A stretch of DNA of 64,000 nt from Escherichia coli (GTDB taxonomy: Bacteria; Pseudomonadota; Gammaproteobacteria; Enterobacterales; Enterobacteriaceae). Of the stretch, positions 1 to 64,000 are shown piece after piece; positions within the stretch are counted from its first letter, which is position 1; each line of letters opens with the position of its first letter. The translations under genes were made by a program, and so were the position numbers. Location of the stretch: the NCBI RefSeq assembly GCF_030013595.1, contig NZ_CP122771.1; one strand, written 5' to 3'. The notes under the pieces are model-generated. The model made no database searches. It had not been told where the DNA came from and was given only the letters and a program-made list of their open reading frames with translations.

Positions 1-88
1 GGAAGCCCGGCGGAAAATATTTCCCGGTGTGATGTTATGTGTTGAATGTCAGGCGTATCAGGAAAGACAGAGAAAACATTATGCATAA
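1..88 (+). CDS. traR: TraR, 3' end only (frame starts at nt 2; C-terminus ...CVECQAYQERQRKHYA)
   Basis: Translation of nt 2-88 gives the C4 zinc-finger tail characteristic of F TraR; lies directly upstream of traC as in F. Confidence 0.6.
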   Translation, partial: EARRKIFPGVMLCVECQAYQERQRKHYA

Positions 89-247
89 GTCAGTCGCAGA
101 ACATAGTGATTTAATTCCGGATGAACATGAGTGGATATTCAGAAAACAGAAATCTTTGTATATGCGCCGGGAAATGGCGCGTTAATTACAGGTATTCCCT
201 TCATGGCTACCGCATTTCTCGCTTTATTTTTCAACTAAGGAATTCAT

Positions 248-2875
248 GTGAATAACCCACTTGAGGCCGTCACTCAGGCGGTTAACTCCCTCGTCACAGC
301 ACTGAAACTGCCTGACGAATCCGCAAAGGCCAATGAAGTTCTGGGCGAAATGAGCTTCCCGCAGTTCAGCCGTCTGCTGCCGTACCGTGATTATAACCAG
401 GAATCCGGTCTGTTCATGAATGACACCACGATGGGCTTTATGCTGGAAGCCATTCCCATCAATGGGGCGAATGAGTCTATTGTGGAGGCGCTCGACCACA
501 TGCTGCGCACCAAACTGCCGCGCGGAGTGCCGTTCTGCATCCATCTGATGTCCAGTCAGCTTGTTGGTGACAGAATTGAATACGGGCTGCGTGAGTTCTC
601 CTGGTCCGGTGAACAGGCTGAACGGTTTAACGCCATTACCCGTGCCTATTATATGAACGCGGCAGCGACACAGTTTCCGCTGCCGGAGGGGATGAATCTG
701 CCCCTGACCCTGCGCCATTACCGGGTATTCTTCTCGTACTGTTCTCCCTCGAAGAAAAAAAGCCGGGCTGACATTCTGGAAATGGAAAACCTGGTGAAAA
801 TCATCCGGGCGTCGTTACAGGGGGCCAGTATCACCACACAGGCGGTGGATGCACAGGCCTTTATCGATATTGTCGGGGAGATGATTAACCATAACCCGGA
901 CTCCCTGTATCCGAAAAGACGTCAGCTGGACCCGTATTCTGATCTGAATTATCAGTGTGTGGAGGACAGTTTTGACCTGAAAGTCCGGGCGGATTACCTG
1001 ACGCTGGGCCTGCGTGAGAACGGCAGGAACAGCACGGCCCGCATCCTGAATTTCCATCTGGCCCGTAACCCGGAAATCGCCTTTCTGTGGAACATGGCCG
1101 ACAACTACAGCAACCTGCTGAACCCGGAACTGTCCATCTCCTGTCCGTTCATCCTGACGCTGACTCTGGTGGTGGAAGACCAGGTGAAAACTCACAGCGA
1201 AGCCAACCTGAAGTACATGGACCTGGAGAAAAAGTCGAAGACCTCCTATGCCAAATGGTTTCCGTCCGTGGAGAAAGAGGCGAAGGAGTGGGGGGAACTG
1301 CGTCAGCGGCTGGGCTCCGGTCAGTCCTCTGTCGTGTCCTACTTCCTCAACATCACAGCATTCTGCAAGGACAATAATGAAACGGCGCTGGAAGTGGAGC
1401 AGGACATCCTGAACAGCTTCCGTAAAAACGGTTTTGAGCTGATTTCACCGCGCTTTAACCACATGCGCAATTTCCTGACCTGTCTGCCCTTTATGGCCGG
1501 GAAAGGGTTGTTTAAACAGCTGAAAGAGGCCGGAGTGGTACAGCGCGCAGAGAGCTTTAATGTGGCCAACCTGATGCCGTTAGTGGCGGATAACCCCCTG
1601 ACACCGGCAGGTCTGCTGGCACCCACCTACCGTAACCAGCTGGCGTTTATCGATATTTTCTTCCGGGGGATGAATAACACCAACTACAACATGGCGGTCT
1701 GTGGCACCTCCGGGGCCGGTAAAACCGGGCTGATACAGCCACTTATCCGCAGCGTGCTGGACTCCGGGGGCTTTGCCGTGGTGTTCGACATGGGGGATGG
1801 CTACAAGTCCCTGTGTGAGAACATGGGCGGGGTGTATCTGGACGGTGAAACCCTGCGTTTTAACCCGTTTGCGAACATCACCGATATTGACCAGTCAGCG
1901 GAGCGTGTCCGCGACCAGTTGTCGGTGATGGCCAGCCCCAACGGTAACCTGGATGAAGTGCATGAAGGTCTGCTGCTGCAGGCGGTCAGGGCCTCCTGGC
2001 TGGCTAAAAAGAATAAGGCGCGCATCGATGATGTGGTGGATTTCCTGAAAAACGCCCGTGATAACGACCAGTATGTAGAGTCACCGACTATCCGCAGCCG
2101 TCTGGACGAAATGATTGTGCTGCTTGACCAGTACACTGCTAACGGCACTTATGGCCAGTATTTCAACTCCGATGAGCCGTCCCTGCGGGATGATGCGAAA
2201 ATGGTGGTGCTGGAGCTGGGCGGACTGGAAGACCGTCCGTCCCTGCTGGTTGCGGTGATGTTCAGCCTTATCATTTACATTGAGAACCGGATGTACCGCA
2301 CGCCGCGTAACCTCAAGAAACTGAACGTTATTGATGAAGGCTGGCGTCTGCTGGACTTCAAAAATCACAAGGTCGGTGAATTTATTGAGAAAGGCTACCG
2401 TACGGCCCGCCGTCATACCGGTGCCTATATCACCATCACACAGAACATCGTCGACTTTGACTCTGATAAGGCCTCCAGTGCTGCCCGCGCGGCATGGGGT
2501 AACTCCTCCTACAAAATTATCCTCAAACAGAGTGCGAAGGAGTTCGCGAAATACAACCAGCTGTATCCGGACCAGTTCCTGCCACTGCAGCGCGACATGA
2601 TTGGTAAGTTTGGTGCAGCCAAAGACCAGTGGTTCAGTTCCTTCCTGCTGCAGGTGGAAAACCATTCCTCCTGGCACCGTCTGTTTGTGGACCCGTTAAG
2701 CCGCGCCATGTACAGCTCTGACGGCCCGGATTTTGAGTTTGTGCAGCAGAAGCGTAAAGAGGGGCTGAGTATTCATGAGGCAGTGTGGCAGCTGGCGTGG
2801 AAGAAGTCAGGGCCGGAGATGGCTTCGCTGGAAGCCTGGCTGGAAGAACATGAGAAATACAGGAGTGTGGCATGA
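248..2875 (+). CDS. traC: TraC, VirB4-like conjugative ATPase (GTG start)
   Basis: 875-aa ORF with N-terminus MNNPLEAVTQAVNSLV and Walker A GTSGAGKT; matches recalled F TraC in sequence and size. Confidence 0.95.
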   Translation: MNNPLEAVTQAVNSLVTALKLPDESAKANEVLGEMSFPQFSRLLPYRDYNQESGLFMNDTTMGFMLEAIPINGANESIVEALDHMLRTKLPRGVPFCIHLMSSQLVGDRIEYGLREFSWSGEQAERFNAITRAYYMNAAATQFPLPEGMNLPLTLRHYRVFFSYCSPSKKKSRADILEMENLVKIIRASLQGASITTQAVDAQAFIDIVGEMINHNPDSLYPKRRQLDPYSDLNYQCVEDSFDLKVRADYLTLGLRENGRNSTARILNFHLARNPEIAFLWNMADNYSNLLNPELSISCPFILTLTLVVEDQVKTHSEANLKYMDLEKKSKTSYAKWFPSVEKEAKEWGELRQRLGSGQSSVVSYFLNITAFCKDNNETALEVEQDILNSFRKNGFELISPRFNHMRNFLTCLPFMAGKGLFKQLKEAGVVQRAESFNVANLMPLVADNPLTPAGLLAPTYRNQLAFIDIFFRGMNNTNYNMAVCGTSGAGKTGLIQPLIRSVLDSGGFAVVFDMGDGYKSLCENMGGVYLDGETLRFNPFANITDIDQSAERVRDQLSVMASPNGNLDEVHEGLLLQAVRASWLAKKNKARIDDVVDFLKNARDNDQYVESPTIRSRLDEMIVLLDQYTANGTYGQYFNSDEPSLRDDAKMVVLELGGLEDRPSLLVAVMFSLIIYIENRMYRTPRNLKKLNVIDEGWRLLDFKNHKVGEFIEKGYRTARRHTGAYITITQNIVDFDSDKASSAARAAWGNSSYKIILKQSAKEFAKYNQLYPDQFLPLQRDMIGKFGAAKDQWFSSFLLQVENHSSWHRLFVDPLSRAMYSSDGPDFEFVQQKRKEGLSIHEAVWQLAWKKSGPEMASLEAWLEEHEKYRSVA

Positions 2876-3258
2876 GTTCAACGCAGAAACCCGCCGACGT
2901 CACGGCAGAACGACGCAGCCACTGGTGGTGGACGGTGCCGGGATGCCTGGCAATGGTGTTACTGAACGCAGCCGTCAGTTACGGCATTGTCAGACTGAAT
3001 GCACCGGTGACTGTCGCCTTCAACATGAAACAGACCGTGGATGCGTTTTTTGACAGCGCCAGTCAGAAACAACTGTCAGAAGCGCAGTCAAAAGCCCTTT
3101 CAGCGCGTTTTAACACGGCACTGGAAGCCAGCCTGCAGGCGTGGCAGCAGAAACACCACGCGGTCATTCTGGTGTCGCCTGCTGTGGTACAGGGGGCACC
3201 GGATATCACCCGGGAAATCCAGCAGGATATTGCCCGGCGAATGAGGGCGGAACCATGA
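2872..3258 (+). CDS. trbI: TrbI
   Basis: 128-aa ORF overlapping the traC stop; position and size match F TrbI. Confidence 0.85.
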   Translation: MSSTQKPADVTAERRSHWWWTVPGCLAMVLLNAAVSYGIVRLNAPVTVAFNMKQTVDAFFDSASQKQLSEAQSKALSARFNTALEASLQAWQQKHHAVILVSPAVVQGAPDITREIQQDIARRMRAEP

Positions 3259-3887
3259 GATGCCGGGGGCTGATTGCCCTGCTGATATGGGGGCAGAGTG
3301 TGGCCGCCGCCGATCTTGGTACCTGGGGCGATCTGTGGCCGGTAAAGGAGCCGGACATGCTGACGGTGATCATGCAGCGCCTGACGGCACTGGAGCTGTC
3401 CGGTGAGATGGGCCGGAAAATGGATGTCTTTAAGGAGCGGGTGATCCGCAACAGTCTGCGGCCCCCTGCCGTGCCCGGTATCGGACGCACGGAGAAATAC
3501 GGTAGCCGGTTGTTTGACCCGTCCGTCAGACTGGCTGCGGATATCCGGGATAACGAAGGGCGGGTGTTTGCCCGTCAGGGTGAAGTGATGAATCCGCTGC
3601 AGTATGTTCCTTTTAACCAGACGCTGTATTTCATCAATGGCGATGATCCGGCGCAGGTGGCCTGGATGAAACGCCAGACGCCGCCCACACTGGAGAGCAA
3701 AATCATCCTCGTGCAGGGCAGTATCCCGGAGATGCAGAAGTCTCTGGACAGCCGTGTTTACTTTGACCAGAACGGTGTGCTCTGCCAGCGCCTCGGCATT
3801 GATCAGGTCCCGGCACGGGTGAGCGCCGTTCCCGGCGATCGCTTCCTGAAGGTGGAATTTATTCCGGCAGAGGAGGGCAGAAAATGA
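3255..3887 (+). CDS. traW: TraW pilus assembly protein
   Basis: ATG at 3255 overlaps the trbI stop; signal peptide MRCRGLIALLIWGQSVAAADLG; 210 aa as in F TraW. Confidence 0.9.
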   Translation: MRCRGLIALLIWGQSVAAADLGTWGDLWPVKEPDMLTVIMQRLTALELSGEMGRKMDVFKERVIRNSLRPPAVPGIGRTEKYGSRLFDPSVRLAADIRDNEGRVFARQGEVMNPLQYVPFNQTLYFINGDDPAQVAWMKRQTPPTLESKIILVQGSIPEMQKSLDSRVYFDQNGVLCQRLGIDQVPARVSAVPGDRFLKVEFIPAEEGRK

Positions 3888-4876
3888 AGCGAAGCCTGTG
3901 GCTGCTGATGTTATTCCTTCTCGCCGGTCATGTCCCTGCAGCGTCTGCGGATTCTGCCTGTGAGGGGCGTTTTGTAAACCCGATCACGGATATCTGCTGG
4001 AGCTGTATTTTCCCGCTCTCGCTGGGCAGTATCAAAGTCAGTCAGGGTAAGGTCCCCGACACGGCGAACCCGTCGATGCCCATTCAGATTTGTCCGGCAC
4101 CGCCGCCGCTGTTCAGGCGTATCGGGCTGGCCATTGGTTACTGGGAGCCGATGGCGCTGACGGACGTCACCCGGTCACCGGGATGCATGGTGAACCTGGG
4201 CTTCAGCCTGCCGGCTTTTGGTAAAACGGCACAGGGAACGGCGAAAAAAGATGAGAAGCAGGTGAACGGGGCGTTCTATCACGTTCACTGGTACAAATAC
4301 CCGCTGACGTACTGGCTTAACATCATCACATCGCTGGGCTGTCTGGAAGGTGGTGACCTGGATATCGCTTATCTTTCTGAAATTGACCCCACCTGGACGG
4401 ACAGCAGCCTGACCACCATTCTCAATCCGGAAGCTGTCATCTTTGCCAATCCGATAGCACAGGGAGCCTGCGCAGCAGATGCGATTGCCAGCGCCTTTAA
4501 TATGCCTCTCGATGTTCTGTTCTGGTGTGCCGGTTCGCAGGGAAGTATGTACCCGTTCAATGGCTGGGTGAGTAATGAGTCCAGTCCGTTGCAGTCCTCC
4601 CTGCTGGTCAGTGAACGCATGGCGTTCAAGCTGCACCGTCAGGGCATGATTATGGAAACCATCGGGAAAAATAACGCCGTCTGTAATGAATATCCGTCCC
4701 CAATCCTGCCCAAAGAACGCTGGCGTTACCAGATGGTGAATATGTATCCGGACAGCGGGCAGTGCCACCCGTTCGGGCGCAGCGTGACCCGCTGGGAAAC
4801 CGGGAAAAATCCGCCCAACACAAAGAAAAACTTCGGCTACCTGATGTGGCGTAAACGTAACTGTGTTTTCCTGTAA
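3884..4876 (+). CDS. traU: TraU
   Basis: 330-aa ORF, signal peptide, cysteine-rich; same size and position as F TraU. Confidence 0.95.
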   Translation: MKRSLWLLMLFLLAGHVPAASADSACEGRFVNPITDICWSCIFPLSLGSIKVSQGKVPDTANPSMPIQICPAPPPLFRRIGLAIGYWEPMALTDVTRSPGCMVNLGFSLPAFGKTAQGTAKKDEKQVNGAFYHVHWYKYPLTYWLNIITSLGCLEGGDLDIAYLSEIDPTWTDSSLTTILNPEAVIFANPIAQGACAADAIASAFNMPLDVLFWCAGSQGSMYPFNGWVSNESSPLQSSLLVSERMAFKLHRQGMIMETIGKNNAVCNEYPSPILPKERWRYQMVNMYPDSGQCHPFGRSVTRWETGKNPPNTKKNFGYLMWRKRNCVFL

Positions 4877-4901
4877 AACTACTAATTCTGAAGGATTTTT
4901 T

Positions 4902-5363
4902 ATGTATAAACAGGCAACAGAATTAATGCTGAACTTTAAAGACCGCATTCTGATTAAGGGGGAAGAAGATACCGGCAAGTCAACTCTCCTGACTGAAATA
5001 AGAATCAGTGATAGTGATTCCCGGTATTACAACTTTAAAACTCTTAACTCTGCGGGGTATAACCAGCTTTGTGATGAAAATATTGATGATTTTGATTTTC
5101 TGAATACACCTGAAAAGACGTTAATCCTTGATGGAGTCAGGCTGTGTGAAAAGAAAATGACATCAAAAGTTATCAGGTTAATTAAACAGGCCAGAAAATA
5201 TCATAAACGCCTGGTTGTGGTTGCAGACTCATGTGAGTCTGAGTTTATCGAACTGTTGTTTGATGGTGTTATTGCATTGTCCTTCAATTCTGACAGAGAA
5301 AGGAGCTGCAATGTTTATACGCCATCAAGGTGTCGTAATACAGATAATATTTATGCCAGGTAA
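4902..5363 (+). CDS. Hypothetical small P-loop NTPase-like protein
   Basis: AT-rich ORF with RBS aagga before ATG 4902; canonical Walker A GEEDTGKST after a hydrophobic strand and Walker B-like RLVVVADS; no tra-gene counterpart recalled at this position in F. Confidence 0.5.
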   Translation: MYKQATELMLNFKDRILIKGEEDTGKSTLLTEIRISDSDSRYYNFKTLNSAGYNQLCDENIDDFDFLNTPEKTLILDGVRLCEKKMTSKVIRLIKQARKYHKRLVVVADSCESEFIELLFDGVIALSFNSDRERSCNVYTPSRCRNTDNIYAR

Positions 5364-5392
5364 ATGTGTAAACAAAAACAGAGGAGGGTGTA

Positions 5393-5845
5393 ATGAGTAA
5401 TAATATAAAATATGGCTCCAGAATACTTGATATGGGTGTTCTGCTGGAGATGAAAGCGCTTGTGAATGCAAATGGTGGTGTGTCACGGTGCATTATGGAG
5501 TGCCGGCAGCTTGCCTGTGAGGTCCGTCATTCGCAACAATTACTGGATAAGCTGTCATGTATTGACGACTGGCTGTGCCGGTTTTCCTCAATAATGTATC
5601 ACCGTTTTGATAAAGAACAGATTCAGTGGCGGGAGGATGTGGACAGGAATTATCCCAGAGAAAAAGTTTATATTTTCAGTCCCGATGATGTCTCCGTCCA
5701 TAATAATGATATTAAAGACTCTGCCAATAACACATCAGGAATAACCGTGTCGGTTACAGCCAGTAAAATATTTGCAGGTCAGAAAGAGTTTGATGCTTTT
5801 TTAAAACTGGCAGAAAAACTGAGAGAAAACCCTACGGGTAATTAA
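5393..5845 (+). CDS. Hypothetical protein, likely co-operonic partner of the P-loop protein
   Basis: 150-aa AT-rich ORF 30 bp downstream of the previous gene with strong RBS gaggaggg; no recognisable motif. Confidence 0.5.
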   Translation: MSNNIKYGSRILDMGVLLEMKALVNANGGVSRCIMECRQLACEVRHSQQLLDKLSCIDDWLCRFSSIMYHRFDKEQIQWREDVDRNYPREKVYIFSPDDVSVHNNDIKDSANNTSGITVSVTASKIFAGQKEFDAFLKLAEKLRENPTGN

Positions 5846-5872
5846 ATTGTAATAATGCCATCAGGATATATC

Positions 5873-6511
5873 ATGAACTGGAAAATATTTGCACTTTTTG
5901 CCCTGACTGCAGGAATGCATATCACTGTTCATGCCTCAGACAATGTGAACACTCCTGAAAACCGCCAGTTCCTGAAGCAGCAGGAAAATTTAAGCAGACA
6001 ACTGCGTGAAAAACCTGACCATCAGCTGAAGGCCTGGGCGGAGAAACAGGTGCTGGAGAACCCCCTTCAGCGTTCAGATAACCATTTCCTGGATGAGCTG
6101 GTTCGTAAACAGCAGGCTTCGCAGGACGGGAAACCCCGGCAGGGGGCCCTGTATTTTGTGTCGTTTTCCATTCCCGAAGAGGGGCTGAAACGGATGCTGG
6201 GCGAAACCCGGCACTACGGTATACCCGCCACACTGCGGGGCATGGTGAACAATGACCTGAAGACCACCGCTGAAGCCGTGCTGTCCCTGGTGAAAGACGG
6301 CGCGACTGATGGTGTTCAGATCGACCCGACGCTGTTTTCACAGTACGGCATTCGCAGCGTACCGACACTGGTGGTGTTCTGCAGTCAGGGATACGACATC
6401 ATCCGGGGAAACCTGCGGGTCGGCCAGGCGCTGGAGAAAGTGGCCGCCACGGGTGACTGCCGGCAGGTGGCTCATGATTTACTGGCAGGGAAAGGAGATT
6501 CCGGGAAATGA
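5873..6511 (+). CDS. trbC: TrbC (periplasmic pilus assembly protein) with a divergent N-terminus
   Basis: From ...ASDNVNTPENRQFLKQQENLSRQLREKPDHQLKAW the protein matches recalled F TrbC; signal peptide MNWKIFALFALTAGMHITVHA differs from F; upstream ATG at 5855 is an alternative start. Confidence 0.85.
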   Translation: MNWKIFALFALTAGMHITVHASDNVNTPENRQFLKQQENLSRQLREKPDHQLKAWAEKQVLENPLQRSDNHFLDELVRKQQASQDGKPRQGALYFVSFSIPEEGLKRMLGETRHYGIPATLRGMVNNDLKTTAEAVLSLVKDGATDGVQIDPTLFSQYGIRSVPTLVVFCSQGYDIIRGNLRVGQALEKVAATGDCRQVAHDLLAGKGDSGK

Positions 6512-8358
6512 AACGTATGTTACCTCTGATACTGGCTCTGGTTGCCGGCATGGCACAGGCTGACAGCAACAGTGATTACCGGGCCGGTTCTGATTTTGCT
6601 CACCAGATCAAAGGACAGGGAAGCAGCAGTATTCAGGGCTTTAAGCCACAGGAGAGTATCCCCGGCTATAACGCGCATCCGGACGAGACAAAATATTACG
6701 GTGGCGTGACTGCCGGCGGGGATGGCGGCCTGAAAAATGACGGCACCACGGAATGGGCGACCGGTGAAACCGGAAAAACCATCACAGAGTCCTTCATGAA
6801 CAAGCCGAAAGACATTCTTTCACCGGATGCACCGTTCATTCAGACCGGCAGGGATGTGGTGAACCGGGCTGACAGCATTGTGGGAAACACAGGCCAGCAG
6901 TGTAGTGCACAGCAGATAAACCGCAGTGAATTCACAAACTATACCTGTGAACGGGACACGATGGTGGAGGAGTATTGCACACGGACTGCCAGGATCACCG
7001 GAGACTGGAAATACACAGATGAATATCGTGAGGTGACGATACCGCACTCACAGTTCCGGTTCAGTATGAACGGGCTGAAACTGGTGTTCAGTGTCACGGC
7101 TCCGGTAACCGGTACAGTGGAAAGTGCATCATTGTCTGTATACGCCGCTTTTTTCTTCCTGAACTCTCGTTATACCTTCATGAATTCAACGTTCAATGTT
7201 GGCCTGGTAAACGGGCAGTCGGGTACTTTCCCCCTGTCCGGGGCGACAGGTTTGCAGGTGACACAAGGGCAGGTTCTGACCGGCAGTGGCTGTACTGCTA
7301 ACGGTAACTGTCTTTCTGGCGGGAACGGTGACCGACAGGTTTATGAGAAACTGGCCAGCGGCGCGTCCACCTTTACACTGAAACTCAGGATGAAGGTCCG
7401 TGATAAAGAATGGGTTCCACGGGTGGAGTGGGTGGAGAGTTGTCCGTTTAATAAAGCGGATGGCGTGCTGAAAGGCACTGAGTGTTCAGAGCCGGGTGGT
7501 ACGAAAACTGGTGTGATGGAAGGTAAACCCTGGAGCATCACACAGGCGTGCTGGGCATACCGGGATAAATATGTCACACAGTCCGCAGATAATGGTACCT
7601 GTCAGAAATATGTCGATAATCCGGCCTGTACGCTGGCCTCACGTCAGTGCGCGTTTTATTCCGATGAGGGAACCTGTCTGCATGAGTATGCCACGTACTC
7701 CTGCGAGTCAAAAACATCAGGAAAAGTGATGGTCTGTGGTGGTGATGTCTTCTGCCTTGACGGTGAATGCGATAAGGCGCAGAGCGGAAAAAACAGTGAT
7801 TTTGGTGCAGCCGTATCACAGCTGGCTGCGCTTGCCGCTGCTGGTAAGGATGTTGCCGCCCTGAATGGTGTGGATGTCAGGGCTTTCACCGGCGAGGCGA
7901 AATTCTGCCGTAAGGCCGCAGCCGGCTTCAGTAACTGCTGTAAGGATGGTGGCTGGGGTCAGGATGTGGGTCTGGCGAAGTGTAACAGTGAAGAAAAGGC
8001 GCTGGGAAAGGCAAAGGACAACAAACTGACGGTGAGTGTTGGCGAGTTCTGTTCGAAAAAGGTACTCGGTGTCTGCCTGCAGAAAAAGCGCAGCTACTGC
8101 CAGTTTGATTCGAAACTGGCGCAGATAGTCCAGCAGCAGGGGCGTAACGGGCAGCTGCGTATCGGGTTTGGCAGCGCCAAAAGTCCTGACTGTCGTGGAA
8201 TAACCGTGGATGAACTGCAGCGTATTAAGTTCGACCAGCTGGACTTCACTAACTTCTACGAAGACCTGATGAATAACCAGAAAATCCCGGACAGTGGTGT
8301 TCTGACGCAGAAAGTGAAAGAACAGATTGCTGACCAGCTGAAACAGGCAGGACAGTAA
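6508..8358 (+). CDS. traN: TraN, outer-membrane mating-pair stabilisation protein
   Basis: 616 aa, signal peptide MKRMLPLILALVAGMAQA, cysteine-rich C-terminal half; matches F TraN. Confidence 0.95.
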   Translation: MKRMLPLILALVAGMAQADSNSDYRAGSDFAHQIKGQGSSSIQGFKPQESIPGYNAHPDETKYYGGVTAGGDGGLKNDGTTEWATGETGKTITESFMNKPKDILSPDAPFIQTGRDVVNRADSIVGNTGQQCSAQQINRSEFTNYTCERDTMVEEYCTRTARITGDWKYTDEYREVTIPHSQFRFSMNGLKLVFSVTAPVTGTVESASLSVYAAFFFLNSRYTFMNSTFNVGLVNGQSGTFPLSGATGLQVTQGQVLTGSGCTANGNCLSGGNGDRQVYEKLASGASTFTLKLRMKVRDKEWVPRVEWVESCPFNKADGVLKGTECSEPGGTKTGVMEGKPWSITQACWAYRDKYVTQSADNGTCQKYVDNPACTLASRQCAFYSDEGTCLHEYATYSCESKTSGKVMVCGGDVFCLDGECDKAQSGKNSDFGAAVSQLAALAAAGKDVAALNGVDVRAFTGEAKFCRKAAAGFSNCCKDGGWGQDVGLAKCNSEEKALGKAKDNKLTVSVGEFCSKKVLGVCLQKKRSYCQFDSKLAQIVQQQGRNGQLRIGFGSAKSPDCRGITVDELQRIKFDQLDFTNFYEDLMNNQKIPDSGVLTQKVKEQIADQLKQAGQ

Positions 8359-8381
8359 AGCAGGGAAAATAACCGGGGAAA

Positions 8382-8642
8382 ATGATGAAGGTCATATTCA
8401 CTTCTAATCGTATTGTTGATTTTATTATCCGGCTTTTGATTACAGCGATTGTCATTTCTCCGGTAATTATCTGGTCGTGGGATACGGTAAAAGAAACCAC
8501 GGCAGACGGGATGCTTGCCGCTGCTTTCGTTATCCTTTACTCCGGTGTGCTCCTGTTTATTCTGTATTTTTGTTTTTCTGCCCTGACTGACCTGCAGAAA
8601 CCTGATGAAAGAAAAAGTGATGAAAGGAATGAAGATGAATAA
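8382..8642 (+). CDS. trbE: TrbE
   Basis: 86-aa small membrane protein between traN and traF as in F. Confidence 0.75.
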   Translation: MMKVIFTSNRIVDFIIRLLITAIVISPVIIWSWDTVKETTADGMLAAAFVILYSGVLLFILYFCFSALTDLQKPDERKSDERNEDE

Positions 8643-9378
8643 AGCATTACTGCCACTGTTACTCTGCTGCTTTATTTTTCCGGCGTCAGGAAAAGATGCA
8701 GGCTGGCAGTGGTATAACGAGAAAATAAATCCGAAGGAAAAAGAAAATAAACCTGTACCTGCAGCCCCCCGTCAGGAACCGGATATTATGCAGAAACTGG
8801 CCGCACTGCAGACGGCAACAAAGCGGGCGCTGTACGAAGCCATTCTGTATCCCGGCGTGGATAATTTTGTGAAATATTTCCGGCTGCAAAATTACTGGAC
8901 TCAGCAGGCCGGGCTTTTCACCATGAGCGCCAGAAAGGCCATGCTGGCGCATCCCGAACTGGACTATAACCTGCAGTACAGCCATTACAACGGCACGGTC
9001 CGGAACCAGCTGGCGGCAGACCAGGCGCAGCAGCGACAGGCCATTGCGAAACTGGCTGAACACTACGGCATCATGTTTTTTTACCGGGGGCAGGACCCCA
9101 TCGACGGGCAACTGGCGCAGGTCATTAATGGCTTCCGGGATACGTATGGTCTGAGTGTTATTCCCGTTTCCGTGGATGGCGTGATTAATCCGCTGTTGCC
9201 GGATTCCCGGACTGACCAGGGGCAGGCGCAGCGCCTCGGCGTGAAATATTTCCCGGCCATGATGCTGGTTGACCCGAAACAGGGCAGTGTTCGCCCGTTA
9301 TCATACGGCTTTATTTCGCAGGACGACCTGGCAAAACAGTTCCTGAACGTTTCTGAAGATTTTAAACCCAATTTTTAA
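8635..9378 (+). CDS. traF: TraF, thioredoxin-fold pilus assembly protein
   Basis: ATG 8635 gives MNKALLPLLLCCFIFPASGKDAGWQWYNEK..., 247 aa as in F TraF. Confidence 0.9.
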   Translation: MNKALLPLLLCCFIFPASGKDAGWQWYNEKINPKEKENKPVPAAPRQEPDIMQKLAALQTATKRALYEAILYPGVDNFVKYFRLQNYWTQQAGLFTMSARKAMLAHPELDYNLQYSHYNGTVRNQLAADQAQQRQAIAKLAEHYGIMFFYRGQDPIDGQLAQVINGFRDTYGLSVIPVSVDGVINPLLPDSRTDQGQAQRLGVKYFPAMMLVDPKQGSVRPLSYGFISQDDLAKQFLNVSEDFKPNF

Positions 9379-9393
9379 TCGCGGATTTGATTT

Positions 9394-9741
9394 ATGAGTG
9401 AAGATTATTTGAAAATGTTTACAGGTGTTGTTCTGTTAATATTTGTCATTATTGCCGGTTATTTCTTTTCTGAGCGTAATGACAGGAAAATGTTTCTCCT
9501 GAGCTCACTGGTTTTCCTTGTTATTAATATCGCGTGTTTATATGTGCTTACCGCCAGTCTCTGGTTTCTGTGTGGTGCAATTATGAGTCAGGGCGCAGCA
9601 CTGGTTGTTTCAATAGTTGCGGCCGCATTACCGGACGTTACGAGCTTCGACAGGTTCAGAAGAATATTTATCTGTATTATGTTGTCATCGGTATGGTCCG
9701 GAGTGATGTGGTTTTTTATAAGGGGGCTTATGACAGGCTAA
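9394..9741 (+). CDS. trbA: TrbA
   Basis: 115-aa hydrophobic protein following traF; same size and position as F TrbA. Confidence 0.8.
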   Translation: MSEDYLKMFTGVVLLIFVIIAGYFFSERNDRKMFLLSSLVFLVINIACLYVLTASLWFLCGAIMSQGAALVVSIVAAALPDVTSFDRFRRIFICIMLSSVWSGVMWFFIRGLMTG

Positions 9742-9796
9742 GTCATATAAAACGGTCATAAAAACCATACAAAATAATGAGGTTGATTACTGAAGA

Positions 9797-10057
9797 TCAT
9801 ATGATAAACCATACCGCAATCCAGTGGCTTCTGAATAGCTCGCAAAAATAAATATAGATAATTGAAAATAACCATAATACAACGATGCCTGCTGCGATAC
9901 TTAATAAACTTATTACAAGATAGTCAGGGAAGGCATTGACCGGTAATGAATGTGATGCTGCATATATCAGCGCAATAATTGCCGCATTTCCCAGTAACGA
10001 CTCTCTTATTATGTTTCTGATTATTTCCAGTTTTTCTTTAAAAGATCGCTTTTCCAT
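9797..10057 (-). CDS. artA: ArtA-like membrane protein on the anti-tra strand
   Basis: Only convincing minus-strand ORF in the tra operon; AT-rich and hydrophobic; position between trbA and traQ matches F artA. Confidence 0.55.
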   Translation of the reverse strand: MEKRSFKEKLEIIRNIIRESLLGNAAIIALIYAASHSLPVNAFPDYLVISLLSIAAGIVVLWLFSIIYIYFCELFRSHWIAVWFII

Positions 10058-10137
10058 TTGTACCTCTGATTAATATCACACAAACGCGAATATTACAGAC
10101 ATGAATACTCTCATGTAAATAATAACCGGAGTTTAAC

Positions 10138-10422
10138 ATGATAAGTAAACGCAGATTCTCTTTACCCCGGCTTGATATTACGGGAATGTGGGTATTTTCC
10201 CTGGGTGTCTGGTTTCATATCGTCGCCCGTCTTGTTTACAGCAAACCCTGGATGGCTTTTTTTCTGGCGGAGCTGATTGCGGCCATCCTTGTGCTGTTCG
10301 GCGCATACCAGGTGCTGGATGCATGGATTGCCCGTGTCAGCCGGGAAGAGCGTGAGGCACTGGAAGCCAGGCAACAGGCCATGATGGCAGAGCAGCAGGA
10401 GGGCGGACATGTCTCTCACTAA
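10138..10422 (+). CDS. traQ: TraQ, pilin chaperone
   Basis: 94 aa with N-terminus MISKRRFSLPRLDITGMWVF as recalled for F TraQ. Confidence 0.85.
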   Translation: MISKRRFSLPRLDITGMWVFSLGVWFHIVARLVYSKPWMAFFLAELIAAILVLFGAYQVLDAWIARVSREEREALEARQQAMMAEQQEGGHVSH

Positions 10423-10954
10423 ATTACTGCCGGTCATTTTGTTGATGATGGCCACAGGTGTGCAGGCCTCCACCCGGGATGAAATTGAACGACTCTGGAA
10501 TCCGCAGGGTATGGCCGCGCAGCCTGCACAACCGGCAGCAGACACATCAGCCAGGACAGAAAAGCCGGCTCCCCGCTGGTTCCGCCTCAGCAACGGCAGG
10601 CAGGTTAACCTGGCCGACTGGAAGGTGGTGCTGTTTATGCAGGGGCATTGCCCTTACTGCCACCAGTTTGACCCGGTACTGAAGCAGTTGGCACAGCAGT
10701 ACGGCTTTTCCGTTTTTCCCTACACCCTGGATGGTCAGGGGGATACCGCCTTTCCGGAAGCATTACCGGTGCCACCGGAGGTGATGCAGACCTTCTTCCC
10801 GAATATCCCGGTGGCCACACCGACCACCTTCCTGGTCAACGTCAACACGCTTGAGGCATTACCGCTTTTACAGGGGGCAACGGATGCCGCCGGTTTTATG
10901 GCGCGGATGGATACCGTTCTGCAGATGTACGGAGGAAAAAAAGGTGCGAAATAA
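10409..10954 (+). CDS. trbB: TrbB, periplasmic thioredoxin-like disulfide isomerase
   Basis: 181 aa, signal peptide, CPYC active-site motif; size as F TrbB. Confidence 0.9.
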   Translation: MSLTKLLPVILLMMATGVQASTRDEIERLWNPQGMAAQPAQPAADTSARTEKPAPRWFRLSNGRQVNLADWKVVLFMQGHCPYCHQFDPVLKQLAQQYGFSVFPYTLDGQGDTAFPEALPVPPEVMQTFFPNIPVATPTTFLVNVNTLEALPLLQGATDAAGFMARMDTVLQMYGGKKGAK

Positions 10955-11225
10955 GCAGGTGGTGTTACTCATTGCCGGAATATCCGGCATCGCGACGGGA
11001 ATAATCGTCAGCCTGAATATCCCCTTTATCCGTCAGGGGCTTTTTTATCCCGCCAGCCCTGTAGAAATTGTCGTTTCGCTGTGCCTTACCTTTTCTGTTT
11101 CTGTTGTGTTTTTTGTGGGGGCAATTGTGGGATGGATTTTGGTGTCTGAAATATATTACAGCTGCATGACCAGTCTGAATAAATTATCAGAAATATCAGA
11201 GGGAACTTATAATGAAAGAAAATAA
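10944..11225 (+). CDS. trbJ: TrbJ (GTG start overlapping the trbB stop)
   Basis: 93-aa hydrophobic protein in frame from GTG 10944; position and size as F TrbJ. Confidence 0.65.
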   Translation: MRNKQVVLLIAGISGIATGIIVSLNIPFIRQGLFYPASPVEIVVSLCLTFSVSVVFFVGAIVGWILVSEIYYSCMTSLNKLSEISEGTYNERK

Positions 11226-11604
11226 AAATAATCCTGAACTCAAAATCAGAAGTACAGAACGAGATTATAAATACATTTCCAGAATTACTGACAGGTATGC
11301 TGTATTGTCTCTGGTATTCCTGACTGCCGGAATTGTTTTATGGATAGTTATGAATATTATTTTTGATGCCTGTATTGATTCGTGGAAAGCGGACCCGGAA
11401 TTAAATAACGTACGTTATATGTGGAACATCCTGATGTATGCCATTCCGTGTACGTTATGGGCGCTTGCATCCGGCTTTTTTGTTGCGGGTTATCTGCTGC
11501 CTTTATGTGCGTTACCAGTCAGAAATATCAGGATATTCCTGTTGAAACGCCGTATGCGCCGGGAGAACACATTAAGGGAGGGCAGCAATAATGCTTCGCA
11601 TTAA
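11212..11604 (+). CDS. trbF: TrbF
   Basis: 130-aa membrane protein between trbJ and traH as in F. Confidence 0.7.
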   Translation: MKENKNNPELKIRSTERDYKYISRITDRYAVLSLVFLTAGIVLWIVMNIIFDACIDSWKADPELNNVRYMWNILMYAIPCTLWALASGFFVAGYLLPLCALPVRNIRIFLLKRRMRRENTLREGSNNASH

Positions 11605-12964
11605 GCCTCTTTTTATTCTTTGTGCCGCCTTACTGACGGTGACGCCTGCAGCGTCAGCGGATGTGAACAGCGACATGAATCAGTTCTTTAACAAGCTGGG
11701 CTTCGCCTCCAATACCACACAGTCGGGCGTCTGGCAGGGGCAGGCTGCCGGCTATGCTTACGGCGGCTCCCTGTATGCCCGTACTCAGGTCAAAAATGTT
11801 CAGCTGATTTCCATGACGCTGCCGGATATCAATGCCGGATGTGGCGGCATCGATGCCTACCTCGGTTCGTTCAGTTTTATTAATGGCGAGCAGCTGCAGC
11901 GTTTTGTTAAGCAGATTATGAGCAATGCTGCCGGTTACTTCTTTGACCTTGCCCTGCAGACAACGGTGCCGGAAATTAAAACCGCAAAAGACTTCCTGCA
12001 GAAAATGGCAAGCGACATTAACAGTATGAACCTCAGTTCCTGCCAGGCGGCGCAGGGGATTATCGGCGGGCTTTTCCCCCGGACGCAGGTGTCCCAGCAA
12101 AAAGTCTGTCAGGACATTGCCGGTGAGAGCAATATTTTTGCTGACTGGGCGGCTTCCCGGCAGGGATGTACCGTTGGCGGTAAATCTGACAGCGTCAGGG
12201 ATAAAGCCAGCGACAAGGATAAGGAGCGGGTGACCAAAAACATTAACATCATGTGGAATGCGCTTTCCAAAAACAGAATGTTTGACGGCAACAAAGAGCT
12301 GAAAGAGTTTGTGATGACGCTGACCGGCTCACTGGTGTTTGGTCCCAACGGCGAAATCACACCGCTGTCGGCCAGAACCTCTGACCGCTCAATTATCCGG
12401 GCCATGATGGAAGGCGGCACAGCAAAAATTTATCACTGCAACGATTCTGATAAATGCCTGAAAGTGGTGGCTGACACACCGGTGACCATCAGCCGGGATA
12501 ATGCACTGAAGTCTCAGATTACTAAACTTCTGGCCAGCATTCAGAACAAAGCGGTCAGTGACACGCCTCTGGATGACAAGGAAAAAGGTTTTATTTCCAG
12601 TACCACCATCCCCGTCTTCAAATACCTGGTTGACCCGCAGATGCTCGGTGTTTCCAACAGTATGATTTACCAGCTGACGGACTATATCGGTTACGACATC
12701 CTGCTGCAGTACATTCAGGAGCTGATACAGCAGGCCCGGGCGATGGTGGCCACGGGAAATTATGACGAAGCAGTTATCGAACATATTAACGACAATATGA
12801 ATGATGCCACCCGGCAGATTGCGGCGTTTCAGTCACAGGTGCAGGTACAGCAGGATGCGCTGCTGGTTGTCGATCGTCAGATGAGCTACATGCGTCAGCA
12901 GCTTTCCGCCCGCATGCTCAGTCGTTACCAGAACAACTATCACTTCGGAGGGAGCACACTGTGA
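11591..12964 (+). CDS. traH: TraH
   Basis: 457 aa with signal peptide MLRIKPLFILCAALLTVTPAASA; matches F TraH. Confidence 0.95.
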   Translation: MLRIKPLFILCAALLTVTPAASADVNSDMNQFFNKLGFASNTTQSGVWQGQAAGYAYGGSLYARTQVKNVQLISMTLPDINAGCGGIDAYLGSFSFINGEQLQRFVKQIMSNAAGYFFDLALQTTVPEIKTAKDFLQKMASDINSMNLSSCQAAQGIIGGLFPRTQVSQQKVCQDIAGESNIFADWAASRQGCTVGGKSDSVRDKASDKDKERVTKNINIMWNALSKNRMFDGNKELKEFVMTLTGSLVFGPNGEITPLSARTSDRSIIRAMMEGGTAKIYHCNDSDKCLKVVADTPVTISRDNALKSQITKLLASIQNKAVSDTPLDDKEKGFISSTTIPVFKYLVDPQMLGVSNSMIYQLTDYIGYDILLQYIQELIQQARAMVATGNYDEAVIEHINDNMNDATRQIAAFQSQVQVQQDALLVVDRQMSYMRQQLSARMLSRYQNNYHFGGSTL

Positions 12965-15783
12965 ATGAAGTTTATGTGATTGCCGGTGGTGAGTGGTTGC
13001 GGAATAACCTGAATGCCATTGCCGCCTTTATGGGGACCCGGACGTGGGATTCCATTGAAAAAATTGCGCTCACATTGTCTGTTCTCGCGGTGGCCGTAAT
13101 GTGGGTACAGCGGCACAACGTGATGGATTTGCTGGGCTGGGTGGCCGTGTTTGTGCTTATCAGCCTACTGGTTAATGTCCGCACATCGGTGCAGATTATT
13201 GATAACAGTGACCTGGTCAAAGTTCACCGGGTGGATAATGTGCCGGTCGGACTGGCGATGCCACTTTCACTGACGACCCGTATCGGGCATGCAATGGTGG
13301 CCAGTTACGAGATGATCTTCACGCAACCGGACAGTGTCACCTACAGCAAAACGGGGATGCTGTTTGGCGCAGAACTGGTATCAAAAAGCACCGACTTTTT
13401 GTCCCGTAATCCGGAGATCGCCAATCTTTTCCAGGATTATGTGCAGAACTGCGTGATGGGGGATATTTACCTGAACCACAAATACACGCTGGAGGAACTG
13501 ATGGCCTCCGCTGATCCTTACACGCTGATTTTTTCCCGCCCCAGTCCGCTGCGGGGCGTTTATGACAGCAATAATAATTTCGTGACCTGTAAGGACGCGT
13601 CGGTTTCGCTGAAAGACAAGCTGAATCTGGACACACAGAGTGGCGGAAAAACATGGCATTATTATGCCCAGCAGCTATTTGGTGGACGCCCTGATCCGAA
13701 CCTGTTGTTCAGTACGCTGATTGGCGACAGTTACAGTTACTTCTATGGCTCAAGTAAATCAGCCAGCCAGATCATCCGCCAGAATGTCACCATCAATGCG
13801 CTGAAGGAGGGGATCACCAGTTATGCCGCACGTAATGGTGATTCGGCCAGCCTGGTGAATCTGGCCACCACATCATCGATGGAGAAGCAACGTCTGGCAC
13901 ATGTCTCCATCGGTCATGTGGCGATGCGGACACTGCCCATGACGCAGACCATCCTGACGGGGATCGCCATCGGTATTTTCCCGCTCCTGGTACTGGCGGC
14001 TGTCTTCAACAAACTGACGCTGTCCGTCCTGAAAGGCTATGTGTTTGCCCTGATGTGGTTGCAGTCATGGCCAATGTTGTACGCCATTCTGAACAGCGCC
14101 ATGACATTTTATGCGAAGCAGAATGGTGCACCGGTGGTGCTCTCGGAAATTTCACAGATACAGCTGAAATACTCCGATCTGGCTTCCACTGCCGGGTATC
14201 TTTCCATGATGATCCCGCCATTATCCTGGATGATGGTCAGGGGGCTCGGGGCAGGATTTTCCAGTGTGTACAGCCATTTCGCTTCCTCTGCTATCAGCCC
14301 GACCGCCAGTGCAGCAGGCAGTGTGGTTGACGGTAATTACTCCTACGGCAACATGCAGACGGAGAACGTGAACGGCTTCAGCTGGAGCACCAACAGCACC
14401 ACGTCGTTTGGTCAGATGATGTACCAGACCGGCAGTGGCGCAACCGCCACACAGACCCGTGACGGTAATATGGTGATGGATGCAAGCGGAGCTATGTCCC
14501 GGTTACCGGTCGGCATCAATGCAACGCGTCAGATTGCGGCAGCACAACAGGAAATGGCCCGGGAAGCATCGAACAGAGCAGAAAGTGCCCTGCATGGTTT
14601 CAGCAGCAGTATTGCCAGTGCCTGGAACACGCTCAGTCAGTTTGGTTCTAACCGGGGGAGCAGTGACTCTGTCACCGGTGGTGCTGACAGTACGATGAGT
14701 GCACAGGACTCCATGATGGCCAGCCGTATGCGCAGTGCAGTGGAAAGCTATGCGAAGGCGCATAATATCAGTAATGAGCAGGCGACTCAGGAACTGGCAT
14801 CCAGAAGTACGAGAGCTTCTGCCGGGATGTATGGAGATGCTCATGCTGAATGGGGGGTTAAACCTAAAATTCTTGGTGTTGGTGGCGGCTTAGGTGTTAA
14901 AGGTGGTGGTCGCGCTGGTATTGATTGGGAAGATAATGATGCGCATACGGCAAGTAGTAATACTCAGTCGAGCCATAATGCTCGTCATGATATCGATGCC
15001 AGAGCTACACAAGACTTTAAAGAGGCCAGCGATTACTTTACCAGTCGCAAGGTCAGTGAGTCCGGCAGCCATACTGACAATAATGCTGATTCCCGTGTGG
15101 ATCAGTTGTCTGCAGCCCTGAATTCAGCGAAGCAGAGTTACGACCAGTTCACGACGAATATGACCCGCAGCCATGAATATGCTGAAATGGCATCCCGTAC
15201 TGAAAGCATGAGTGGGCAGATGAGTGAAGACTTGTCGCAACAGTTTGCACAGTATGTAATGAAACACGCGCCACAGGATGCAGAAGCTATTCTGACAAAC
15301 ACCAGTTCACCGGAGATTGCAGAACGTCGTCGGGCGATGGCCTGGTCTTTTGTGCAGGAACAGGTACAGCCTGGTGTTGATAATGCCTGGCGGGAATCCC
15401 GTGGCGATATTGGTAAAGGAATGGAGAGCGTACCTTCGGGTGGTGGCAGTCAGGATATTATTGCTGACCATCAGGGACATCAGGCCATTATTGAGCAAAG
15501 AACGCAGGACAGTAATATCCGTAATGATGTAAAACATCAGGTTGATAATATGGTCACAGAATATAAAGGGAATATAGGTGATACTCAGAACAGCATACGT
15601 GGCGAGGAAAATATTGTAAGAGGACAGTATTCTGAGCTGCAGAATCACCATAAAACAGAGGCATTATCTCAGGATAATAAATATAATGAAGAAAAGTCGG
15701 CTCAGGAAAGAATGCCCGGGGCTGACAGTCCACAGGAACTTATGAAAAGGGCAAAGGAATATCAGGATAAGTATAAGCAATAA
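12961..15783 (+). CDS. traG: TraG (mating-pair stabilisation / entry exclusion target)
   Basis: 940 aa with N-terminal membrane domain and large periplasmic C-terminal domain; size as F TraG. Confidence 0.95.
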   Translation: MNEVYVIAGGEWLRNNLNAIAAFMGTRTWDSIEKIALTLSVLAVAVMWVQRHNVMDLLGWVAVFVLISLLVNVRTSVQIIDNSDLVKVHRVDNVPVGLAMPLSLTTRIGHAMVASYEMIFTQPDSVTYSKTGMLFGAELVSKSTDFLSRNPEIANLFQDYVQNCVMGDIYLNHKYTLEELMASADPYTLIFSRPSPLRGVYDSNNNFVTCKDASVSLKDKLNLDTQSGGKTWHYYAQQLFGGRPDPNLLFSTLIGDSYSYFYGSSKSASQIIRQNVTINALKEGITSYAARNGDSASLVNLATTSSMEKQRLAHVSIGHVAMRTLPMTQTILTGIAIGIFPLLVLAAVFNKLTLSVLKGYVFALMWLQSWPMLYAILNSAMTFYAKQNGAPVVLSEISQIQLKYSDLASTAGYLSMMIPPLSWMMVRGLGAGFSSVYSHFASSAISPTASAAGSVVDGNYSYGNMQTENVNGFSWSTNSTTSFGQMMYQTGSGATATQTRDGNMVMDASGAMSRLPVGINATRQIAAAQQEMAREASNRAESALHGFSSSIASAWNTLSQFGSNRGSSDSVTGGADSTMSAQDSMMASRMRSAVESYAKAHNISNEQATQELASRSTRASAGMYGDAHAEWGVKPKILGVGGGLGVKGGGRAGIDWEDNDAHTASSNTQSSHNARHDIDARATQDFKEASDYFTSRKVSESGSHTDNNADSRVDQLSAALNSAKQSYDQFTTNMTRSHEYAEMASRTESMSGQMSEDLSQQFAQYVMKHAPQDAEAILTNTSSPEIAERRRAMAWSFVQEQVQPGVDNAWRESRGDIGKGMESVPSGGGSQDIIADHQGHQAIIEQRTQDSNIRNDVKHQVDNMVTEYKGNIGDTQNSIRGEENIVRGQYSELQNHHKTEALSQDNKYNEEKSAQERMPGADSPQELMKRAKEYQDKYKQ

Positions 15784-15804
15784 TGCTGTTTTTGGGAGAT
15801 GATA

Positions 15805-16284
15805 ATGAGATGTTTAACCCATATTGCTCTGGTAGCGGTGATACAGTTTATCGCCTGTTATCTGGCTGGTTGGGAGAATGCCGAAACAATTTTTATGCTG
15901 TTCTTCATAGTACTATGGCAGGGACTGTTTATATGGTTGTTCTCTCAAATACGAAAAAAACGGAATGTGTCGGATGAGTTTAAGTTTAGTAAAGGCGTTT
16001 GGTATATAACGATGCCAGTATCTTCCTTACTCTCTCCATTATTAAGCCTGATGGTTTTTATCATTGGTACACTATACGAATTAAGGCGAGTTAGTGGTTG
16101 TGTAAGTGTAAGAGAATGGATGCAATCTCAGGTAAATGAACAAACTAATGAAGATTTGCATCTGGATTTTGATAATATGGATTTTCATCGTACTAATCCT
16201 GCAACAGGATTACCTATGTCAGGTATTGGTGTGGATATCGGTGGTAATTCATATGGTTATTGTTCAAAACGATATGATGAGTGA
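15805..16284 (+). CDS. traS: TraS, entry-exclusion inner-membrane protein
   Basis: AT-rich hydrophobic ORF between traG and traT; RBS gggag 6 nt before ATG 15805; TraS is position-conserved but sequence-variable. Confidence 0.65.
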   Translation: MRCLTHIALVAVIQFIACYLAGWENAETIFMLFFIVLWQGLFIWLFSQIRKKRNVSDEFKFSKGVWYITMPVSSLLSPLLSLMVFIIGTLYELRRVSGCVSVREWMQSQVNEQTNEDLHLDFDNMDFHRTNPATGLPMSGIGVDIGGNSYGYCSKRYDE

Positions 16285-16332
16285 ATCTTAATTTGTATAT
16301 TATGACGTTTTATTCAATATGAAGGAACATTG

Positions 16333-17064
16333 ATGAAAATGAAAAAATTGATGATGGTTGCACTGGTCAGTTCCACTCTGGCCCTTTCAGGGTGTGGTGC
16401 GATGAGCACAGCAATCAAGAAGCGTAACCTTGAGGTGAAGACTCAGATGAGTGAGACCATCTGGCTTGAACCCGCCAGCGAACGCACGGTATTTCTGCAG
16501 ATCAAAAACACGTCTGATAAAGACATGAGTGGGCTGCAGGGCAAAATTGCTGATGCTGTGAAAGCAAAAGGATATCAGGTGGTGACTTCTCCGGATAAAG
16601 CCTACTACTGGATTCAGGCGAATGTGCTGAAGGCCGATAAGATGGATCTGCGGGAATCTCAGGGATGGCTGAACCGTGGTTATGAAGGCGCAGCAGTTGG
16701 TGCAGCGTTAGGTGCCGGTATCACCGGATATAATTCCAGTTCTGCCGGTGCCACACTCGGTGTGGGCCTTGCTGCCGGTCTGGTGGGTATGGCTGCAGAT
16801 GCGATGGTGGAAGATGTGAACTATACCATGATCACGGATGTGCAGATTGCAGAGCGTACTAAGGCAACGGTGACAACGGATAATGTTGCCGCCCTGCGTC
16901 AGGGCACATCAGGTGCGAAAATTCAGACCAGTACTGAAACAGGTAACCAGCATAAATACCAGACCCGTGTGGTCTCAAATGCGAACAAGGTTAACCTGAA
17001 ATTTGAAGAGGCGAAGCCTGTTCTCGAAGACCAGCTGGCCAAATCAATCGCAAATATTCTCTGA
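16333..17064 (+). CDS. traT: TraT, surface-exclusion and serum-resistance lipoprotein
   Basis: Lipobox LALSGC; near-identity to recalled F TraT (…[49 protein letters not shown]…). Confidence 0.9.
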
Positions 17065-17072
17065 ACCTCGTC

Positions 17073-17097
17073 AGGAGGCTGGTCTGACCGGCCTCCT
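17073..17097 (+). terminator. Hairpin immediately after traT
   Basis: Inverted repeat AGGAGGCTGGTC / GACCGGCCTCCT directly downstream of the traT stop. Confidence 0.45.
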
Positions 17098-17266
17098 TGC
17101 TGACGCCTCGCGTTGCTCGTTGTCCAACCCCGGGACGTAACAAAATAAATTTTGTCACTTCCCGGCGTTTCCGAAATAAATATGAAAACACTGAGCGGTT
17201 GTGCAAATTCTTTGTGCGACCGTGAAGTGTTGCCGGCGAAGCCGGGATCTTCCGGAGAAAGTCATT

Positions 17267-18004
17267 ATGACATCAGACAATATCGCTGAATATGTTGGTG
17301 AGAATAATCAATTTACTGAGAAGCCTGTAACTGAATACCCCCCGGTGATACAGGATAATACAGTGACCACTAAAGACTATCTGTACAGCAATAATATTGA
17401 TACTGACCTTTTAGTGGTTATCGGAGGGCTTATTGTTATATTGTTTCTCATGATGCTTATCATGTACTTTATTAATTCTCTCAGGCATAAGGAATTAACT
17501 GAAATACTGACAAAAATATCTTTTCCTGAAAAATCCGGGAGCAATTCGCTTAAACCGGAAGCGGTCAGCTGTAATTTGTTGTCCCTGTGTGTGCTGGCAC
17601 CGGTATTCTTTACACCCAGAAAGCTGGCTGAAGTTTCCAGGGAGATCATCGTGGCGAGTGCGCAGGAAATTGCATGGACGCCGGGGAGCAGTCGTATTGA
17701 TGGCCACCAGGCGGAGAATATCACCTGGGCGATTTCATCGCAGTCTCCTGCCGATAAGTATGATCTCATCAATAAAACCTCCCGTGTTTCTCCTGACAGT
17801 GGCCGTTTTTATGAACCGGACACAGTTCTGGATCACCGTGAACGGGTACGCCTTTTTATTCAGATCCAGTTTCCGCATGGGAGTGACTGGTCTGAAGTAT
17901 TGCGCCTGACTGACATTGTTACAGAGAAGGTCTCTTCCGGCAGGGCTGCAGGCGGGTATCACCACCGACATACAGGGTACACCTGGTCTGTTTCTGTGAA
18001 TTAA
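17267..18004 (+). CDS. Hypothetical membrane protein between traT and traD
   Basis: RBS ggaga then ATG 17267; one predicted TM segment [22 protein letters not shown]; 246 aa. Confidence 0.5.
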
Positions 18005-18054
18005 CCCCACATCATCCTTTTCTGCCCTGTTCCAGATTTTCCCGGAGTTTCATC

Positions 18055-20280
18055 ATGAGTTTTAACGCAAAGGATATGACCCAGGGCGGTCAGATTGCGT
18101 CCATGCGTATCCGCATGTTCAGCCAGATCGCCAATATCATGCTTTACTGCCTGTTTATTTTTTTCTGGATACTCGTTGGTCTGATTTTATGGGTAAAAAT
18201 AAGCTGGCAGACGTTTGTGAACGGCTGTATTTACTGGTGGTGTACCACGCTGGAAGGCATGCGGGATTTAATCAAGTCCCAGCCAGTATATGAGATCCAG
18301 TATTACGGCAAAACCTTCCGGATGAACGCGGCTCAGGTACTGCATGATAAATACATGATCTGGTGCGGTGAGCAGCTATGGTCCGCATTCGTTCTGGCGT
18401 CTGTCGTGGCCCTGGTTATTTGCCTGATTACCTTCTTTGTTGTTTCCTGGATTCTGGGGCGTCAGGGTAAACAACAGAGCGAAAATGAAGTCACAGGTGG
18501 TCGTCAGCTGACAGACAATCCGAAAGATGTTGCCCGGATGCTGAAAAAAGACGGCAAGGACTCCGATATCCGGATTGGCGACCTGCCGATTATCCGAGAT
18601 TCCGAAATCCAGAACTTCTGTCTGCACGGCACAGTCGGGGCCGGTAAGTCGGAGGTTATCCGTCGTCTGGCCAACTACGCCCGTAAGCGTGGTGATATGG
18701 TGGTGATTTATGACCGTTCAGGGGAATTTGTTAAAAGTTACTATGATCCCTCCATCGATAAAATCCTGAATCCGCTGGATGCCCGCTGTGCCGCATGGGA
18801 TTTGTGGAAGGAGTGCCTGACACAGCCGGATTTTGATAATACCGCGAACACGCTGATCCCTATGGGTACAAAAGAGGACCCGTTCTGGCAGGGGTCAGGA
18901 CGTACCATTTTTGCGGAAGCGGCGTACCTGATGCGTAATGACCCCAACCGCAGCTACAGCAAACTGGTGGACACACTGCTTTCCATCAAAATCGAAAAAC
19001 TGCGTACCTTCCTGCGTAATTCACCGGCAGCCAACCTGGTGGAAGAGAAAATTGAGAAAACGGCGATTTCCATCCGTGCTGTGCTGACCAACTACGTGAA
19101 AGCCATCCGTTACCTGCAGGGGATTGAGCATAACGGTGAGTCTTTTACCATCCGTGACTGGATGCGTGGTGTCCGGGAAGATCAGAAAAACGGCTGGCTG
19201 TTTATCTCGTCGAATGCCGACACCCATGCCTCCCTGAAGCCGGTGATCTCCATGTGGCTGTCCATTGCCATTCGTGGTCTGCTGGCAATGGGAGAAAACC
19301 GTAATCGTCGTGTGTGGTTTTTCTGTGACGAGTTACCCACGTTACACAAACTGCCGGACCTGGTGGAGATCCTGCCGGAAGCCCGTAAGTTCGGTGGCTG
19401 TTATGTGTTTGGTATCCAGTCCTATGCCCAGCTGGAAGATATCTACGGTGAGAAAGCGGCGGCCACGCTGTTTGACGTCATGAACACCCGTGCCTTTTTC
19501 CGTTCTCCCAGCCATAAGATTGCAGAGTTCGCTGCCGGTGAAATTGGTGAGAAAGAGCACCTGAAAGCCAGCGAGCAGTATTCCTACGGTGCTGACCCGG
19601 TACGTGACGGGGTATCGACCGGTAAGGATATGGAGCGTCAGACGCTGGTCAGTTATTCCGACATTCAGTCTCTGCCGGATCTGACCTGTTATGTCACTCT
19701 GCCCGGACCGTATCCGGCAGTCAAACTCTCTCTGAAATATCAGGCACGTCCGAAGGTTGCCCCGGAGTTTATTCCGCGTGACATCAACCCGGAAATGGAG
19801 AACCGTCTGAGTGCCGTACTTGCCGCAAGGGAAGCAGAAGGTCGCCAGATGGCCAGCCTCTTCGAACCGGAGGTTGCCTCCGGAGAAGGCGTGACTCAGG
19901 CTGAACAGCCACAACAGCCACAACAGCCACAACAGCCACAACAGCCACAACAGCCACAACAGCCACAACAGCCACAACAGCCACAACAGCCACAACAGCC
20001 AGTGTCTTCTGTCATCAATGATAAGAAGTCAGATGCAGGTGTGAGTGTTCCGGCAGGGGGGATCGAGCAGGAGCTGAAAATGAAACCGGAAGAAGAGATG
20101 GAACAGCAACTGCCACCCGGGATCAGTGAATCCGGTGAAGTGGTGGATATGGCCGCTTATGAGGCATGGCAACAGGAAAATCATCCGGACATCCAGCAGC
20201 ATATGCAGCGTCGTGAAGAGGTGAACATTAATGTACACCGGGAGCGCGGGGAGGATGTTGAGCCGGGAGATGATTTCTGA
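18055..20280 (+). CDS. traD: TraD, type IV coupling protein
   Basis: 741 aa, N-terminal TM segments, Walker [10 protein letters not shown]-terminal QQP repeat tract and acidic tail as in F/R100 TraD. Confidence 0.95.
19906..19995 (+). repeat. Tandem 9-bp repeat (cagccacaa) x10 encoding the (QQP)n tract of TraD
   Basis: Ten perfect 9-bp units read directly in the sequence. Confidence 0.9.
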
Positions 20281-23200
20281 TGTTGAGTTTCAGCGTTGTT
20301 AAATCGGCAGGCAGTGCCGGAAACTATTACACCGACAAGGATAATTACTATGTGCTGGGCAGCATGGGAGAACGCTGGGCTGGTCAGGGGGCTGAACAGC
20401 TTGGGCTGCAGGGCAGCGTCGATAAGGATGTTTTTACCCGTCTTCTGGAGGGCAGGCTGCCGGACGGAGCGGATTTAAGCCGCATGCAGGATGGCAGTAA
20501 TAAGCATCGTCCCGGCTACGACCTGACCTTCTCCGCCCCCAAAAGTGTCTCCATGATGGCCATGCTCGGGGGGGATAAACGTCTTATTGATGCACATAAC
20601 CAGGCCGTGGATTTTGCTGTCCGTCAGGTGGAGGCGCTGGCTTCCACACGGGTGATGACGGACGGACAGTCAGAAACGGTGCTGACCGGTAATCTGGTGA
20701 TGGCACTGTTTAACCATGACACCAGTCGCGATCAGGACCCACAGTTACACACGCATGTGGTGGTGGCTAATGTCACGCAGCATAATGGCGAGTGGAAGAC
20801 ACTGAGCAGTGACAAAGTGGGGAAAACCGGATTTTCCGAGAACGTGCTCGCGAACCGGATTGCGTTCGGGAAAATATATCAGAGTGAGTTACGTCAGCGC
20901 GTTGAGGCGCTGGGTTATGAAACCGAAGTGGTCGGTAAGCACGGTATGTGGGAGATGCCGGGCGTACCGGTGGAGGCCTTTTCCAGTCGTTCACAGGCTA
21001 TCAGGGAGGCCGTCGGTGAAGACGCCTCGCTGAAATCCCGGGATGTGGCGGCGCTGGATACGCGTAAATCCAAACAGCACGTCGATCCGGAAATCAGAAT
21101 GGCTGAATGGATGCAGACGCTGAAGGAAACCGGGTTCGACATCCGGGCATATCGTGACGCGGCGGATCAGCGTGCGGAGATCCGCACGCTGACGCCCGGG
21201 CCTGCTTCACAGGACGGGCCGGATGTGCAGCAGGCGGTGACACAGGCGATTGCCGGATTAAGTGAACGAAAAGTGCAGTTCACGTACACGGACGTGCTGG
21301 CCAGAACGGTCGGCATACTGCCGCCGGAAAATGGTGTGATTGAACGGGCACGCGCCGGTATCGATGAGGCCATCAGCCGTGAGCAGCTTATCCCCCTCGA
21401 CCGTGAGAAGGGGCTGTTCACGTCCGGGATTCATGTGCTCGATGAGCTGTCAGTCCGGGCACTCAGTCGTGACATCATGAAACAGAACCGGGTGACCGTA
21501 CATCCGGAGAAAAGTGTTCCCCGGACGGCCGGTTACAGCGATGCCGTCAGCGTGCTGGCACAGGATCGCCCGTCGCTGGCCATTGTGTCCGGGCAGGGCG
21601 GTGCAGCCGGGCAGCGTGAGCGGGTGGCTGAACTGGTCATGATGGCCCGGGAGCAGGGGCGGGAGGTGCAGATTATCGCTGCTGACCGTCGCTCGCAGAT
21701 GAACATGAAGCAGGATGAGCGTCTGTCCGGTGAGCTGATAACCGGGCGGCGTCAGCTGCTGGAGGGCATGACCTTCACGCCGGGCAGTACCGTTATCGTC
21801 GACCAGGGCGAAAAACTCTCCCTGAAAGAGACGTTAACTCTGCTGGACGGTGCCGCACGGCATAACGTACAGGTCCTGATAATCGACAGCGGGCAGCGGA
21901 CCGGTACCGGCAGTGCGCTGATGGCCATGAAGGATGCCGGAGTGAACACATATCGCTGGCAGGGGGGAGAACAGCGACCGGCAACCATCATCAGTGAACC
22001 GGACCGTAATGTCCGCTATGCCCGGCTGGCCGGAGATTTTGCGGTCAGCGTGAAAGCCGGAGAAGAGAGCGTGGCGCAGGTCAGTGGAGTACGGGAACAG
22101 GCCATGCTGACTCAGACCATTCGCAGTGAGCTGAAAACACAGGGCGTACTCGGACATCCGGAGGTGACCATGACCGCGCTGTCACCGGTCTGGCTGGACA
22201 GCCGGAGTCGTTATCTGCGGGATATGTACCGCCCGGGGATGGTGATGGAGCAGTGGAACCCGGAGACACGCAGTCATGACCGCTATGTGATAGACCGGGT
22301 GACGGCGCAGAGTCACAGCCTGACCCTGCGGGATGCGCAGGGCGAAACGCAGGTGGTGCGTATTTCCTCCCTGGACAGCAGCTGGTCGCTGTTCCGGCCG
22401 GAAAAAATGCCGGTGGCAGACGGCGAGCGACTGAGGGTGACCGGGAAAATTCCCGGACTCCGAGTCTCCGGCGGTGACCGCCTGCAGGTGGCATCCGTCA
22501 GTGAAGATGTGATGACGGTTGTTGTGCCGGGGCGGGCTGAACCGGCCTCCCTGCCTGTGAGCGATTCACCGTTCACGGCACTGAAGCTGGAGAATGGCTG
22601 GGTGGAAACGCCCGGGCATTCCGTCAGCGACAGTGCGAAGGTTTTTGCCTCCGTCACACAGATGGCAATGGACAAGGCCACCCTGAACGGTCTGGCCCGC
22701 AGTGGTCGTGATGTCCGGCTGTATTCCTCACTGGATGAAACCCGTACTGCGGAAAAACTTGCCCGCCATCCGTCCTTTACGGTGGTTTCTGAGCAGATAA
22801 AGGCGCGGGCCGGTGAGACATCGCTGGAAACGGCTATCAGTCATCAGAAGTCCGCACTTAACACACCGGCACAGCAGGCCATTCATCTTGCCCTTCCGGT
22901 GGTGGAAAGTAAAAACCTGGCCTTCAGCCATGTGGACCTGCTGACAGAGGCAAAGTCGTTTGCTGCAGAAGGAACCAGTTTTGCTGACCTGGGGCGGGAA
23001 ATCAATGCGCAGATAAAACGCGGTGACTTACTGTATGTGGATGTGGCAAAAGGCTATGGCACAGGCCTGCTGGTTTCCCGTGCGTCGTATGAGGCAGAAA
23101 AGAGCATTCTTCGCCATATTCTCGAAGGTAAGGAGGCGGTCACGCCGCTGATGGAGAGAGTACCTGGCGAACTCATGGAGAAACTGACATCAGGACAGCG

Positions 23201-25550
23201 TGCCGCCACCCGCATGATACTGGAAACGTCCGACCGTTTCACGGTGGTGCAGGGCTATGCCGGTGTGGGTAAGACCACACAGTTCCGGGCGGTGATGTCA
23301 GCCGTGAACATGCTGCCGGAGAGTGAGCGTCCCCGTGTCGTTGGGCTGGGCCCCACGCACCGTGCGGTCGGGGAGATGCGCAGCGCCGGCGTGGATGCAC
23401 AGACACTGGCGTCCTTTCTGCATGACACGCAGCTGCAGCAGCGCAGCGGAGAAACGCCGGATTTCAGCAACACGCTGTTTCTGCTCGATGAGAGCTCAAT
23501 GGTGGGCAATACCGACATGGCACGGGCATACGCCCTGATTGCGGCCGGTGGTGGTCGTGCCGTGGCCAGCGGTGACACGGACCAGCTGCAGGCCATCGCG
23601 CCCGGTCAGCCTTTCCGTCTCCAGCAGACGCGCAGTGCTGCCGATGTGGTCATCATGAAGGAGATTGTGCGCCAGACGCCGGAGCTGCGGGAGGCGGTAT
23701 ACAGCCTGATTAACCGGGATGTGGAAAGGGCACTGTCCGGGCTTGAGAGTGTGAAACCGTCTCAGGTGCCACGTCAGGAGGGCGCATGGGTACCGGAGCA
23801 CTCCGTGACGGAGTTCAGTCACAGCCAGGAAGCGAAACTGGCAGAAGCGCAGCAGAAGGCGATGCTGAAAGGTGAGGCTTTTCCGGATATTCCCATGACA
23901 CTGTATGAAGCCATTGTCCGCGATTATACCGGCAGGACGCCGGAAGCACGGGAGCAGACGCTGATTGTCACGCATCTGAATGAGGACCGGCGCGTACTGA
24001 ACAGCATGATTCATGATGCACGGGAAAAGGCCGGTGAGCTGGGAAAAGAGCAGGTCATGGTGCCTGTCCTGAACACAGCGAATATACGCGACGGGGAGTT
24101 GCGTCGTCTCTCCACCTGGGAGACACATCGGGACGCACTTGCCCTGGTGGATAATGTGTATCACCGGATTGCCGGTATCAGCAAGGATGACGGGCTGATA
24201 ACTCTGCAGGATGCGGAAGGTAACACGCGGCTGATTTCGCCCCGGGAGGCGGTGGCTGAAGGCGTCACACTGTACACTCCGGACACCATCCGGGTGGGAA
24301 CCGGTGACCGGATGCGCTTCACGAAGAGTGACCGGGAGCGCGGTTATGTGGCCAACAGCGTCTGGACGGTGACAGCGGTTTCCGGTGACAGTGTCACGCT
24401 GTCGGACGGACAGCAGACCCGGGTGATTCGCCCCGCCCAGGAGCAGGCAGAGCAACATATTGACCTGGCCTATGCCATCACCGCCCACGGTGCGCAGGGG
24501 GCGAGTGAAACCTTTGCCATTGCGCTTGAAGGCACGGAAGGTAACCGGAAACTGATGGCCGGCTTTGAGTCAGCCTACGTGGCCCTGTCGCGTATGAAGC
24601 AGCATGTGCAGGTGTACACCGATAATCGTCAGGGCTGGACGGATGCCATTAACAATGCCGTACAGAAAGGAACTGCCCACGATGTGCTGGAGCCGAAACC
24701 GGACCGGGAGGTCATGAATGCAGAGCGGCTGTTCAGTACGGCGCGGGAGCTGCGGGACGTGGCGGCAGGGCGTGCCGTTCTTCGTCAGGCGGGGCTTGCC
24801 GGGGGAGACAGTCCTGCACGGTTTATTGCACCGGGACGTAAATATCCACAGCCGTATGTGGCACTGCCGGCGTTTGACCGTAACGGCAAATCAGCCGGTA
24901 TCTGGCTGAACCCGCTGACCTCGGATGACGGAAACGGGCTGCGGGGATTCAGCGGTGAAGGCCGTGTGAAAGGCAGCGGGGATGCGCAGTTCGTGGCCCT
25001 GCAGGGCAGCCGTAACGGAGAAAGCCTGCTGGCTGATAATATGCAGGAGGGTGTCCGGATTGCCCGTGATAATCCTGACAGCGGTGTGGTGGTAAGAATC
25101 GCCGGTGAAGGCCGTCCGTGGAATCCCGGTGCCATCACCGGTGGCCGCGTGTGGGGGGATATCCCGGACAACAGCGTCCAGCCGGGAGCCGGAAATGGCG
25201 AGCCGGTCACGGCAGAGGTACTGGCACAGCGGCAGGCTGAAGAGGCCATCCGCCGTGAAACGGAACGCCGTGCGGATGAAATTGTCCGTAAAATGGCAGA
25301 GAACAAACCTGACCTGCCGGATGGCAAAACAGAGCAGGCTGTCAGGGAGATTGCCGGGCAGGAGCGTGACCGGGCTGCCATAACTGAACGGGAAGCCGCG
25401 CTGCCGGAGAGTGTGCTGCGTGAATCACAACGGGAGCGGGAAGCGGTCCGGGAGGTTGCCCGGGAAAATCTGCTGCAGGAGCGTCTGCAGCAGATGGAGC
25501 GGGATATGGTTCGTGACCTGCAGAAAGAGAAAACCCTGGGCGGAGACTGA
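20280..25550 (+). CDS. traI: TraI, relaxase/helicase
   Basis: 1756 aa, N-terminus [24 protein letters not shown]; ATGA overlap with the traD stop; size identical to F TraI. Confidence 0.95.
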   Translation: MLSFSVVKSAGSAGNYYTDKDNYYVLGSMGERWAGQGAEQLGLQGSVDKDVFTRLLEGRLPDGADLSRMQDGSNKHRPGYDLTFSAPKSVSMMAMLGGDKRLIDAHNQAVDFAVRQVEALASTRVMTDGQSETVLTGNLVMALFNHDTSRDQDPQLHTHVVVANVTQHNGEWKTLSSDKVGKTGFSENVLANRIAFGKIYQSELRQRVEALGYETEVVGKHGMWEMPGVPVEAFSSRSQAIREAVGEDASLKSRDVAALDTRKSKQHVDPEIRMAEWMQTLKETGFDIRAYRDAADQRAEIRTLTPGPASQDGPDVQQAVTQAIAGLSERKVQFTYTDVLARTVGILPPENGVIERARAGIDEAISREQLIPLDREKGLFTSGIHVLDELSVRALSRDIMKQNRVTVHPEKSVPRTAGYSDAVSVLAQDRPSLAIVSGQGGAAGQRERVAELVMMAREQGREVQIIAADRRSQMNMKQDERLSGELITGRRQLLEGMTFTPGSTVIVDQGEKLSLKETLTLLDGAARHNVQVLIIDSGQRTGTGSALMAMKDAGVNTYRWQGGEQRPATIISEPDRNVRYARLAGDFAVSVKAGEESVAQVSGVREQAMLTQTIRSELKTQGVLGHPEVTMTALSPVWLDSRSRYLRDMYRPGMVMEQWNPETRSHDRYVIDRVTAQSHSLTLRDAQGETQVVRISSLDSSWSLFRPEKMPVADGERLRVTGKIPGLRVSGGDRLQVASVSEDVMTVVVPGRAEPASLPVSDSPFTALKLENGWVETPGHSVSDSAKVFASVTQMAMDKATLNGLARSGRDVRLYSSLDETRTAEKLARHPSFTVVSEQIKARAGETSLETAISHQKSALNTPAQQAIHLALPVVESKNLAFSHVDLLTEAKSFAAEGTSFADLGREINAQIKRGDLLYVDVAKGYGTGLLVSRASYEAEKSILRHILEGKEAVTPLMERVPGELMEKLTSGQRAATRMILETSDRFTVVQGYAGVGKTTQFRAVMSAVNMLPESERPRVVGLGPTHRAVGEMRSAGVDAQTLASFLHDTQLQQRSGETPDFSNTLFLLDESSMVGNTDMARAYALIAAGGGRAVASGDTDQLQAIAPGQPFRLQQTRSAADVVIMKEIVRQTPELREAVYSLINRDVERALSGLESVKPSQVPRQEGAWVPEHSVTEFSHSQEAKLAEAQQKAMLKGEAFPDIPMTLYEAIVRDYTGRTPEAREQTLIVTHLNEDRRVLNSMIHDAREKAGELGKEQVMVPVLNTANIRDGELRRLSTWETHRDALALVDNVYHRIAGISKDDGLITLQDAEGNTRLISPREAVAEGVTLYTPDTIRVGTGDRMRFTKSDRERGYVANSVWTVTAVSGDSVTLSDGQQTRVIRPAQEQAEQHIDLAYAITAHGAQGASETFAIALEGTEGNRKLMAGFESAYVALSRMKQHVQVYTDNRQGWTDAINNAVQKGTAHDVLEPKPDREVMNAERLFSTARELRDVAAGRAVLRQAGLAGGDSPARFIAPGRKYPQPYVALPAFDRNGKSAGIWLNPLTSDDGNGLRGFSGEGRVKGSGDAQFVALQGSRNGESLLADNMQEGVRIARDNPDSGVVVRIAGEGRPWNPGAITGGRVWGDIPDNSVQPGAGNGEPVTAEVLAQRQAEEAIRRETERRADEIVRKMAENKPDLPDGKTEQAVREIAGQERDRAAITEREAALPESVLRESQREREAVREVARENLLQERLQQMERDMVRDLQKEKTLGGD

Positions 25551-25569
25551 TACAGGAAGACAAACACTG

Positions 25570-26316
25570 ATGACAACGGATAACACGAACACGACACGTA
25601 ACGATTCACTGGCTGCCCGGACCGATACCTGGTTGCAGTCGTTTCTGGTCTGGTCACCCGGACAGCGGGATATCATCAAAACGGTGGCACTGGTGCTGAT
25701 GGTACTGGACCACATCAATCTGATATTCCAGCTGAAGCAGGAATGGATGTTTCTGGCCGGGCGTGGAGCCTTTCCGCTGTTTGCCCTGGTGTGGGGGCTG
25801 AATCTGTCCCGTCATGCGCATATCCGGCAACCGGCCATTAACCGGCTGTGGGGATGGGGGATTATTGCCCAGTTCGCATATTATCTGGCAGGCTTTCCCT
25901 GGTATGAGGGGAATATCCTGTTTGCCTTTGCAGTGGCGGCACAGGTGCTGACGTGGTGTGAAACGCGCAGTGGGTGGCGTACAGCAGCGGCCATTCTTCT
26001 GATGGCGCTGTGGGGGCCTTTGTCCGGCACCAGTTACGGCATTGCCGGGCTGCTGATGCTGGCAGTCAGCCACCGGCTGTACCGGGCGGAAGACAGAGCG
26101 GAACGTCTGGCGCTGGTCGCCTGCCTGCTGGCTGTTATTCCGGCGCTTAACCTTGCCACCAGTGATGCAGCGGCGGTGGCCGGTCTTGTGATGACGGTGC
26201 TGACCGTTGGTCTGGTGTCGTGTGCAGGAAAATCATTACCCCGTTTCTGGCCCGGGGATTTTTTCCCGGTATTCTACGCCTGTCATCTGGCTGTGCTGGG
26301 CGTTCTGGCGCTGTGA
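25570..26316 (+). CDS. traX: TraX, pilin N-acetylase
   Basis: ATG 25570 gives MTTDNTNTTRNDSLAARTDTWLQSFLV...; polytopic membrane protein, 248 aa as in F. Confidence 0.9.
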   Translation: MTTDNTNTTRNDSLAARTDTWLQSFLVWSPGQRDIIKTVALVLMVLDHINLIFQLKQEWMFLAGRGAFPLFALVWGLNLSRHAHIRQPAINRLWGWGIIAQFAYYLAGFPWYEGNILFAFAVAAQVLTWCETRSGWRTAAAILLMALWGPLSGTSYGIAGLLMLAVSHRLYRAEDRAERLALVACLLAVIPALNLATSDAAAVAGLVMTVLTVGLVSCAGKSLPRFWPGDFFPVFYACHLAVLGVLAL

Positions 26317-26370
26317 CGGGTGTGGTATCTTTGACCGCAAGAGGATGATTCGTCAGAGGCAGAACACAGC

Positions 26371-26931
26371 ATGACAGAGCAGAAGCGACCGGTACTGACA
26401 CTGAAGCGGAAAACGGAAGGGGAGACGCCTGTCCGCAGGCGGAAAACCATCATCAATGTCACCACGCCACCAAAGTGGAAGGTGAAAAAGCAGAAGCTGG
26501 CCGAGAAAGCAGCCCGGGAAGCAGAGCTGGCGGCAAAAAAAGCGCAGGCCAGACAGGCACTGTCCATTTATCTGAATCTGCCCACGCTGGATGAGGCCGT
26601 GAATACCCTGAAACCCTGGTGGCCGGGATTGTTTGACGGTGACACGCCCCGGCTTCTGGCCTGCGGTATCCGGGACGTGTTACTGGAAGACGTGGCGCAG
26701 CGGAATATCCCGCTCTCGCATAAAAAACTGCGCAGGGCGCTGAAGGCCATCACCCGTTCAGAAAGCTATCTGTGTGCCATGAAAGCCGGTGCCTGCCGGT
26801 ATGACACGGAAGGGTATGTGACGGAGCATATTTCTCAGGAGGAGGAAGCGTATGCGGCAGCGCGTCTGGATAAAATCCGCCGCCAGAACCGGATAAAGGC
26901 AGAACTTCAGGCCGTGCTTGATGAGAAATAA
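26371..26931 (+). CDS. finO: FinO, RNA chaperone of fertility inhibition (intact)
   Basis: 186 aa with N-terminus [25 protein letters not shown]; full length, not IS-interrupted as in F. Confidence 0.95.
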
Positions 26932-27062
26932 AAAAAAGCCTCCATCAGAGAGGAGGCAGGGAAATAAGGCTTAAAAGGAAATAACTTCCGTACCCGAAAG
27001 GAAGCCAATTCAGTAGATTATTTAACACCATAATACTGACGGGTTAAAGAGGAGTGATAAAG

Positions 27063-27275
27063 ATGAATGGATTCAGAAACAGTTCACGGAACGGTCAGGT
27101 CTGGTGCTGGCAGCGTGCCGGAAGCCGGGCCGTTATTCTGGAAGTCAGTGGTCGCTGGATGGAAGCGGCAGAAGCATGGCGACGGGCTGCCAGTGTTGCA
27201 CCCCGGACAGACTGGCAGCAGTTTGCCCGAAAAAGGGCTGAACACTGCCACCGGCGCTGCCGGGGAAGGGTGTAA
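27063..27275 (+). CDS. Small hypothetical Arg/Trp-rich protein (70 aa)
   Basis: Strong RBS aaagaggag upstream of ATG 27063; basic protein MNGFRNSSRNGQVWCWQRAGSR...; coding status uncertain. Confidence 0.3.
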   Translation: MNGFRNSSRNGQVWCWQRAGSRAVILEVSGRWMEAAEAWRRAASVAPRTDWQQFARKRAEHCHRRCRGRV

Positions 27276-27561
27276 CGAAAAAAGCAGCCTTCATTACTCC
27301 AGGTATTCAGAAGGCTGAATAATGCATGAGATTTTTCTTTTTTATATCTGGCCTGGCAGTATGACCAGTCAGCAGTCATTATCACAGGATTATTGCTGTA
27401 TTAAGTAATAGCGTGCTGTTTTGTGATTGATTTCATAAAACAAGACGTCGTTTAATATGCGCCTGAATATTCACGAGGGAAGTCTTTCTTTTTATATGGT
27501 GCTCCCGGAAATAAAATATTTTTTGTTATTGCTCACCCTGTTATGAATAAAAGGTAAAAAC

Positions 27562-28239
27562 ATGGAAGAAAATAATACGAGTACAGATAAAAACACCCTG
27601 ACAGCCCTTATTGATTATGAAAACTGTGGCAGCCTGAAAAATATTTCCCTTGAGCAGTATGGGGAACTGATTATTTTTGTCGGGCCACAGCAGAACGTCG
27701 TTGTTCTTCCTGCAGACTCTTTTCCTGAAGGTGCGAGAATCACTATCAGGCAGGTGAGTGGTGTGTCCAGGAATAATGTCGATTTTCATCTTGTTCTGGA
27801 GCTGGGGCGGATAAGCTGTTGTGCAGCAGGGAAAGATAAAACATACCACATCATTTCATCGGATAAGGGATATGACGGTGTTATCAGGACGCTGAAAGAA
27901 GCCGGTATTACCTGCATTCGTCGTGATGTACCGGAAAGTATTGCTGCTGCCGGTGAGTCTGGTGCAGACAAAAGTAACTGCCTGAAACAACCTTCTGTTC
28001 CTGAAAGTGATATCGTCAGCCGTTGGGCAGGAAAGCTGCAGCAGATAGCCGGCAGCGGAGCCGGTAATATGCCTGTGTCCGTCGAAACATTTAATAATTA
28101 TTTAAAGTCACACATGCGTGACGAATGGAACAAAACCCGGGCAGTGGCGATAAGGAATGAACTGGTTCGTCGGGGAGTCACAGAAGTCAGGGAGAAAAAG
28201 ATAATCTGGAAAAAGGCGAAAAAGGAGAATAAAGCATGA
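27562..28239 (+). CDS. Hypothetical protein (225 aa)
   Basis: ATG with AT-rich promoter-like upstream region; basic C-terminal tail; no family recognised with confidence. Confidence 0.5.
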   Translation: MEENNTSTDKNTLTALIDYENCGSLKNISLEQYGELIIFVGPQQNVVVLPADSFPEGARITIRQVSGVSRNNVDFHLVLELGRISCCAAGKDKTYHIISSDKGYDGVIRTLKEAGITCIRRDVPESIAAAGESGADKSNCLKQPSVPESDIVSRWAGKLQQIAGSGAGNMPVSVETFNNYLKSHMRDEWNKTRAVAIRNELVRRGVTEVREKKIIWKKAKKENKA

Positions 28240-28267
28240 GGTATCGCAGCTGTGCTCAGATAAAAAC

Positions 28268-28302
28268 AGCCCCCGTTGCGGTTGCGGAGCGAAGGGGGCT
28301 GA
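28268..28302 (+). terminator. Hairpin after the 225-aa gene
   Basis: CAGCCCCC ... GGGGGCTG stem 30 bp after the stop codon. Confidence 0.45.
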
Positions 28303-28555
28303 AAAGGGGAATTAAGGATGATTGTTATTATGGTGAACCAGAAGGTTATCCCTGTCTGTAAGCTGAATCGGACTAAACGACATAATACCTGTAACATCAC
28401 TGAAACATCAGCGGTATATGTGGTGTGTATGAATATCCCGGCAGCATTAATTCTTCTGTGAGGAAATGCATTGATAAGAAACAGAATAAGTCGGTGGTAA
28501 GGAAAATGAATTTATTAATTCAGTATCCGTTTATCAGATAAAAAAGGGAAAGAGT

Positions 28556-29149
28556 ATGGTGAAACTGATTATTTTTATTCTCATTGTTCTGATTATTGCA
28601 GCGTTACTTATCCGGATTATCCTCAGAAGTGTAAATCAGCATTCTCCTTTGCTGATGCAATTGCATGCGGCAGGTATACGGACCGGTGATGCAGAGCGAA
28701 TACTGTCCAGCGGTGAATACTGGCAACGTCAGAAGACGCTGCTGACAGAAAGGGAAGTCAGTTTTATGAAAGGACTGTTCAGAATTGTGGATATGAAGCG
28801 GTGGTATCTGTGTCCGCAGGTACGGGTCGCGGATATCGTCCAGCTGAACGAGAATATCCGGCCACGATCACGCCAGTGGTGGCAGTTATTCAGAATGGTG
28901 TCTCAGTGGCATGTTGATGTGGTTATCGTTGAGCGGCGTTCGTTCAGTATTGTTGCAGCAGTAGAGCTGGATGATGCCAGCCATTTACGACCGGAACGCA
29001 GACGCCGGGATATTCTTCTGGAAGAGGTTCTGAGGCAGGCTGGTATTCCGTTGCTCAGAAGCCACGATGCCAGAAAACTGCTGCAGATGACCGGAGAATG
29101 GCTGAATACAACAGGGGCTGATCAGCAGTCCCCGGAACATCGTAGCTGA
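28556..29149 (+). CDS. Membrane-anchored protein with a PD-(D/E)xK-like motif, DUF2726-like
   Basis: N-terminal TM helix MVKLIIFILIVLIIAALLIRII; motif HVDVVIVERRSFSIVAAVELDDASH suggests a restriction-endonuclease-like fold; assignment from recall only. Confidence 0.5.
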   Translation: MVKLIIFILIVLIIAALLIRIILRSVNQHSPLLMQLHAAGIRTGDAERILSSGEYWQRQKTLLTEREVSFMKGLFRIVDMKRWYLCPQVRVADIVQLNENIRPRSRQWWQLFRMVSQWHVDVVIVERRSFSIVAAVELDDASHLRPERRRRDILLEEVLRQAGIPLLRSHDARKLLQMTGEWLNTTGADQQSPEHRS

Positions 29150-29303
29150 CGCCTTCGCGTTGCTCAGTTGTCCAACCCCGGGAGCGGGAAAAAGCAAGTT
29201 TTCCCCGCTCCCGGCGTTTCTGTAATAAAAAACGGGAAATGGTGGTCACAGAGTAAATGCCGGAACCACCTGTACCCAAACTTTATATAATAATGGTGAA
29301 TAT

Positions 29304-29768
29304 ATGAAATATGATGATGTATCAGAATTGATGATTAAGCGTGAACACAATATTCTTATTATGGGGAATTCTGCCTCCCACATTGATAAATTTTTTAAGG
29401 GATATTCTATACCAGGTTCTAAATATTATGATTTCACTCAGATTAACAGTGATTCAGATGTAGAGAGAAATGAGCATGCTGTCTCATTTATCAGGGATGC
29501 AATGAATAGTGAAGAGCACACAATCATTTTTAATTGTGTTGGGTGGCATGATTTAGGTGGTGGATCAGCAGTATCACAGTTTGCAATGATGGTCAGAAAA
29601 TTTGGTAAACAACTTATTGTCGCTGTAAGTGAAAAGGATGCCATCAAATTAAAAGATAACTTTAATATTATTGGAACGTTGTCATATGGTAAAGAAAATT
29701 TTATTGCCATGAGTCATACGAAAAGCGAGTTAACTGGAGGGAAATGTCGGTACCGGATTAAAAATTGA
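29304..29768 (+). CDS. Hypothetical AT-rich orphan protein (154 aa)
   Basis: ATG preceded by AT-rich region and a strong upstream hairpin; no recognisable family. Confidence 0.45.
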   Translation: MKYDDVSELMIKREHNILIMGNSASHIDKFFKGYSIPGSKYYDFTQINSDSDVERNEHAVSFIRDAMNSEEHTIIFNCVGWHDLGGGSAVSQFAMMVRKFGKQLIVAVSEKDAIKLKDNFNIIGTLSYGKENFIAMSHTKSELTGGKCRYRIKN

Positions 29769-29967
29769 TGTAAATAAAAAGCATACTTATTGGCTGGAGT
29801 GACGCCTTCGTGCTTCTGTAGTAAAAAGCGGGAAAGGCAGGTAATAGTCAGCAACAGGGAATGTGGTATTATCGCGGCGGGTGTCTGAGCCTTTCTGGTT
29901 CAGGCAAGACGCAGGTACCAGAAATGCGAAGACCCCACTCGTTAATCCATTAACTCGTGAGGCCTGC

Positions 29968-30174
29968 ATGAAGTACCTTAACACTACTGATTGTAGCCTC
30001 TTCCTTGCAGAGAGGTCAAAGTTTATGACGAAATATGCCCTTATCGGGTTGCTCGCCGTGTGCGCCACGGTGTTGTGTTTTTCACTGATATTCAGGGAAC
30101 GGTTATGTGAGCTGAATATTTACAGGGGAAATACAGTGGTGCAGGTAACTCTGGCCTACGAAGCACGGAAGTAA
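29968..30174 (+). CDS. SrnB' overlapping leader ORF (mok-like) of the srnB locus
   Basis: ATG 29968 in frame with the toxin; MKYLNTTDCSLFLAERSKF... precedes the toxin Met. Confidence 0.5.
   Translation: MKYLNTTDCSLFLAERSKFMTKYALIGLLAVCATVLCFSLIFRERLCELNIYRGNTVVQVTLAYEARK
30025..30174 (+). CDS. srnB: SrnB, Hok/Gef-family membrane toxin
   Basis: 49-aa peptide MTKYALIGLLAVCATVLCFSLIFRERLCELNIYRGNTVVQVTLAYEARK matches recalled F SrnB/Hok family. Confidence 0.8.
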   Translation: MTKYALIGLLAVCATVLCFSLIFRERLCELNIYRGNTVVQVTLAYEARK

Positions 30175-30457
30175 GCTGCCGGGCGGGGACGGAAGTCCCC
30201 GCTTTCCGGAAGTGTGAGGTATTTCAGGGGCAGACACCCGACATGCCAGAAACAGCCGGTCCCGCCCGGGGCCGGCATCCTGGTTAAGGCATTTCCTGCT
30301 TTTCAGTCATTTCATTATCAAAATCACATTAAACGGTCGTAATCAGACATGATTTGTGCGCCAACACAGATCTTCGTCACAATTCTCAAGTCGCTGATTT
30401 CAAAAAACTGTAGTATCCTCTGCGAAACGATCCCTGTTTGAGTATTGAGGAGGCGAG

Positions 30458-30706
30458 ATGTCGCAGACAGAAAATGCAGTGACTTCCTCATCAGGTACAA
30501 AGCGAGCATACAGAAAAGGTAATCCTCTGACGCTTGCAGAACGTCAGCAGGCATCCCTGGCAAGAAAACGAGCTACACATAAAGAACTCAGAGTGTTCAT
30601 TCCTGCTGCGTTAAAAGCGCAATTGCAGGTGATGTGTGAAGCTGAGGGCGTTACCCAGGCTGAGATGATTGCCGAACTGATAAAGCAGAAGAGTGCTTTT
30701 AGCTAA
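30458..30706 (+). CDS. repA2: CopB (RepA2), transcriptional repressor of repA
   Basis: 82 aa with N-terminus [24 protein letters not shown] as recalled for IncFII CopB. Confidence 0.85.
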
Positions 30707-30949
30707 CTAAAATGTAGCGACATCACATTCTTGCCTGTTTCTGGTGTGCGTGATAGATTGCTGATCGTTTAAGGAATTTTGTGGCTGGCCACGCCGTAAG
30801 GTGGCAGGGAACTGGTTCTGATGTGGATTTACAGGAGCCAGAAAAGCGAAAACCCCGATAATCTTTCTATGTTTGGCGACGAAGAAGATTACCGGGGCCA
30901 TCTAAAAACCGTATAGCCAACAATTCAGCTATGCGGGGAGTATAGTTAT

Positions 30950-31024
30950 ATGCCCGGAAAAGTTCAAGACTTCTTTCTGTGCTCACTCCTTCTGCGCATT
31001 GTAAGTGCAGGATGGTGTGACTGA
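30950..31024 (+). CDS. tap: Tap leader peptide (RepA6) translationally coupled to repA1
   Basis: 24-codon [27 protein letters not shown] whose stop overlaps the repA1 GTG start, as in R1/R100. Confidence 0.55.
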
Positions 31025-31874
31025 TCTTCAACAAACGTATTACCGCCAGGTAAAGAACCCGAATCCGGTGTTCACACCCCGTGAAGGTGCCGGAACACTG
31101 AAGTTCTGCGAAAAACTGATGGAAAAGGCGGTGGGCTTCACCTCCCGTTTTGATTTCGCTATTCATGTGGCGCATGCCCGTTCGAAGGGACTGCGTCGGC
31201 GCATGCCACCGGTGCTGCGTCGACGGGCTATTGATGCACTGCTGCAGGGGCTGTGTTTCCACTATGACCCGCTGGCCAACCGTGTCCAGTGCTCCATCAC
31301 CACGCTGGCCATTGAGTGCGGGCTGGCGACGGAGTCTGCTGCCGGAAAACTCTCTATCACCCGAGCCACCCGCGCCCTGACGTTCCTCGCAGAGCTGGGC
31401 CTGATTACCTACCAGACGGAATATGACCCGCTTATCGGGTGCTACATTCCGACCGACATCACGTTCACACCGGCACTGTTTGCCGCTCTCGATGTGTCTG
31501 AGGTGGCGGTGGCAGCTGCGCGCCGCAGTCGTGTGGAATGGGAAAACAGACAGCGCAAGAAGCAGGGACTGGATGCACTGGGTATGGATGAACTGATAGC
31601 GAAAGCCTGGCGTTTTGTGCGTGAGCGTTTCCGCAGTTACCAGACAGAGCTTAAGTCCCGGGGAATAAAGCGTGCCCGTGCGCGTCGTGATGCGGACAGG
31701 GAACGTCAGGATATTGTCACCCTGGTGAAACGGCAGCTGACGCGCGAAATCGCGGAAGGGCGCTTCACTGCTAATCGTGAGGCAGTAAAACGCGAAGTGG
31801 AGCGTCGTGTGAAGGAGCGCATGATTCTGTCACGTAACCGTAATTACAGCCGGCTGGCCACAGCTTCCCCCTGA
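31017..31874 (+). CDS. repA1: RepA1, IncFII replication initiator (GTG start)
   Basis: 285 aa starting [30 protein letters not shown]; matches recalled R100 RepA1. Confidence 0.9.
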
Positions 31875-32049
31875 AAGTGACTTCTCCTGAATAATCCGGC
31901 CCGCGCCGGAGGCATTCGCACGCCTGAAGCCTGTCAGCGAACAAAAAAGCAGCACTGCATACAAAAAACAATCTCATCATCCACCTTCAGGTGCATCCGG
32001 TTCCCCCTGTTTTTGATGCAAAACACCTCCCACAGACGGGTAATTTTGC

Positions 32050-32058
32050 TTATCCACA
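32050..32058 (+). promoter_or_regulatory. DnaA box (TTATCCACA) in the probable oriR downstream of repA1
   Basis: Perfect consensus 9-mer about 175 bp after the repA1 stop, where the IncFII origin lies. Confidence 0.4.
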
Positions 32059-32786
32059 TTTAACTGCAAGGGACTTCCCCATAAGGTTACAACCGTTCAT
32101 GTCATAAAGCGCCAGCCGTCAGCGTTACAGGGTGCAATGTATCTTTTAAACACCTGTTTATATCTCCTTTAAACTACTTAATTACATTCATTTAAAAAGA
32201 AAACCTATTCACTGCCTGTCCTGTGGACAGACAGATATGCACCTCCCACCGCAAGCGGCGGGCCCCGACCAGAAACTATTTAGTTACAACACTCAAATAC
32301 AACCACCGGAAGAACCCCGGTCCCGCGCAGAACTGAAACCACAAAGCCCCTCCTCATAACTGAAAAGCGAGGCCGCCCCCGCCCAAAGGGCGGGAACAAC
32401 ATCGCTTTTAATTATGAATGTTGTAACTACATTATCATCGCTGCCAGTTCTCTGGCTGGAAGTCCTCAGTACACGCTCGTAAGCGGCCCTCACGGCCCGC
32501 TAACGCGGAGATACGCCCCGACTTCGGGTAAACCCTTGTCGGGACCACTCCGACCGCGCACAGAAGCTCTCTCATGGCTGAAAGCGGGTATGGTCTGGCA
32601 GGGCCGGGGATGGGTAAGGTGAAATCTATCAATCAGTACCGGCTTACGCCGGGCTTCGGCGGTTTTACTCCTGTATCATATGAAACAACAGAGTGCCGCC
32701 TTCCATGCCGCTGATGCGGCATATCCTGGTGACGATATCTGAATCGTTATATACTGTGTATATACGTAGTAATGACGAGGTGATAA

Positions 32787-33056
32787 ATGGCACAGGTTAA
32801 TATGAGTTTAAGAATCGACGCTGAACTGAAGGATGCTTTTATGGCCGCTGCAAAAAGCATGGACCGTAATGGCTCTCAGTTAATCCGGGATTTTATGCGC
32901 CAGACCGTTGAACGGCAGCATAATACCTGGTTCCGTGACCAGGTTGCGGCAGGACGTCAGCAACTCGAGCACGGCGATGTGCTTCCCCATGACATGGTCG
33001 AATCTTCTGCTGCTGCATGGCGGGATGAGATGAGCAGGAAGATTGCCGGTAAATGA
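32787..33056 (+). CDS. Ribbon-helix-helix antitoxin (RelB/ParD-like)
   Basis: 89 aa, MAQVNMSLRIDAELKDAFMAAAKSMDRNGSQLIRDFMRQ is a typical RHH; stop overlaps the downstream start (ATGATG). Confidence 0.7.
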   Translation: MAQVNMSLRIDAELKDAFMAAAKSMDRNGSQLIRDFMRQTVERQHNTWFRDQVAAGRQQLEHGDVLPHDMVESSAAAWRDEMSRKIAGK

Positions 33057-33217
33057 TGGAGATATTTTGGACCATGCTGGCCAGCCAGGACAGGAAGCGC
33101 ATTCGTGAGTACATTGCGGAGCAGAACCTGATGGTCGCCATTGAACTGGACGAACGGATTGGTTATTTCGGACGAACGCACCGGCTTACGCCGGTTTTAC
33201 ATCTGTACTACATGTAA
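33056..33217 (+). pseudogene. Truncated RelE/ParE-like toxin (53 codons)
   Basis: Reading frame MEIFWTMLASQDRKRIREYIAEQNLMVAIELDERIGYFGRTHRLTPVLHLYYM runs into the repeat motif accggcttacgccgg and stops; too short for a functional toxin. Confidence 0.45.
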
Positions 33218-33264
33218 CCTCATACACACATAAATGAGTAACATACTGATTAATATGGTAAATC

Positions 33265-34188
33265 ATGACGATTGAAAGCTTTTTTATTGGCACCCGCCGC
33301 TCTGATAAACGTTACGGGCCTCAGAGCAAGGATATGCAGGTTTCTGAATTCATTTCTCTGATTTCTCCCCAAAATGCCCCTCATAAGGTTGTGTTACCTG
33401 ATTTTACTGGTCTGGCAATTCAGCTTGATGCACAAATCAGGAACCAGTTTCATCAACTGAAAGAGGATGAGCACTTCCTTCGATATCGGCAGTTGTCGGA
33501 AAGGTGGTATCAGGCGGACTCTATTAGTGACAGAAACAACCGCAGTAAGCGTTTTGAGAAGATCATGGATGACTCACTTGATTTTTTGCTTTACAGCCAA
33601 GACGTCATGCCTAACATCAATCCAGATGATCTCCAATGGCATGATTACGAAAAGGCTAGCAGTAAGGGTAAAATGTACTGTGTAGCGCTTCTGTTCCATG
33701 TCATTGCACGGGCTGCATATGAACCCGAATCTGTGGGTAAAGATCCGACACTTCCAGAATATTGCCGGTGGATGAAAAATTGGATAGAGAAAACATTAGG
33801 TCATGATTTTTTAGATAGAATGATGATCTATTGTGCGCTGTTTGCCCCAGCGTATTTTCCCGCGTTACAACGTCTGAGCGGAGAGAAAGAAACGCGTGAT
33901 GTCCATGAATTCCTGGCTGAGCATGTTCGCACTTTAGCTCAAAAAAATTCTTCAGAGGTAAATTATAGAGATCAACGGCAATTCACGTTTGGCTACACCA
34001 TGTTCACGAAGCAACAATTTGAATTTCTGGGCATGATGCGCGATGTCCATTACCGGATTGATTGTATTGAACAGCTCCTTCTGGACCTTATAGAACGTAA
34101 GGTTGTGGATTTCACTGATGCATCTGTTGCAGGCACGTGGATTGAGAAGCAAATTCAGCGGCTTGAATCAAACGACGTAAAGCAGTAA
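33265..34188 (+). CDS. Hypothetical protein (307 aa), orphan
   Basis: Long ORF with ATG start immediately after the truncated toxin; no recognisable family. Confidence 0.5.
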   Translation: MTIESFFIGTRRSDKRYGPQSKDMQVSEFISLISPQNAPHKVVLPDFTGLAIQLDAQIRNQFHQLKEDEHFLRYRQLSERWYQADSISDRNNRSKRFEKIMDDSLDFLLYSQDVMPNINPDDLQWHDYEKASSKGKMYCVALLFHVIARAAYEPESVGKDPTLPEYCRWMKNWIEKTLGHDFLDRMMIYCALFAPAYFPALQRLSGEKETRDVHEFLAEHVRTLAQKNSSEVNYRDQRQFTFGYTMFTKQQFEFLGMMRDVHYRIDCIEQLLLDLIERKVVDFTDASVAGTWIEKQIQRLESNDVKQ

Positions 34189-34807
34189 CCCTCTGAACTG
34201 TAAATTGGGTAGTCAGATTTAATTATTGGCACCTGTTCATAGGTGCCACCTTTCTGAAAGAATGTATCCTAATTTTTCGATATCCAAACTGACCCCTATT
34301 TTAGATGTTTCATTTATCACACCCTAAAGCTGAATATTTATCACAAGCCATTTTTACCGATAAATAACTAAGGCGATCAATGCCAATGGACTTACAATAA
34401 TAAACAGATTCTTTTTTGCTATTCAGGTTCGTAACACGGGGTCTGAAGTCCAATGGAACGAAAACGTACGTTAGTGAAGTAACTGTATGATATATCAAGA
34501 CATAATGGACATAGAAAAACGCCATCAAAACGGTGTCTTTTTAATCGAAAATTGGCACTTAACGGACGGCATTGTCTACTAATCGATTTTTAGACGATAA
34601 TTTTCCTCTTACCGTACATTTTCGTACGGTTGGCCCTCAAACCCCGATTTGAACTCAATCGGATAACCTGAATGCAATACCGCAATGGCGATAATTTAAA
34701 AGCGATAGCCGTTGACGCAAAATCAATCCGTTACGCATCTCTATTGGTTAAATAATGCGCTTAACGTACAAAATTTTCCCATATCCAAACTGACCCCTTA
34801 AAGGACA

Positions 34808-35155
34808 TCAACACGCATTCGGCGTTTTTTCTTGTCCAATTGTGATTTTCGTGAGCTCCGTATCAGTGAAATTTCCCTTTCCTGATTCTGTGTCAAAGTC
34901 ACCAGGTTTGAACCGGTGTACATCCTGCCATATAGAGAAACAGGTGTGGCAGGTGACAGGCAGTTCTCCATCAGCCACCTTTTCGCAGTTTTCAATCAGT
35001 ACCCGTTCCTTATTGTATTGTAAGTTATAACCACTTGTGCAAAGCGTTTCATACCCGTGAGCGCCTGTCACGATATGTGTGGCAATCCGTTCCCTGACTT
35101 TTCCGTTCACTAATAACTGTTCACGTGTGGTGATCGTTCGCATTCTCTTCCTCAT
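34808..35155 (-). CDS. Hypothetical protein (115 aa) with Cys/His pattern
   Basis: Minus-strand ORF convergent with the 307-aa gene; RBS-like ggaaa before ATG; cysteines and histidines suggest possible metal binding. Confidence 0.4.
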   Translation of the reverse strand: MRKRMRTITTREQLLVNGKVRERIATHIVTGAHGYETLCTSGYNLQYNKERVLIENCEKVADGELPVTCHTCFSIWQDVHRFKPGDFDTESGKGNFTDTELTKITIGQEKTPNAC

Positions 35156-35480
35156 CAGCTTTCCTGTAGAAGCCTCCTGACTATAAGGCTCCGGATATCT
35201 TACCCGCTCATTTTGGCTGGAGGTAGTGGTGGCGTCAGAGGATGAATTACTGACATTGTATATGAAGCTTTGAGTTTTTTCTGGATTTCATCAGTGTTTA
35301 TCTTTATTTGTTCTTGTTTGTTCTCTTTTGTGCTGTTGGAGTCGGTTTTTGTCTGTGTTTTTCTTTATTTTTCCATTTGTGGCCGATATCAGGTCTTTAC
35401 CGATACGTTGTTTTAGGTGATAATCGTTTTTGATCTCGTATTTTTCTAAAAAAATCCATTTTATTTATGTGAGGTTCTAG

Positions 35481-36461
35481 ATGCGTATCTTTGTAGACGA
35501 CGGCTCTACCAACATCAAACTGGCCTGGGTTGAAGACGGTGCAGTGAAAACGTTAATTAGTCCGAATAGTTTTAAGCCGGAATGGTCTATGACGCTGCAG
35601 GGACTGACTGATGCCACTGTACCCGCTTCCGCAAACTATGAGATTGATGGAGAAAAATACAGCTTTGATCAATTGAGTCCGGATGCAGTGCGCACCACAG
35701 AAACGCGTTATCAGTACAGCGACGTTAATGTGGTTGCTATTCATCATGCGTTGATGCAGTCAGGTATTGCTCCACAACCTGTTGATATTGTTGTGACTTT
35801 ACCTTTAGGTGAGTATCTGGATGAGAACGATCAGCCAAATCTGGCTAATATCGAACGTAAGAAAAATAATGTCCGGCGAACTGTAACAGTTCAGGGGCGT
35901 GAAAACTTTACCATTCGTAAAGTCAGTGTCTTGCCTGAGTCCGTGCCTGCCGGTTTTGACGTGCTGAAAGATCTGAATGATCTGGAGTCGCTGTTGATTG
36001 TTGATATCGGTGGAACGACCCTTGATATTGCACATGTCCGCAGCAAAATGTCAGGTTTCACAAAAACCTATTGTGACCCCAAGACTGGCGTCTCCATCAT
36101 TACTGAAGCAGTTAAGCATGCGATGGATGTGAATGTGAGTACACGAACCAGTTCTTATTTTGCAGATCGTCTAATCCAGGGCCGGGATGACAATGAATTC
36201 CTGACCCGTTATATCCCGAATGCAGAACAGCGTGAGCGGATCCTGACAGTATTACGTGACCGGGAAAAAAAACTGCAGCATCGTGTGGCGGATTCAGTAG
36301 GACGCTTTGCTGGTTTTACTCATGTTATGGTTGTTGGCGGTGGTGCCAGCCTTGTGGCTGGGGCAGTAAAAAAAGCGACAGGAGTGGGTGATAACCGTTT
36401 CTTTGTCAGTGACAATCCTCAGTTCGATCTGGTGTTGGGAATGATGGCAATGAAGGGATGA
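35481..36461 (+). CDS. stbA: StbA/ParM actin-like partition ATPase
   Basis: 326 aa; MRIFVDDGSTNIKLAW... and DIGGTTLDI motifs match recalled R1 ParM / R100 StbA. Confidence 0.85.
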   Translation: MRIFVDDGSTNIKLAWVEDGAVKTLISPNSFKPEWSMTLQGLTDATVPASANYEIDGEKYSFDQLSPDAVRTTETRYQYSDVNVVAIHHALMQSGIAPQPVDIVVTLPLGEYLDENDQPNLANIERKKNNVRRTVTVQGRENFTIRKVSVLPESVPAGFDVLKDLNDLESLLIVDIGGTTLDIAHVRSKMSGFTKTYCDPKTGVSIITEAVKHAMDVNVSTRTSSYFADRLIQGRDDNEFLTRYIPNAEQRERILTVLRDREKKLQHRVADSVGRFAGFTHVMVVGGGASLVAGAVKKATGVGDNRFFVSDNPQFDLVLGMMAMKG

Positions 36462-36886
36462 GTATGGCTGATAATCGTAAGTGCTCTTTTTATATTTATC
36501 CGGAACGAAATGCAGCTGATCGGGTGGCTGACAGGTTTCTTGAAAAATTGCCTCAGAAAGAACGTGGTCGGGCAATGCGGGCCATGATGTTGTGTGGTGC
36601 TGCATTGATGAAGCAGGATGAACGATTGCCGTTCCTGATAGCTGAATTCCTGACAGACAGCACGTCTATGCAGGATATTCAACGAATTATCAGTAGTACG
36701 CTACCACAACAGGAAAATGGTGAAGTCGTTCGTTTGCTGGAGGCATTTCTGCAGTCTGCTGGTAATAATGCAAAAGCGATCCTGCCTGCGGTTGATTCTG
36801 CTACGCAAGAAATATCTGCTCCAGTCGATCAGAATCTCCTGGAAACAAGAAACAACATTAAGAACTTGTTTCCGGATGATGAATAA
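36458..36886 (+). CDS. stbB: StbB/ParR partition adaptor
   Basis: 142-aa ORF overlapping the stbA stop; position as ParR/StbB. Confidence 0.65.
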   Translation: MSMADNRKCSFYIYPERNAADRVADRFLEKLPQKERGRAMRAMMLCGAALMKQDERLPFLIAEFLTDSTSMQDIQRIISSTLPQQENGEVVRLLEAFLQSAGNNAKAILPAVDSATQEISAPVDQNLLETRNNIKNLFPDDE

Positions 36887-36904
36887 GAACTGAACTCTGT
36901 TAAA

Positions 36905-36928
36905 GGACGCTGTTGCGTCCTTTTTTCT
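36905..36928 (+). terminator. Rho-independent terminator after stbB
   Basis: GGACGC-tgtt-GCGTCC followed by a T-run. Confidence 0.6.
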
Positions 36929-37258
36929 TTTCCGACAAAGGATGTCGCCGGGCTCCTCTTTTTACTGCGCCGGCTGACGCGGCGCGGCAGGAACGCTGCC
37001 TGTGGTCAGTATCCCGCGTCCGGCCGGGCACGGGACGGGCGCTTTTACCGCTCCCGGCTGGCGTCGGTGGCAGTGTACGCCAGCCCGTCGCCCTTTTCTG
37101 ATGAACGCCCTTCAAGCCGCTTTCGCGGCATATCCTCGCCGTCAAACAGACGACGGCTGCGGTATTCCACGGTCGGCCTGACCCGTTATCGGACGCGGTG
37201 AACAGCCCACAGGCCGCGGGGAACGGGCGCCACAGGGGCGCCCTCCCGGTGCTCTCTG
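36924..37258 (+). repeat. Leading-region repeat type A, copy 1 (Frpo/ssi-like)
   Basis: About 335 bp nearly identical to 38244-38567; GC-rich with multiple hairpins, upstream of a leading-region gene. Confidence 0.7.
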
Positions 37259-37286
37259 CTGAAGCAGAAGTGAGAGGAGAATTCCC

Positions 37287-38213
37287 ATGCCAAACTGGTG
37301 CTCAAATCGTATGCATTTTTCTGGTGAACCGGCACAGATTGCTGAGATTAAACGACTGGCCAGCGGTGCAGTCACACCGTTTTATCGCCGCGCCACAAAT
37401 GAAGGTATTCAGCTGTTTCTGGCCGGAAGTGCCGGACTTCTGCAGACCACTGAAGATGTGCAGTTTGAACCGTGCCCCGGAGTGACGGCTGCCGGACGTG
37501 GTGTTGTATCGCCGGAGAATATCGCGTTCACCTGCTGGCTGACACACCTGCAGAACGGTGTGCTACTGGATGAACAAAACTGCCTGATGCTGCATGAACT
37601 CTGGCTGCAGAGTGGTACTGGCCAGCGTCGCTGGGAAGGATTACCGGATGAGGTCAGGGAAACCATCACCGTGCATTTCACCGCCAAAAGAGGTGACTGG
37701 TGTGGCTTCTGGAGTAACGAGGATGTATCGGTGTGGTGGAACCGTCTGTGTGACAATGTACTGCCGGAAAAAACCATGCCGTTTGACCTGCTGACGGTTC
37801 TGCCCACCCGCCTGGATGTTGAAGTGAATGGCTTTAACGGTGGTGTTCTGAATGGTGTTCCTTCTGCGTATCACTGGTATACGGAACAGTATGGCGTGAA
37901 GTGGCCTGTGGGGTATGAGGTGAATATCAGCCGTCAGGGAGAAAACTTCATTCAGGTGGATTTCGACACGCCGTGGTGTCAGCCGGAAAGCAACGTTGTT
38001 GCAGAATTAAGCCGCCGTTTCGGCTGCACGCTGGAGCACTGGTACGCCGAACAGGGCTGCAATTTCTGTGGCTGGCAGTTGTATGAGCGCGGAGAGCTCG
38101 TTGATGTGCTGTGGGGGGAACTGGAATGGTCTTCCCCGACAGATGACGATGAGCTGCCGGAAGTCACCGGACCTGCGTGGATAGTCGACAAGGTGGCGCA
38201 TTATGGCGGATGA
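37287..38213 (+). CDS. Conserved leading-region protein (308 aa, Trp/Cys-rich)
   Basis: RBS gagagga before ATG 37287; first gene after repeat type A copy 1. Confidence 0.6.
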   Translation: MPNWCSNRMHFSGEPAQIAEIKRLASGAVTPFYRRATNEGIQLFLAGSAGLLQTTEDVQFEPCPGVTAAGRGVVSPENIAFTCWLTHLQNGVLLDEQNCLMLHELWLQSGTGQRRWEGLPDEVRETITVHFTAKRGDWCGFWSNEDVSVWWNRLCDNVLPEKTMPFDLLTVLPTRLDVEVNGFNGGVLNGVPSAYHWYTEQYGVKWPVGYEVNISRQGENFIQVDFDTPWCQPESNVVAELSRRFGCTLEHWYAEQGCNFCGWQLYERGELVDVLWGELEWSSPTDDDELPEVTGPAWIVDKVAHYGG

Positions 38214-38227
38214 AGTATGACGGAGAC

Positions 38228-38250
38228 GGGCGGGCAACCGCCCGTTTCTT
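38228..38250 (+). terminator. Terminator-like hairpin after the 308-aa gene
   Basis: GGGCGG-gcaa-CCGCCC followed by a T-run. Confidence 0.5.
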
Positions 38251-38567
38251 TTCCGGTAAAGGATGTCGCCGTGCTCCTCTTTTTACTGCGCCGGCTGACG
38301 CGGCGCGGCATAAACGCTGCCTGTGGTCAGTGTCCCGCGTCCGGCGGGCACGGGACGGACGCTTTTACCGCTCCCGGCTGGCGTCAGTGACAGTGTACGC
38401 CAGCCCGTCGCCCTTTCTGATGAACGCCCTTCAAGCCGCTTTCGCGGCATAGCCTTGCCGTCAAACAGACGACGGCTGCGGTATTCCACGGTCGGCCTGA
38501 CCCGTTACCGGACGCGGTGAACAGCCCACAGGCCGCGGGGAACGGGCACCACAGGGGTGCCCTCCCG
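38244..38567 (+). repeat. Leading-region repeat type A, copy 2 (Frpo/ssi-like)
   Basis: Near-identical to 36924-37258. Confidence 0.7.
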
Positions 38568-38595
38568 GTGCCCTCTGTAAGAGAAGGAGGCTTTT

Positions 38596-39279
38596 ATGTC
38601 CCGTTTTATCCTGGGTGACTGCGTGCGAGTTATGGCCACGTTTCCGGACAATGCTGTCGATTTCATCCTCACCGACCCGCCGTATCTCGTCGGTTTCCGT
38701 GACCGTTCCGGGCGCACCATTGCCGGTGACGTTAACGATGACTGGCTGCAACCTGCCAGTAATGAGATGTACCGCGTACTCAAAAAAGACGCGTTAATGG
38801 TGAGCTTCTATGGCTGGAACCGCGTCGATCGCTTTATGGCCGCCTGGAAAAATGCGGGATTCAGCGTGGTTGGCCACCTGGTGTTTACCAAAACCTACAC
38901 ATCGAAGGCCGCATATGTGGGCTATCGCCACGAATGCGCCTACATCCTGGCAAAAGGACGTCCGGCGCTGCCTCAGAAGCCATTGCCCGACGTGCTGGGC
39001 TGGAAATATTCAGGCAACCGCCATCACCCGACGGAAAAGCCTGTTACCAGCCTGCAACCGCTCATTGAGAGCTTCACACATCCGAACGCGATTGTGCTGG
39101 ACCCGTTTGCAGGCAGCGGCTCAACATGCGTCGCCGCCCTCCAGTCCGGACGCCGGTATATCGGTATCGAGCTGCTTGAACAGTATCACCGTGCCGGACA
39201 GCAACGACTGGCCGCCGTGCAACGGGCCATGCAGCAGGGGGCCGCGAATGATAACTGGTTTGAACCGGAGGCGGCGTAA
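38596..39279 (+). CDS. Orphan DNA methyltransferase (DPPY motif IV, then FAGSGST motif I)
   Basis: 227 aa with ILTDPPYLVGF and LDPFAGSGSTCVAA; no adjacent restriction endonuclease. Confidence 0.8.
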   Translation: MSRFILGDCVRVMATFPDNAVDFILTDPPYLVGFRDRSGRTIAGDVNDDWLQPASNEMYRVLKKDALMVSFYGWNRVDRFMAAWKNAGFSVVGHLVFTKTYTSKAAYVGYRHECAYILAKGRPALPQKPLPDVLGWKYSGNRHHPTEKPVTSLQPLIESFTHPNAIVLDPFAGSGSTCVAALQSGRRYIGIELLEQYHRAGQQRLAAVQRAMQQGAANDNWFEPEAA

Positions 39280-39501
39280 ATGAACTATGCCGGACACGAA
39301 AAACTTCGCGCCGAAGTGGCGGAGGTGGCCAACACCATGTGTGACCTTCGGGCCAGGCTGAACGATATGGAGCATCGCTGTCGCTTTGATTCCGATGTGC
39401 TTGTTGAACGCCTGACACGCCAGACGCTGTATCGCGCCAATCGCCTGTTCATGGAGGCATATACCGAAATTCTGGAACTGGATTCCTGCTTCAAAGATTG
39501 A
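39280..39501 (+). CDS. Hypothetical small leading-region protein (73 aa)
   Basis: ATG immediately after the methyltransferase stop (TAAATG). Confidence 0.45.
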   Translation: MNYAGHEKLRAEVAEVANTMCDLRARLNDMEHRCRFDSDVLVERLTRQTLYRANRLFMEAYTEILELDSCFKD

Positions 39502-39512
39502 GGAGAGAGAGT

Positions 39513-39947
39513 ATGTACGGAACATGCGAAACGCTGTGCCGGGAGCTGGCAGCAAAGTATCCGGGAGACACGCCACTGATGCTGGTTATCTGGTCTCCGG
39601 AAGATATTCAGGCACTGGCTGACGGTATGGAAATTTCTCTGACCGATCATGAAATCAGGACCGTCCTGGCGCGCATGGAGGACATCCCGGAAGACCAGCG
39701 GACTGAATCCGGTATTTCTTCCGCCGCGGTGATGGAGATTATCAGCAACGTGAGCGAAAACCGCCAGGTGACCGTCCCTGCTGAACTGCTGGCGTCCCTG
39801 ATTCAGACCGCTGAACAGGCACTGTGGAAACGTGAGTGGGCCGCCCGTGATAACGGCCTCGCCGTCCCGGAATGCGTTACCCGCCGTCAGGCGGTGGTTA
39901 ATCAGGCCCGCACCCTGCTGAAAAACAACACACACGAAAACAACTGA
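39513..39947 (+). CDS. Hypothetical leading-region protein, paralog of 41662-42084
   Basis: RBS gaggagagaga before ATG 39513; shares MYxT... N-terminus and RQVTVPA motif with the paralog. Confidence 0.55.
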
Positions 39948-39997
39948 TGTTATCGCCGCCTGCCCTGCGGGCGGCGATACAGGGAGAACGCTTAATC

Positions 39998-40777
39998 ATG
40001 AACGAAAACAGCACGCTGAACGCACTGATTTGTCGTCACGCCCGTAACCTGCTGCTGGCGCAGGGCTGGCCGGAGGAGACGGATGTTGATCAGCGAGATC
40101 CACAGAACTATCCGGGCTGGATCAGCATTTACGTGCGGCTGGATGCGCCCCGGCTGGCGACGTTACTTATCAACCGTCACGGCGGCGTACTGCCGCCGCT
40201 CCTGGCCTCCGCCATTCAGAGACTGACCGGAACCGGGGCGGAACTGGTACTGTCCGGCAGTCAGTGGCAGTCGCTGCCGGTACTTCCGGCAGACGGAACG
40301 CAGGTGTCTTTCCCGTATGCCGGAGAATGGCTGACCGAAGACGAAATCAGGGCTGTTCTTGATGCGGTGCACGATGCGGTACGAAGCATCTGTTACCAGG
40401 TGGCAGAAGATGCGCGGCGTATCCGTGCGGCGCTGACCACCACCGGTCAGACGTTGCTGACCCGCCAGACGCGCCGCTTTCGCCTGGTCGTGAAGGAAAG
40501 CGATCACCCCTGCTGGCTCGATGAAGATGACGAAAACCTGCCCGTGGTGCTCGATGCCATCGTGAACCGGGGAGCACGTTTTTCGTCGGTGGAAATGTAT
40601 CTGGTCAGTGAGTGTATTGAGCATATCCTGTCCAGTGGGCTGGCCTGCGATGTGCTGCGTATACCGGATGAACCGCCCCGCCGCTGGTTTGACCGTGGTG
40701 TTCTGCGGGAAGTTGTCCGGGAAGCCCGGGCCGAAATCCGCAGCATGGCGGATGCCCTGACAAAAATCAGGGGCTGA
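39998..40777 (+). CDS. Hypothetical leading-region protein (259 aa)
   Basis: ATG 39998 preceded by agggaga; uninterrupted ORF. Confidence 0.55.
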
Positions 40778-41189
40778 TGATGGCGGGGAAAATCCCCGCC
40801 TTTTTCCTGCCGGTCCCCGGACAGAGCACAAAGGAAGTCGCCGCCGGCTCCGCTTTACCCGGCCATGCAGGCATGGCCTTGTGGGTTTTCAGTTATGTGG
40901 CCACAGTGTCGTGTGCGGGCTGTGCCGTGCCTCCATCTTAGCCGGGCTGGCGTTGATGCAAGGGTACGCTTCGCCGCTGCGGTCACCCGGTCCCTCCTTC
41001 CCGTCTGCCGTGATTTTCCGGTCGTTCACCCGCTCAGATTTCGCGGTCTCACCCTCCAACTCCCGCCAGCCGTGTGCGTCAGGCTGCGGCTTCCCTTGCG
41101 CCCTGTGCATCCCCGCCTTATCGCCCGGCTTTTATGGAGGCACGGCACCGCCCGGTGTCGCGGAATATGTGAACAACGGAGGAAATCCC

Positions 41190-41615
41190 ATGCAGTATGC
41201 AAAATCTGTCATTCTGAACGTTGAAGAGTGCGACCGTCTGTCTTTTCTGCCTTACCTGTTTGGCAACGATTTTCTGTATGCCGAGGCATCTGTGTACGCG
41301 CTGGCGAAAAAAATGATGCCGGAATATGAAGGCGGATTCTGGCACTTCATCCGCCTGCCGGACGGTGGCGGTTACATGATGCCGGATGGCGACCGTTTTC
41401 ATCTGGTCAACGGTGAAAACTGGTTTGACCGTACGGTCAGCGCCGATGCCGCAGGCATCATTCTGACCTCCCTTGTGATTAACCGCCAGTTGTGGCTGTA
41501 CCACGACAGCGGGGATGCGGGACTGACACACCTGTACCGGATGCGCGATGCGCAGTTGTGGAGCCACATCGAATTTCACCCCGAATGTAACGCGATTTAC
41601 GCGGCACTGGACTGA
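41190..41615 (+). CDS. ArdB/KlcA-family antirestriction protein
   Basis: 141 aa; motifs [20 protein letters not shown] and [10 protein letters not shown] resemble recalled KlcA/ArdB. Confidence 0.75.
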
Positions 41616-41661
41616 TTAACGGACGGGGCGGCAATGCCGTCCCTGTAAAGGCGACGAGAAC

Positions 41662-42084
41662 ATGTACTGTACTGTTAAAGAAATTATCCGCGAAGTGCTG
41701 GATACAGACGTGCCGGACAGTGAATGCGTTTTTGCCGTGGTGCTGACCCGTGGGGATGTGCGTCACATAGCCCAGGACTGGAACCTGTCAGACGATGAGC
41801 TGGAAACCGTCATGCAGCGGCTGGACGATGCCTTTGAGCATGGTGCGGATGTCAGCGTTGTTCACGACGTTGTTCGTGAACTGATGGAAGAAAAGCGCGC
41901 CAGCCGTCAGGTGACAGTCCCGGCGGTGATGCTGGAAAAAGTGATGGCGCTGGCAGGCAGTGAAATGAAGCGCCTGTATGCCGTCGGGAGTGAGAACGGG
42001 GGCGACGGTGACGCATTCGTCAGGGAAGAACGCGAAGCAATGGACGTTGTGTTACAGGCGCTGGACGGGGAGCACATGTCATGA
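41662..42084 (+). CDS. Hypothetical leading-region protein, paralog of 39513-39947
   Basis: 140 aa; shares N-terminal MYCT and RQVTVPA motif with the paralog. Confidence 0.55.
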   Translation: MYCTVKEIIREVLDTDVPDSECVFAVVLTRGDVRHIAQDWNLSDDELETVMQRLDDAFEHGADVSVVHDVVRELMEEKRASRQVTVPAVMLEKVMALAGSEMKRLYAVGSENGGDGDAFVREEREAMDVVLQALDGEHMS

Positions 42085-42272
42085 ATATCAGCACAGAAAC
42101 CCGCGAAATTCTGCGTAATTACAGGGCCGTGATTAATGCACGACGTCGTGAGATGGGGCAGAAACCGCTCACCACCGCGCAGGTTGTTGATGAAATCTGC
42201 GATTTTGTGGCGAATCAGCAGGCGGTTTTCCTCGGTGGTCACTACATCCTGCAGGGTAACAGAAACAGATGA
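42081..42272 (+). CDS. Hypothetical small protein (63 aa)
   Basis: ATGA overlap with the preceding gene. Confidence 0.4.
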   Translation: MNISTETREILRNYRAVINARRREMGQKPLTTAQVVDEICDFVANQQAVFLGGHYILQGNRNR

Positions 42273-42458
42273 TACAGAGGCAGGCGGTGGAGGCCGCCTG
42301 TCAGCCCGCGCGAAAACCCCTGGCAGGCTGGCGCCTGCCGGAAGGGAAGCGGGCCACGCTGGCGCGTCGCCCGTTACCCTTCCCGTTTGTGATGTGTCCG
42401 GAATGTTTTTTTCTGATGGTATGACCCTGTTCCTGTTGTTGTTGTTGTTCTTTTCTCT

Positions 42459-43072
42459 GCTGCCCTGATTCTGACTACTGCAGTGTTGTCCTGTCTGCCT
42501 GCGCACCTTCGGCTCCCGGCTGCCTGGCGGCATCCGGTCGTCAGGCCCGACTCCGACAGGCAGCTGCTGGCGCACCCGCCAGTCTCCGCCGAACCCGCTG
42601 GCGCGGTTTCGGGCTGTCGCTACGGTCCGATGCGTGAAAACCCCGGGCTTGCAGCGACCGTTCCGGTCGCGCCACCCTTGTCGCGCCGTGGCCTGCGCTC
42701 CCGGCATCCCGGCAAAAGGCCGCCGGGATGTAAGGCGCAACGCCGTTTCGCGCACGCGCTCTCCGTCGTTGCGGCGGGTCCCTGCTCATTGCCTGCCGGG
42801 TGCCACACACCCGTATGAGTCCCTGTCGCCGGGGGCTGATACAGCCACAACCTGCCGCACTGACTGTCCAGGGTAAATGAACAGCCCACAAAATTTTTTA
42901 CCCAAAACCCGGTAAAAAATTTTGCGTTCTGCCCGGGACAGGTGCGTCAGGCCGTGGCAGTGATGCCCCTTGCGGCGAAGGTTCTCAAACGGGTGAAGTT
43001 CATACCACAGGGAATACAGCAGCAGGTTCCCGCGAAACGTCAAAACCGCGGCTCCCGAAACTCAACGGGTGA
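42459..43072 (+). repeat. Leading-region repeat type B, copy 1 (Frpo-like; contains a 14-bp perfect hairpin at 42888-42926)
   Basis: About 600 bp shared with 45926-46373 and 56247-56835; conserved hairpin CAAAATTTTTTACC/GGTAAAAAATTTTG. Confidence 0.7.
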
Positions 43073-43303
43073 TGTTCTTTAAAAATCAGGATTTATTTCA
43101 GGCTCCGGCAATATGCATTTATTTGTTCTGTCAGTCATCCGGCTGGCAGGTAATGAGAACGCAGGAACAGAAGGAGGAAAACACCGGAGAACGTCAGACG
43201 CAGATATGAAAAAAGCAGGTCAGGGACCTGCTTAATCCACACCGCAGAGACTGCACGAACAGTCTTTACGGTTTCATTAATTAACGTCATAAGAGGCTAA
43301 ATT

Positions 43304-43534
43304 ATGACAGTAAGTATTGTTTCACCTTCCGCAGCGGCTGTAAAGCCCCGCCGTCATCCCCGTTTCAGACGCGAAGACATCCCCGCGCCGGAAATTGACC
43401 CCGTGCTGAAAGCCTTCGGGCGACACATTGCCCGGAGTTTTCACCGGGGGCGTGGTGTACACATCCCCGCCATGAAAAACACGACCTTCGGGCAGGTGCT
43501 CCGCACACTCGAACTGAAACGCGCTTTTAACTGA
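43304..43534 (+). CDS. Hypothetical small basic protein (76 aa)
   Basis: ATG with upstream gaggc; first ORF after repeat B copy 1. Confidence 0.4.
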   Translation: MTVSIVSPSAAAVKPRRHPRFRREDIPAPEIDPVLKAFGRHIARSFHRGRGVHIPAMKNTTFGQVLRTLELKRAFN

Positions 43535-43585
43535 TGAGGTGAGCCGCCCCGCGAGGGGCGGCAACAGACGGAAGGAGAACATTTT

Positions 43586-44947
43586 ATGACATTAGCAGCA
43601 ATCACCATGACCGCCCCGGAAGCCGCCAGCCCTGTGCAGATGTACCGCGCGACCTACTCACCGGATGACAACAAACTGCGCCTGTATGCCGTGTCACGTC
43701 TTGACCCGGAGACGTATAAAAAAGTGCATGATGCCGGTTTCCGCTGGGCACCAAAACAGGAGCTGTTTGTCGCGCTAGCCTGGACACCGGGCCGGGAAGA
43801 CGTGCTCCTCTCACTTGCCGGAGAGATTGAGGATGAAGACAGCACGCTCGCTGAACGTCAGGAAGCACGGGCGGAGCGGTTTACCGGATACAGCGGAAAG
43901 CGGGCCAGTGAATCCGCACAGGCACTTGATGAAGTGGAAAGACTGGCCGCGATGATCCCGCCCGGTCAGCCCATTCTTGTGGGGCATCACAGCGAACGCC
44001 GCACCCGTCGTGATGCGCAGCGTATTGAAAACGGCATGAAACGAGCAGTGATGCTCTTTGAACGTGCGGAATACTGGGAAGAGCGGGCGCGGTCGGCACG
44101 GCTTCACGCGAAGTATAAAGAACGTCCGGACGTTCGCTGGCGTCGCATCAAAAAAATCGAAGCTGATTTGCGCAAGGCTGAAAAGACCATCGCACAGTCG
44201 CAGAAATATCTGACGATGTGGCGGGCTGAATCGCTGGATCTGAATATGGCAAAATTCATCAGCAGTTATGACCGTATCAGTGCCTGTTTCCCGCTGGATA
44301 CGTATCCGCGCCCGGCAGAAAAAAGCCAGTATGAAGGGAGCCGGTCGTTATGGTCGGCCCTGGATGATGACATCATCACCACGGAGCAGGCCCGCGAAAT
44401 TGCGATCCGCTGTCATGAACGGCAGATTCAGCATCAACAACGCTGGGTTAACCACTATCAGAACCGCCTGATCTATGAGCGTACCATGCTGGACGAAAGC
44501 GGCGGCGTGGTTACCCGGACACAGGATTTTGAGCCGGGCGGACAGGTTTTCAGCCGGGGCGAGTGGCTGACCATCATCCGTGTGAACAAAAGCAACGGGG
44601 CGGTGAGTTCAGTCACAACGCCGAATTACAGTTTCCTCGGGTACAGCGGCACGATGAAAGTGACGCCCGATCGCATCACGGACTACAAAGCACCATCGGC
44701 AGAAGAGGCTGCCGTCGCCAGCCAGGCCGCGAAGCGTCCGCCGGTAGTCAACTATCCGGGGGAAGGTTTCCGGGAAATGACAAAGGCACAGTGGGCCGCC
44801 CTGCCCCGGGACTGTAAGGCCGTGCGCAGTGTGGCAGAAGCAGAAGACCACGGGGCATACCGCTACCGCCGCACAATGGACAATAATTTCCGTCTGGTGA
44901 ATGTGTATATCACCGACATGAAAATTACGGAAATCCCACAGAAATAA
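43586..44947 (+). CDS. Conserved leading-region protein (453 aa)
   Basis: RBS aaggaga before ATG 43586; long uninterrupted ORF. Confidence 0.6.
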   Translation: MTLAAITMTAPEAASPVQMYRATYSPDDNKLRLYAVSRLDPETYKKVHDAGFRWAPKQELFVALAWTPGREDVLLSLAGEIEDEDSTLAERQEARAERFTGYSGKRASESAQALDEVERLAAMIPPGQPILVGHHSERRTRRDAQRIENGMKRAVMLFERAEYWEERARSARLHAKYKERPDVRWRRIKKIEADLRKAEKTIAQSQKYLTMWRAESLDLNMAKFISSYDRISACFPLDTYPRPAEKSQYEGSRSLWSALDDDIITTEQAREIAIRCHERQIQHQQRWVNHYQNRLIYERTMLDESGGVVTRTQDFEPGGQVFSRGEWLTIIRVNKSNGAVSSVTTPNYSFLGYSGTMKVTPDRITDYKAPSAEEAAVASQAAKRPPVVNYPGEGFREMTKAQWAALPRDCKAVRSVAEAEDHGAYRYRRTMDNNFRLVNVYITDMKITEIPQK

Positions 44948-44993
44948 GGTATATCCCCCCGGGAAATCCCCGGGGGATGACGGAGATAATGAC

Positions 44994-45557
44994 ATGCACA
45001 GTCAGTTAAGAGAACGTATCCGGCTGATGCGCGCAAGGCTGGATAACGCCGCGCCGGTTGCTGAAATCCGGGCTGAATCTCAGCTTTTTGTGACTCCTGC
45101 CCCGGTCTGTGATCGCCTGGTGACGCTGGCGGAGATCAGCAACCGTGATCACATTCTGGAACCCTCTGCCGGCACCGGGGCCATACTGCGGGCGATTCGG
45201 GATACCGCGCCGGGGGCCATGTGTGATGCGGTGGAAATCAACAGCGGGCTGGTCCGGTATCTGCGGGAAAATTTTAACGGTGTCAGGGTTCAGTGTGGCG
45301 ACTTCATGGAATGGCAGCCGGTGCAGTATTACAGCCGGGTTATCATGAATCCGCCGTTCAGCCACGGGCAGGATATCCGGCATATCCTGCGGGCCTTTTC
45401 CCTGTTGCGTCCGGGTGGCGTGCTGGTCGCCGTCTGTCTCAACGGACCACGCCAGCAGGAGAAGCTGTTGCCGTTTTCTGACGTCCGCGAGGAGCTGCCG
45501 CGCGGCACGTTTGCTTATACCCGTGTTCCGACGATGATTATTCGTCTGCGGGCCTGA
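44994..45557 (+). CDS. Orphan SAM-dependent DNA methyltransferase (EPSAGTGA motif I, then NPPF motif IV)
   Basis: 187 aa with ILEPSAGTGAIL and VIMNPPFSHG; no partner endonuclease. Confidence 0.7.
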   Translation: MHSQLRERIRLMRARLDNAAPVAEIRAESQLFVTPAPVCDRLVTLAEISNRDHILEPSAGTGAILRAIRDTAPGAMCDAVEINSGLVRYLRENFNGVRVQCGDFMEWQPVQYYSRVIMNPPFSHGQDIRHILRAFSLLRPGGVLVAVCLNGPRQQEKLLPFSDVREELPRGTFAYTRVPTMIIRLRA

Positions 45558-45721
45558 AGACGCCGGGCAGGCGGGAGGATAAATGCCTGTCTGTCCGCGC
45601 CGGGAAAAGACCGCGCGCCGGTGGCGCTGAAAGGGGCCGCGCTGACGCGCCGCCCCTTTCATTACGCGGACGTTCTGACGGGGGCTTCTGTCTTTTCAGA
45701 CCTGTCATTTGCCTGTTACTG

Positions 45722-45775
45722 ATGATGTTGTTGTTCCTGCTACTGCTACTGCTACTGCTACTGCTACTGCTACTG
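45722..45775 (+). repeat. Microsatellite (GTT)n followed by (CTGCTA)6 upstream of repeat B copy 2
   Basis: Six perfect tandem CTGCTA units read directly; the equivalent position in copy 1 (42432-42450) carries (GTT)5. Confidence 0.85.
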
Positions 45776-45925
45776 TTCTTCTTTTTTCTGATGCTCTCAT
45801 TACTGTCTGTTTTGTTGTTCTCCTGCTTATGCCTTTTCCGGGCGTCCCCCTGGCGGGGCGGGCTGTCGTGAACGGAGCCAGCGAAGCTGTCTCCGCCCTG
45901 GCGGGCTTCCATCCCTGACGCCAAA

Positions 45926-46373
45926 CCCCCTGGCTTGCAGCGACCGTTCCGGTCGCGCCGCCTCTGTCGCGCCGTGACCTGCGCTCCCGGCATCCCGGCA
46001 AAAGGCCGCCGGGATGTGAGGGGCAACGCCGTTTCGCGCACGCGCTCTTCGTCGTTGCGGCGGGTGCCTGCCCGTTGTTGTATCCGGTGCCCTGCACCCG
46101 TTTAAGCCCCTGTCGCCGGGGGCAAAGACAGCCACAACCGTCTCCGCCAGTCCAGGGGTGAAATGCACATCCCACAAAAGTTTTTGCCCAAAAGCCGGCA
46201 AAAACTTTTGTGGTCTGCCCCCGGACAGTCGTTTCCGGCCGTGGCAGTGATGCCCCTTGCGGCGAAGGTTCTCAAACGGGTGATGGTTAATACCGGAGGG
46301 AACAAACGGCAGGTCCCCGCAAAACGTCAAAACCGCGGCTCCCGAAACTCAACGGGTGATGGGGGCTGAAAAC
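45926..46373 (+). repeat. Leading-region repeat type B, copy 2 (5'-truncated; hairpin at 46174-46212)
   Basis: Aligns with copy 1 from ...ggcttgcagcgaccgttcc onward; hairpin arms carry compensatory changes. Confidence 0.7.
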
Positions 46374-46394
46374 ATCAACAGAAGGAGACACATC

Positions 46395-46925
46395 ATGGCA
46401 GTTCGTGGAATTAACAAGGTCATTCTTGTCGGTCGCCTGGGAAAAGATCCGGAAGTCCGTTACATCCCCAACGGGGGCGCAGTGGCAAACCTGCAGGTGG
46501 CCACGTCAGAAAGCTGGCGTGACAAACAGACGGGGGAGATGCGGGAGCAGACGGAATGGCATCGCGTGGTGTTGTTCGGCAAGCTCGCGGAAGTGGCTGG
46601 TGAATATTTGCGTAAGGGTGCGCAGGTCTACATCGAGGGGCAACTCCGTACCCGTAGCTGGGACGACAACAACGGCGTCACCCGTTACATCACTGAAATC
46701 CTTGTTAAAAACACGGGCACCATGCAGATGCTGGGACGTGCCGCAGGTACTCAGACTCAGCCGGAAGAGGCGCAACAGTTCAGCGGTCAGCCTCAGCCGG
46801 AATCACAGCCGGAACCGAAAAAAGGTGGCGCGAAAACGAAAGGCCGTGGACGTAAGGCCGCGCAGCCGGAGCCTCAGCAGCCGTCTGAACCCGCGTATGA
46901 CTTCGATGACGACATTCCGTTCTAA
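46395..46925 (+). CDS. ssb: Plasmid single-stranded DNA-binding protein
   Basis: [48 protein letters not shown]... OB-fold and acidic C-terminal tail DFDDDIPF. Confidence 0.9.
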
Positions 46926-46953
46926 CGAAAGACAGTGACAACCGCCCCGTCCA

Positions 46954-47214
46954 GTGCGGGGCATCACCGGAGATATGAGGATGAGCGAATATTTCAGAAT
47001 ATTTCAGGGGCTGCCTGACGGCTCCTTTACCCGCGAACAGGCTGAAGCCGTTGCCGCACAGTACCGGAATGTCTTTATCGAGGATGATCAGGGAACGCAT
47101 TTTCGCCTGGTTGTCCGCAATAACAGTGGCCTGGTCTGGCGTACCTGGAATTTTGAGGACGGTGCCGGGTACTGGATGAACCATGTCATCCGGAATTTCG
47201 GCATTCTTAAGTAA
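46954..47214 (+). CDS. Hypothetical small leading-region protein (86 aa)
   Basis: ORF immediately after ssb; internal ATG at 46981 is an alternative start. Confidence 0.45.
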
Positions 47215-47277
47215 GAGAGGTGCCGGACGGGAACGCGTCCGGCAGACATACAACCATCCCGGTCAAAGGAGAAATAT

Positions 47278-49236
47278 ATGTCAGTTACAGAGTCTAAGAC
47301 AAAAACGGAGCGTAAATCCAGCCGTAAACCTGCAAAAACGCAGGAAACAGTCCTGTCTGCCCTGCTGGCGCAGACGGAGGAAGTGAGCGTGCCGCTGGCC
47401 TCACTGATTAAATCACCGCTGAATGTGCGCACGGTGCCGTATTCTGCGGAGTCCGTCAGCGAACTGGCGGACTCCATTAAAGGTGTCGGCCTGTTACAGA
47501 ATCTGGTTGTTCATGCCCTGCCAGGTGACCGTTACGGTGTCGCCGCAGGCGGTCGCCGACTGGCAGCACTCAACATGCTGGCAGAGCGCAACATCCTTCC
47601 GGCTGACTGGCCTGTACGCGTGAAGGTCATTCCGCAGGAGCTGGCGACTGCCGCATCGATGACCGAGAACGGTCAGCGTCGGGATATGCACCCTGCCGAA
47701 CAGATTGCCGGATTCCGCGCAATGGCGCAGGAAGGCAAAACACCTGCACAAATCGGTGATTTGCTGGGCTATTCACCCCGCCACGTTCAGCGAATGCTGA
47801 AACTGGCTGACCTTGCGCCTGTCATCCTCGATGCGCTGGCAGAAGACCGCATCACCACCGAACACTGTCAGGCGCTGGCGCTGGAGAACGACACCGCGCG
47901 TCAGGTGCAGGTGTTTGAAGCCGCCTGTCAGTCGGGATGGGGCGGTAAACCGGAAGTACAGACCATTCGTCGTCTGGTGACCGAAAGTGAAGTGGCGGTG
48001 GCGGGGAACAGTAAATTCCGCTTCGTGGGGGCTGATGCCTTCTCGCCAGACGAACTGCGCACCGATTTGTTCAGCGACGACGAAGGTGGCTATGTGGACT
48101 GCGTGGCGCTCGATGCCGCCCTGCTGGAAAAACTCCAGGCTGTCGCAGAGTTCCTTCGGGAAGCCGAAGGCTGGGAATGGTGCGCCGGACGCATGGAGCC
48201 TGTCGGTGAGTGCCGTGAGGATGCCGGAACATACCGCTGTCTGCCGGAGCCGGAAGCGGTGCTGACGGAGGCGGAAGAAGAACGTCTGAACGAACTGATG
48301 ACGCGTTACGACGCGCCGGAAAACCAGTGTGAGGAATCTGACCTGCTGGAAGCAGAAATGAAGCTGATGCGCTGCATGGCGAAGGTCAGGGCGTGGACGC
48401 CGGAGATGCGTGCCGGAGGTGGAGTGGTGGTGTCCTGGCGTTATGGCAACGTGTGTGTCCAGCGTGGTGTGCAGTTGCGCAGTGAGGATGACGTGGCTGA
48501 CGACGCTGACCGTACGGAACAGGTGCAGGAGAAAGCGTCAGTGGAGGAAATCAGTCTGCCACTGCTGACGAAAATGTCTTCCGAACGCACGCTGGCAGTC
48601 CAGGCAGCACTGATGCAGCAACCGGACAAATCTCTGGCACTGCTGGCATGGACGCTCTGCCTGAATGTGTTTGGCAGCGGAGCGTACAGTAAACCAGCAC
48701 AAATCAGCCTGGAATGTAAACATTATTCGCTGACCAGCGATGCGCCATCGGGGAAGGAAGGTGCCGCATTCATGGCGCTGATGGCAGAAAAAGCCCGTCT
48801 TGCTGCCCTGTTACCGGAGGGATGGTCACGGGACATGACGACATTCCTGTCACTCAGTCAGGAGGTGCTGTTATCCCTGCTCAGTTTCTGCACCGCATGC
48901 AGCCTTAACGGTGTCCAGACCCGTGAGTGTGGTCACACGTCACGCAGTCCGCTTGACACGCTGGAAACCGCCATCGGCTTTCACATGCGAGACTGGTGGC
49001 AGCCGACAAAAGCAAACTTCTTCGGACACCTGAAAAAGCCGCAGATTATCGCAGCCCTGAATGATGCCGGACTGTCCGGTGCCGCACGGGATGCAGAGAA
49101 GATGAAGAAAGGTGATGCGGCTGAACATGCAGAGCACCATATGAAAGACAACCGCTGGGTGCCTGGCTGGATGTGTGCACCACGTCCACAGACGGATACC
49201 ACTGAACGCACCGATAACCTGGCTGATGCCGCCTGA
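47278..49236 (+). CDS. ParB-like nuclease-domain protein (652 aa)
   Basis: RBS aaaggaga before ATG; N-terminal ParB/Srx-like region (LQNLVVHALPGDRYGVAAGGRRLAAL). Confidence 0.75.
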   Translation: MSVTESKTKTERKSSRKPAKTQETVLSALLAQTEEVSVPLASLIKSPLNVRTVPYSAESVSELADSIKGVGLLQNLVVHALPGDRYGVAAGGRRLAALNMLAERNILPADWPVRVKVIPQELATAASMTENGQRRDMHPAEQIAGFRAMAQEGKTPAQIGDLLGYSPRHVQRMLKLADLAPVILDALAEDRITTEHCQALALENDTARQVQVFEAACQSGWGGKPEVQTIRRLVTESEVAVAGNSKFRFVGADAFSPDELRTDLFSDDEGGYVDCVALDAALLEKLQAVAEFLREAEGWEWCAGRMEPVGECREDAGTYRCLPEPEAVLTEAEEERLNELMTRYDAPENQCEESDLLEAEMKLMRCMAKVRAWTPEMRAGGGVVVSWRYGNVCVQRGVQLRSEDDVADDADRTEQVQEKASVEEISLPLLTKMSSERTLAVQAALMQQPDKSLALLAWTLCLNVFGSGAYSKPAQISLECKHYSLTSDAPSGKEGAAFMALMAEKARLAALLPEGWSRDMTTFLSLSQEVLLSLLSFCTACSLNGVQTRECGHTSRSPLDTLETAIGFHMRDWWQPTKANFFGHLKKPQIIAALNDAGLSGAARDAEKMKKGDAAEHAEHHMKDNRWVPGWMCAPRPQTDTTERTDNLADAA

Positions 49237-49290
49237 TGAACAACCACACCGCCCCGCCGGAGACGGGGCGGCAGCAAGGGAGATACCGTG

Positions 49291-49725
49291 ATGAAAACTG
49301 AACTGACCCTGAATGTATTACAGACCATGAGTGCACAGGAATATGAAGATATCCGGGCAGCCGGAAGTGATGAACGTCGTGAGCTGACACACGCCGTGAT
49401 GCGGGAACTGGATGCGCCGGACAACTGGACGATGAACGGCGAGTACGGCAGCGAGTTCGGCGGCTTTTTCCCCGTCCAGGTCCGCTTCACGCCTGCCCAC
49501 GAACGTTTTCACCTGGCGTTATGTTCACCGGGCGATGTCTCTCAGGTCTGGGTGCTGGTTCTGGTGAATGCCGGTGGTGAGCCGTTTGCGGTGGTTCAGG
49601 TGCAGCGGCGGTTTGTACCGGAAGCTGTCAGCCATTCACTGGCACTGGCGGCGTCACTGGATGGGCAGGGGTACAGCGTTAACGACATCATCCATATCCT
49701 GATGGCGGAAGGAGGTCAGGCATGA
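49291..49725 (+). CDS. psiB: PsiB, plasmid SOS-inhibition protein B
   Basis: [36 protein letters not shown]... matches recalled F PsiB (144 aa). Confidence 0.9.
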
Positions 49726-50441
49726 GCGCACGTTCACAGGCACTGGTTCCCCTCAGCGCAGAGCAACAGGCCGCATGGCGGGCGGTGGCGGAGACGGAAA
49801 AACGCCGCCATCAGGGAAACTCGCTGGCGGAATATCCGTATGCGGGGGCGTTTTTCCGCTGTCTGAACGGAAGCCGCAGGATATCGCTGTCTGACCTGCG
49901 ATTTTTCATGCCGTCCCTGACCGCAGAAGAACTGCACGGCAACCGTCTTCAGTGGCTGTATGCCATCGATGTGCTGATTGAAACACAGGGCGAGGTCTGC
50001 CTCCTTCCCCTTCCCGGTGATGCAGCAGAGCGGCTGTTCCCGTCGGTGCGGTTCCGTGTCAGGGAACGCAGTCGCCATAAATCCGCGCTGGTCATGCAGA
50101 AGTACAGCCGCCAGCAGGCACGGGAGGCAGAGCAGAAAGCCCGTGCGTACCAGGCGCTGGTTGCTCAGGCTGAAATCGAACTGGCATTCCATTCGCCGGA
50201 GACGGTCGGAAGCTGGCATGCCCGCTGGAGTGACCGGGTGGCGGAGCATGACCTGGAAACGCTGTTCTGGCAGTGGGGTGAGCGTTTTCCGTCACTGGCC
50301 GGAATGGAACGCTGGCAGTGGCAGGATATGCCGTTCTGGCAGGTCATCGCAGAGGCTGGTATGGCGGCAAGGGTGGTCGGTCATGCTGTTCGTGAGATGG
50401 AGCGGTGGATGGTGCCGAACAAACTCCGGGAGGCAGCGTGA
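49722..50441 (+). CDS. psiA: PsiA
   Basis: 239-aa ORF overlapping the psiB stop; size and position as F PsiA. Confidence 0.9.
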
Positions 50442-50474
50442 TGCGTAAGCGGCTCGCCAGAACCGTATTGATAT

Positions 50475-52046
50475 TTACTGAGAGGTCAGATCAACTTTCC
50501 AGGGCAACAGATCGCGTACCCGGTTTGCCGGCCAATCCTGGATATGCTCAATGACGTAACGCAGCCATTTTTCTGGTTCCACATTGTTCAGACGGCATGT
50601 GCCGATCAGCGAGTACAACACCGCCGCATGTTCGCCACCGCTGTCGGAACCCGCGAAGAGCCAGTTTTTCCGGCCTACGGCCACTCCCCGTAAGGCGTTC
50701 TCTGCGATGTTGTTGTCGATTTCCACCCAGCCATTACTGCAGTACACGTTCAGGGCCTCCCACTGTTTCAGCAGGTATGCGAACGCTTTTGCCGTATCCG
50801 AGTGACGCGACAGTGTTTTCATCTGTTCCTGTATCCAGTCATACAGTGACTGCATCAGTGGAGCCGCTCTGGCTTTTCTTGCTGCCAGACGCTGTTCTGC
50901 TGAACATCCCCGGACTTCTGCCTCGATGACATACAGTTCACCGATACGCTGCAGGGCTTCCGTGGTGATGTCGGTTGGCACTCTTGCATGCACATCGTGG
51001 ATTTTTCTCCGGGCATGGGCCATACACGCGGCTTCCGTTATTCTGCCGGATTCGTATAACGCCCGGTAACCACCGTAAGCATCTGCCTGAAGCACACCGC
51101 TGTAACCGGCCAGGTGATTCTGTGGATGGATACCTTTCCGGTCCGGGCTGTACGCGAACCAGACCGCCGGGGGCATCTGTGAACCGGCGTTACGGTCATC
51201 ACGGACATAGACCCACAGCCGGGCAGTTCTTGTTTTACCACTGCCCGGCTCCTGGACCGGAACGGGGATATCATCCGCATGGACTTTACCGGGCATCAGC
51301 ACATACTGGCGCAGCACGTCATACAGCGGCTCCAGCAGTTCAGCAACGGCACCGGTCCAGCGCCCCAGCGTGGCGCGGCTCAGTTCCACGCCCTGACGAA
51401 GGTATATTTCTGACTGGCGGTATAACGGCAGATGGTCTGCATACTTCCCGGTGACGATATGAGCCAGAAGCCCCGCTCCGGCATAACTGCGTGCAATGGG
51501 TTTTGAAGGTACTGGTGCCTGCACGATATGGTCGCACCGGCAACAGGCCAGTTTCGGACGTTGTGTTTCGATAACCTTAAAAGCGCTGCTGATAAGCTCC
51601 AGTTGCTCTGACACATCACACCCCAGAGGACTGAGGTCACCACCACAGGCCGGGCAGCATTCCTCTTCCGGCCGGATGACCCGGGTTTCACGGGGAAGTG
51701 AGGCCGGTAACGGCTTACGGGCTGAAGACTGGCGCAGGGCGGATGGCAGTACCGGGTCATATTGCTCATCCAGCGTTTCCGCCATTTCTTCCTGAAGTGC
51801 GCTGATTCGCTCCTGGGCTTCCTGTATCTGCCGTTCGGTTTTAGCGCGAAGTTTTTCTGAGCTTTTACCGAACTGCATGCGCTGCAGTTTCGCAACCAGC
51901 GCCTTCAGCCGGTTGATTTCGGAAGCATAAGCCGCCACCCGCTGTGAGAGCAGGCGGTTGTATTTCGCCATCTGGCGGATGGTGTCCTGTTGCGTCTGCA
52001 ACAGTGCCCGCAGGCGGGCATTCTCATGAGCAAGTGAGGTGTCCAT
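50475..52046 (-). CDS. IS66-family transposase (TnpC)
   Basis: 523 aa with N-terminal coiled coil, CxxC...CC zinc-finger region and DDE-type core typical of IS66 TnpC. Confidence 0.9.
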
Positions 52047-52065
52047 ATCCTCACTTTACAACGGG

Positions 52066-52413
52066 TTATATGCGGATGCCAGCGCGTTCCGTTCGTTTCG
52101 GGTGCTTCCAGTCGATGCCTTCGAGAAGCATGGACAACTGAGCCGGAGTAAGGTGAACCTTTCCATCGCGGGTGACCGGCCAGACGAAGCGGCCCCGCTC
52201 CAGGCGTTTGGTGAAGAGGCACAGTCCGTCACTGTCAGCCCACAGCACTTTTATCTGGTCACCCCGGCGTCCGCGGAAGATGAACAGATGCCCGGAGAAC
52301 GGGTCATCCTTCAGGACGTTCTGAACTTTTGAGGCCAGGCCGTTAAAGCCATTTCGCATATCGGTGATACCGGCAACCAGCCAGATACGCGAACCGGCAG
52401 GGAGAGATATCAT
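52066..52413 (-). CDS. IS66-family accessory protein TnpB (Orf2)
   Basis: 115 aa, MISLPAGSRIWLVAGITDMRNGFNGLA... typical IS66 Orf2. Confidence 0.85.
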   Translation of the reverse strand: MISLPAGSRIWLVAGITDMRNGFNGLASKVQNVLKDDPFSGHLFIFRGRRGDQIKVLWADSDGLCLFTKRLERGRFVWPVTRDGKVHLTPAQLSMLLEGIDWKHPKRTERAGIRI

Positions 52414-53063
52414 CAGTGGCTGCTCCCTTTCATTTCGCGGATAAGTGTCTGTAATAACGCCGGTGTCAGTTCACCTTTCAGCCTGAGAGTTCCGGCCGGC
52501 AGAACCAGCTCGCAGCACAGACTGTCTGGCAGTGTATTTATCTGTTCAGGTATCTGCACTGGTGCCGGGATTTTATTATCCGGCTCCGGAGTTAACGTCA
52601 CGGGAAGTAGCGATGTTTCATGTTCGCCGGGCGGTTGCAGGCCACCGTTACGCCAGAGATGCCGCCAGTTAAAGAGCAGGTTATCGTTAATTCCATTCTC
52701 TCGAGCTATTTGTGCGACACAAGCACCGGGTAAAAGAGTTTGCTGAACCAGTCTCCATTTAAACTCCGGTGAAAATCGGTTCCGGCGGGGTTTCTCTGCT
52801 TTCACAGGCTGAGTCACGGTCGGGGCTGAAGGGTATCGCCCCGGGAAAAGAGCCCGGGCCAGTTGCCCGCAGGAATATTCACCGGAAAGAGGCCAGTCAG
52901 TGAATACCTGGTGAAATCGCCTCACCAGAGAAAAAATGGCGGTTTTGCTGACACCGGTCTGCGCAGAAATGCGCGGGTACGACAGTGACTCGTCAAATCT
53001 CAGCTGTAGCACACGCAGGATCAATTCCGGATTGTCTGCCAGTACCGCTTTTCGTGCATTCAT
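52413..53063 (-). CDS. IS66-family accessory protein TnpA (Orf1, HTH)
   Basis: 216-aa ORF overlapping the tnpB start; first gene of the IS66 operon. Confidence 0.75.
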   Translation of the reverse strand: MNARKAVLADNPELILRVLQLRFDESLSYPRISAQTGVSKTAIFSLVRRFHQVFTDWPLSGEYSCGQLARALFPGRYPSAPTVTQPVKAEKPRRNRFSPEFKWRLVQQTLLPGACVAQIARENGINDNLLFNWRHLWRNGGLQPPGEHETSLLPVTLTPEPDNKIPAPVQIPEQINTLPDSLCCELVLPAGTLRLKGELTPALLQTLIREMKGSSH

Positions 53064-53374
53064 CTTAAATGTCCCTTTACTGCGAAAATGGACATTAGTA
53101 TCGGAAACAGGAAAGGGAGGCGAAAGACGGTTTAAATGAGACGGTTACCGTGATGCGGCAACAATCACATGGATTTCCCGTGAACGGTCTGAATGAGCGG
53201 ATTATTTTCAGGGAAAGTGAGTGTGGTCAGCGTGCAGGTATATGGGCTATGATGTGCCCGGCGCTTGAGGCTTTCTGCCTCATGACGTGAAGGTGGTTTG
53301 TTGCCGTGTTGTGTGGCAGAAAGAAGATAGCCCCGTAGTAAGTTAATTTTCATTAACCACCACGAGGCATCCCT

Positions 53375-53587
53375 ATGTCTAGTCCACATCAGGATAGCCT
53401 CTTACCGCGCTTTGCGCAAGGAGAAGAAGGCCATGAAACTACCACGAAGTTCCCTTGTCTGGTGTGTGTTGATCGTGTGTCTCACACTGTTGATATTCAC
53501 TTATCTGACACGAAAATCGCTGTGCGAGATTCGTTACAGAGACGGACACAGGGAGGTGGCGGCTTTCATGGCTTACGAATCCGGTAA
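53375..53587 (+). CDS. mok: Mok (FlmC) leader ORF overlapping hok
   Basis: 70-codon ORF overlapping hok in a different frame, as in hok/sok loci. Confidence 0.5.
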
Positions 53588-53591
53588 GTAG
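53433..53591 (+). CDS. hok: Hok (FlmA) post-segregational killing toxin
   Basis: 52 aa [52 protein letters not shown] matches recalled Hok. Confidence 0.9.
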
Positions 53592-53902
53592 CAACCTGGA
53601 GGCGGGCGCAGGCCCGCCTTTTCAGGACTGATGCTGGTCTGACTACTGAAGCGCCTTTATAAAGGGGCTGCTGGTTCGCCGGTAGCCCCTTTCTCCTTGC
53701 TGATGTTGTACGGGCATGAACAACCTGACTTCAGGAAGGTCGTTTCCCTTCAGGAACGGGGATGAACGCGCGCCTGCGGCGCCCGTTCTTTTCCCCCGCC
53801 TTCTCTGGTTATGGCCTGTCAGAAATCACATCACCTTCCCTGTGATTATTCTCTTTTTCTTCCTGCTCTGATTCTGACTACTGCAGTGTTGTCCTGTCTG
53901 CC

Positions 53903-56246
53903 GGGTCGGGTAGCAGCGGCACATTGCTGCGCCGCCGCCCCCTAAGAACGGAGCGTGCGAGTTTTCCCGCACTCCGCTCAAGCCTTTATAAGTGCTTTCG
54001 GTGAGCACCGGCTTCCCTGCTGTGTAACTGTCGGTGGCAGTTCGGATGTAACAACTCGAGATTGGTCAGTTCGTCACTGCCGCCCATAACTTTCCTGATC
54101 CGGTGATGTATATTCCATCCGGTCTGGTTGGTTATGAGTTGTCCGCACTGCGGACAGTGTTTCCCCTGCCTCTTCCAGAGTTGAACTACTGTCTTCATCT
54201 TCTTTGATTTGCCTTTCCAGATTAGATCCAGACGACGTTCAAAGTAGATTTCCATTCCGGGGGTGTATGGTGTTGCTTCGCCTTTGATTTTTATATGGCG
54301 CTTTATCGGTGTTTCCATTGCCCGGAAGAGTGTCAGAATTTTCCCTTCCGGGGTTATGGCTTTAAAGATCCAGCGCCTGCCTTCAAAGGAGAAGTATCGT
54401 CCGGCGATCCACCGCAATCCTTTCCGGGGATGCCGTCTTACACACCATCGCCATATAGCTCGCCAGATTTGGGTGTCGACATAATTAAATGTTTCTTTCG
54501 CCACGACGTGTCGGTGATAGGTAGCCCATCCCCGGATCACCGGGTTTAGCTGGCCTATCAGTTTCCATGCCGGGAGCGTCGGATTGCGTTTAATTATTTC
54601 TCTGACTTTACAGAGGAAGTTCTTCAGGTTTTTCTTCGACGGTTTAATCAGCATTTTACCGTTGTACTTCCTGACGTTCTGCCCTAAAAAGTCGAAGCCT
54701 TTATCTATATGTGTGATCGCTGTTTTTTCTTCCGACAGTTCCAGCCCTCGTTCGCGCATGAAAGCTGCAATCAGTGGTCTGACCTCATTTTCCAGCAATT
54801 CACGGGAGCTGCCTGAACAGATGAAATCATCAGCATATCTCACATAATTCACCTGGTGCTTTGCACTGTGATAACCACTTTTCCTGAACGTTTGCATCAG
54901 TTCCTTCTCCAGTCCGTCCAGAGCCATGTTGGCGAGAACAGGGGATATGATGCCTCCCTGCGGTGTCCCGCTGTTCGTATGGTTAAACACGCCTCTTTCC
55001 ATGTAACCTGCTTTCAACCATTTTTTAAGCAGTCTCCTGTCCATCGGAATATGGGAAAGCAGCCAGTCATGGCTGATGTTATCGAAACACCCTTTAATAT
55101 CGCCCTCCAGTATCCATTTGGGCGATACTTTCTGGCTCATCCGCAGAAAAATGGACTCAATGGCGTCATGCGTGCTGCGCATTGGTCTGAAACCATAGCT
55201 GTTATGGTCAGCAGTGGTCTCGGATACGGGTTCCAGAGCCAGCAGCCACAGTGCCTGCATGGCCCGGTCCCTCATTGTGGGTATGCCCAGCGGTCGCGTT
55301 TTGCCGTTTGATTTTGGGATATGTATTCGCCGTAGTGGCTGTGGCCTGTAACCACACAGATTCAGGCTGCATATTCCTTCCCATTTCTCCTTCGGTGTGT
55401 GCCATATTTTTCCGTCAATACCGGGTGTCCTTTTACCGGTATTTTCAGTTACACGCCTGACAGCCACGGCTTTGCCGGAGAATGAGCGGGTGAGGATGCG
55501 CTGTAGTTCTCTGACCTGCCGCCATTGTTGCTGTCGGGTTGCCTTTGCAATCCGTAACTGTAGCTTTCGCACCCGGGCATGGCATGCTTTCCAGTTTATG
55601 GTGTGCCAGCCTGTCGGGTGGGGTATCGTGGACACACTGATGTGTGTATTCATCTCGCTGATATCCTTTTGACTGCTTTACAGCTTTTCATGCAATTAAA
55701 GACCAGACGGAAGTCTGCCCGCTTTCGCGTCGGGGAACCTGCCCCGTATCCCGGTTATTACGGCCGGGCATTCGCTTTTTCCGTCCTCCTATGCCCGCAC
55801 CGCTAACAGTGTTCCTTGCGGTTCACCTGCCTGTGAGGCAGCGATACGGGTTTACCAGGTTCCGCTTAACATACAGAGGGTCAGGGCGGGTTCTGTCTCT
55901 TCACCGGGGGTCTCTGCGCCCATGTGCTCCCTGTGCGCGAGGTAGCAACCGGACCCCGTACCTTTTGGTTCAGGCCTGTCAGCATCTTTGGCCTGTTGCC
56001 GATAACGGTGTTTATCAACAGTTCACATGTGTTAACCCTTCTGACCAGCCTTGCTCTCCTGCCGCATGATGCTTGCAGCAAGGTAAAGCCCCTCACGGGG
56101 CTTTACCCGGGCTGACGCCCGGCTCTCGTTGTCCCGGGAGCTTCAGACCCCGCCGTTGCCGGCAACGCCTGTCCCGGTAGGCTACAGCTAATGGGATAGC
56201 TGGTTTTATCAATGTAAAACAATACGTTAAGCGACTTCCTGTCGCA
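53903..56246 (-). mobile_element. Group II intron (about 2.34 kb) inserted in a type B leading-region repeat; low-coordinate boundary uncertain by about 10 bp
   Basis: Minus-strand 5' end GTGCGAC at 56246; domain V GAGCGGAGTGCGGGAAAACTCGCACGCTCCGTTC at 53946-53979; flanks rejoin to match uninterrupted copy 1 at 42459-42510. Confidence 0.8.
53986..55653 (-). CDS. Group II intron-encoded protein (reverse transcriptase / maturase / HNH endonuclease)
   Basis: 555 aa with RT motifs (YADD), maturase X region and C-terminal HNH-like Cys/His cluster. Confidence 0.9.
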   Translation of the reverse strand: MNTHISVSTIPHPTGWHTINWKACHARVRKLQLRIAKATRQQQWRQVRELQRILTRSFSGKAVAVRRVTENTGKRTPGIDGKIWHTPKEKWEGICSLNLCGYRPQPLRRIHIPKSNGKTRPLGIPTMRDRAMQALWLLALEPVSETTADHNSYGFRPMRSTHDAIESIFLRMSQKVSPKWILEGDIKGCFDNISHDWLLSHIPMDRRLLKKWLKAGYMERGVFNHTNSGTPQGGIISPVLANMALDGLEKELMQTFRKSGYHSAKHQVNYVRYADDFICSGSSRELLENEVRPLIAAFMRERGLELSEEKTAITHIDKGFDFLGQNVRKYNGKMLIKPSKKNLKNFLCKVREIIKRNPTLPAWKLIGQLNPVIRGWATYHRHVVAKETFNYVDTQIWRAIWRWCVRRHPRKGLRWIAGRYFSFEGRRWIFKAITPEGKILTLFRAMETPIKRHIKIKGEATPYTPGMEIYFERRLDLIWKGKSKKMKTVVQLWKRQGKHCPQCGQLITNQTGWNIHHRIRKVMGGSDELTNLELLHPNCHRQLHSREAGAHRKHL

Positions 56247-56835
56247 CGCGCACCTTCGGCTCCCGGCTGCCTGGCGGCATCCGGTCGTCAGGCCCGACTC
56301 CGACAGGCAGCTGCTGGCGCACCTGCCAGTCTCCGCCGAACCCGCTGGCGCGGTTTCGGGCTGTCGCTACGGTCCGATGCGTGAAAACCCCGGGCTTGCA
56401 GCGACCGTTCCGGTCGCGCCGCCTCTGTCGCGCCGTGGCCTGCGCTCCCGGCATCCCGGCAAAAGGCCGCCGGGATGTAAGGCGCAACGCCGTTTCGCAA
56501 ACCGCGCTTCACGTCGTTGCGGCGGGTCCCTGCCCGTTGTTGTGTCCGGTGCCATTCACCTGTTTAAGCCCCTGTCGCCGGGGGCATAGACAGCCACAAC
56601 CGTCTCCGCCAGTCCAGGGGTGAAATGCACATCCCGCAAAACTTTTTGCCCAGAAGCAGGCAAAAACTTTTGCGGTCTGCCCCCGGACAGTCGTTTCCGG
56701 CCGTGGCAGTGATGCCCCATGCGGCGAAGGTTCTCAAACAGGTGATGGTGAATACCGGAGGGAACAAAAGGCAGGTCCCCGCAAAACGTCAAAACCGCGG
56801 CTCCCGAAACTCAACAGATGATGGGGGCTGAAAAC
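56247..56835 (+). repeat. Leading-region repeat type B, copy 3 (its 5' portion at 53862-53902 is separated by the intron; hairpin at 56635-56674)
   Basis: Aligns with copy 1 from gcgcaccttcggctcccggctgcctggcgg onward. Confidence 0.7.
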
Positions 56836-56855
56836 CAGAGAGAGGAGAAAGCAGG

Positions 56856-57143
56856 ATGAGTACCCGAAATATCCACGTTAACACCGCGTCGTACACGCTT
56901 CTTGTTGCCGGGAAGAAAAAAAACACCGGGGAAGAGTGGGACGTCCTGGAATTCAGCAGCCTGACTGAGCTGAAAAAATATCGCAAAAGCCACCCGGAAA
57001 AGATGGCCTTCAGTTATAGCTACGCGCTCAGTCAGGGTGTGGATAAGCAGTTCCGCCATATCAACATTGCGGAAGCCGATCACTTCAAACAGTTCCTGCG
57101 TCAGATTAAGCGTGCCGGCCTCGATATCCGGGCGATCTGCTGA
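56856..57143 (+). CDS. Hypothetical leading-region protein (95 aa)
   Basis: RBS gagaggaga before ATG 56856; first ORF after repeat B copy 3. Confidence 0.5.
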   Translation: MSTRNIHVNTASYTLLVAGKKKNTGEEWDVLEFSSLTELKKYRKSHPEKMAFSYSYALSQGVDKQFRHINIAEADHFKQFLRQIKRAGLDIRAIC

Positions 57144-57260
57144 CCGGATGTGATGAATACCCCTCCTGATTGTTGCAATCTTGTTAATGGAGATCGGGGG
57201 GATGATATTAAGCGGAAAAATTTTTTATTAAATTTATTCTTTCATAAAGGAGTAGCTGTT

Positions 57261-58082
57261 ATGCGATTAGCTTCCCGTTTTGGTCGGTATAATTCCATCC
57301 GCCGTGAACGTCCTTTAACGGATGATGAATTAATGCAGTTCGTGCCTTCGGTATTTTCCGGTGATAAACATGAGTCCCGGAGTGAACGTTATACGTATAT
57401 TCCAACAATCAATATCATCAATAAGTTACGTGATGAAGGTTTCCAGCCATTCTTTGCCTGTCAGAGTCGGGTTCGTGATTTGGGACGTCGCGAATACAGT
57501 AAACATATGTTACGTCTTCGCAGGGAAGGGCATATTAACGGACAGGAAGTTCCTGAAATTATCCTGCTTAATTCACATGATGGTTCATCCAGTTATCAGA
57601 TGATCCCCGGAATTTTTCGTTTTGTCTGCACAAATGGCCTGGTGTGCGGAAATAATTTTGGCGAAATCCGCGTTCCACATAAAGGTGATATTGTCGGGCA
57701 GGTTATCGAGGGAGCGTATGAAGTGCTCGGTGTCTTTGATAAGGTCACTGATAATATGGAGGCGATGAAAGAAATTCATCTTAACAGTGACGAGCAACAT
57801 TTATTTGGCAGAGCTGCACTGATGGTCAGGTATGAAGATGAAAATAAAACGCCAGTGACACCTGAACAGATAATTACTCCCCGTCGTCGGGAAGACAAAC
57901 AGAACGATCTCTGGACAACCTGGCAGCGGGTTCAGGAGAATATGATAAAAGGTGGATTATCGGGGCGAAGTGCCTCCGGGAAAAATACCAGGACAAGAGC
58001 CATTACAGGTATTGATGGTGATATAAGAATCAACAAGGCGTTATGGGTGATTGCCGAACAGTTCAGAAAGTGGAAGTCATGA
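57261..58082 (+). CDS. Conserved leading-region protein (273 aa)
   Basis: RBS aagga then ATG 57261; uninterrupted ORF. Confidence 0.55.
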   Translation: MRLASRFGRYNSIRRERPLTDDELMQFVPSVFSGDKHESRSERYTYIPTINIINKLRDEGFQPFFACQSRVRDLGRREYSKHMLRLRREGHINGQEVPEIILLNSHDGSSSYQMIPGIFRFVCTNGLVCGNNFGEIRVPHKGDIVGQVIEGAYEVLGVFDKVTDNMEAMKEIHLNSDEQHLFGRAALMVRYEDENKTPVTPEQIITPRRREDKQNDLWTTWQRVQENMIKGGLSGRSASGKNTRTRAITGIDGDIRINKALWVIAEQFRKWKS

Positions 58083-58091
58083 TAATATAAG

Positions 58092-58120
58092 TAAAGCCCC
58101 GAAAAAATTTTCGGGGTTTT
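58092..58120 (+). terminator. Rho-independent terminator
   Basis: AAAGCCCCGAAAAAATTTTCGGGGTTTT perfect hairpin with T-run, 10 bp after the stop. Confidence 0.7.
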
Positions 58121-58378
58121 ACTTATATTATCATTTTTCGGCATTGCTGTGTCGTCTGATATACCTCAATTTCATCGACCGGCTTTCCGGTTGTCTGTAA
58201 ATATTGTGCCCGCGAAAAATGGTCTGGCAGGAGGCTGCGCAGTTACCGGGTATATATAAGATGGGTTCCCGCTTCGCGGGGCTTCGGCCAGTCAGTATTG
58301 TCACTCATATGATATTTTTGTGTGTGGCCTTCCATGCCGCTTTTGCGGCATAACCGGTATCTGACAATGTCTGTAAGA

Positions 58379-58888
58379 TTAATTGTTCTGCACGCTGTTA
58401 ATTTCCGGAAGTGATTTCTTCGTGGCCGGAAGCCGGATACCTTTACTGCTTTTTATCCCGGTATAAATCCGGTAAACCTCTGATGCGTAGGCAAGACGTC
58501 TCTGGTTCTGGCGTTCGGATTTCCTGAATCCTGCATTGTATGCACCAACGGCCTCCCAGGTGACGCCCCATTTTTTAAATGCTATTGCCAGATAATAAGC
58601 ACCGGTATAAATGTTCATGCAGGGATCTGTTGTCAGATGTTCCGGCTTAATTCCATAGCGGGCCAGTTCGTTAAAATGCTGGGAATCTACCTGCATCAGT
58701 CCGCTGCCATATCCCGTTACCGGATTAATACCGATGGCATTAACCCGGTAACGGGATTCTTTCCATGATATTGCTCTCAGTAAATCAGGATCTATTTTGT
58801 AATCCCGGCCTGCAAGATCAAAGCAATCAGTGGCATGGCAGATCTCATTTATAAACATCAGGCAGATGGCTAACATCCATTTTTTCAT
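58379..58888 (-). CDS. Lytic transglycosylase (SLT domain; F orf169 / gene X equivalent)
   Basis: 169 aa from ATG 58888; signal peptide; SLT motifs [10 protein letters not shown] and GLMQV; adjacent to oriT. Confidence 0.85.
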
Positions 58889-58934
58889 TTTTCCACCTCT
58901 GGTGACTTTATCCGTAAATAATTTAACCCACTCC

Positions 58935-59200
58935 ACAAAAAGGCTCAACAGGTTGGTGGTTCTCACCACCAAAAGCACCACACACTACGCAAAAACAAGT
59001 TTTTGCTGATTTGCCTTTTAAATCATGTAATTAACAAATGCTATTTATATTTAATAATTCTGAATTATTAAATAGAGAGTCGTTGGCGATCCTGTTACGA
59101 CCCTATAGCGACCCTTATTAGGATCAGTACTGACAATTTTCATGAAAAACATTGATATATATTAGGGGCGCCACTAGCGCCGGATCGCATTTTTTTATAG
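58935..59200 (+). other. oriT region with R100-type nic sequence (nic near 58979/58980 on the minus strand)
   Basis: Minus-strand TTTGCGTAGTGTGT^GGTGCTTTTGGTGGTGAGAACCACC matches recalled F-family oriT with R100-type nic core; followed by AT-rich region and inverted repeats before traM. Confidence 0.7.
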
Positions 59201-59303
59201 GATGATCCTAGAGGCGCTGCTAGGAGTGTCTTTCTTACTTGTAAACACTATATGCATATTTATAGTGAAAAGTTCATTGCTTAATTATGAAAGGTTTTAT
59301 CTT

Positions 59304-59687
59304 ATGGCCAGAGTAATTTTGTATATCAGTAATGATGTCTATGACAAAGTAAATGCGATAGTTGAACAGCGTCGTCAGGAGGGGGCAAGAGATAAAGATA
59401 TAAGTGTTTCGGGAACAGCTTCAATGCTTCTTGAACTGGGGCTTCGCGTACATCAGGCTCAGATGGAGCGTAAAGAGTCTGCATTTAATCAGACTGAGTT
59501 TAATAAATTACTTCTTGAATGTGTTGTAAAAACACAGTCATCAGTAGCGAAAATTTTGGGTATTGAGTCTCTAAGTCCCCATGTCTCCGGGAATCCAAAG
59601 TTTGAATATGCCAATATGGTTGAAGATATTCGTGAGAAGGTGTCATCTGAGATGGAACGATTTTTTCCAAAAAATGATGAGGAATAA
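59304..59687 (+). CDS. traM: TraM, oriT-binding relaxosome protein
   Basis: 127 aa MARVILYISNDVYDKVNAIVEQRRQEGARDKDISVSGTASMLLELGLRV... Confidence 0.9.
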   Translation: MARVILYISNDVYDKVNAIVEQRRQEGARDKDISVSGTASMLLELGLRVHQAQMERKESAFNQTEFNKLLLECVVKTQSSVAKILGIESLSPHVSGNPKFEYANMVEDIREKVSSEMERFFPKNDEE

Positions 59688-59794
59688 AAAAGAATTAAAA
59701 GTTGATTTACTTCAAATAACAGGATTTTGATCTGGTTCAATTTGATGACAATTAACCACATAAAGGGTATATTAATTATGTGGTTAATGCCACG

Positions 59795-59875
59795 TTAAAA
59801 ATTTAGTTTAAATCGCCGATGCAGGGAGAGCGACCTCCCTGCATCGACTGTCCATAGAATCCTTTGAGAGGAGGT
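59795..59875 (-). ncRNA. finP: FinP antisense RNA (approximate position)
   Basis: Region upstream of the traJ start contains hairpin TGCAGGGAG...CTCCCTGCA (59819-59845) where the traJ leader/finP stem-loops are expected; coordinates inferred. Confidence 0.35.
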
Positions 59876-59879
59876 TCCT

Positions 59880-60551
59880 ATGTATCCGACGGATCGTAGA
59901 CAACTTAATACTGAACGTCAAATATATTTGGATAAACAGTCTTTTGTAGATGTTTTTTCAATCCCTGCTTGCGTTCGAAATACTAATGGAGATTTTATCG
60001 GCTACAATGAAAAATTCTCTAAAGAATTTATAGGTAGTCTTGATATCAAAGAGTGGTTTTACTCCCTTCCTGTACAAGTAGCTACATCGTTTTTAAGAGA
60101 AGAACTGGATGCTATGTCTTTGCCTTCGTCCATGAATAAAATACAGAGCGTGGCTATAGGTGATAAACTCTGGCTGGTACAATTTATACCATTAATATAT
60201 GGGGAGGTGGTTAATGTTTTATGGCTTTTTTTCTGCAAAAATTCTAATGTGATAGTGGATTATTGTAGAGGATTACGTTCAAATATAACAAATGACAGAA
60301 TGCTTGAATTTAAAAACAAATCAACGGAAATCCAATGGAAAGTTTTTATTCTTTATTCATTTGGTTTTTGTCATGAATCGATAGCATCTCTTTTGTCTAT
60401 TACTAATGGTTCTTCCCGGAATGCAATTTCAGAAGTGTATAAGTTTTTCGGTATACATTCAAAACATGATTTGTTAATGATTTTTCATACAAGTAGGATG
60501 CATAGTTTATTTTTTGATGAATTGTTTTTTATTTTAAAATGTGCTGAATAG
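59880..60551 (+). CDS. traJ: TraJ, positive regulator of the tra operon
   Basis: 223-aa AT-rich ORF between traM and traY; RBS gagagg before ATG. Confidence 0.85.
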
Positions 60552-60687
60552 TTGATGTTTTGTTTTTGTTAAAAACAAGGTGACATTATGTCACCTTGTT
60601 TTGTTAATGTAATTTACTCTATTTTTGTTTCTATTTTTATGGATTCGTATAATTATATTTAATTATCTAAGTGGCTGAGGAGGAGAC

Positions 60688-60915
60688 TTGAGCAGAAATA
60701 TAATAAGGCCTGCTCCGGGCAATAAAGTTTTACTGGTATTGGACGATGCTACTAATCACAAGCTCTTAGGTGCCCGGGAGCGCAGCGGGAGAACAAAAAC
60801 TAATGAGGTGCTAGTCAGGTTACGTGATCATCTGAGCCGTTTTCCTGACTTTTATAATCTGGATGCAATAAAGGAGGGAACAGGGGAAACTGATTCGATA
60901 ATTAAAGATCTTTAA
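60688..60915 (+). CDS. traY: TraY, RHH relaxosome accessory protein (TTG start, 75 aa)
   Basis: RBS gaggaggag before TTG 60688; 75 aa as in R100-type TraY. Confidence 0.8.
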   Translation: MSRNIIRPAPGNKVLLVLDDATNHKLLGARERSGRTKTNEVLVRLRDHLSRFPDFYNLDAIKEGTGETDSIIKDL

Positions 60916-60972
60916 GTTTATTAATCTATCCACAATAGAGGTAACTTATGAATGCTATTTTGAGTGTTCAGG

Positions 60973-62029
60973 GGCTTTGTTGAATAAATCGAACTTTTGC
61001 TGAGTTGAAGGATCAGATCACGCATCCTCCCGACAACACAGACCATTCCGTGGCAAAGCAAAAGTTCAGAATCACCAACTGGTCCACCTACAACAAAGCT
61101 CTCATCAACCGTGGCTCCCTCACTTTCTGGCTGGATGATGAAGCGATTCAGGCCTGGTATGAGTCGGCAACGCCTTCATCACGAGGAAGGCCCCAGCGCT
61201 ATTCTGATCTCGCCATCACCACCGTTCTGGTGATTAAACGCGTATTCCGGCTGACCCTGCGGGCTGCGCAGGGCTTTATTGATTCCATTTTTTCTCTGAT
61301 GAACGTTCCGCTACGCTGCCCGGATTACAGCTGTGTCAGCAGGCGGGCAAAGTCGGTTAATGTCAGTTTCAAAACGCCCACCCGGGGTGAAATCGCACAC
61401 CTGGTAATTGATTCCACCGGGCTGAAGGTCTTCGGTGAAGGCGAGTGGAAAGTCAAAAAGCATGGCCAGGAACGCCGCCGTATCTGGCGTAAGCTGCATC
61501 TCGCCGTTGACAGTAAAACACATGAAATCATCTGCGCTGACCTGTCGCTGAACAACGTTACGGACTCAGAGGCCTTCCCCGGGTTAATCCGGCAAACCCA
61601 CCGGAAAATCAGGTCAGCCGCCGCCGATGGCGCTTACGATACCCGGCTATGTCACGATGAACTGCGGCGTAAGAAAATCAGCGCGCTTATCCCTCCCCGA
61701 AAAGGTGCGGGTTACTGGCCCGGTGAATATGCAGACCGTAACCGTGCAGTGGCTAATCAGCGAATGACCGGGAGTAATGCGCGGTGGAAATGGACAACAG
61801 ATTACAACCGTCGCTCGATAGCGGAAACGGCGATGTACCGGGTAAAACAGCTGTTCGGGGGTTCACTGACGCTGCGTGACTACGATGGTCAGGTTGCGGA
61901 GGCTATGGCCCTGGTACGAGCGCTGAACAAAATGACGAAAGCAGGTATGCCTGAAAGCGTGCGTATTGCCTGAAAACACAACCCGCTACGGGGGAGACTT
62001 ACCCAAAATCTGATTTATTCAACAAAGCC
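60973..62029 (+). mobile_element. IS903 (IS5 family, 1057 bp) with 9-bp target duplication GTGTTCAGG
   Basis: Terminal inverted repeats GGCTTTGTTGAATAAATCG at both ends; GTGTTCAGG at 60964-60972 and 62030-62038. Confidence 0.9.
61005..61973 (+). CDS. IS903 transposase
   Basis: 322-aa ORF filling the element; DDE-type IS5-family transposase. Confidence 0.9.
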   Translation: MKDQITHPPDNTDHSVAKQKFRITNWSTYNKALINRGSLTFWLDDEAIQAWYESATPSSRGRPQRYSDLAITTVLVIKRVFRLTLRAAQGFIDSIFSLMNVPLRCPDYSCVSRRAKSVNVSFKTPTRGEIAHLVIDSTGLKVFGEGEWKVKKHGQERRRIWRKLHLAVDSKTHEIICADLSLNNVTDSEAFPGLIRQTHRKIRSAAADGAYDTRLCHDELRRKKISALIPPRKGAGYWPGEYADRNRAVANQRMTGSNARWKWTTDYNRRSIAETAMYRVKQLFGGSLTLRDYDGQVAEAMALVRALNKMTKAGMPESVRIA

Positions 62030-62386
62030 GTGTTCAGGGTGCTTCTGCGCCCGTCAAAAAGAAGTCGTTTTTTTCTAAATTCACTCGTCTGAATATGCTT
62101 CGCCTGGCTCGCGCTGTGATCCCGGCTGCTGTTCTGATGATGTTCTTCCCGCAGCTGGCGATGGCCGCCGGCAGTAGTGGTCAGGACCTGATGGCAAGCG
62201 GTAACACCACGGTTAAGGCGACCTTCGGTAAGGACTCCAGTGTTGTTAAATGGGTTGTTCTGGCTGAAGTTCTGGTCGGTGCTGTCATGTACATGATGAC
62301 CAAAAACGTCAAGTTCCTGGCCGGTTTTGCCATCATCTCTGTATTTATTGCTGTGGGTATGGCCGTCGTTGGCCTGAAATAAAACG

Positions 62387-62698
62387 ATGTCGGGAGACGA
62401 GAATAAACTTAAGAAATATCGTTTCCCGGAAACACTGACCAACCAGAGCCGCTGGTTTGGCCTGCCACTGGATGAGCTGATCCCCGCAGCAATCTGTATT
62501 GGCTGGGGTATCACAACATCGAAATATCTGTTCGGTATTGGTGCAGCGGTTCTGGTTTATTTCGGGATTAAAAAACTGAAAAAAGGGCGGGGCAGTTCCT
62601 GGTTACGTGACCTGATTTACTGGTATATGCCAACAGCCCTGCTGCGCGGTATTTTTCATAATGTTCCCGATTCGTGTTTCCGGCAGTGGATTAAATAG
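62387..62698 (+). CDS. traL: TraL
   Basis: ...[59 protein letters not shown]... matches recalled F TraL. Confidence 0.9.
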
Positions 62699-62719
62699 AA
62701 CTGATACCAGGATTGTTAT

Positions 62720-63286
62720 ATGGAACACGGTGCCCGTTTAAGTACCAGTCGTGTAATGGCCATCGCCTTTATATTTATGTCAGTGCTTATTGTTCTCAGC
62801 CTCTCTGTTAACGTCATTCAGGGGGTGAATAACTACCGTCTTCAGAATGAGCAACGCACTGCGGTGACGCCAATGGCATTTAATGCCCCCTTTGCCGTGT
62901 CACAGAATAGTGCCGATGCCTCTTATTTACAGCAGATGGCGCTGTCATTTATTGCCCTCCGTCTGAATGTTTCATCAGAAACTGTCGATGCCTCACATCA
63001 GGCGCTTCTGCAATATATTCGTCCGGGGGCACAGAACCAGATGAAAGTTATTCTGGCCGAAGAAGCCCAGCGTATTAAAAACGATAACGTGAATTCTGCT
63101 TTTTTCCAGACCAGTGTCCGTGTCTGGCCTCAGTATGGCCGTGTGGAAATTCGTGGAGTGCTTAAAACCTGGATTGGTGATTCAAAACCTTTCACTGATA
63201 TCAAACATTACATCCTTATTCTGAAGCGGGAAAACGGGGTGACCTGGCTGGATAATTTCGGGGAAACAGACGATGAGAAAAAATAA
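62720..63286 (+). CDS. traE: TraE
   Basis: 188 aa with N-terminal TM segment; size and position as F TraE. Confidence 0.9.
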
Positions 63287-64000
63287 TACAGCAATAATAT
63301 TCGGCGGCCTGTTTTTTTCCTGCAGCGTGATGGCCGGAGCCGGTACGCTGGCCCCCACAGTGGTGCCAATGGTGAACGGTGGTCAGGCCAGTATTGCCAT
63401 CAGTAATACCAGCCCGAATCTGTTTACCGTTCCCGGTGACCGGATTATCGCCGTGAACAGTCTGGATGGTGCCCTGACCAATAATGAGCAGACCGCCTCC
63501 GGCGGTGTGGTGGTTGCCACCGTCAACAAAAAGCCCTTTACGTTCATTCTGGAAACAGAACGTGGTCTGAATCTTTCCATTCAGGCCGTTCCCCGTGAAG
63601 GCGCGGGGCGTACCATTCAGCTGGTCAGTGACCTGCGCGGAACCGGAGAAGAAGCCGGTGCGTGGGAAACGTCCACGCCTTACGAATCCCTGCTTGTGAC
63701 CATCAGCCAGGCCGTCCGTGGCGGAAAATTACCCGCAGGCTGGTATCAGGTCCCAGTGACAAAGGAAACCCTGCAGGCCCCGGCGGGGCTGTCTTCAGTG
63801 GCAGATGCCGTATGGACGGGGAATCACCTGAAGATGGTCCGCTTTGCCGTGGAAAATAAAACGCTGTCTGCTCTGAGTATCCGGGAAAGTGACTTCTGGC
63901 AGCCGGGAACCCGTGCCGTGATGTTCAGCCAGCCTGCCAGCCAGTTACTGGCTGGTGCGCGCATGGATGTGTATGTCATCCGTGACGGGGAGGGCAACTG
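63273..64000 (+). CDS. traK: TraK, 5' part (runs off the window)
   Basis: ATG 63273 overlaps the traE end; signal peptide [21 protein letters not shown]; secretin-like N-domain. Confidence 0.85.

Follow-up and report, generated by a model that had tools for sequence, protein, structure and literature searches.

A hypervariable CTGCTA repeat in the pyrimidine-rich spacer upstream of a putative single-stranded DNA promoter in IncF plasmids

Results

Organisation of the leading region

The window, by which we mean the whole stretch of 64,000 nucleotides of Escherichia coli DNA analysed here, represents the leading region of a plasmid of IncFIA/FIC type. The 1.1 kb of it that was tested is 100% identical to pESBL3153-IncF, also an IncFIA/FIC plasmid, and to relatives of that plasmid, and the annotation of NZ_MW390520, a 100%-identical plasmid, was used for the gene assignments. 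The leading genes follow each other in the order DNA methylase, antirestriction gene, DUF1380 gene, DUF3560 gene, SAM-dependent methyltransferase and ssb, and continue with a parB-like gene, psiB, psiA, hok and then traM. All of them are encoded on the + strand, which makes the - strand the transferred strand. Transcription and complementary-strand synthesis both proceed toward higher coordinates. The features discussed below are the following.

42395-42495, +: pyrimidine-rich spacer 5' of Frpo copy 1, 68% C+T (composition scan, alignment A1)
42426-42449, +: counterpart of the repeats in copy 1, (CCTGTT)2 overlapping (GTT)5 (direct reading and Tandem Repeats Finder, TRF)
42495-43000, -: Frpo-type class 1 ssDNA promoter copy 1, putative (alignment A1; 93% identity to F Frpo2)
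44994-45557, +: class I SAM-dependent methyltransferase gene, the upstream neighbour of the array (ORF list, annotation)
45565-45662, +: two G+C-rich hairpins just 3' of the methyltransferase stop codon, forming the upstream edge of the spacer
45690-45830, +: pyrimidine-rich low-complexity spacer with the copy 2 repeats, 141 nt, 72% C+T, 48% T
45721-45735, +: trinucleotide run (GAT)2(GTT)3, directly 5' of the hexamer array (direct reading)
45737-45775, +: hypervariable hexanucleotide VNTR, (CTGCTA)6 followed by CTG (direct reading and TRF)
45833-46365, -: Frpo-type class 1 ssDNA promoter copy 2, putative equivalent of F Frpo2 (identity, fold)
46395-46925, +: plasmid ssb, the first gene 3' of Frpo copy 2 (NZ_MW390520 annotation, ORF list)
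53775-53900, +: pyrimidine-rich spacer of Frpo copy 3 (sequence; its 3' end matches the end of the copy 1 tract)
56240-56800, -: Frpo-type ssDNA promoter copy 3, putative equivalent of F Frpo1 (97% identity to F Frpo1, alignment A1)

The array is flanked by elements that the earlier note had named type B repeats and had taken for putative ssDNA promoters. This assignment holds. With 88-97% identity to F Frpo1 and Frpo2, computed over 424-570 nt, these repeats are by homology Frpo/ssi class 1 ssDNA promoters, present in three copies. Copy 1 precedes a hypothetical gene, the DUF3560 gene and the methyltransferase gene. Copy 2 shares 88% identity with F Frpo2 and 94% with F Frpo1. The - strand of 45560-46400 is predicted to fold as a long stem-loop (-215.9 kcal/mol, z = -7.75), so that a transferred-strand stem-loop lies 5' of leading genes templated by that same strand, as in the Frpo/ssi class 1 elements. 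RNA polymerase initiation on single-stranded Frpo has been demonstrated for the F plasmid (PMC9849209), and by homology copy 2, when single-stranded on the transferred strand, would drive + sense transcription of ssb. Rfam contains no family that spans the tract or Frpo. Visual inspection of the Frpo stem yielded no convincing placement of -35 and -10 hexamers, and for this reason all distances are measured to the conserved core and not to a mapped promoter.

Further features are found around the promoter copies. Two RefSeq hypothetical proteins of 68 aa, WP_000547945 and WP_000547944, lie wholly within Frpo stem-loops (46163-46369 and the copy 3 equivalent); they are named ssb in some records and are probably spurious. 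Directly 3' of Frpo copy 1, Rfam AS-pc01 (antisense to pHK01_035) matches 43210-43309 on the - strand with 98.9 bits, antisense to the leading genes. The structured pyrimidine-rich intergenic region at about 40780-41180, 5' of the antirestriction gene, corresponds to ssp2, an ssDNA promoter of class 2; a recent preprint (10.64898/2026.01.09.698686) gives an ssp2 primer that maps to 40610-40632.

Sequence anatomy of the array and its spacer

Downstream of the methyltransferase stop codon follow the two hairpins, the 141-nt spacer, a small structured segment and the Frpo core. The hairpins at 45565-45662 are paired in the predicted fold, and a similar pair precedes copy 1. The copy 2 spacer, purine-rich on the transferred strand, includes the 100-nt stretch that ranks first in the window for pyrimidine content, with a fraction of 0.76 compared with a mean of 0.48 (sd 0.066) over the 64 kb. 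Within this spacer, (GAT)2 at 45721-45726 and (GTT)3 at 45727-45735 are followed by a single C at 45736 and then by the hexamer array, for which TRF reports period 6, 6.5 copies and 100% matches. On the transferred strand the array reads (TAGCAG)n. In the copy 1 spacer, which ranks fourth in pyrimidine richness among the 100-nt stretches of the window, (CCTGTT)2 at 42426-42437 overlaps (GTT)5 at 42435-42449; the corresponding TRF call is (TGT)5.3 at 42434-42449. Direct reading and TRF thus confirm the earlier description of (GTT)n and (CTGCTA)6 before copy 2 and of (GTT)5 before copy 1. The repeats had further been described as abutting the promoter copies, and they do precede them. For copy 1 the tract adjoins its repeat; for copy 2 the array ends about 150 nt before the core conserved in all three copies (from about 45928).

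The hexamer array is far beyond chance expectation. It covers 39 nt. When the window was shuffled 100 times, the longest period-6 array reached 17 nt; in 20,000 composition-matched shuffles of the 141-nt tract the maximum was 19 nt. The 16-nt (GTT)5 run of copy 1 is also significant, being equalled in 5e-5 of shuffles. The (GTT)3 run beside the hexamer is not, since a period-3 run of at least 10 nt appears in 5% of shuffles of the T-rich tract.

For copy 3, the possibility that no pyrimidine tract is present was considered and is wrong: the tract lies at 53775-53900, beyond a group II intron on the - strand that now parts it from Frpo copy 3. The junction of tract and promoter without the intron is present in a metagenome contig (L077). 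The intron itself (53899-56248, -) carries Rfam matches to domains D1-D4 at 56054-56203 and to domain V/VI at 53905-53981, and the 555-aa ORF at 53986-55653 within it probably encodes a reverse transcriptase. Its insertion site, on the transferred strand, is precisely the boundary of the pyrimidine tract with Frpo copy 3. Elsewhere in the window, 35275-35390 ranks second in pyrimidine and T content; this stretch contains a (TTTGTTCTCG)2.5 repeat and lies outside the Frpo modules.

Copy-number variation between near-identical plasmids

The number of hexamer units differs widely between plasmids. In nine sequenced plasmids with near-identical flanks we find n = 12, 9, 8, 7, 6, 5, 4, 3 and 2. A metagenome scan with the left flank returned 118 contigs, 117 of which contain the complete array, with the following counts.

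n = 0, 1, 2, 3, 4: 2, 11, 16, 15, 19 contigs
n = 5, 6, 7, 8, 9: 19, 11, 8, 6, 4 contigs
n = 10, 11, 12, 13: 2, 1, 2, 1 contigs

The allele distribution over these 117 contigs is broad and unimodal, with no clustering into classes, and the gene diversity calculated from the counts is about 0.89. Variation is also found on one and the same background. Within single flank haplotypes (146 nt on the left plus 160 nt on the right, 306 nt in total) n ranges from 3 to 7, from 7 to 12 or from 4 to 8. Of the 12 haplotypes that recur, 10 contain more than one allele. Plasmids from a study of pig ETEC match a 1,101-nt query either with 99.9% identity over 1,101 nt or with 99.5% over 1,095 nt; the latter values correspond to one 6-nt gap and no other difference. 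Plasmids that are otherwise identical across the 1,101 nt likewise differ solely by a gap of 6 or 12 nt. In PLSDB and in complete E. coli genomes, span differences occur mostly in 6-nt steps. Klebsiella KPC plasmids with identical flanks carry n = 7, 8 and 9, and the span in pO157 plasmids differs by one 6-nt unit.

The hypervariability proposed in the earlier note is borne out by these data, with n = 0-13 in the contigs, n = 2-12 in the nine plasmids and multiple alleles on identical 306-nt flanks; the comparison of isolates shows unit numbers that differ even between plasmids identical over 1.1 kb. (CTGCTA)n is a VNTR, an array beyond chance that differs by whole units between near-identical sequences. 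The trinucleotide runs are far less variable than the hexamer. In copy 2, (GTT)n has n = 3 in 106 of the 117 contigs and 1, 2, 4 or 5 in the remainder; in copy 1 of other plasmids, n is 3, 4 or 5, with an interrupted run in one of them. The total spacer length ranges from about 134 to 212 nt, which is a variation of about 80 nt. The 331-nt region around the array is present with at least 80% coverage in 1,319 of 5,426 complete E. coli genomes and at least in part in 3,076 of them. Scanning viral contigs with the left flank gave no match.

Some contigs harbour two (CTGCTA)n arrays at a distance of 7-9 kb, namely L015 (positions 771 and 10181) and L086 (2777 and 9817); in L015 the two arrays have n = 4 and n = 2. 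About one third of all arrays precede the long Frpo form, of the type of copies 1 and 3, and not the copy 2 form. Arrays found before either Frpo form indicate that spacers and promoters are mosaic.

Simple repeats are error-prone in some long-read assemblies, and copy-number differences could in principle arise as artefacts of assembly or sequencing. However, the differences are exact multiples of 6 between perfect flanks, in Illumina metagenome contigs and in finished plasmids alike, and the longest arrays (up to 81 nt) are shorter than one read. The array that pSLT carries at the same position is moreover routinely sized by PCR and capillary electrophoresis, according to passages of two reports (PMC6459517, PMC5183578). 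The probability that the variation is artefactual is negligible.

Counterparts in other plasmids

The locus STTR10pl is part of the standard five-locus MLVA scheme for Salmonella Typhimurium and belongs to its virulence plasmid pSLT. In the pSLT record we find (CCTGTT)10.2 between PSLT064 and ssbB, and in alignment A2 this array falls in the same columns as (CTGCTA)6 of the window, 170-230 nt before the conserved Frpo core. The primer sequences that we take to be those of the STTR10pl MLVA assay flank the pSLT array and are absent from the window at up to three mismatches. STTR10pl is described as a 6-bp MLVA locus, intergenic and upstream of ssbB, in a passage of PMC6459517. Passages of PMC5183578 describe single-unit changes during in vitro passage, a dominance of mid-range alleles in 12,112 isolates and directional mutation.

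The two loci share the intergenic position upstream of a Frpo-like element and a plasmid ssb, and also a 6-nt unit rich in pyrimidines on the coding strand and, as far as these passages describe STTR10pl, a highly variable copy number that changes in one-unit steps. They differ in the unit, CCTGTT in pSLT and CTGCTA here, where only copy 1 retains (CCTGTT)2, and in the upstream gene, which is PSLT064 in pSLT and the methyltransferase gene in the window. We conclude from the sequence comparison that the array of the window is a different marker located at the STTR10pl position.

At the equivalent position the F plasmid carries a pure polypyrimidine repeat, (TTCCTCTTC)5.2, upstream of F Frpo2. 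The polypyrimidine run of F extends over about 47 nt (L129, 10016-10062), and its duplex form could in principle make a triplex (H-DNA). Among the contigs, (TTC)4, (TTCCTCTTC)3, (TCTTCC)3 or an 18-nt duplication accompanies other Frpo copies. Upstream of 154 Frpo cores, the maximal pyrimidine fraction in 80 nt has a median of 0.775 compared with 0.59 in random segments of the same loci, a comparison that is descriptive only because the samples are related to one another. Pyrimidine-rich composition thus recurs 5' of all three Frpo copies of the window and in F and pSLT, while the sequence itself is not conserved. In ColIb-P9 (IncI1), the homologous ssi element upstream of ssb has neither a long pyrimidine tract nor a simple repeat. 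Its absence there suggests that the tract is unlikely to be required for a class 1 ssDNA promoter.

The 9-bp VNTR in traD of F-like plasmids is also plasmid-borne and is also present in the window. In contrast to (CTGCTA)n, it is coding, lies in frame within a 741-aa ORF and is unrelated to the leading region. In the window, TRF reports a perfect (AACAGCCAC)10.9 array at 19904-20001 within the 741-aa + strand ORF 18055-20280, which is probably traD. Variability of the 9-bp traD VNTR in pSLT is described in a passage of PMC6459517.

For the (CTGCTA)n array of E. coli and Klebsiella, a literature search, which for part of the literature covered titles and abstracts only, found no description. 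The passages on STTR10 in PMC6459517 and PMC5183578 make no mention of an ssDNA promoter. As far as these passages go, a widely used typing locus appears not to have been connected before with the spacer that precedes an ssDNA promoter.

Predicted effects of the array on transcription, folding and coding

Promoter prediction gives no sigma-70-like site in 45300-46500, and no canonical intrinsic terminator is called on the + strand at the tract. The idea of a double-stranded promoter or a terminator within the array or next to it was rejected on these grounds.

In the predicted fold of the transferred strand, the array is unpaired with P(unpaired) of about 0.65 compared with 0.31 elsewhere, and the spacer as a whole is mostly unpaired. 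Each added hexamer unit changes the predicted energy by about 0.3 kcal/mol, and the predicted minimum-energy fold of Frpo is identical throughout for n = 2-16. A structural role of the array in the transferred strand was rejected on the basis of its predicted unpaired state and the small energy per unit. Nor is the microsatellite integral to the Frpo/ssi class 1 element, given that it is located outside the conserved core, is predicted to be unpaired and is absent next to the ColIb-P9 homologue.

Four ORFs overlap the array. The repeat could encode part of a small hydrophobic peptide, either from the + strand ORF 45722-45871 (MMLLF(LL)n...FFFF...) or from one of the three others, and in every haplotype the ATG-initiated frame is indeed open across the array, which 6-nt steps always preserve. 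However, a Shine-Dalgarno sequence is absent from the 20 nt upstream, and in 108 of 126 sequences the ORF stops 10 codons after the part encoded by the repeat, compared with a total of 49 aa here. The Leu and Phe content is expected from any T-rich DNA. None of the four ORFs matches a Pfam family or is annotated by PGAP. With no Pfam match, no Shine-Dalgarno sequence and a variable ORF end, coding hypotheses were rejected, and we regard a peptide function as very remote.

Discussion

Does the array act on gene expression?

Contingency repeats of promoters are known from (TA)n between the -35 and -10 hexamers of Haemophilus hifA/B and from (TAAA)n upstream of Neisseria nadA. These repeats sit inside the promoter or a regulator site and produce discrete ON/OFF or graded states. 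The (CTGCTA)n array resembles them in being a simple repeat close to a promoter, with a length that changes fast, presumably by slippage. It differs in its location, outside every recognisable promoter element; phase-variable promoter repeats are found inside a promoter, a regulator site or the 5' coding end, and the array is in none of these.

The earlier note had suggested that slipped-strand variation tunes early-gene expression. As a contingency locus, the array would tune or switch the Frpo2 operon (ssb, the parB-like gene, psiB, psiA) through changes in n, or would affect the timing of single- to double-strand conversion in recipients. This proposal could draw on the high mutation rate in whole units, on the proximity of an ssDNA promoter and on the differing simple repeats that F, pSLT and this plasmid each carry at the same position. 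A passage of the STTR10 study also contains the authors' speculation that intergenic repeats might influence transcription-factor binding (PMC5183578). However, about 150 nt separate the array from the conserved core, it is neither between nor next to promoter hexamers, n has no predicted structural effect, and the alleles are broad and unimodal without classes. In the F plasmid, deletion of Frpo2 or of ssb leaves conjugation efficiency unchanged (PMC9849209), and selection on a fine tuning of the operon would therefore be weak, with little to select on. ColIb-P9 has an ssi element and no tract. With the array outside the Frpo element and unpaired, the fold unchanged for n = 2-16 and no sigma-70-type promoter in 45300-46500, the tuning of expression by slippage finds no support, and we consider it improbable that the array is a contingency locus.

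A second proposal places the function in the pyrimidine-rich tract as a module and takes the repeats as tolerated filling, the number of which is relevant only within broad limits. Two roles can be envisaged. The tract could insulate one Frpo unit from transcription of the preceding one or terminate transcripts between them, where RNA rich in rU and rC on purine-rich DNA would form a weak hybrid and thereby aid transcript release from the single-stranded template. Alternatively, it could keep a purine-only part of the transferred strand free of structure, so that the Frpo hairpin can fold independently. The tract follows two G+C-rich hairpins that end the upstream genes in copies 1 and 2, its composition but not its sequence is conserved upstream of Frpo copies, and it is predicted to be unstructured in the T-strand, all of which would fit such a module. 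On the other hand, the + strand lacks a canonical intrinsic terminator call, the tract varies by about 80 nt in length, and the homologous ssi element of ColIb-P9 lacks it. (CTGCTA)n contains no YC dinucleotides and would be a poor Rho loading site; a Rho-loading (rut) role of the array was rejected for this reason, and YC dinucleotides do occur in the tract flanking the array, where Rho loading would be conceivable only within the insulator proposal. We regard a functional module as rather unlikely.

A probable near-neutral slippage hotspot

The reading that we favour, with a probability of roughly 0.6, is that (CTGCTA)n and the shorter (GTT)n runs are a near-neutral VNTR that arises from replication slippage in a low-complexity spacer. 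For the array, we infer both the neutrality and the slippage mechanism. Replication slippage would create the array and keep its copy number variable within a pyrimidine-rich non-coding spacer. In F-like plasmids a spacer of this kind lies between each upstream gene block and the next Frpo-type promoter, here between the methyltransferase gene and Frpo2/ssb. Given that the spacer tolerates lengths of about 134-212 nt, the copy number would drift freely in units of 6 nt.

The position of the array could add to its instability. The polymerase that synthesizes the complementary strand would copy the repeat just before meeting the Frpo2 stem, and pausing at this stem-loop could favour misalignment and raise slippage in the tract. 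The ssDNA promoter ssp2 is reported to stall complementary-strand synthesis in F, and a stalled nascent 3' end has been mapped at its stem during single- to double-strand conversion (bioRxiv 10.64898/2026.01.09.698686). This stalling is reported for ssp2 only, and we infer its transfer to Frpo2.

Two observations speak against strict neutrality. The recurrent pyrimidine composition hints at a constraint on the tract, in which case length might matter weakly. The mid-range alleles and the directional mutation that passages of the STTR10 study describe could reflect selection or an intrinsic bias.

A stronger form of the slippage reading would place it mainly in conjugation, with the nascent end, paused at the Frpo2 stem-loop, re-annealing out of register. 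We consider this form quite improbable. If it is true, the repeat number would change per transfer and not per cell generation, and the array would be a built-in counter of conjugation history. Spacer length might then also be an evolvable tuner of the time during which Frpo2 is single-stranded and active.

Implications for IncF plasmids

By sequence comparison, IncF plasmids of E. coli and Klebsiella carry the array, with its own motif, at the STTR10pl position. (CTGCTA)n could help to track IncF resistance plasmids that are closely related, with high discrimination, a typing role that STTR10pl already fills for pSLT. It could also be a test bed for slippage coupled to conjugation. If the repeats are neutral, as seems most probable, they represent ordinary biology. 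The link between typing locus and promoter nevertheless prompts the question whether the conjugative conversion from single- to double-stranded DNA may be mutagenic at repeats.

Follow-up and report, generated by a model that had tools for sequence, protein, structure and literature searches.

The plus strand of the 64-kb window, by which the whole stretch of DNA analysed here is meant, carries in order an ssb-like gene, a parB-like gene, psiB and psiA, with traJ/FinP at 59.8 kb. Downstream of psiA lies an insertion sequence (IS) of the IS66 family, present as a single copy in the window and oriented opposite to psiA, which separates psiB and psiA from a hok/sok type I toxin-antitoxin cassette (flm of the F leading region; Table 1). 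This placement had been proposed in a sequence-only reading of the same DNA and is supported by profile matches on either side, to PsiB and PsiA on the left and to HOK_GEF and RF01794 on the right. The cassette is complete, with the Hok ORF, the overlapping mok and the leader/sok structure, and its 3' fold-back/terminator region, with the AAGCGCC element and, ahead of a T-rich run, a GC hairpin, is present up to about 53697. Immediately ahead of the hok mRNA leader is a promoter-like site, the position of which is consistent with the Rfam match beginning at 53259. Frpo-like ssDNA-promoter repeats are found at 45787-46376 and 56248-56838, kilobases away from the insertion.

Table 1. Features at the psiA-hok/sok interval (positions in the window)
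Feature	Position	Strand	Remarks
psiB, 145 aa	49288..49725	+	upstream neighbour; Pfam PsiB PF06290, E 8e-63
psiA, 239 aa, intact	49722..50441	+	Pfam PsiA PF06952, E 1e-37, profile positions 3-236 of 237
Target-site duplication, left copy	50437..50444		8 bp, CGTGATGC
IS679-type IS66-family insertion sequence	50445..53148		2704 bp; all three tnp genes on the minus strand
IRR, terminal inverted repeat at tnpC end	50445..50469		GTAAGCGGCTCGCCAGAACCGTATT; 25-nt imperfect repeat; same terminus in other copies
tnpC, DDE transposase, 523 aa	50475..52046	-	Pfam and NCBIfam
tnpB, IS66 accessory protein, 115 aa	52066..52413	-	Pfam TnpB_IS66 and NF033819
tnpA, IS66-like accessory protein, HTH, 216 aa	52413..53063	-	Pfam HTH_Tnp_1 and NF038385
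IRL, terminal inverted repeat at tnpA end	53124..53148		reverse complement GTAACCGTCTCATTTAAACCGTCTT; a variant of the terminus of IS679-labelled copies (...GATGCGCTTAC)
Target-site duplication, right copy	53149..53156		8 bp, CGTGATGC
Promoter-like site TGGTCA-18-TATGAT	53224..53253	+	consensus match only; begins 68 bp to the right of the duplication
hok mRNA leader / sok antisense region	53259..53435	+	Rfam RF01794, 88.9 bits (gathering score 59), full model 1-157
mok, intact	53375..53587	+	ORF
hok, intact	ATG of Hok frame at 53433, end 53591	+	ORF; Pfam HOK_GEF PF01848, 76 bits

The three-gene arrangement typical of IS66, which the earlier reading had recognised, consists of full-length ORFs in the order tnpA-tnpB-tnpC, with the ATG of tnpB and the TGA of tnpA sharing one base (TGATG) and a gap of 19 nt between tnpB and tnpC. 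The family assignment, for which an ISfinder comparison had been suggested, is borne out by matches far above the cutoffs of the IS66 protein models, used here as a proxy. The tnpC product matches DDE_Tnp_IS66 (PF03050) with 347 bits (cutoff 23.1) over positions 1-283 of 284, as well as zf-IS66, LZ_Tnp_IS66 and DDE_Tnp_IS66_C in Pfam and NF033517 in NCBIfam (476 bits, cutoff 180), and the exact protein is found on 405 public contigs. Corresponding matches were obtained for the products of tnpB (PF05717, 136.8 bits; NF033819, 128.9 bits, cutoff 50) and tnpA (PF01527, 61.8 bits; NF038385, 283.6 bits, cutoff 150).

The terminal inverted repeats of the IS66 family are about 20-30 bp long with the consensus start GTAAGCG. 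In the present element the tnpC-side end begins with GTAAGCGGCTC and the tnpA-side end with the variant GTAACCGTCTC, and the two termini match at 17 of 25 positions. The ends of every intact related copy examined fall at the same bases. The variant GTAACCGTCTC departs from the GTAAGCG of the opposite end and of IS679-labelled copies, and copies bearing a terminus of this type have duplications at several sites.

Within the IS66 family, the element probably represents an isoform, or else a close variant, of IS679, as judged from sequence identity and organisation; the name as used here rests on labels assigned by PGAP and on the original description. Compared with a copy labelled “IS679 family” by PGAP, the identity is 97.3% at the nucleotide level, 97.2% for TnpA, 100% for TnpB and 97.9% for TnpC, while copies that are 100% identical to the present element are named by PGAP no more specifically than “IS66 family transposase”. 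IS679 was reportedly described by Han et al. in 2001 from the EPEC plasmid pB171 as an element of 2,704 bp whose 25-bp terminal inverted repeats are imperfect and whose target duplication measures 8 bp. In the same description its genes are said to be arranged as tnpA-tnpB-tnpC, with the start of tnpB overlapping the TGA of tnpA in the -1 frame and about 20 bp separating tnpB from tnpC. All of these features, from length, repeats and duplication to gene order, overlap and gap, are seen in the present element. The IS679-labelled copies differ from it in the last ~9 nt of the tnpA-side end (...GATGCGCTTAC as opposed to ...GAGACGGTTAC here), which weakens the match between its inverted repeats.

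ISCro1 of Citrobacter rodentium and E. coli is a close relative as well, with TnpC 97.3% and TnpB 99.1% identical, transposases in the same 90% protein cluster, DNA 94% identical over nt 1-2286 and a tnpC-side terminus that differs at two of the first 25 bases. Its TnpA, in contrast, is only 57% identical (225 aa compared with 216 aa here) and the DNA homology ends at nt 2286, which rules out identity with ISCro1 and implies that the tnpA module and the adjoining end come from a different lineage. The prototype IS66 of the Agrobacterium Ti plasmid shares the three ORFs and the 8-bp duplication (PMC6778807) as well as the Pfam and NCBIfam families; it is a distant sequence relative from a different host group, likened to the present element by description and families.

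The boundaries of the element could be set independently of the flanking repeat, as identical copies elsewhere align with it over positions 1-2704 at 100% identity. These homology-defined ends confirm the length given in the sequence-only reading and coincide with the two copies of CGTGATGC, the 8-bp direct duplication which that reading had seen bracketing the element; the 8 bp before one end equal the 8 bp after the other, for which the chance probability is 4^-8 = 1.5e-5. Duplications of 8 bp have been reported for IS66 (PMC6778807). When the flanks are joined with a single CGTGATGC, the resulting sequence is covered to at least 80% by at least 4162 plasmids, so that the proposed comparison with plasmids lacking the insertion also came out in its favour. 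Among the matches listed, two plasmids, CP122741.1 and NZ_CP122686.1, carry the empty-site sequence at 100% identity, and CP122741.1 crosses the empty junction in one ungapped segment of 1805 bp at 99.9% identity. At the level of sequence comparison, this empty site can be regarded as the decisive test of a simple insertion.

The TGA stop codon of psiA (50439-50441) falls within the left duplication, as had been pointed out before, and the element starts three bases after the end of the gene. As this copy of the duplication stays joined to psiA, the PsiA protein is unchanged; the coding sequence is 720 nt long also in plasmids with an uninterrupted psiA stop. By the evidence of their reading frames and profile matches, both PsiA and hok/mok/sok are left intact by the insertion.

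Copies that are 100% identical and full length exist in many E. coli plasmids and in many contexts. Seven copies in other plasmids are each flanked by a perfect 8-bp duplication, with six different octamers among them (CACGAAAA, TTTTTATC, TTTCTGAC, GATTGCCC, ATTACTGC in two plasmids, and ACATCACC), and an eighth copy has the duplication TGTTGTTC. No motif common to the eight distinct target octamers is obvious in this small sample. Copies at 99.9% identity or more occupy several different sites with fresh duplications; together with the intact ORFs, this is indirect evidence that the present copy may still be active. Insertions of IS679/ISCro1-type elements are also found in the psiA-hok-Frpo1 interval of other F plasmids (CP122741.1, NZ_AP027433.1, NZ_CP040454.1, NZ_CP080236.1 and pTC1). 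They resemble the present one in that the same or a closely related 2704-bp element, with an 8-bp duplication in each case, occupies the same stretch of the leading region, which is non-essential, and they differ from it in using other octamers and positions and both orientations, with one of them disrupting hok.

Taken together, the locus is almost certainly the product of transposition of an intact IS679-type IS66-family element into the leading region of an F-type plasmid, with duplication of an 8-bp target. Cutting and repair with target duplication is the general mechanism of DDE transposases. Here, the transposase would have cut the two strands of CGTGATGC, which spans the psiA stop, with a stagger of 8 bp, and repair of the gaps would have duplicated this octamer. 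Only minor consequences are expected: psiA and hok would be 2.7 kb further apart, and the direct transcriptional continuity from the ssb-psiB-psiA unit to mok/hok would be lost. Since psiB and psiA are upstream of the insertion, any change in early leading-region transcription, as suggested in the sequence-only reading, would at most be an uncoupling of mok/hok from psiA read-through. A consensus scan of the plus strand at 53064-53223 revealed no promoter, outward or hybrid, where the element faces hok. The phenotype is thus predicted to be near-neutral.

The place in which this event occurred is less evident than the event itself. It is conceivable, if improbable, that the element arrived already in place by homologous recombination with another F-type plasmid bearing the same psiA::IS junction, as the right side of the window is mosaic relative to the closest relative of its left side, and pig ETEC F plasmids co-reside and have long identical segments in common. 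The junction, however, is absent from PLSDB (72,556 plasmids) and from 5,426 complete E. coli genomes, in which all matches consist of two separated pieces; this leaves the recombination without a donor in either collection and implies that the event is private to the present lineage. Moreover, the junction must first have arisen by the transposition described above, so that recombination would only change where it took place.

A somewhat smaller probability is assigned to the insertion being regulatory or adaptive, in which case it would cut mok/hok from Frpo2-driven read-through of ssb-psiB-psiA or change the 3' end of psiA and would have been selected for altered early expression in the recipient or altered hok dosage. 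The Frpo2 unit of F comprises ssb-yfjA-yfjB-psiB-psiA-flmC, and the mok homologue flmC is therefore among the genes downstream of Frpo2 (PMC9849209). The empty-site sequence has no terminator-like site on its plus strand from the psiA stop as far as the hok promoter-like site, and a sister plasmid has the same IS within hok itself. Against this, psiB and psiA are upstream and untouched, and hok/sok is a complete cassette with its own promoter-like site. Deletion of Frpo2, ssb or psiB had no significant effect on the conjugation efficiency of F (PMC9849209), the absence of the junction from both collections gives no sign of spread or recurrence, and insertions of this type are no less frequent downstream of finO, which leaves no enrichment at the present locus to be explained.

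The last point bears on the idea that the present insertion is one instance of preferential targeting, by IS679/ISCro1-type elements and a group II intron, of the hok-proximal F leading region between two Frpo-like repeats, which would be single-stranded or specially structured on entry into the recipient. Elements of this type lie within ~0.8 kb downstream of psiA in 44 records in the present orientation and in 22 in the other. The matched control at the 3' end of finO yielded at least 58 such records, which argues against a special enrichment between the repeats, and a hotspot between psiA and hok was rejected on these grounds. An orientation bias relative to the transferred strand was likewise rejected, the ratio being only 2:1 among records that are phylogenetically non-independent. 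Preferential targeting is considered very unlikely. Two observations may be recorded as hints of targeting, namely the use of an identical target octamer, in both orientations, by insertions in two plasmids, and the presence of an intron boundary within a few bp of this shared octamer.

That the 8-bp repeat is coincidental and the element a remnant or a piece of a larger rearrangement has next to no probability and is already refuted by the empty site: CGTGATGC is not rare in itself (six occurrences in the 64-kb window, somewhat above the 2.85 expected from shuffled sequence) and two related copies without matching duplications do mark rearrangements, but here the repeat exactly adjoins the two ends of the element as set by homology, none of the three genes is truncated, and removal of the element with one repeat restores a sequence that is intact in thousands of plasmids.

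The transposition at the psiA stop is a clean but routine event of a kind already known, which has little significance beyond correct annotation and raises no new biological question. For annotation, an intact IS679-type IS66-family IS with its 8-bp duplication should be entered and psiA and hok/sok should both be called intact. Because the junction is absent from both collections searched, the insertion is a useful lineage marker. With regard to the family, it adds one more copy of an IS which is actively spreading among pig-associated E. coli plasmids and which can seed IS-mediated recombination between replicons.

The element between psiA and hok/sok runs from GTAAGCGGCTCGCCAGAACCGTATT to ...AAGACGGTTTAAATGAGACGGTTAC and is flanked on both sides by CGTGATGC, as established by direct reading and by script; its two ends pair as an imperfect inverted repeat of 25 nt, in which 17 positions match (script). 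The sequence-only reading had placed the psiA stop codon inside the left copy of an 8-bp duplication bracketing a 2704-bp element. This holds, with the psiA TGA at 50439-50441 and the insertion point three bases past it. As CGTGATGC is not a rare octamer (six occurrences in the 64-kb window against 2.85 expected), the repeat by itself is weak evidence for an insertion. Its weight comes from adjoining both ends of an independently delimited element, whose ends coincide with the duplication and whose homologous copies align over query positions 1-2704.

Features of the insertion and its surroundings in the window
Feature	Position	Strand	Remarks
traG/traD/traI, finO	first 27 kb
Second hok/sok-type locus	29879-30035		Rfam sok, 98.2 bits
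CopA, RepA	near 31 kb		leading region follows
Frpo-like repeat	42501-43089
Frpo-like repeat	45787-46376		directly upstream of ssb-like gene
psiA ORF	49722-50441	plus	Pfam PsiA
Left duplication	50437-50444		CGTGATGC
IS element	50445-53148		2704 bp; genes on minus strand
tnpC	52046-50475	minus	523 aa; DDE_Tnp_IS66 full profile, 347 bits; NF033517 476 bits (cutoff 180)
tnpB	52413-52066	minus	115 aa; PF05717, NF033819
tnpA	53063-52413	minus	216 aa; HTH_Tnp_1; NF038385 283.6 bits (cutoff 150)
Right duplication	53149-53156		CGTGATGC
Promoter-like site	53224-53253		consensus match, right of IS
hok leader/sok	53259-53435	plus	full-length Rfam match
Intron domain 5	53905-53981		Rfam
Intron RT/maturase/HNH ORF	53986-55653
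Intron D1-D4 model	56054-56203		Rfam
Intron 5' GTGCG	56247		adjoins Frpo-like repeat
Frpo-like repeat	56248-56838
traJ/FinP	59.8 kb

The empty site gives the classical proof that the element simply inserted and duplicated its target. Alignment with related plasmids lacking the insertion had been proposed as a check, and a 353-nt query joining both flanks by a single CGTGATGC is covered to at least 80% by at least 4162 plasmids. Two of these, CP122741.1 and NZ_CP122686.1, match at 100% identity; the former, 98.9% identical to the window over 22.4 kb of left backbone, spans the insertion point as one 1805-bp aligned segment (99.9%). This continuous empty site in relatives rules out both a rearrangement and a chance repeat.

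The proposed three-gene IS66 arrangement is borne out by profile matches to all three genes, with tnpC also matching the IS66 zinc-finger, leucine-zipper and C-terminal modules in a profile search. The tnpB ATG overlaps the tnpA TGA (TGATG), with 19 nt between tnpB and tnpC. For IS66, too, PMC6778807 gives a duplication of 8 bp. The exact TnpA, TnpB and TnpC sequences are all already public, TnpC on 405 contigs. Compared with a copy labelled "IS679 family" by PGAP, the element is 97.3% identical in DNA and 97.2, 100 and 97.9% in TnpA, TnpB and TnpC. Against the ISCro1-labelled copy of the ETEC H10407 chromosome (NC_017633.1), TnpC and TnpB are 97-99% identical, whereas TnpA identity drops to 57% and homology at the DNA level ends at nt 2286, which rules out ISCro1. 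By its TnpA and DNA the element is thus of IS679 type. IS679 is said, in the work of Han and colleagues from 2001, to measure 2,704 bp, with imperfect 25-bp inverted repeats, 8-bp duplications and three essential ORFs arranged exactly as here. The two types share tnpC and tnpB (94-99% identity), with unrelated tnpA modules and tnpA-side ends (IS nt 2286-2704); these E. coli IS66-family elements are thus mosaics between which the tnpA/IRL module is exchanged.

A megablast of 50445-53148 against 72,556 plasmids matched 2743 records, 100 of them with a best place of at least 99% identity; the best 25 rows are all 100% identical across query 1-2704, in unrelated contexts. The related copies in ten loci are each exactly 2704 bp, and eight have their own perfect 8-bp duplication: CACGAAAA (L001), TTTTTATC (L002), TTTCTGAC (L003), GATTGCCC (L004), ATTACTGC (L005 and L006), ACATCACC (L009) and TGTTGTTC (L010). 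The last ~9 nt on the tnpA side read ...GAGACGGTTAC here and ...GATGCGCTTAC in IS679-labelled copies; as copies that end in this variant have freshly duplicated targets at several sites, this form is evidently mobile. The 8-bp flanks differ around the other two of the ten, IS66-type copies near psiA/hok in CP024976.1 (TGAATGAG/AGCTGACC) and NZ_LR883014.1 (GATTATTC/TTTACCCT), which indicates later IS-mediated deletions or recombination in their leading regions. L005 (NZ_CP080236.1, 4530-7233) and L006 (CP122842.1, 4530-7233) carry the same IS at the same octamer in opposite orientations, at window-equivalent ~53884, a few bp from the group II intron boundary; this means either inversion in place or re-use of one target. 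In L001 (CP122741.1, 4661-7364), the nearest relative of the present plasmid, a 99.93% identical copy of the IS lies in the same orientation inside the hok coding sequence (window-equivalent 53509-53516), with the psiA-stop site empty. The two insertions are independent events in sister plasmids of pig ETEC.

The window comprises most of an F-type plasmid, and the placement between psiB-psiA and hok/mok stands, with psiA to the left and complete hok/mok/sok to the right. Both psi genes are intact (Pfam). After the leader come mok and hok (hok matching HOK_GEF, 76 bits), then the AAGCGCC element of the 3' region and a hairpin, as far as about 53697. With these and the promoter-like site retained, the insertion, 68 bp upstream of that site, interrupts no recognisable feature. 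A 74-aa minus-strand ORF (53165-53389), antisense to the hok leader and publicly labelled "hypothetical protein" or "theronine dehydrogenase", overlaps the region of the hok/sok RNAs and is almost certainly an artefact of annotation. The second hok/sok module lies close to the CopA/RepA replicon, and possession of two may explain why relatives tolerate losing the leading-region copy.

In F, the ssDNA promoter Frpo2 drives ssb-yfjA-yfjB-psiB-psiA-flmC, Frpo1 lies ~5 kb farther along with flm in between, and conjugation shows no measurable change in efficiency once Frpo2, ssb or psiB is deleted (PMC9849209). Three ~590-bp direct repeats, of which certain pairs share segments of up to 94-98% identity, lie upstream of leading-region genes here, the position of Frpo1/Frpo2 in F; the copy ahead of the genes at 43.3-45.6 kb points to a third early unit. 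As one repeat precedes the ssb-like gene, the IS sits at the distal end of an Frpo2-type unit. No plus-strand terminator-like site was found between psiA and mok/hok in the empty-site sequence, which makes loss of psiA read-through into mok/hok the sole plausible transcriptional effect. The suggested alteration of early leading-region transcription is speculative and probably small, and a near-neutral phenotype would be expected. A minus-strand terminator-like hairpin (GTTGCCG-CATCA-CGGTAAC and a T-rich run, 53144-53162), formed at the junction of right duplication and IS terminus just upstream of tnpA, is probably fortuitous; transcription that reaches the IS from the direction of hok could be weakened by it. 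Just downstream of hok lies a complete minus-strand group II intron (~53886-56247), found at the same place in other F plasmids; with intron and IS combined, the distance from Frpo to Frpo is doubled, to 10.5 kb.

The exact psiA-IS junction was not found in PLSDB or 5,426 complete E. coli genomes, all matches falling in two separated pieces. A hotspot or strand bias was suspected from IS679/ISCro1-type elements within ~0.8 kb downstream of psiA, in the same orientation in 44 plasmids and the opposite in 22, the hok-interrupted sister among them. The 2:1 ratio is unremarkable given clonal redundancy, and a matched control at the finO 3' end, with such elements just downstream in at least 58 plasmids, speaks against a hotspot. 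The observation and its structural interpretation were both correct: this is a known IS and an ordinary transposition. Preferential targeting of the inter-Frpo region, with this insertion as one case, would be the sole remaining novelty if true, and is very improbable; the psiA-hok interval is simply one among several permissive stretches that gather these abundant elements.

Follow-up and report, generated by a model that had tools for sequence, protein, structure and literature searches.

The end of a conserved repeat module in plasmid leading regions is the natural homing site of a group II intron, which we describe here from a 64,000-nt stretch of Escherichia coli DNA (contig NZ_CP122771.1; hereafter, the window). 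The element, located on the minus strand at 56247..53905 (2343 nt), is a real, intact group II intron of a well-known type, with a match far beyond chance. It lands preferentially in a conserved repeat module that adjoins, but lies outside, the single-strand promoters of F-like and I-type leading regions, the part of these conjugative plasmids to reach a new cell first. Judging from sequence comparison, it is very probably an intact and currently mobile CL/IIB1 intron, a relative of EcI5, that arrived at this site by retrohoming.

Structure of the intron and its protein

The boundaries of the intron are fixed, because its rejoined flanks (250 nt + 250 nt) matched two plasmids that lack the intron, CP122741.1 and NZ_CP122686.1, at 500 of 500 positions. 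An earlier note on this DNA had described a minus-strand element starting with GTGCGAC, and this start was found at 56247; the complete element (53905..56247) runs from 5′ GUGCGAC to CUACCCGAC 3′. Both ends fit the GUGYG...AY rule (GUGCG at 56247-56243; a 3′ ...GAC at 53905), the model of domains V and VI likewise ends at 53905, and copies at other insertion sites are also 2343 nt long. The range initially proposed, 53862-56260, contains the intron but also includes 13 nt of the 5′ exon and 43 nt of the 3′ exon.

The search for group II intron domains in Rfam, which had been suggested as a check, returned both the D1-D4 and the D5/D6 models. The first, group-II-D1D4-7 (RF02012; gathering score 34), was matched over the full model (1-151) at 56054..56203 (minus strand) with 121.7 bits and an E-value of 4e-25; it represents the 5′ portion of domain I and covers intron nt 45-194 only. 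The second, Intron_gpII (RF00029, domains V and VI; gathering score 40), was matched over its full length at 53981..53905 with 55.2 bits, so that the covariance-model matches in the intron comprise domains I (in part), V and VI. In the Rfam alignment, domain V spans 34 nt at 53946..53979 (minus strand), exactly where a canonical domain V had been noted before, and carries the AGC triad. Domain VI (53905..53943, minus strand) features a bulged A as branch point at 53911, six positions from the final nucleotide, with its CUACCC aligned to the CUACCC of the model, and terminates in the 3′ end ...GAC. A sub-threshold Rfam search of the region produced no match beyond these two intron models.

The intron-encoded protein (IEP; 53986..55653, minus strand) comprises 555 aa and combines reverse transcriptase (RT), maturase (X) and HNH endonuclease domains, in agreement with the earlier reading of the translation. 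It scored 385 bits against TIGR04416 (cut-off 300), matched the Pfam families RVT_N, RVT_1, GIIM and HNH, and aligned to chain C of PDB entry 6me0 (“Maturase reverse transcriptase”) with an E-value of 1e-177. The YADD and HNH motifs are readable in the translation, and, judged by sequence, every copy has kept an intact HNH domain. The IEP shares 56% identity over 548 aa with the EcI5 RT of pO157, which has been described as CL1 (PMC8643678). Pairwise comparison with EcI5 places the intron, very probably, in the chloroplast-like (CL)/IIB1 kind.

Insertion site and target recognition

The intron splits a ~640-nt repeat bearing an Frpo promoter (repeat R3), the two parts of which (families D1-D4 over 53852-53902 and 56248-56838) match 42449-43089 of the window. 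The Frpo/ssiD homologue of this repeat, in the Frpo1 position (56478..56827, minus strand), is intact and 96.0% identical over 351 nt to the published F ssiD. It forms a single, long hairpin (~56810..56496; −109 kcal/mol, z −10.9), and ygeA (56856-57143) and a DUF932 gene (57150-58082) lie downstream of it. An insertion into a leading-region repeat, as the earlier note had it, is what we observe, but the proposal that the intron homed into the single-strand promoter itself did not hold. Along the transferred strand, the junction at 56248/56247 lies 230 nt past the Frpo homologue, ~250 nt past the hairpin and ~178 nt past the ColIb-type ssi boundary. In the sense of transcription the intron is located upstream of Frpo1, and it therefore does not damage Frpo1 or ygeA/DUF932.

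The stretch that separates Frpo from the intron is the distal “type B” module of R3 (56248..56477, minus strand), a G+C-rich sequence that is strongly structured as single-stranded DNA: a 333-nt stretch consisting of this module, ~20 nt of Frpo and ~80 nt of the 3′ exon folds with a z of −5.1. The module is 98% identical to 42501-42751 of repeat R1, and it is also present in the IncI1 plasmids R64 and pCFS3313-2; in alignments it was absent from Frpo1 and Frpo2 of the F plasmid and from repeat R2 of the window. R2 (45787..46376, minus strand), located upstream of ssb, bears the Frpo2 homologue with an F-like “type A” distal module and no target. R1 (42449..43089, minus strand) has an uninterrupted type B module with an empty target at the junction 42501/42500.

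The 3′ exon (53852..53904, minus strand) makes up the final ~50 nt of the repeat unit, starts with C at +1 (53904) and matches the empty site; its portion at 53852-53902 is 90% identical to 42449-42499 of R1 (repeat family D4). The statement that the flanks rejoin into an uninterrupted repeat is fully borne out by the comparison with other plasmids given above, in which the exact CCGG junction occurs uninterrupted, but not by R1 of the window, which carries the AGG allele at the junction instead of CCGG. We considered whether the AGG copy, with A at +1, is immune to the intron, and dropped this as an absolute rule: in NZ_OM179752.1 the intron occupies an AGG allele, so the 3′ exon may start with A rather than C.

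The 5′ exon target (56248..56261, minus strand) consists of A-14, IBS2 GCCGA (56256-56260) and IBS1 GUGCGC (56248-56253). A putative EBS1, GCGCAC (55933..55938, minus strand; intron nt 310-315), pairs with GUGCGC at −6..−1 of the exon at six of six positions. A putative EBS2, UCGGC (55998..56002, minus strand; intron nt 246-250), pairs at five of five with GCCGA at −13..−9, an assignment made by complementarity only. EBS3 was not located in the intron, and position +1 of the exon is C or A. All insertion sites, on plasmids as well as in chromosomes, retain GCCG at −13..−10. The chromosomal sites in rfbK, a zinc metallopeptidase gene and gntU have A-14, GCCG, G-6 T-5 and C+1 in common and no other homology, and they pair with EBS1 at 4–6 of 6 positions with G-U counted. 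The IncI1 site forms only one of six pairs in register and fits EBS1 only if shifted by one nucleotide, which means that a simple EBS1/IBS1 rule misses some natural sites.

On the opposite strand, PGAP calls a 76-aa ORF that spans the empty target, which would make the intron an interruption of a real gene; we rejected this reading and judged the ORF probably spurious, because its translation is of low complexity and rich in Ala, Arg and Leu. A consensus scan for a promoter of the intron-bearing minus-strand transcript gave no excess over shuffled sequences.

Distribution, mobility and alternative routes

We surveyed the 72,556 plasmids of PLSDB and found 982 records with at least 80% of the element and 1010 with the repeat-to-intron 5′ junction, while an uninterrupted target was present in at least 2634 plasmids. 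In about 1000 plasmids the intron thus sits at the repeat junction, in differing repeat copies: its 3′ flank corresponded to the R1-type locus in 780 cases and to the R3-type locus, as in the window, in 66. Plasmid copies are 99–100% identical. NZ_CP122851.1 carries the identical intron at the R1 locus, and in NZ_CP020496.1 all three repeats are filled. The IncI1 plasmid pCFS3313-2 harbors the same intron at the homologous module, for which R64 provides the exact empty site. Closely related plasmids of one study differ only by the presence or absence of the intron, with exact boundaries. Among 5426 complete E. coli genomes, 343 carry the intron, with 49 chromosomal places; the three chromosomal copies examined, those in rfbK, the zinc metallopeptidase gene and gntU, occupy ectopic look-alike sites.

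Benz and Hall (2023) reported new junctions between an IncI plasmid and a putative group II intron in two replicate lines, at the position of the intron in p1ESBL, and cited pCFS3313-2 for the intron protein; the host in which these junctions appeared had the intron on its resident plasmids (PMC10104558). Taken together, the intron is evidently still mobile.

Beyond the observed anatomy, boundaries, target complementarity and distribution, we infer the steps of its mobility as follows. The excised intron RNA, together with the RT/maturase/HNH protein, would recognise a short sequence at the end of the conserved module (A-14, IBS2 GCCGA, IBS1 GUGCGC and usually C+1), the module being the one found alongside the Frpo/ssi promoters of IncF and IncI leading regions. 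The intron RNA would then reverse-splice into the target-bearing strand, i.e., the transferred strand, the HNH domain would nick the opposite strand, the RT would copy the intron, and conjugation would carry it between hosts. As the module exists in up to three copies per plasmid, it may offer up to three safe, non-coding landing sites; and as the intron runs antisense to the leading genes and lies on the upstream side of the Frpo1 hairpin, host gene function does not depend on its splicing and the promoter is not interrupted.

A more specialised route ties homing to conjugation itself: the ribonucleoprotein would reverse-splice into the single-stranded T-strand, in the recipient or in the donor after TraI unwinding, and the nascent complementary strand would prime reverse transcription, making the endonuclease unneeded. 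The orientation of the intron bears on this route. A pattern search located the oriT nic-site motif TTTGCGTAGTGTGT/GGTGCTTT on the minus strand at 58972..58993 (around 58980), with the nick placed within the motif as in the F and R100 nic sites. The minus strand is therefore the transferred strand (T-strand), and it is also the sense strand of the intron, which means that the IBS sequences are on the strand exposed in single-stranded form; homing into incoming single-stranded DNA would agree with this arrangement but does not follow from it. The T-strand is, moreover, the template of discontinuous complementary synthesis, and the endonuclease-independent mobility of RmInt1 and Ll.LtrB favours the orientation with such a template. 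The strong single-stranded fold of the module speaks for the same route, as does a small hairpin (−12.3 kcal/mol, z −2.3) with IBS2/IBS1 in its loop in the CCGG allele; in addition, the junctions of Benz and Hall arose in a host with the intron on resident plasmids.

However, the hairpin is weak, the AGG allele lacks it and nevertheless admits the intron, and the orientation of the intron is set by that of the repeat and hence counts as one observation rather than many. On other F-like plasmids, two introns point the other way: EcI5 of pO157 and the one within ssb of pEC958. An undamaged HNH domain in every copy of the present intron is what ordinary double-strand homing predicts, and there are 49 chromosomal copies. 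We therefore regard as rather unlikely both this route and the corresponding specialisation of the intron for a module structured as single-stranded DNA, with complementary-strand synthesis as the primer. If it were true, the spread of the intron would be mechanistically coupled to plasmid entry, and the low EBS1 complementarity at the IncI1 site, which is used efficiently, would be explained by recognition of DNA structure or of the distal 5′ exon in place of canonical pairing.

That the window copy stems from homologous recombination or gene conversion, whether between repeats or between co-resident plasmids, rather than from a new retrohoming event, is likewise doubtful. The repeat copies do share ~590 nt of 5′ flank at 94–98% and ~50 nt of 3′ flank at 90%, and modules shuffle: the R2 position is of type A in the window and filled, hence of type B, in NZ_CP020496.1, and R1/R2 hybrids occur in NZ_OM179752.1. 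The 3′ homology is short, however, and sites without flanking homology (those in the chromosome and the IncI1 3′ exon) show autonomous movement of the intron. The closely related plasmids mentioned above differ solely by the intron, at exact boundaries.

Selection of the insertion for altered leading-region expression, through insulation of Frpo1 against transcription from upstream or changed folding of the T-strand near the promoter, appears very improbable. The intron does put 2.3 kb between the hok/sok locus (53259-53435) and Frpo1, and adaptive changes cluster in the leading region (PMC10104558). Nevertheless, the Frpo hairpin and the downstream genes are untouched, the ORF across the target is the probably spurious one discussed above, and occupancy is partial and variable among near-identical plasmids, as a selfish element predicts. 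Finally, an RT from a retron or another non-intron retroelement can be dismissed as refuted: the retron and DRT models gave weak sub-threshold matches such as any RT gives (at most 56 bits against cut-offs of at least 200), and against them stand a TIGR04416 score above its cut-off, the GIIM maturase domain, ribozyme domains on both sides of the ORF and exact boundaries. Ordinary retrohoming of a mobile EcI5-like intron remains our preferred explanation.

Relatives and biological meaning

EcI5 of pO157 resembles the present intron in its RT-X-HNH architecture and its residence on an F-like plasmid. The ribozymes share ~67–79% nucleotide identity in alignable parts (~67% over intron nt 63-1043), and in the EcI5 target, too, IBS2 and IBS1 are preceded by A at −14 (PMC8643678). 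In contrast, C-17, A-15 and T+5, which are critical for EcI5, are G, G and C at the present target, and the EcI5 IEP measures 574 aa as compared to 555 aa. EcI5 lies in pO157 between sopB and a DUF1281-type gene, in leading-gene orientation; unlike the present intron, it is single-copy and not in a repeat. With IEPs only 56% identical and a different locus, the two are not the same intron. The name E.c.I11, from the pEC958 paper, does not apply either, as the only intron of pEC958 sits in ssb and encodes a different protein of 633 aa; we found no name for the present intron in the Zimmerly nomenclature.

Ll.LtrB, a IIA intron in the relaxase gene of lactococcal conjugative elements, spreads by conjugation; it lies in sense orientation within an essential gene, and its splicing is required for transfer. 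Both introns thus reside in a transfer-related part of a conjugative element, whereas the present one is IIB1-like, non-coding, antisense to its neighbours and located at a repeated site. RmInt1 and the class C/attC introns are comparable in their use of the template strand of discontinuous synthesis and of structured DNA around the target; they lack an En domain, while the present intron has an intact HNH domain and a sequence-defined target of IIB type.

The intron itself is already annotated as ltrA or “group II intron” in IncF and IncI plasmids (WP_052991863.1, WP_012372796.1, WP_001762494.1). It has been noted as an IncF33 plasmid marker (PMC10654068), and in an IncI plasmid a putative group II intron has been reported to enter the leading region (PMC10104558). 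In the literature searched, a homing module flanking Frpo/ssi, the filling of multiple copies and the T-strand sense of the intron were not stated, and group II introns appeared together with Frpo/ssi, the leading region or the T-strand in incidental mentions only.

Overall, the intron is ordinary and its kind is known, with the target preference as a modest new detail. Roughly one quarter of target-bearing plasmids carry a 2.3-kb retroelement at this site, in one to three copies and at variable loci. Such copies provide extra homology for leading-region rearrangements, and whether a plasmid has them serves as a convenient marker of lineage. In annotation pipelines, and in studies of early genes driven from Frpo/ssi, the promoter should not be scored as disrupted. 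A repeated natural target with a fixed orientation to oriT, on plasmids deliverable as single- or double-stranded DNA, makes a convenient system for testing if a group II intron is able to make use of the single-stranded DNA of conjugation.

Plasmid setting and intron anatomy

The window is an IncF plasmid. Rfam searches placed the traJ 5' UTR and FinP at 59.8 kb and CopA at 30.8 kb, along with two hok/sok loci and several tra antisense RNAs. At ~58980 the minus strand carries a nic-site motif, TTTGCGTAGTGTGT|GGTGCTTT, so the transferred strand (T-strand) reads 5'→3' towards lower coordinates, with the leading region at ~42–59 kb. In plus sense, this region comprises antirestriction and DUF1380 genes followed by repeat R1; a 76-aa ORF, DUF3560 and a methyltransferase followed by repeat R2; ssb, a ParB-like gene, psiB and psiA; an IS66 element, then hok/sok; and the intron-split repeat R3, ygeA-like and DUF932 genes and oriT. 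The IS66-family element (tnpA, tnpB and transposase ORFs; 50475–53063, minus strand, between psiA and hok/sok) is located ~0.8 kb from the intron 3' end, an arrangement also found in pE92-2. Rfam additionally matched two antisense RNAs first described for pHK01, AS-pc01 (43210–43309, minus) and AS-pc02 (27172–27355, minus); of these, AS-pc01 is located immediately downstream of R1, where it overlaps the beginning of the 76-aa ORF (43304).

The intron begins with GTGCGAC at 56247 on the minus strand. The Rfam models group-II-D1D4-7 and Intron_gpII matched 56203..56054 (121.7 bits) and 53981..53905 (55.2 bits), the latter placing domain V at 53979..53946 and the domain VI branch A at 53911, both on the minus strand. 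The 555-aa ORF at 55653..53986 passed TIGR04416 (385 bits versus a curated cut-off of 300) and contains RVT_N, RVT_1, GIIM and HNH domains; its product, the intron-encoded protein (IEP), matched the group II RT in PDB 6me0 (E 1e-177). These matches confirm the group II intron with an RT/maturase/HNH protein proposed in the earlier note, which named a retron or other non-intron retroelement as the refuting alternative; we rejected this identity, as retron and DRT models scored far below their cut-offs. When the two 250-nt flanks, one preceding 56247 and the other following 53905, were joined, the resulting sequence matched two intron-less plasmids at 500/500 positions, which bears out the precise rejoining of the flanks and sets the intron boundaries at 56247 and 53905 (2343 nt). 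Domain V had been located correctly in the earlier note, but the range given there, 53862–56260, took in 13 nt of 5' exon and 43 nt of 3' exon.

EcI5 of pO157, described as IIB1/CL1 (PMC8643678), has an RT 56% identical to the IEP and ribozyme parts ~67–79% identical to the window intron. Intron nt 310–315 (GCGCAC, the putative EBS1) are perfectly complementary to exon positions −6..−1, counted from the junction, and nt 246–250 (UCGGC, the putative EBS2) complement −13..−9; the EcI5 site and the window site alike have A at −14.

The Frpo-bearing repeat and the insertion point

The three ~600-nt repeats of the leading region, R1 (42449..43089), R2 (45787..46376) and R3 (56838..53852), align with F plasmid regions containing Frpo1 and Frpo2. 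The 351-nt ssiD/Frpo sequence from the supplement of Samuel et al. 2024 aligned to 56827..56478 at 96%, to R2 at 92% and to R1 at 80%; as ssDNA, 56827..56478 folds into a single long hairpin (−109 kcal/mol, z −10.9). The junction lies 230 nt past this Frpo segment along the T-strand and 50 nt before the repeat-unit end, in a distal module common to R1 and R3 and absent from R2 and F itself. The reported insertion into an Frpo-like repeat therefore stands for the Frpo-bearing repeat but not for Frpo, outside which the intron sits, upstream of the promoter in transcription sense and antisense to the leading genes.

The G+C-rich type B module (~230 nt; 56248–56477 and 42501–42751) adjoins Frpo/ssi, also in R64 and pCFS3313-2, and is kept between IncF and IncI1 leading regions; F carries a distinct type A module in its place. 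The repeat loci appear to have exchanged modules with one another. At 42500–42502 the R1 junction reads AGG versus CCGG in filled and most empty copies, with A rather than C at +1 and one base fewer. In NZ_CP122686.1, a PGAP-annotated ORF (2614–2844) spans an empty target and would encode a hypothetical protein of 76 aa (WP_001426396.1, termed 'yffB' in IncI plasmids); the equivalent plus-strand ORF of the window (~53.87–53.90 and 56.25–56.44 kb) is split by the intron. This low-complexity ORF is probably not a gene.

Distribution and mobility

The repeat junction is the homing site of the intron. At least 80% of the element was present in 982 of 72,556 PLSDB plasmids, and the uninterrupted target in at least 2634; the repeat-to-intron 5' junction occurred in 1010, the R1-locus-type 3' flank in 780 and the R3 flank, as in the window, in 66. 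In NZ_CP122851.1 the R1 locus contains an identical intron, in NZ_CP020496.1 all three repeats are occupied, pEC958 has three perfect targets, all empty, and F has no target. The intron was present in 343 of 5426 complete E. coli genomes, where it occupied 562 positions on plasmids and 49 on chromosomes. The sites of three chromosomal copies (in rfbK, gntU and a gene for a zinc metallopeptidase) have only A−14, GCCG, G−6 T−5 and C+1 in common with the plasmid site, and such minimal sharing is a signature of ectopic retrotransposition.

The IncI1 plasmid pCFS3313-2 harbors the same intron (99.87% identical, 41479–43821), antisense to ssb and ~178 nt past an ssi3 homologue; R64 has the exact empty counterpart of this site (minus strand, ~30784). 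Its 5' exon keeps IBS2 at an unchanged distance to the junction, with GTGGGCG at −7..−1, which forms 1/6 pairs with EBS1 in register versus 6/7 after a one-nucleotide shift. This copy has three substitutions, all of them outside EBS1 and EBS2, and insertion at the site seems efficient despite the shifted EBS1 fit. Benz & Hall 2023 (PMC10104558), who cited pCFS3313-2 as their reference for the p1ESBL LtrA homologue, observed that p15ESBL became newly joined to a putative group II intron in two replicate lines, at the position seen in p1ESBL.

An unrelated group II intron, E.c.I11 (PMC4398462), with a 633-aa IEP (WP_000936285.1), is absent from the window and occurs in pEC958 (NZ_HG941719.1, ~15.9–18.7 kb) and NZ_CP020496.1 (~7.5–10.1 kb). 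It occupies the 5' end of ssb in the leading region, in sense orientation and a short distance downstream of where Frpo2 is positioned. Since ssb is transcribed from ssDNA on entry, SSB production there would depend on splicing of this intron.

The best-supported explanation, and a very probable one, is that a selfish intron retrohomes here in the ordinary way, with the help of its endonuclease, and that its target is a conserved repeat site in non-coding DNA of plasmids that transfer widely. Individual copies at the window locus may have spread by recombination between repeats, although this leaves sites without homology unexplained. It is unlikely that single-stranded entry of plasmid DNA matters for retrohoming. 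The intron does have T-strand sense and the type B module is strongly structured as ssDNA (z −5.1), yet the orientation amounts to one observation, set by that of the repeat, the protein retains an intact HNH domain, copies also occur in chromosomes, and both EcI5 and the pEC958 ssb intron are oppositely oriented. Similarly, a small target hairpin would present IBS2/IBS1 in its loop, but it is abolished in the AGG allele, which is nevertheless filled in NZ_OM179752.1.

About a thousand records already annotate the intron as ltrA, plasmid papers mention it (PMC10654068, PMC10104558), and its class is thoroughly studied. The searchable literature contained no statement that the target is the module flanking Frpo/ssi, that several copies per plasmid can be filled, or that the intron has T-strand sense. 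Target preference, multi-copy filling and T-strand sense thus constitute a modest descriptive addition rather than a new kind of system.

Follow-up and report, generated by a model that had tools for sequence, protein, structure and literature searches.

The segment examined here belongs to a 64-kb window (the whole stretch of DNA that was analysed) and runs from gene X through oriT, traM, the overlapping finP and traJ loci and traY into traA, which is split by an insertion sequence (IS). Two further genes, traI and finO, lie elsewhere in the window. The features are as follows:

20280-25550, plus strand: traI, relaxase/helicase, 1756 amino acids; the relaxase domain (residues 1-330) is encoded at 20280-21269
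26371-26931, plus strand: finO, intact, 186 amino acids, 179 of them identical in R100 FinO
58379-58888, minus strand: gene X (orf169), lytic transglycosylase, 169 amino acids from the ATG at 58888 (Pfam SLT, 77.3 bits)
58889-59303, no strand assigned: oriT region, from the start of gene X to the start of traM
58975-58987, minus strand (the transferred strand): nic core TAGTGTGT^GGTGC, a single exact match with R100 identity
58989-59006, minus strand: inverted repeat GCAAAAACTTGTTTTTGC, directly 5' of the relaxase binding site on the T-strand
59304-59687, plus strand: traM, R100 allele, 127 amino acids (Pfam Tra_M, 177.6 bits)
59745-59773, plus strand: traJ promoter-like site ATGACA-17-TATATT (promoter scan, 10 of 12 matches; a consensus match only)
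59778-59885, plus strand: traJ 5' UTR (Rfam RF00243, 109.6 bits; gathering score 50)
59809-59886, minus strand: FinP antisense RNA with R100-type loops (Rfam RF00107, 94.7 bits)
59880-60551, plus strand: traJ, R100 allele, 223 amino acids, 220 of them identical in R100 TraJ
59893-59921, minus strand: FinP promoter-like site TTGACG-17-TACGAT (promoter scan)
60688-60915, plus strand: traY, R100 allele, 75 amino acids, a single RHH unit (Pfam TraY, PF05509)
60948-60972, plus strand: 5' fragment of traA, codons 1-8 and one base of codon 9; left duplication copy at 60964-60972
60973-62029, plus strand: IS903-like insertion sequence (IS5 family), 1,057 bp; transposase ORF at 61005-61973
62030-62382, plus strand: remainder of traA (F-type pilin); right duplication copy at 62030-62038

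We compared the locus with R100 (NR1, NC_002134), F (NC_002483) and the R1-type plasmid p1NQ3 (NZ_CP024721.1), which stands in for R1 itself (KY749247). p1NQ3 was chosen because in it an F-type nic region adjoins the IHF-site sequence that PMC12117103 quotes for R1. Another candidate for this role, NZ_CP023530.1, was dropped because IS1 cuts it after traM. The overall gene order is shared with F and with the R1-type plasmid, and gene X is the same as in F. In relatives, gene X is annotated as a 200 amino acid form that starts at a GTG and overlaps nic. Over its full 2,060 bp, the oriT-traM-finP-traJ-traY block is 98.1% identical to R100, and approximately 600 PLSDB plasmids carry essentially this oriT-traY block.

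The nic core and the relaxosome proteins

On the minus strand, the nic core reads TAGTGTGT^GGTGC from 58987 to 58975 (the caret marks the presumed nick). A search of both strands of the window with TAGTGTGTGGTGC gives one exact match, at this site; by our own arithmetic, the chance expectation for a 13-mer in 2 x 64 kb is approximately 0.002. The three other matches in the window have two mismatches each and are at the chance level (1.39 expected). The sequence-only reading had called the core R100-type and named an alignment of oriT as the check, with an F-type core as the outcome that would speak against it. In the alignment the core is that of R100 and differs by two bases from that of F and the R1-type plasmid, which both read TGGGGTGTGGTGC, so that the call holds. 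With the relaxase binding site included, the T-strand reads GCGTAGTGTGT^GGTGC in the window versus GCGTGGGGTGT^GGTGC in F and R1. A nic core shared between R1 and R100 is ruled out by the R1-type plasmid sequence and by a published account in which the R1 core equals that of F (PMC3245843).

The wider sequence around nic on the transferred strand is GCAAAAACTTGTTTTTGCGTAGTGTGT^GGTGCTTTTGGTGGTGAGAA. Every letter of it agrees with two published oligonucleotides (PMC3074121) placed end to end, first "Hairpin R100" and then the beginning of 3'oriT, and this agreement would place the nick between 58980 and 58979. The hairpin portion of the published oligonucleotides is the GCAAAAACTTGTTTTTGC repeat (PMC3074121), which is unchanged across the window, R100, F and the R1-type plasmid. 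The two nic-core substitutions between F and R100 are described as lowering both the affinity and the cleavage of the F TraI relaxase (PMC3074121). The oriT region has 7 substitutions relative to R100 in approximately 415 aligned bases. With F it shares the first approximately 95 bp, up to nic, but the two diverge strongly beyond approximately 35 nt from nic in the tra direction; the region downstream of nic, to which TraY, IHF and TraM bind, follows R100.

The proteins that act at oriT carry the same signature. Within residues 1-330, TraI differs from R100 at 3 positions and from F at 25, and the catalytic tyrosines Y16/Y17 are present. The window has L2/D153/R193/Q201, as in R100, where F has M/E/Q/R; these are the positions of the F-to-R100 relaxase swap (M2L/E153D/Q193R/R201Q) described in PMC3245843. 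TraM differs from R100 at 2 positions and from F at 14, and is 76% identical to that of the R1-type plasmid. Its beta-ribbon residues R3/I5, which were shown to determine R100-versus-F specificity for sbmA (PMC3159463), are in the R100 state.

The traY ORF, between traJ and traA, consists of 75 codons and a stop. Its product is identical to R100 TraY at 72 of 75 residues (96%) and has one PF05509 domain (residues 14-60, 75.8 bits). The TTG at 60688 is preceded by GGAGG, 4 nt upstream, and by an in-frame TGA at 60676, 12 nt before the start. There is no in-frame ATG within the ORF (60688-60915), and the next candidate start, a TTG at codon 18, already lies within the Pfam match; the TTG at 60688 thus appears to be the sole plausible start. 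In RefSeq, R100 traY is likewise annotated to begin at the homologous TTG, a start that Inamoto et al. reportedly demonstrated experimentally in 1988. F TraY, in contrast, is a 133 amino acid tandem RHH protein annotated from a GTG. The R1-type protein is also a single RHH unit of 75 amino acids, with a GTG start and 47% identity to the TraY of the window; the tandem form of F and the single form of R1 are contrasted in PMC12117103. The size and the R100 allele given in the sequence-only reading are confirmed, and its TTG start is probably correct. Its use of the length as an R100 marker is not, because R1-type TraY is equally long: the R100 allele appears to be marked by its sequence and its TTG start, while 75 amino acids is not a diagnostic length.

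FinP, traJ and finO

TraJ is 98.7% identical to its R100 counterpart, versus 22% for F and 26% for the R1-type plasmid, and matches no Pfam family. The promoter-like site upstream of traJ sits at the same place in R100. FinP and the traJ 5' UTR both exceed their Rfam gathering scores, and FinP is predicted to fold into two stem-loops (-38.2 kcal/mol, z = -5.7), both of whose loops have the R100 sequence and not that of F. The FinP promoter-like site puts the start of transcription at approximately 59886, the 5' end of the Rfam match. Its -10 hexamer, TACGAT, is that of F; R100 has TAGGAT.

The 3' tail of FinP departs from both reference plasmids. It reads GAUUUAAACU in the window, GAUUUUUAAU in R100 and GAUUUUCAAU in F, so that the U-tract is shortened to only three consecutive U. 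The variant is due to a 10-bp substituted patch (approximately 59801-59810), a minority allele found in approximately 14 of the 858 plasmids that have a related FinP region. A simple terminator scan calls FinP in R100 and F but not in the window. The Rfam consensus itself ends GAUUUu, with a weakly conserved fourth U. Stem-loop II, to which FinO binds, is perfect and stabler than in R100, whose RNA has a G-U pair there.

The sequence-only reading had also reported a full-length finO. This part stands: the 186-codon ORF has neither a frameshift nor an IS, and its product is 96.2% identical to R100 FinO, with both the FinO_N (129 bits) and the ProQ/FinO (95 bits) domains of Pfam. The position given for it does not, as the gene lies outside 58935-60915, approximately 32 kb away, a consequence of the window running around most of a circular plasmid. 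finO begins 54 bp after traX, as in F. R100 has a 286-codon hydrolase ORF between traX and finO, which is absent from the window. This ORF (orf286) is reported to raise finO mRNA levels.

FinOP is active in R100, R1 and R6-5, while F is derepressed by the insertion of IS3 into finO (PMC7690428); the finO gene in the window, unlike that of F, is intact. From the comparison of alleles, FinOP-repressed transfer (the fi+ phenotype) can reasonably be expected, and the plasmid should act as fi+ towards co-resident F-like plasmids.

The insertion in traA

The disruption of traA assumed in the earlier reading is borne out: an IS903-like element (60973-62029) interrupts codon 9 and is flanked on both sides by the 9-bp target duplication GTGTTCAGG. 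The interrupted frame reads MNAILSVQGLC and then a stop as it runs into the IS. The terminal inverted repeats, GGCTTTGTTGAATAAATC, match over 18 bp, and the element encodes a single DDE transposase (Pfam DDE_Tnp_1_5 and DDE_Tnp_1). The best database copies are 96-98% identical and are annotated as IS5 or IS903 family; canonical IS903 is approximately 1,057 bp long, with 18-bp inverted repeats and a 9-bp target duplication. Removing the IS and one duplication copy in silico restores a 122 amino acid TraA that is identical (100%) to that of plasmid NZ_CP122686.1, 98.4% identical to F TraA and 86% identical to R100 TraA.

No record in PLSDB or among the complete E. coli genomes spans the traA::IS junction, and the element is absent from the nearest plasmids, NZ_CP122686.1 and CP122741.1. 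In the window, traC through traT, traD, traI and traX are intact ORFs (approximately 3.1 kb of the plasmid, with traB, traP, trbD, traV and the 5' end of traR, lies outside it), and traA is the only visible tra gene that is not intact. What blocks the transfer of this plasmid is most probably this recent insertion in the pilin gene, private to the plasmid, rather than any decay of the DNA-processing genes. It would remove normal propilin synthesis independently of FinOP and is probably also polar on the tra operon. With propilin lost in this way, the plasmid in its present form is most likely unable to transfer itself. If the IS were excised precisely, or pilin were supplied in trans, transfer might return, unless the element is polar on the downstream tra genes.

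Specificity and control of transfer

These comparisons make it very probable that the block is the oriT together with the traM-finP-traJ-traY control and relaxosome region of an IncFII F-like plasmid of the MOBF12 type, in its R100 alleles. The R100-type label is best limited to the DNA-processing and regulatory module, as the plasmid is a mosaic. TraL is 100% and TraE 99.4% identical to F (R100 TraE is 93.6% identical to that of the window), and the pilin and the traX-finO junction, with the same spacing as in F, are also F-type. In the mechanism that we propose on the basis of established F and R100 biology, IHF, TraM and TraY (the last as a dimer of single RHH units) would occupy R100-type sites in oriT and recruit the plasmid's own R100-type TraI. 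TraI would recognise single-stranded GTAGTGTGT^GGTGC and cut the minus strand just 3' of the T at 58980, so that the leading region, at the lower coordinates, would enter the recipient first. TraJ would be needed for the tra operon to be expressed. With the intact RNA chaperone FinO to stabilise it, allele-matched FinP would block traJ translation, and transfer would therefore be repressed.

The F-type pilin, TraL, TraE and traX-finO junction, together with the F-type -10 hexamer of FinP, might suggest that the specificity of oriT and its relaxosome is itself of the F or R1 type. We consider this highly improbable, since the nic core departs from F and the R1-type plasmid at both discriminating bases, the discriminating residues of TraI are all in the R100 state and the TraM beta-ribbon is R100-type; TraJ is as distant from F and the R1-type plasmid as noted above, and TraY has 26% identity to F and 47% to the R1-type protein. 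R100-type specificity remains our reading, and two alternatives concern instead how tightly transfer is shut off. FinOP might be leaky or weak in spite of the intact finO, in which case a repaired plasmid would transfer partly derepressed. The FinP tail that escapes the terminator scan, its rarity among related plasmids and the missing ORF upstream of finO all point in this direction. On the other hand, the plasmids of this lineage, which are apparently conjugative, have kept the tail variant. FinP reaches 94.7 bits with an Rfam family whose own fourth U is weakly conserved, and stem-loop II is stabler than that of R100. F-like plasmids that have no 286-codon ORF are also reported to remain FinOP-repressed. 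On balance, leaky repression seems unlikely to us. If it were true, tight repression could not be predicted from the presence of an intact finO in these livestock-associated IncFII plasmids. It is tempting to go further and hypothesize that the three-U tail and the absence of the 286-codon ORF have made FinOP naturally leaky, and that the insertion in traA was a secondary silencing of costly, partly derepressed transfer, but we regard this combined scenario as quite improbable.

The other alternative is that the interrupted traA is not a null allele. Initiation at Met28 (62095), with transcription through or out of the IS, might still yield pilin and a reduced level of transmission. The 95 amino acid ORF at 62095-62382 starts MLRLARAVIPAAVLMMFFPQLAMA^AGSS... 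(the caret here marking the cleavage site) and keeps the hydrophobic core and the AMA cleavage site along with the complete mature pilin, behind a conventional signal-peptide-like leader of 24 amino acids. The transposase gene is co-oriented with the tra operon, and traQ and traX are intact. However, no Shine-Dalgarno sequence can be recognised ahead of 62095, and a 1-kb IS is usually polar; we regard residual pilin synthesis as quite improbable. We therefore keep to the reading in which FinOP represses transfer and the insertion most likely abolishes it.

The oriT and control module represents ordinary, textbook R100-like (IncFII) biology that is already known. One prediction concerns helper plasmids: R100-type relaxosomes could act on this oriT, while those of the F or R1 type could not. 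The practical value is one of annotation only, and the understanding of F-like conjugation is unchanged.

The nearest whole-plasmid relatives are the two plasmids named above, NZ_CP122686.1 and CP122741.1, which are IncFII plasmids of pig ETEC from Belgium. They are collinear with the window, with 98-100% identity over nearly the full length, and both are without its group II intron (53.9-56.2 kb). In CP122741.1, finO has a 2-bp TA insertion that may be an assembly error. It would be unsafe to take it for a natural derepressing mutation: traW, traN and traK are likewise missing from the gene table of this plasmid, which points to indels in the assembly. In NZ_CP122686.1, the oriT-traY block is identical to that of the window, and the hydrolase ORF is present upstream of a more divergent finO.

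Plasmid layout and relatives

The R100-type transfer module recognized by the sequence-only reading is real and its interpretation is supported, with some refinements: the length of TraY is not diagnostic, finO lies elsewhere on the plasmid, the backbone is mosaic, and the level of repression is something we infer. All features that we found belong to well-characterised systems and are ordinary and already known. Most of the plasmid, a circular IncFII F-like molecule of about 67 kb, lies within the window. Because FinP and the traJ leader lie at 59.8 kb and antisense RNAs within traG and traI lie at 13-23 kb, the tra operon spans the window ends, beginning near the window end and resuming at the window start. 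The features are as follows.

13680-13765, minus strand: AS-traG, inside traG (Rfam)
23129-23205, minus strand: AS-traI, inside traI (Rfam)
27172-27355, minus strand: AS-pc02 (Rfam)
30.8 kb: CopA (Rfam)
43210-43309, minus strand: AS-pc01 (Rfam)
50445-53149: IS66-family element, about 2.7 kb
53905-56237, minus strand: group II intron, about 2.3 kb (Rfam: RF02012 at 56054-56203, RF00029 at 53905-53981)
53986-55653: reverse-transcriptase/maturase/HNH-like ORF in the intron, 555 aa
58379-58888, minus strand: gene X (orf169)
58889-59303: oriT
59304-59687: traM
59.8 kb: FinP and traJ leader (Rfam)
59809-59886, minus strand: finP
59880-60551: traJ
60688-60915: traY
60948: start of traA, interrupted at 60973
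Two loci: hok/sok (Rfam)

The families AS-pc02, AS-pc01, AS-traI and AS-traG have the IncFII plasmid pHK01 as their first source, and these matches are consistent with a pHK01/R100-like backbone. No interruption was found in any of traC through traT, traD, traI or traX. TraD (18055-20280) is 741 aa long (738 in R100, 717 in F); near its C-terminus it has ten QQP repeats in a run (PQQ in the other register), and it keeps the C-terminal ...GDDF tail, the part contacting TraM.

Full-length matches to the 2,060-bp oriT-to-traY block were found in 600 PLSDB plasmids; against R100 (NC_002134), the block shows 98.1% identity. The closest relatives at the whole-plasmid level are two Belgian pig ETEC plasmids (NZ_CP122686.1 and CP122741.1), and comparison with them reveals three insertions in the window: the IS66-family element, the group II intron and an IS903-like element in traA. 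The first sits just upstream of the leading-region hok/sok locus and is present in CP122741.1 at 99.9% identity but not in NZ_CP122686.1; the intron, with hok/sok on one side and the DUF932 gene on the other, lies in the leading region and is in neither.

The nic core and its cognate proteins

The 13-mer TAGTGTGTGGTGC has one exact match in the window (minus strand, 58987..58975); three more matches with two mismatches represent no excess over shuffled sequence. Around nic, the transferred strand reads GCAAAAACTTGTTTTTGCGTAGTGTGT followed directly by GGTGCTTTTGGTGGTGAGAA, a sequence that reproduces exactly the "Hairpin R100" oligonucleotide and then the 3'-oriT oligonucleotide of the Schildbach laboratory (PMC3074121). 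Because of this identity, the nick would be expected between 58980 and 58979.

Alignment of oriT with F (NC_002483), R100 and R1 had been proposed as the check, and a nic core matching F as the result that would refute the R100-type reading; the core does not match F. The first approximately 95 bp are the same in the window, R100 and F save for two positions within the nic core, where the window has the R100 bases (ACT versus CCC in F, plus strand). Farther than about 35 bp from nic on the tra side, the window tracks R100 and F diverges; there are seven substitutions relative to R100 in all. The R1-type comparator, p1NQ3 (NZ_CP024721.1), was chosen because it carries the IHF-site sequence that PMC12117103 quotes for R1. 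Its nic core is F-type, and R1 and F are identical in sequence around nic (PMC3245843). In the relatives, the RefSeq gene X transglycosylase is a 200-aa GTG-started ORF running across nic (58379-58981, minus strand); started from the ATG at 58888, gene X encodes the classical protein of 169 aa, and oriT is then non-coding.

The proteins acting with this site were compared in the same way. A passage of PMC3245843, citing Harley and Schildbach (2003), gives the F-to-R100 specificity swap in TraI as M2L/E153D/Q193R/R201Q. The window TraI has L2, D153, R193 and Q201, as does R100 (M, E, Q and R in F). Within residues 1-330 there are 3 differences from R100 and 25 from F; outside this stretch, TraI does not discriminate between the two. 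TraM, with 2 differences from R100 and 14 from F, carries R3 and I5; an F traM mutant was complemented 60,000-fold better once these residues had been changed to those of F (PMC3159463). TraJ shares 220 of 223 residues with R100; its identity is 22% with F and 26% with the R1-type protein.

The traY ORF has 75 codons from a predicted TTG start, as had been claimed. GGAGG precedes this start by four bases and an in-frame TGA by twelve, and the ORF contains no in-frame ATG. Its product matches R100 TraY, which RefSeq begins at the homologous TTG, at 72 of 75 residues. In F, TraY combines tandem RHH units in one chain, whereas that of R1 has only one such unit (PMC12117103). The R1-type protein, too, has 75 aa (GTG start, 47% identical to the window protein). 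Length thus separates the window from F but not from R1. It is the sequence and the TTG start that, in our alignments, mark this TraY as the R100 allele.

FinOP and the prediction of repression

The full-length finO that had been reported is a complete ORF of 186 codons, although it lies at 26371-26931, well outside the 58935-60915 interval to which it had been assigned. FinO has both Pfam domains and 96.2% identity to R100 FinO. FinP and the traJ leader score 94.7 and 109.6 bits, respectively, in Rfam. The predicted fold of FinP shows both expected hairpins, whose two loops equal R100 and differ from F, and a promoter-like site (TTGACG-17-TACGAT) would put its transcription start at the Rfam 5' end. 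FinOP is active in R100, R1 and R6-5, while F is derepressed through IS3 in finO (reviews; PMC7690428). Given the intact FinO, the R100-type FinP and this activity in R100, R1 and R6-5, repressed transfer is a reasonable prediction.

Two caveats attach to this prediction. The first is a 10-bp patch (approximately 59801-59810), immediately past the 3' side of FinP stem-loop II, where the sequence departs from R100. The FinP tail is GAUUUAAACU in the window versus GAUUUUUAAU in R100, the U-tract being cut to three U, and a simple terminator scan calls the FinP hairpins of R100 and F but not that of the window. The patch is a lineage allele: among 858 plasmids whose FinP region is related, about 14 carry it.

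The second caveat concerns the traX-finO junction (26317-26370), which is like that of F, with finO 54 bp after traX. In contrast, R100 and NZ_CP122686.1 have a 286-codon ORF (861 bp, alpha/beta-hydrolase) between these genes, which the window lacks. This ORF may be "orf286," which reportedly raises finO mRNA levels. Over 4 kb, the sole difference between CP122741.1, the closest relative, and the window is a TA insertion after window-equivalent 26789 that frameshifts finO; either an assembly error or a natural mutation that relieves repression may account for it. In the gene table of CP122741.1, traW, traN and traK are missing as well.

The traA insertion and the mosaic backbone

The disruption of traA noted earlier is borne out: an IS903-like element of the IS5 family (1,057 bp, 60973-62029) interrupts the gene after its first 25 nt. 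The element carries a DDE transposase ORF, has 18-bp inverted repeats GGCTTTGTTGAATAAATC and is flanked by a 9-bp direct duplication GTGTTCAGG. The insertion looks recent and private, since no record in PLSDB or among complete E. coli genomes spans the junction. On the 3' side of the element, an in-frame ATG (Met28 of the propilin) opens a 95-aa ORF (62095-62382) comprising a 24-aa signal-peptide-like leader ending AMA and the entire F-type pilin; ahead of 62095 there is no obvious Shine-Dalgarno sequence.

Nucleotide identity flips just past traY. Between oriT and traY, the values are 94-100% for R100 and 23-78% for F; beginning with traA, they are 95-100% for F, and for R100 approximately 83% in traA and 90-100% farther downstream. 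With traA reconstructed, the encoded TraA shows 98.4% identity with the pilin of F and 86% with that of R100; TraL does not differ from F TraL, and TraE matches its F counterpart at 99.4%. Judged from these identities, recombination has joined an R100-type DNA-processing module to F-type traA, traL and traE, with the breakpoint between traY and traA (58889-60915 versus 60948-63286). The term "R100-type" thus fits the DNA-processing and regulatory module and not the pilus. The mature pilin is F pilin with an added C-terminal Lys.

Follow-up and report, generated by a model that had tools for sequence, protein, structure and literature searches.

Structure of the interrupted traA locus

The window, i.e., the whole stretch of 64,000 nucleotides analyzed here, is a circular permutation of an F-like plasmid. 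It opens within traR and closes with the final sense codon of traK, with the distal transfer genes from traC to finO at 248-26931 and the head of the tra operon (traM, traJ, traY, traA, traL, traE, and traK) at 59304-64000. The traA gene is located between traY and traL, at the operon head; it extends from the ATG at 60948 to the last base of the TAA stop at 62382. The gene is split into two parts. The 5′ fragment (60948..60972, + strand) comprises nucleotides 1-25, that is, codons 1-8 and the first base of codon 9, and is 100% identical to plasmid NZ_CP122686.1; the 3′ fragment (62039..62382, + strand) comprises nucleotides 26-369, from the remainder of the leader through the mature pilin to the stop codon. 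In a tblastn comparison, positions 62032-62379 match residues 7-122 of TraA of this relative at 100%.

The fragments are separated by an IS903B element of 1057 bp (60973-62029, + strand), whose transposase is co-oriented with the tra operon. Its left terminal inverted repeat, GGCTTTGTTGAATAAATC (60973-60990, + strand, 18 bp), has an exact reverse complement as the right one (62012-62029, − strand, 18 bp). Both ends of the element abut copies of the 9-bp sequence GTGTTCAGG, the left copy at 60964-60972 and the right copy at 62030-62038. This sequence is present just twice in the 64-kb window, each copy touching one end of the IS, and the chance of a 9-bp match at one given pair of positions is about 4e-6. 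Because the 9-bp duplication abuts perfect inverted repeats, we consider the event a real transposition. The first-pass annotation had described a 1057-bp element with IS903 terminal inverted repeats, flanked by a 9-bp duplication and inserted after codon 9; the element, its repeats, and the duplication are all borne out, while the insertion site, correctly placed near this codon, proves to lie after nucleotide 25, inside codon 9. The Gly at codon 9 is re-created by chance, as the first two bases of the IS are GG.

The 1057 bp are 99.9% identical, over the full length, to many copies annotated in RefSeq as IS5-like element IS903B. The transposase reading frame (61005-61973, + strand) encodes 322 amino acids from a TTG and matches the IS5-family transposase profile NF033579 with 358 bits (cutoff 140) over profile positions 1-289 of 289; we take the likely product to be the 307-residue protein starting at the GTG at 61050. 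The element has all the features by which IS903B was recognized: a length of about 1057 bp, 18-bp repeats, a 9-bp duplication, a single intact IS5-family DDE transposase, and near-identity to the references. Matches to IS903B are found in 1,992 of the 5,426 complete E. coli genomes, and in 1,536 of the 5,426 the match covers at least 80% of the IS; positive genomes carry it in a median of 2 and a maximum of 47 places. No second copy of the inverted-repeat sequence is present in the 64-kb window, and the donor of the element must therefore reside elsewhere in the host or in the part of the plasmid, approximately 3 kb, that the window does not cover. A terminator-like hairpin inside the IS (61255-61273) was considered as evidence of polarity and dropped, since its occurrence is within chance expectation (2 sites versus a mean of 2.1 in shuffled sequences).

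Deletion in silico of positions 60973-62038, i.e., of the IS and one copy of the duplication, yields a 369-bp reading frame encoding a 122-residue TraA propilin, and the propilin frame is restored as had been proposed. The restored product scores 231.7 bits (cutoff 150) against NF010294, the profile of the F-type conjugative transfer system pilin TraA, 134.5 bits (cutoff 76.55) against TIGR02758, and 225.9 bits against Pfam PF05513. Compared with the F propilin in PDB entry 9moq, all 121 residues align with one substitution, the leader residue I4V; the restored propilin has one extra C-terminal Lys. The match to TIGR02758 starts only at residue 23 of the propilin, which suggests that the first 20 or so residues of the leader are not conserved across the pilin family. 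The uninterrupted reading frame of an F-type TraA is absent here, and the locus agrees with such a gene in all other sequence properties tested; it is a traA pseudogene created by IS903B.

The nearest relatives are two IncF plasmids of Belgian pig ETEC isolates, NZ_CP122686.1 (67,634 bp) and CP122741.1 (66,207 bp). A comparison with related plasmids lacking the insertion had been suggested as a check, and these two provide it: in both, traA is annotated, uninterrupted, and 100% identical to the restored gene, and the insertion site has one copy of GTGTTCAGG. The identity between the window and NZ_CP122686.1 is 99.9% in the flank 56237-60977 and 100% in the flank 62030-64000. Our literature search retrieved no paper on the ETEC4067 and ETEC1745 genomes.

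Integrity of the transfer region and distribution of the insertion

The transfer genes compared are those in the window; to judge by NZ_CP122686.1, the approximately 3.1 kb of the operon outside it hold traB, traP, trbD/trbG, traV, the 5′ end of traR, and the stop codon of traK. Thirty other tra-region proteins compared with NZ_CP122686.1 align end to end in the window, most of them with 100% identity. The full-length set includes the pilin chaperone TraQ, the acetylase TraX, and TraD, TraI, TraM, TraY, TraJ, and FinO; seven tra-region genes were re-translated and contain no internal stop. The oriT-proximal sequence, traM, traY, traD, and traI are all intact. Directly upstream of the pilin gene, traY (60688..60915, + strand), the first gene of the tra operon, is intact and has 100% amino acid identity to the relative, and so has traL (62387..62698, + strand), the first gene 3′ of traA and hence exposed to polarity. 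With traA disrupted, the essential set of pilus, channel, and DNA-processing genes is incomplete.

All parts of the FinOP system, i.e., FinO, FinP, and the traJ 5′ leader, are present. As had been noted in the first-pass annotation, finO (26371..26931, + strand) is intact; it encodes 186 amino acids, scores 362 bits against NF010317 (cutoff 136), and is 98.9% identical to FinO of the relative. The gene of the FinP antisense RNA (59809..59886, − strand) gives a full-length match to RF00107 (94.7 bits) and overlaps the traJ 5′ leader (59778-59885, + strand), which gives a full-length match to RF00243 (109.6 bits). The activator of the tra operon promoter, traJ (59880..60551, + strand), is also intact, with 519 bits against NF010272 (cutoff 442) and 100% identity to the relative. 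Judging by these genes, the plasmid would have been repressed already before the insertion and would have served as a donor at low frequency only.

The insertion itself was found nowhere else. With a 351-bp query spanning the left junction, neither the 72,556 plasmids of PLSDB nor the 5,426 complete E. coli genomes gave a match over 80% or more of its length, and JGI metagenome contigs do not contain the exact 38-nt sequence of the junction. Given this absence from plasmids, E. coli genomes, and metagenomes, the insertion is evidently a private and recent event. Further evidence of recency comes from the flanks, 99.9% and 100% identical to the relative, and from the other compared tra genes, all of which are full length. 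Among plasmid records with this type of traA, the gene is contiguous in 3718/3749 (99.2%), so that it appears to be normally kept intact. A literature search returned no published report of IS903 in traA, the titles and abstracts that it yielded being concerned with other topics.

Inactivation of a conjugation gene by an IS is a known kind of event; this instance is new, and it will not surprise a specialist. Compared with other genes inactivated by IS903B, the element is the same in its 1057 bp, perfect 18-bp repeats, 9-bp duplication, single transposase frame, and 99.9% identity; only the target differs, this junction in traA not having been found in PLSDB, complete E. coli genomes, or JGI metagenomes. 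In the classical F plasmid, IS3 lies in finO and transfer is derepressed. There, too, a single IS in one tra-region gene alters the transfer phenotype of an F-like plasmid, which in our case is a prediction, but the outcome is opposite: here finO is intact and the structural pilin gene is destroyed.

Two other F-like plasmids show IS-mediated decay of conjugation genes. In pMUB-MIN12-1 (NZ_CP069658.1), IS903B occupies the position of traK: at the locus 5258-7039, it is flanked by traE and traB, and the annotation has no traK, an independent strike of this IS on a pilus-assembly gene of an IncF plasmid. The ST131 plasmid pMRY09-592ECO_1 (NZ_AP018457.1 38143-44206, locus 3001-3900) has an IS1-bounded deletion from traA nucleotide 74 to trbA: the match to traA ends at nucleotide 74 and is followed by the IS1 transposase and trbA. 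The genes from traA to trbA are missing from it, yet MOB-suite typing in PLSDB calls it 'conjugative', so that transfer ability is overcalled by typing on gene presence. In further records, IS2, ISApl1, and ISKpn26 interrupt the traM-traY region. Whereas in pMUB-MIN12-1 and pMRY09-592ECO_1 other sites are affected or many genes are gone, the present case is a simple insertion with the other genes intact, and it is the earliest recognizable step of tra decay.

Expression across the insertion and alternative readings

Translation from the native traA ATG, which is preceded by the Shine-Dalgarno sequence AGAGGT (anti-SD duplex −7.1 kcal/mol), ends after 11 codons: the abortive frame (60948..60983, + strand) encodes MNAILSVQGLC and closes with a TGA inside the left inverted repeat. 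At the other end of the element, the traA frame is shut by a TGA at 62011, and the first ATG, GTG, or TTG afterwards is the ATG at 62095, corresponding to Met28 of the propilin. The sole remaining reading frame of traA (62095..62382, + strand) starts here and would encode 95 amino acids, the first 24 of them forming the leader MLRLARAVIPAAVLMMFFPQLAMA. Inspection of this leader shows the layout of an ordinary signal peptide, with two Arg residues, a hydrophobic core, and A-M-A at the native cleavage site. No Shine-Dalgarno pairing for Met28 is seen in the 20 nt upstream (+0.4 kcal/mol, versus −7.1 at the native start). A consensus scan detected no sigma-70-like outward promoter on the + strand, and a scan relaxed to 8 of 12 matches detected no site on the + strand at 61850-62094; the literature search gave nothing specific to IS903 on an outward promoter. 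The first-pass annotation had allowed for rescue by an outward IS promoter and an internal start; without Shine-Dalgarno pairing at Met28 and with no sigma-70-like promoter, such rescue looks unlikely. Expression from Met28 would need both read-through from the traY promoter over the 1 kb of the IS and Shine-Dalgarno-independent internal initiation, a combination that we consider improbable. Two short contigs exactly matching the 95-residue product are uninformative, since they begin 1-2 nt before the ATG and represent contig-end truncations without the IS.

In our preferred reading, to which we assign a probability of about 0.8, traA was inactivated by a single recent transposition of IS903B, in a conjugative F-like plasmid (about 67 kb, FinOP-regulated) that is complete in all other respects. 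The traA mutation is, in this reading, null and probably polar. Ribosomes initiating at the native ATG would stop inside the IS, and no propilin with the normal 51-residue leader would be made. Long untranslated stretches of mRNA favor Rho-dependent termination. Since the insert is long, poorly translated, and situated within a single long operon, polarity is expected on general principles: traL, traE, traK, and the later genes, all reliant on the promoter upstream of traY, would be expressed at a lower level.

Reviews of the F pilin describe the 51-residue leader and the maturation pathway through LepB, TraQ, and TraX. F and pED208 with traA deleted show no transfer and no pili unless pilin is given in trans (PMC10939261). 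The present case has in common with these deletions the loss of the propilin of an F-type type IV secretion system; in contrast to them, engineered and non-polar, it is a natural IS insertion near the 5′ end of the gene, probably polar and known from sequence. As TraA is required for F-type transfer and piliation, the plasmid should lack pili and self-transfer: without pilin, neither an F pilus nor a functional mating channel would form, and bacteria that carry the plasmid should be resistant to male-specific phages. A transfer defect is, on the strength of the gene structure, almost certain, in agreement with the first-pass annotation, where the plasmid was read as probably transfer-defective or strongly repressed. 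A co-resident F-like plasmid that supplies the pilus and the channel in trans could still mobilize the plasmid, which is plausible because oriT, traM, traY, traD, and traI are intact. Complementation of this kind is classical knowledge of F-like systems.

The null character of the mutation would be softened if read-through or IS-internal transcripts were translated from Met28 (62095) and a low level of piliation and transfer were kept. In such a leak, TraQ would assist the insertion of the short-leader propilin, LepB would cleave it, and TraX would acetylate it. The frame from Met28 is indeed open to the native stop, its 24-residue leader resembles a standard signal peptide and retains the native A-M-A cleavage site, TIGR02758 covers the propilin from residue 23 only, traQ and traX are intact, and the transposase is co-oriented with the operon, hence read-through is possible. 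However, given the unpaired start at Met28 and the promoter-like sites missing from the + strand of 61850-62094 even in the relaxed scan, such a leak is unlikely; in addition, the long untranslated stretch would favor Rho-dependent termination, the intact FinOP system already keeps transcription of the operon low, and 99% of related plasmids keep the full 51-residue leader. Even so, the Met28 product may yield small amounts of pilin that can be processed. It is quite improbable that the insertion is not null, with the 95-residue product inserted, cleaved, and assembled, and with low-level transfer sustained through IS903B read-through; if true, a natural plasmid could do without the N-terminal half of the F propilin leader, which is unusually long.

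The remaining alternatives concern the origin of the insertion. Loss of the pilus could have been favored, via protection against male-specific phages or a lower cost of the plasmid; this involves the same null mechanism, is compatible with the preferred reading, and differs from it only in the evolutionary cause. We regard it as possible rather than likely. That traA alone is hit, the rest of the operon being pristine, agrees with selection, as does the IS-linked tra damage in pMUB-MIN12-1, in pMRY09-592ECO_1, and in the records with an interrupted traM-traY region; on the other hand, the insertion was encountered only once, nothing indicates that it recurs or spreads, selection and drift cannot be told apart from one event, and the intact FinOP system already holds piliation low. 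It is very improbable that the IS copy is an artefact, misplaced by the assembler or transposed during laboratory passage. Speaking for an artefact are the well-known tendency of repeats to be misassembled, the abundance of IS903B in E. coli, and the uniqueness of the junction in the databases searched; but a precise 9-bp duplication abutting perfect IS ends is a signature of transposition that a misjoin would not yield, and an IS that moved during passage would be genuinely inserted all the same. The insertion may be present in part of the sequenced population only.

Inactivation of traA by a recent IS903B transposition is of value mainly for annotation and epidemiology and opens no new biological question. 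Typing based on the presence of relaxase and mating-pair genes would probably label this plasmid 'conjugative', though it is very likely not self-transmissible. The locus offers a clean snapshot of the first step in the decay of a tra operon, with one IS and the rest pristine, and the insertion-free relatives form with it a natural, isogenic-like pair for studies of the cost and benefit of piliation.

Other differences from the closest relative

Several further differences from NZ_CP122686.1 are seen in the window, and no resistance or toxin cargo was obvious in the parts inspected. At the traX-finO junction (26321-27229), the alpha/beta-hydrolase gene that separates traX from finO in NZ_CP122686.1 (27267-28127) is absent, and the finO stretch is 92% identical at the DNA level, with neighboring stretches at approximately 98-99%. 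The missing hydrolase gene and the low DNA identity of finO suggest that the end of the tra operon is a recombinational mosaic. The traD frame (18055-20280) is open and encodes 741 amino acids, compared with 777 in NZ_CP122686.1; aligned by tblastn, the two are 95.4% identical with 36 gap positions, and the difference may reflect length variation in the C-terminal repeat region.

At position ~33576, the window lacks a segment of approximately 5.7 kb of NZ_CP122686.1 (35343-41025), in which this relative carries IS91, another yacAB pair (its second), a hydrolase of the NlpC/P60 type, and IS1. The leading region of the window, in turn, carries two elements on the − strand. One is an IS66-family element (~50446-53148) with reading frames at 52413-53063, 52066-52413, and 50475-52046, missing from the corresponding site of NZ_CP122686.1. 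The other is a complete group II intron (53905-56203) that adjoins hok/sok; the stretch 53906-56236 has no counterpart in NZ_CP122686.1. The intron is matched in Rfam by domains 1-4 at 56054-56203 (RF02012, 121.7 bits) and by the 3′ catalytic domains at 53905-53981 (RF00029), and its reverse transcriptase/maturase frame (53986-55653) encodes 555 amino acids.
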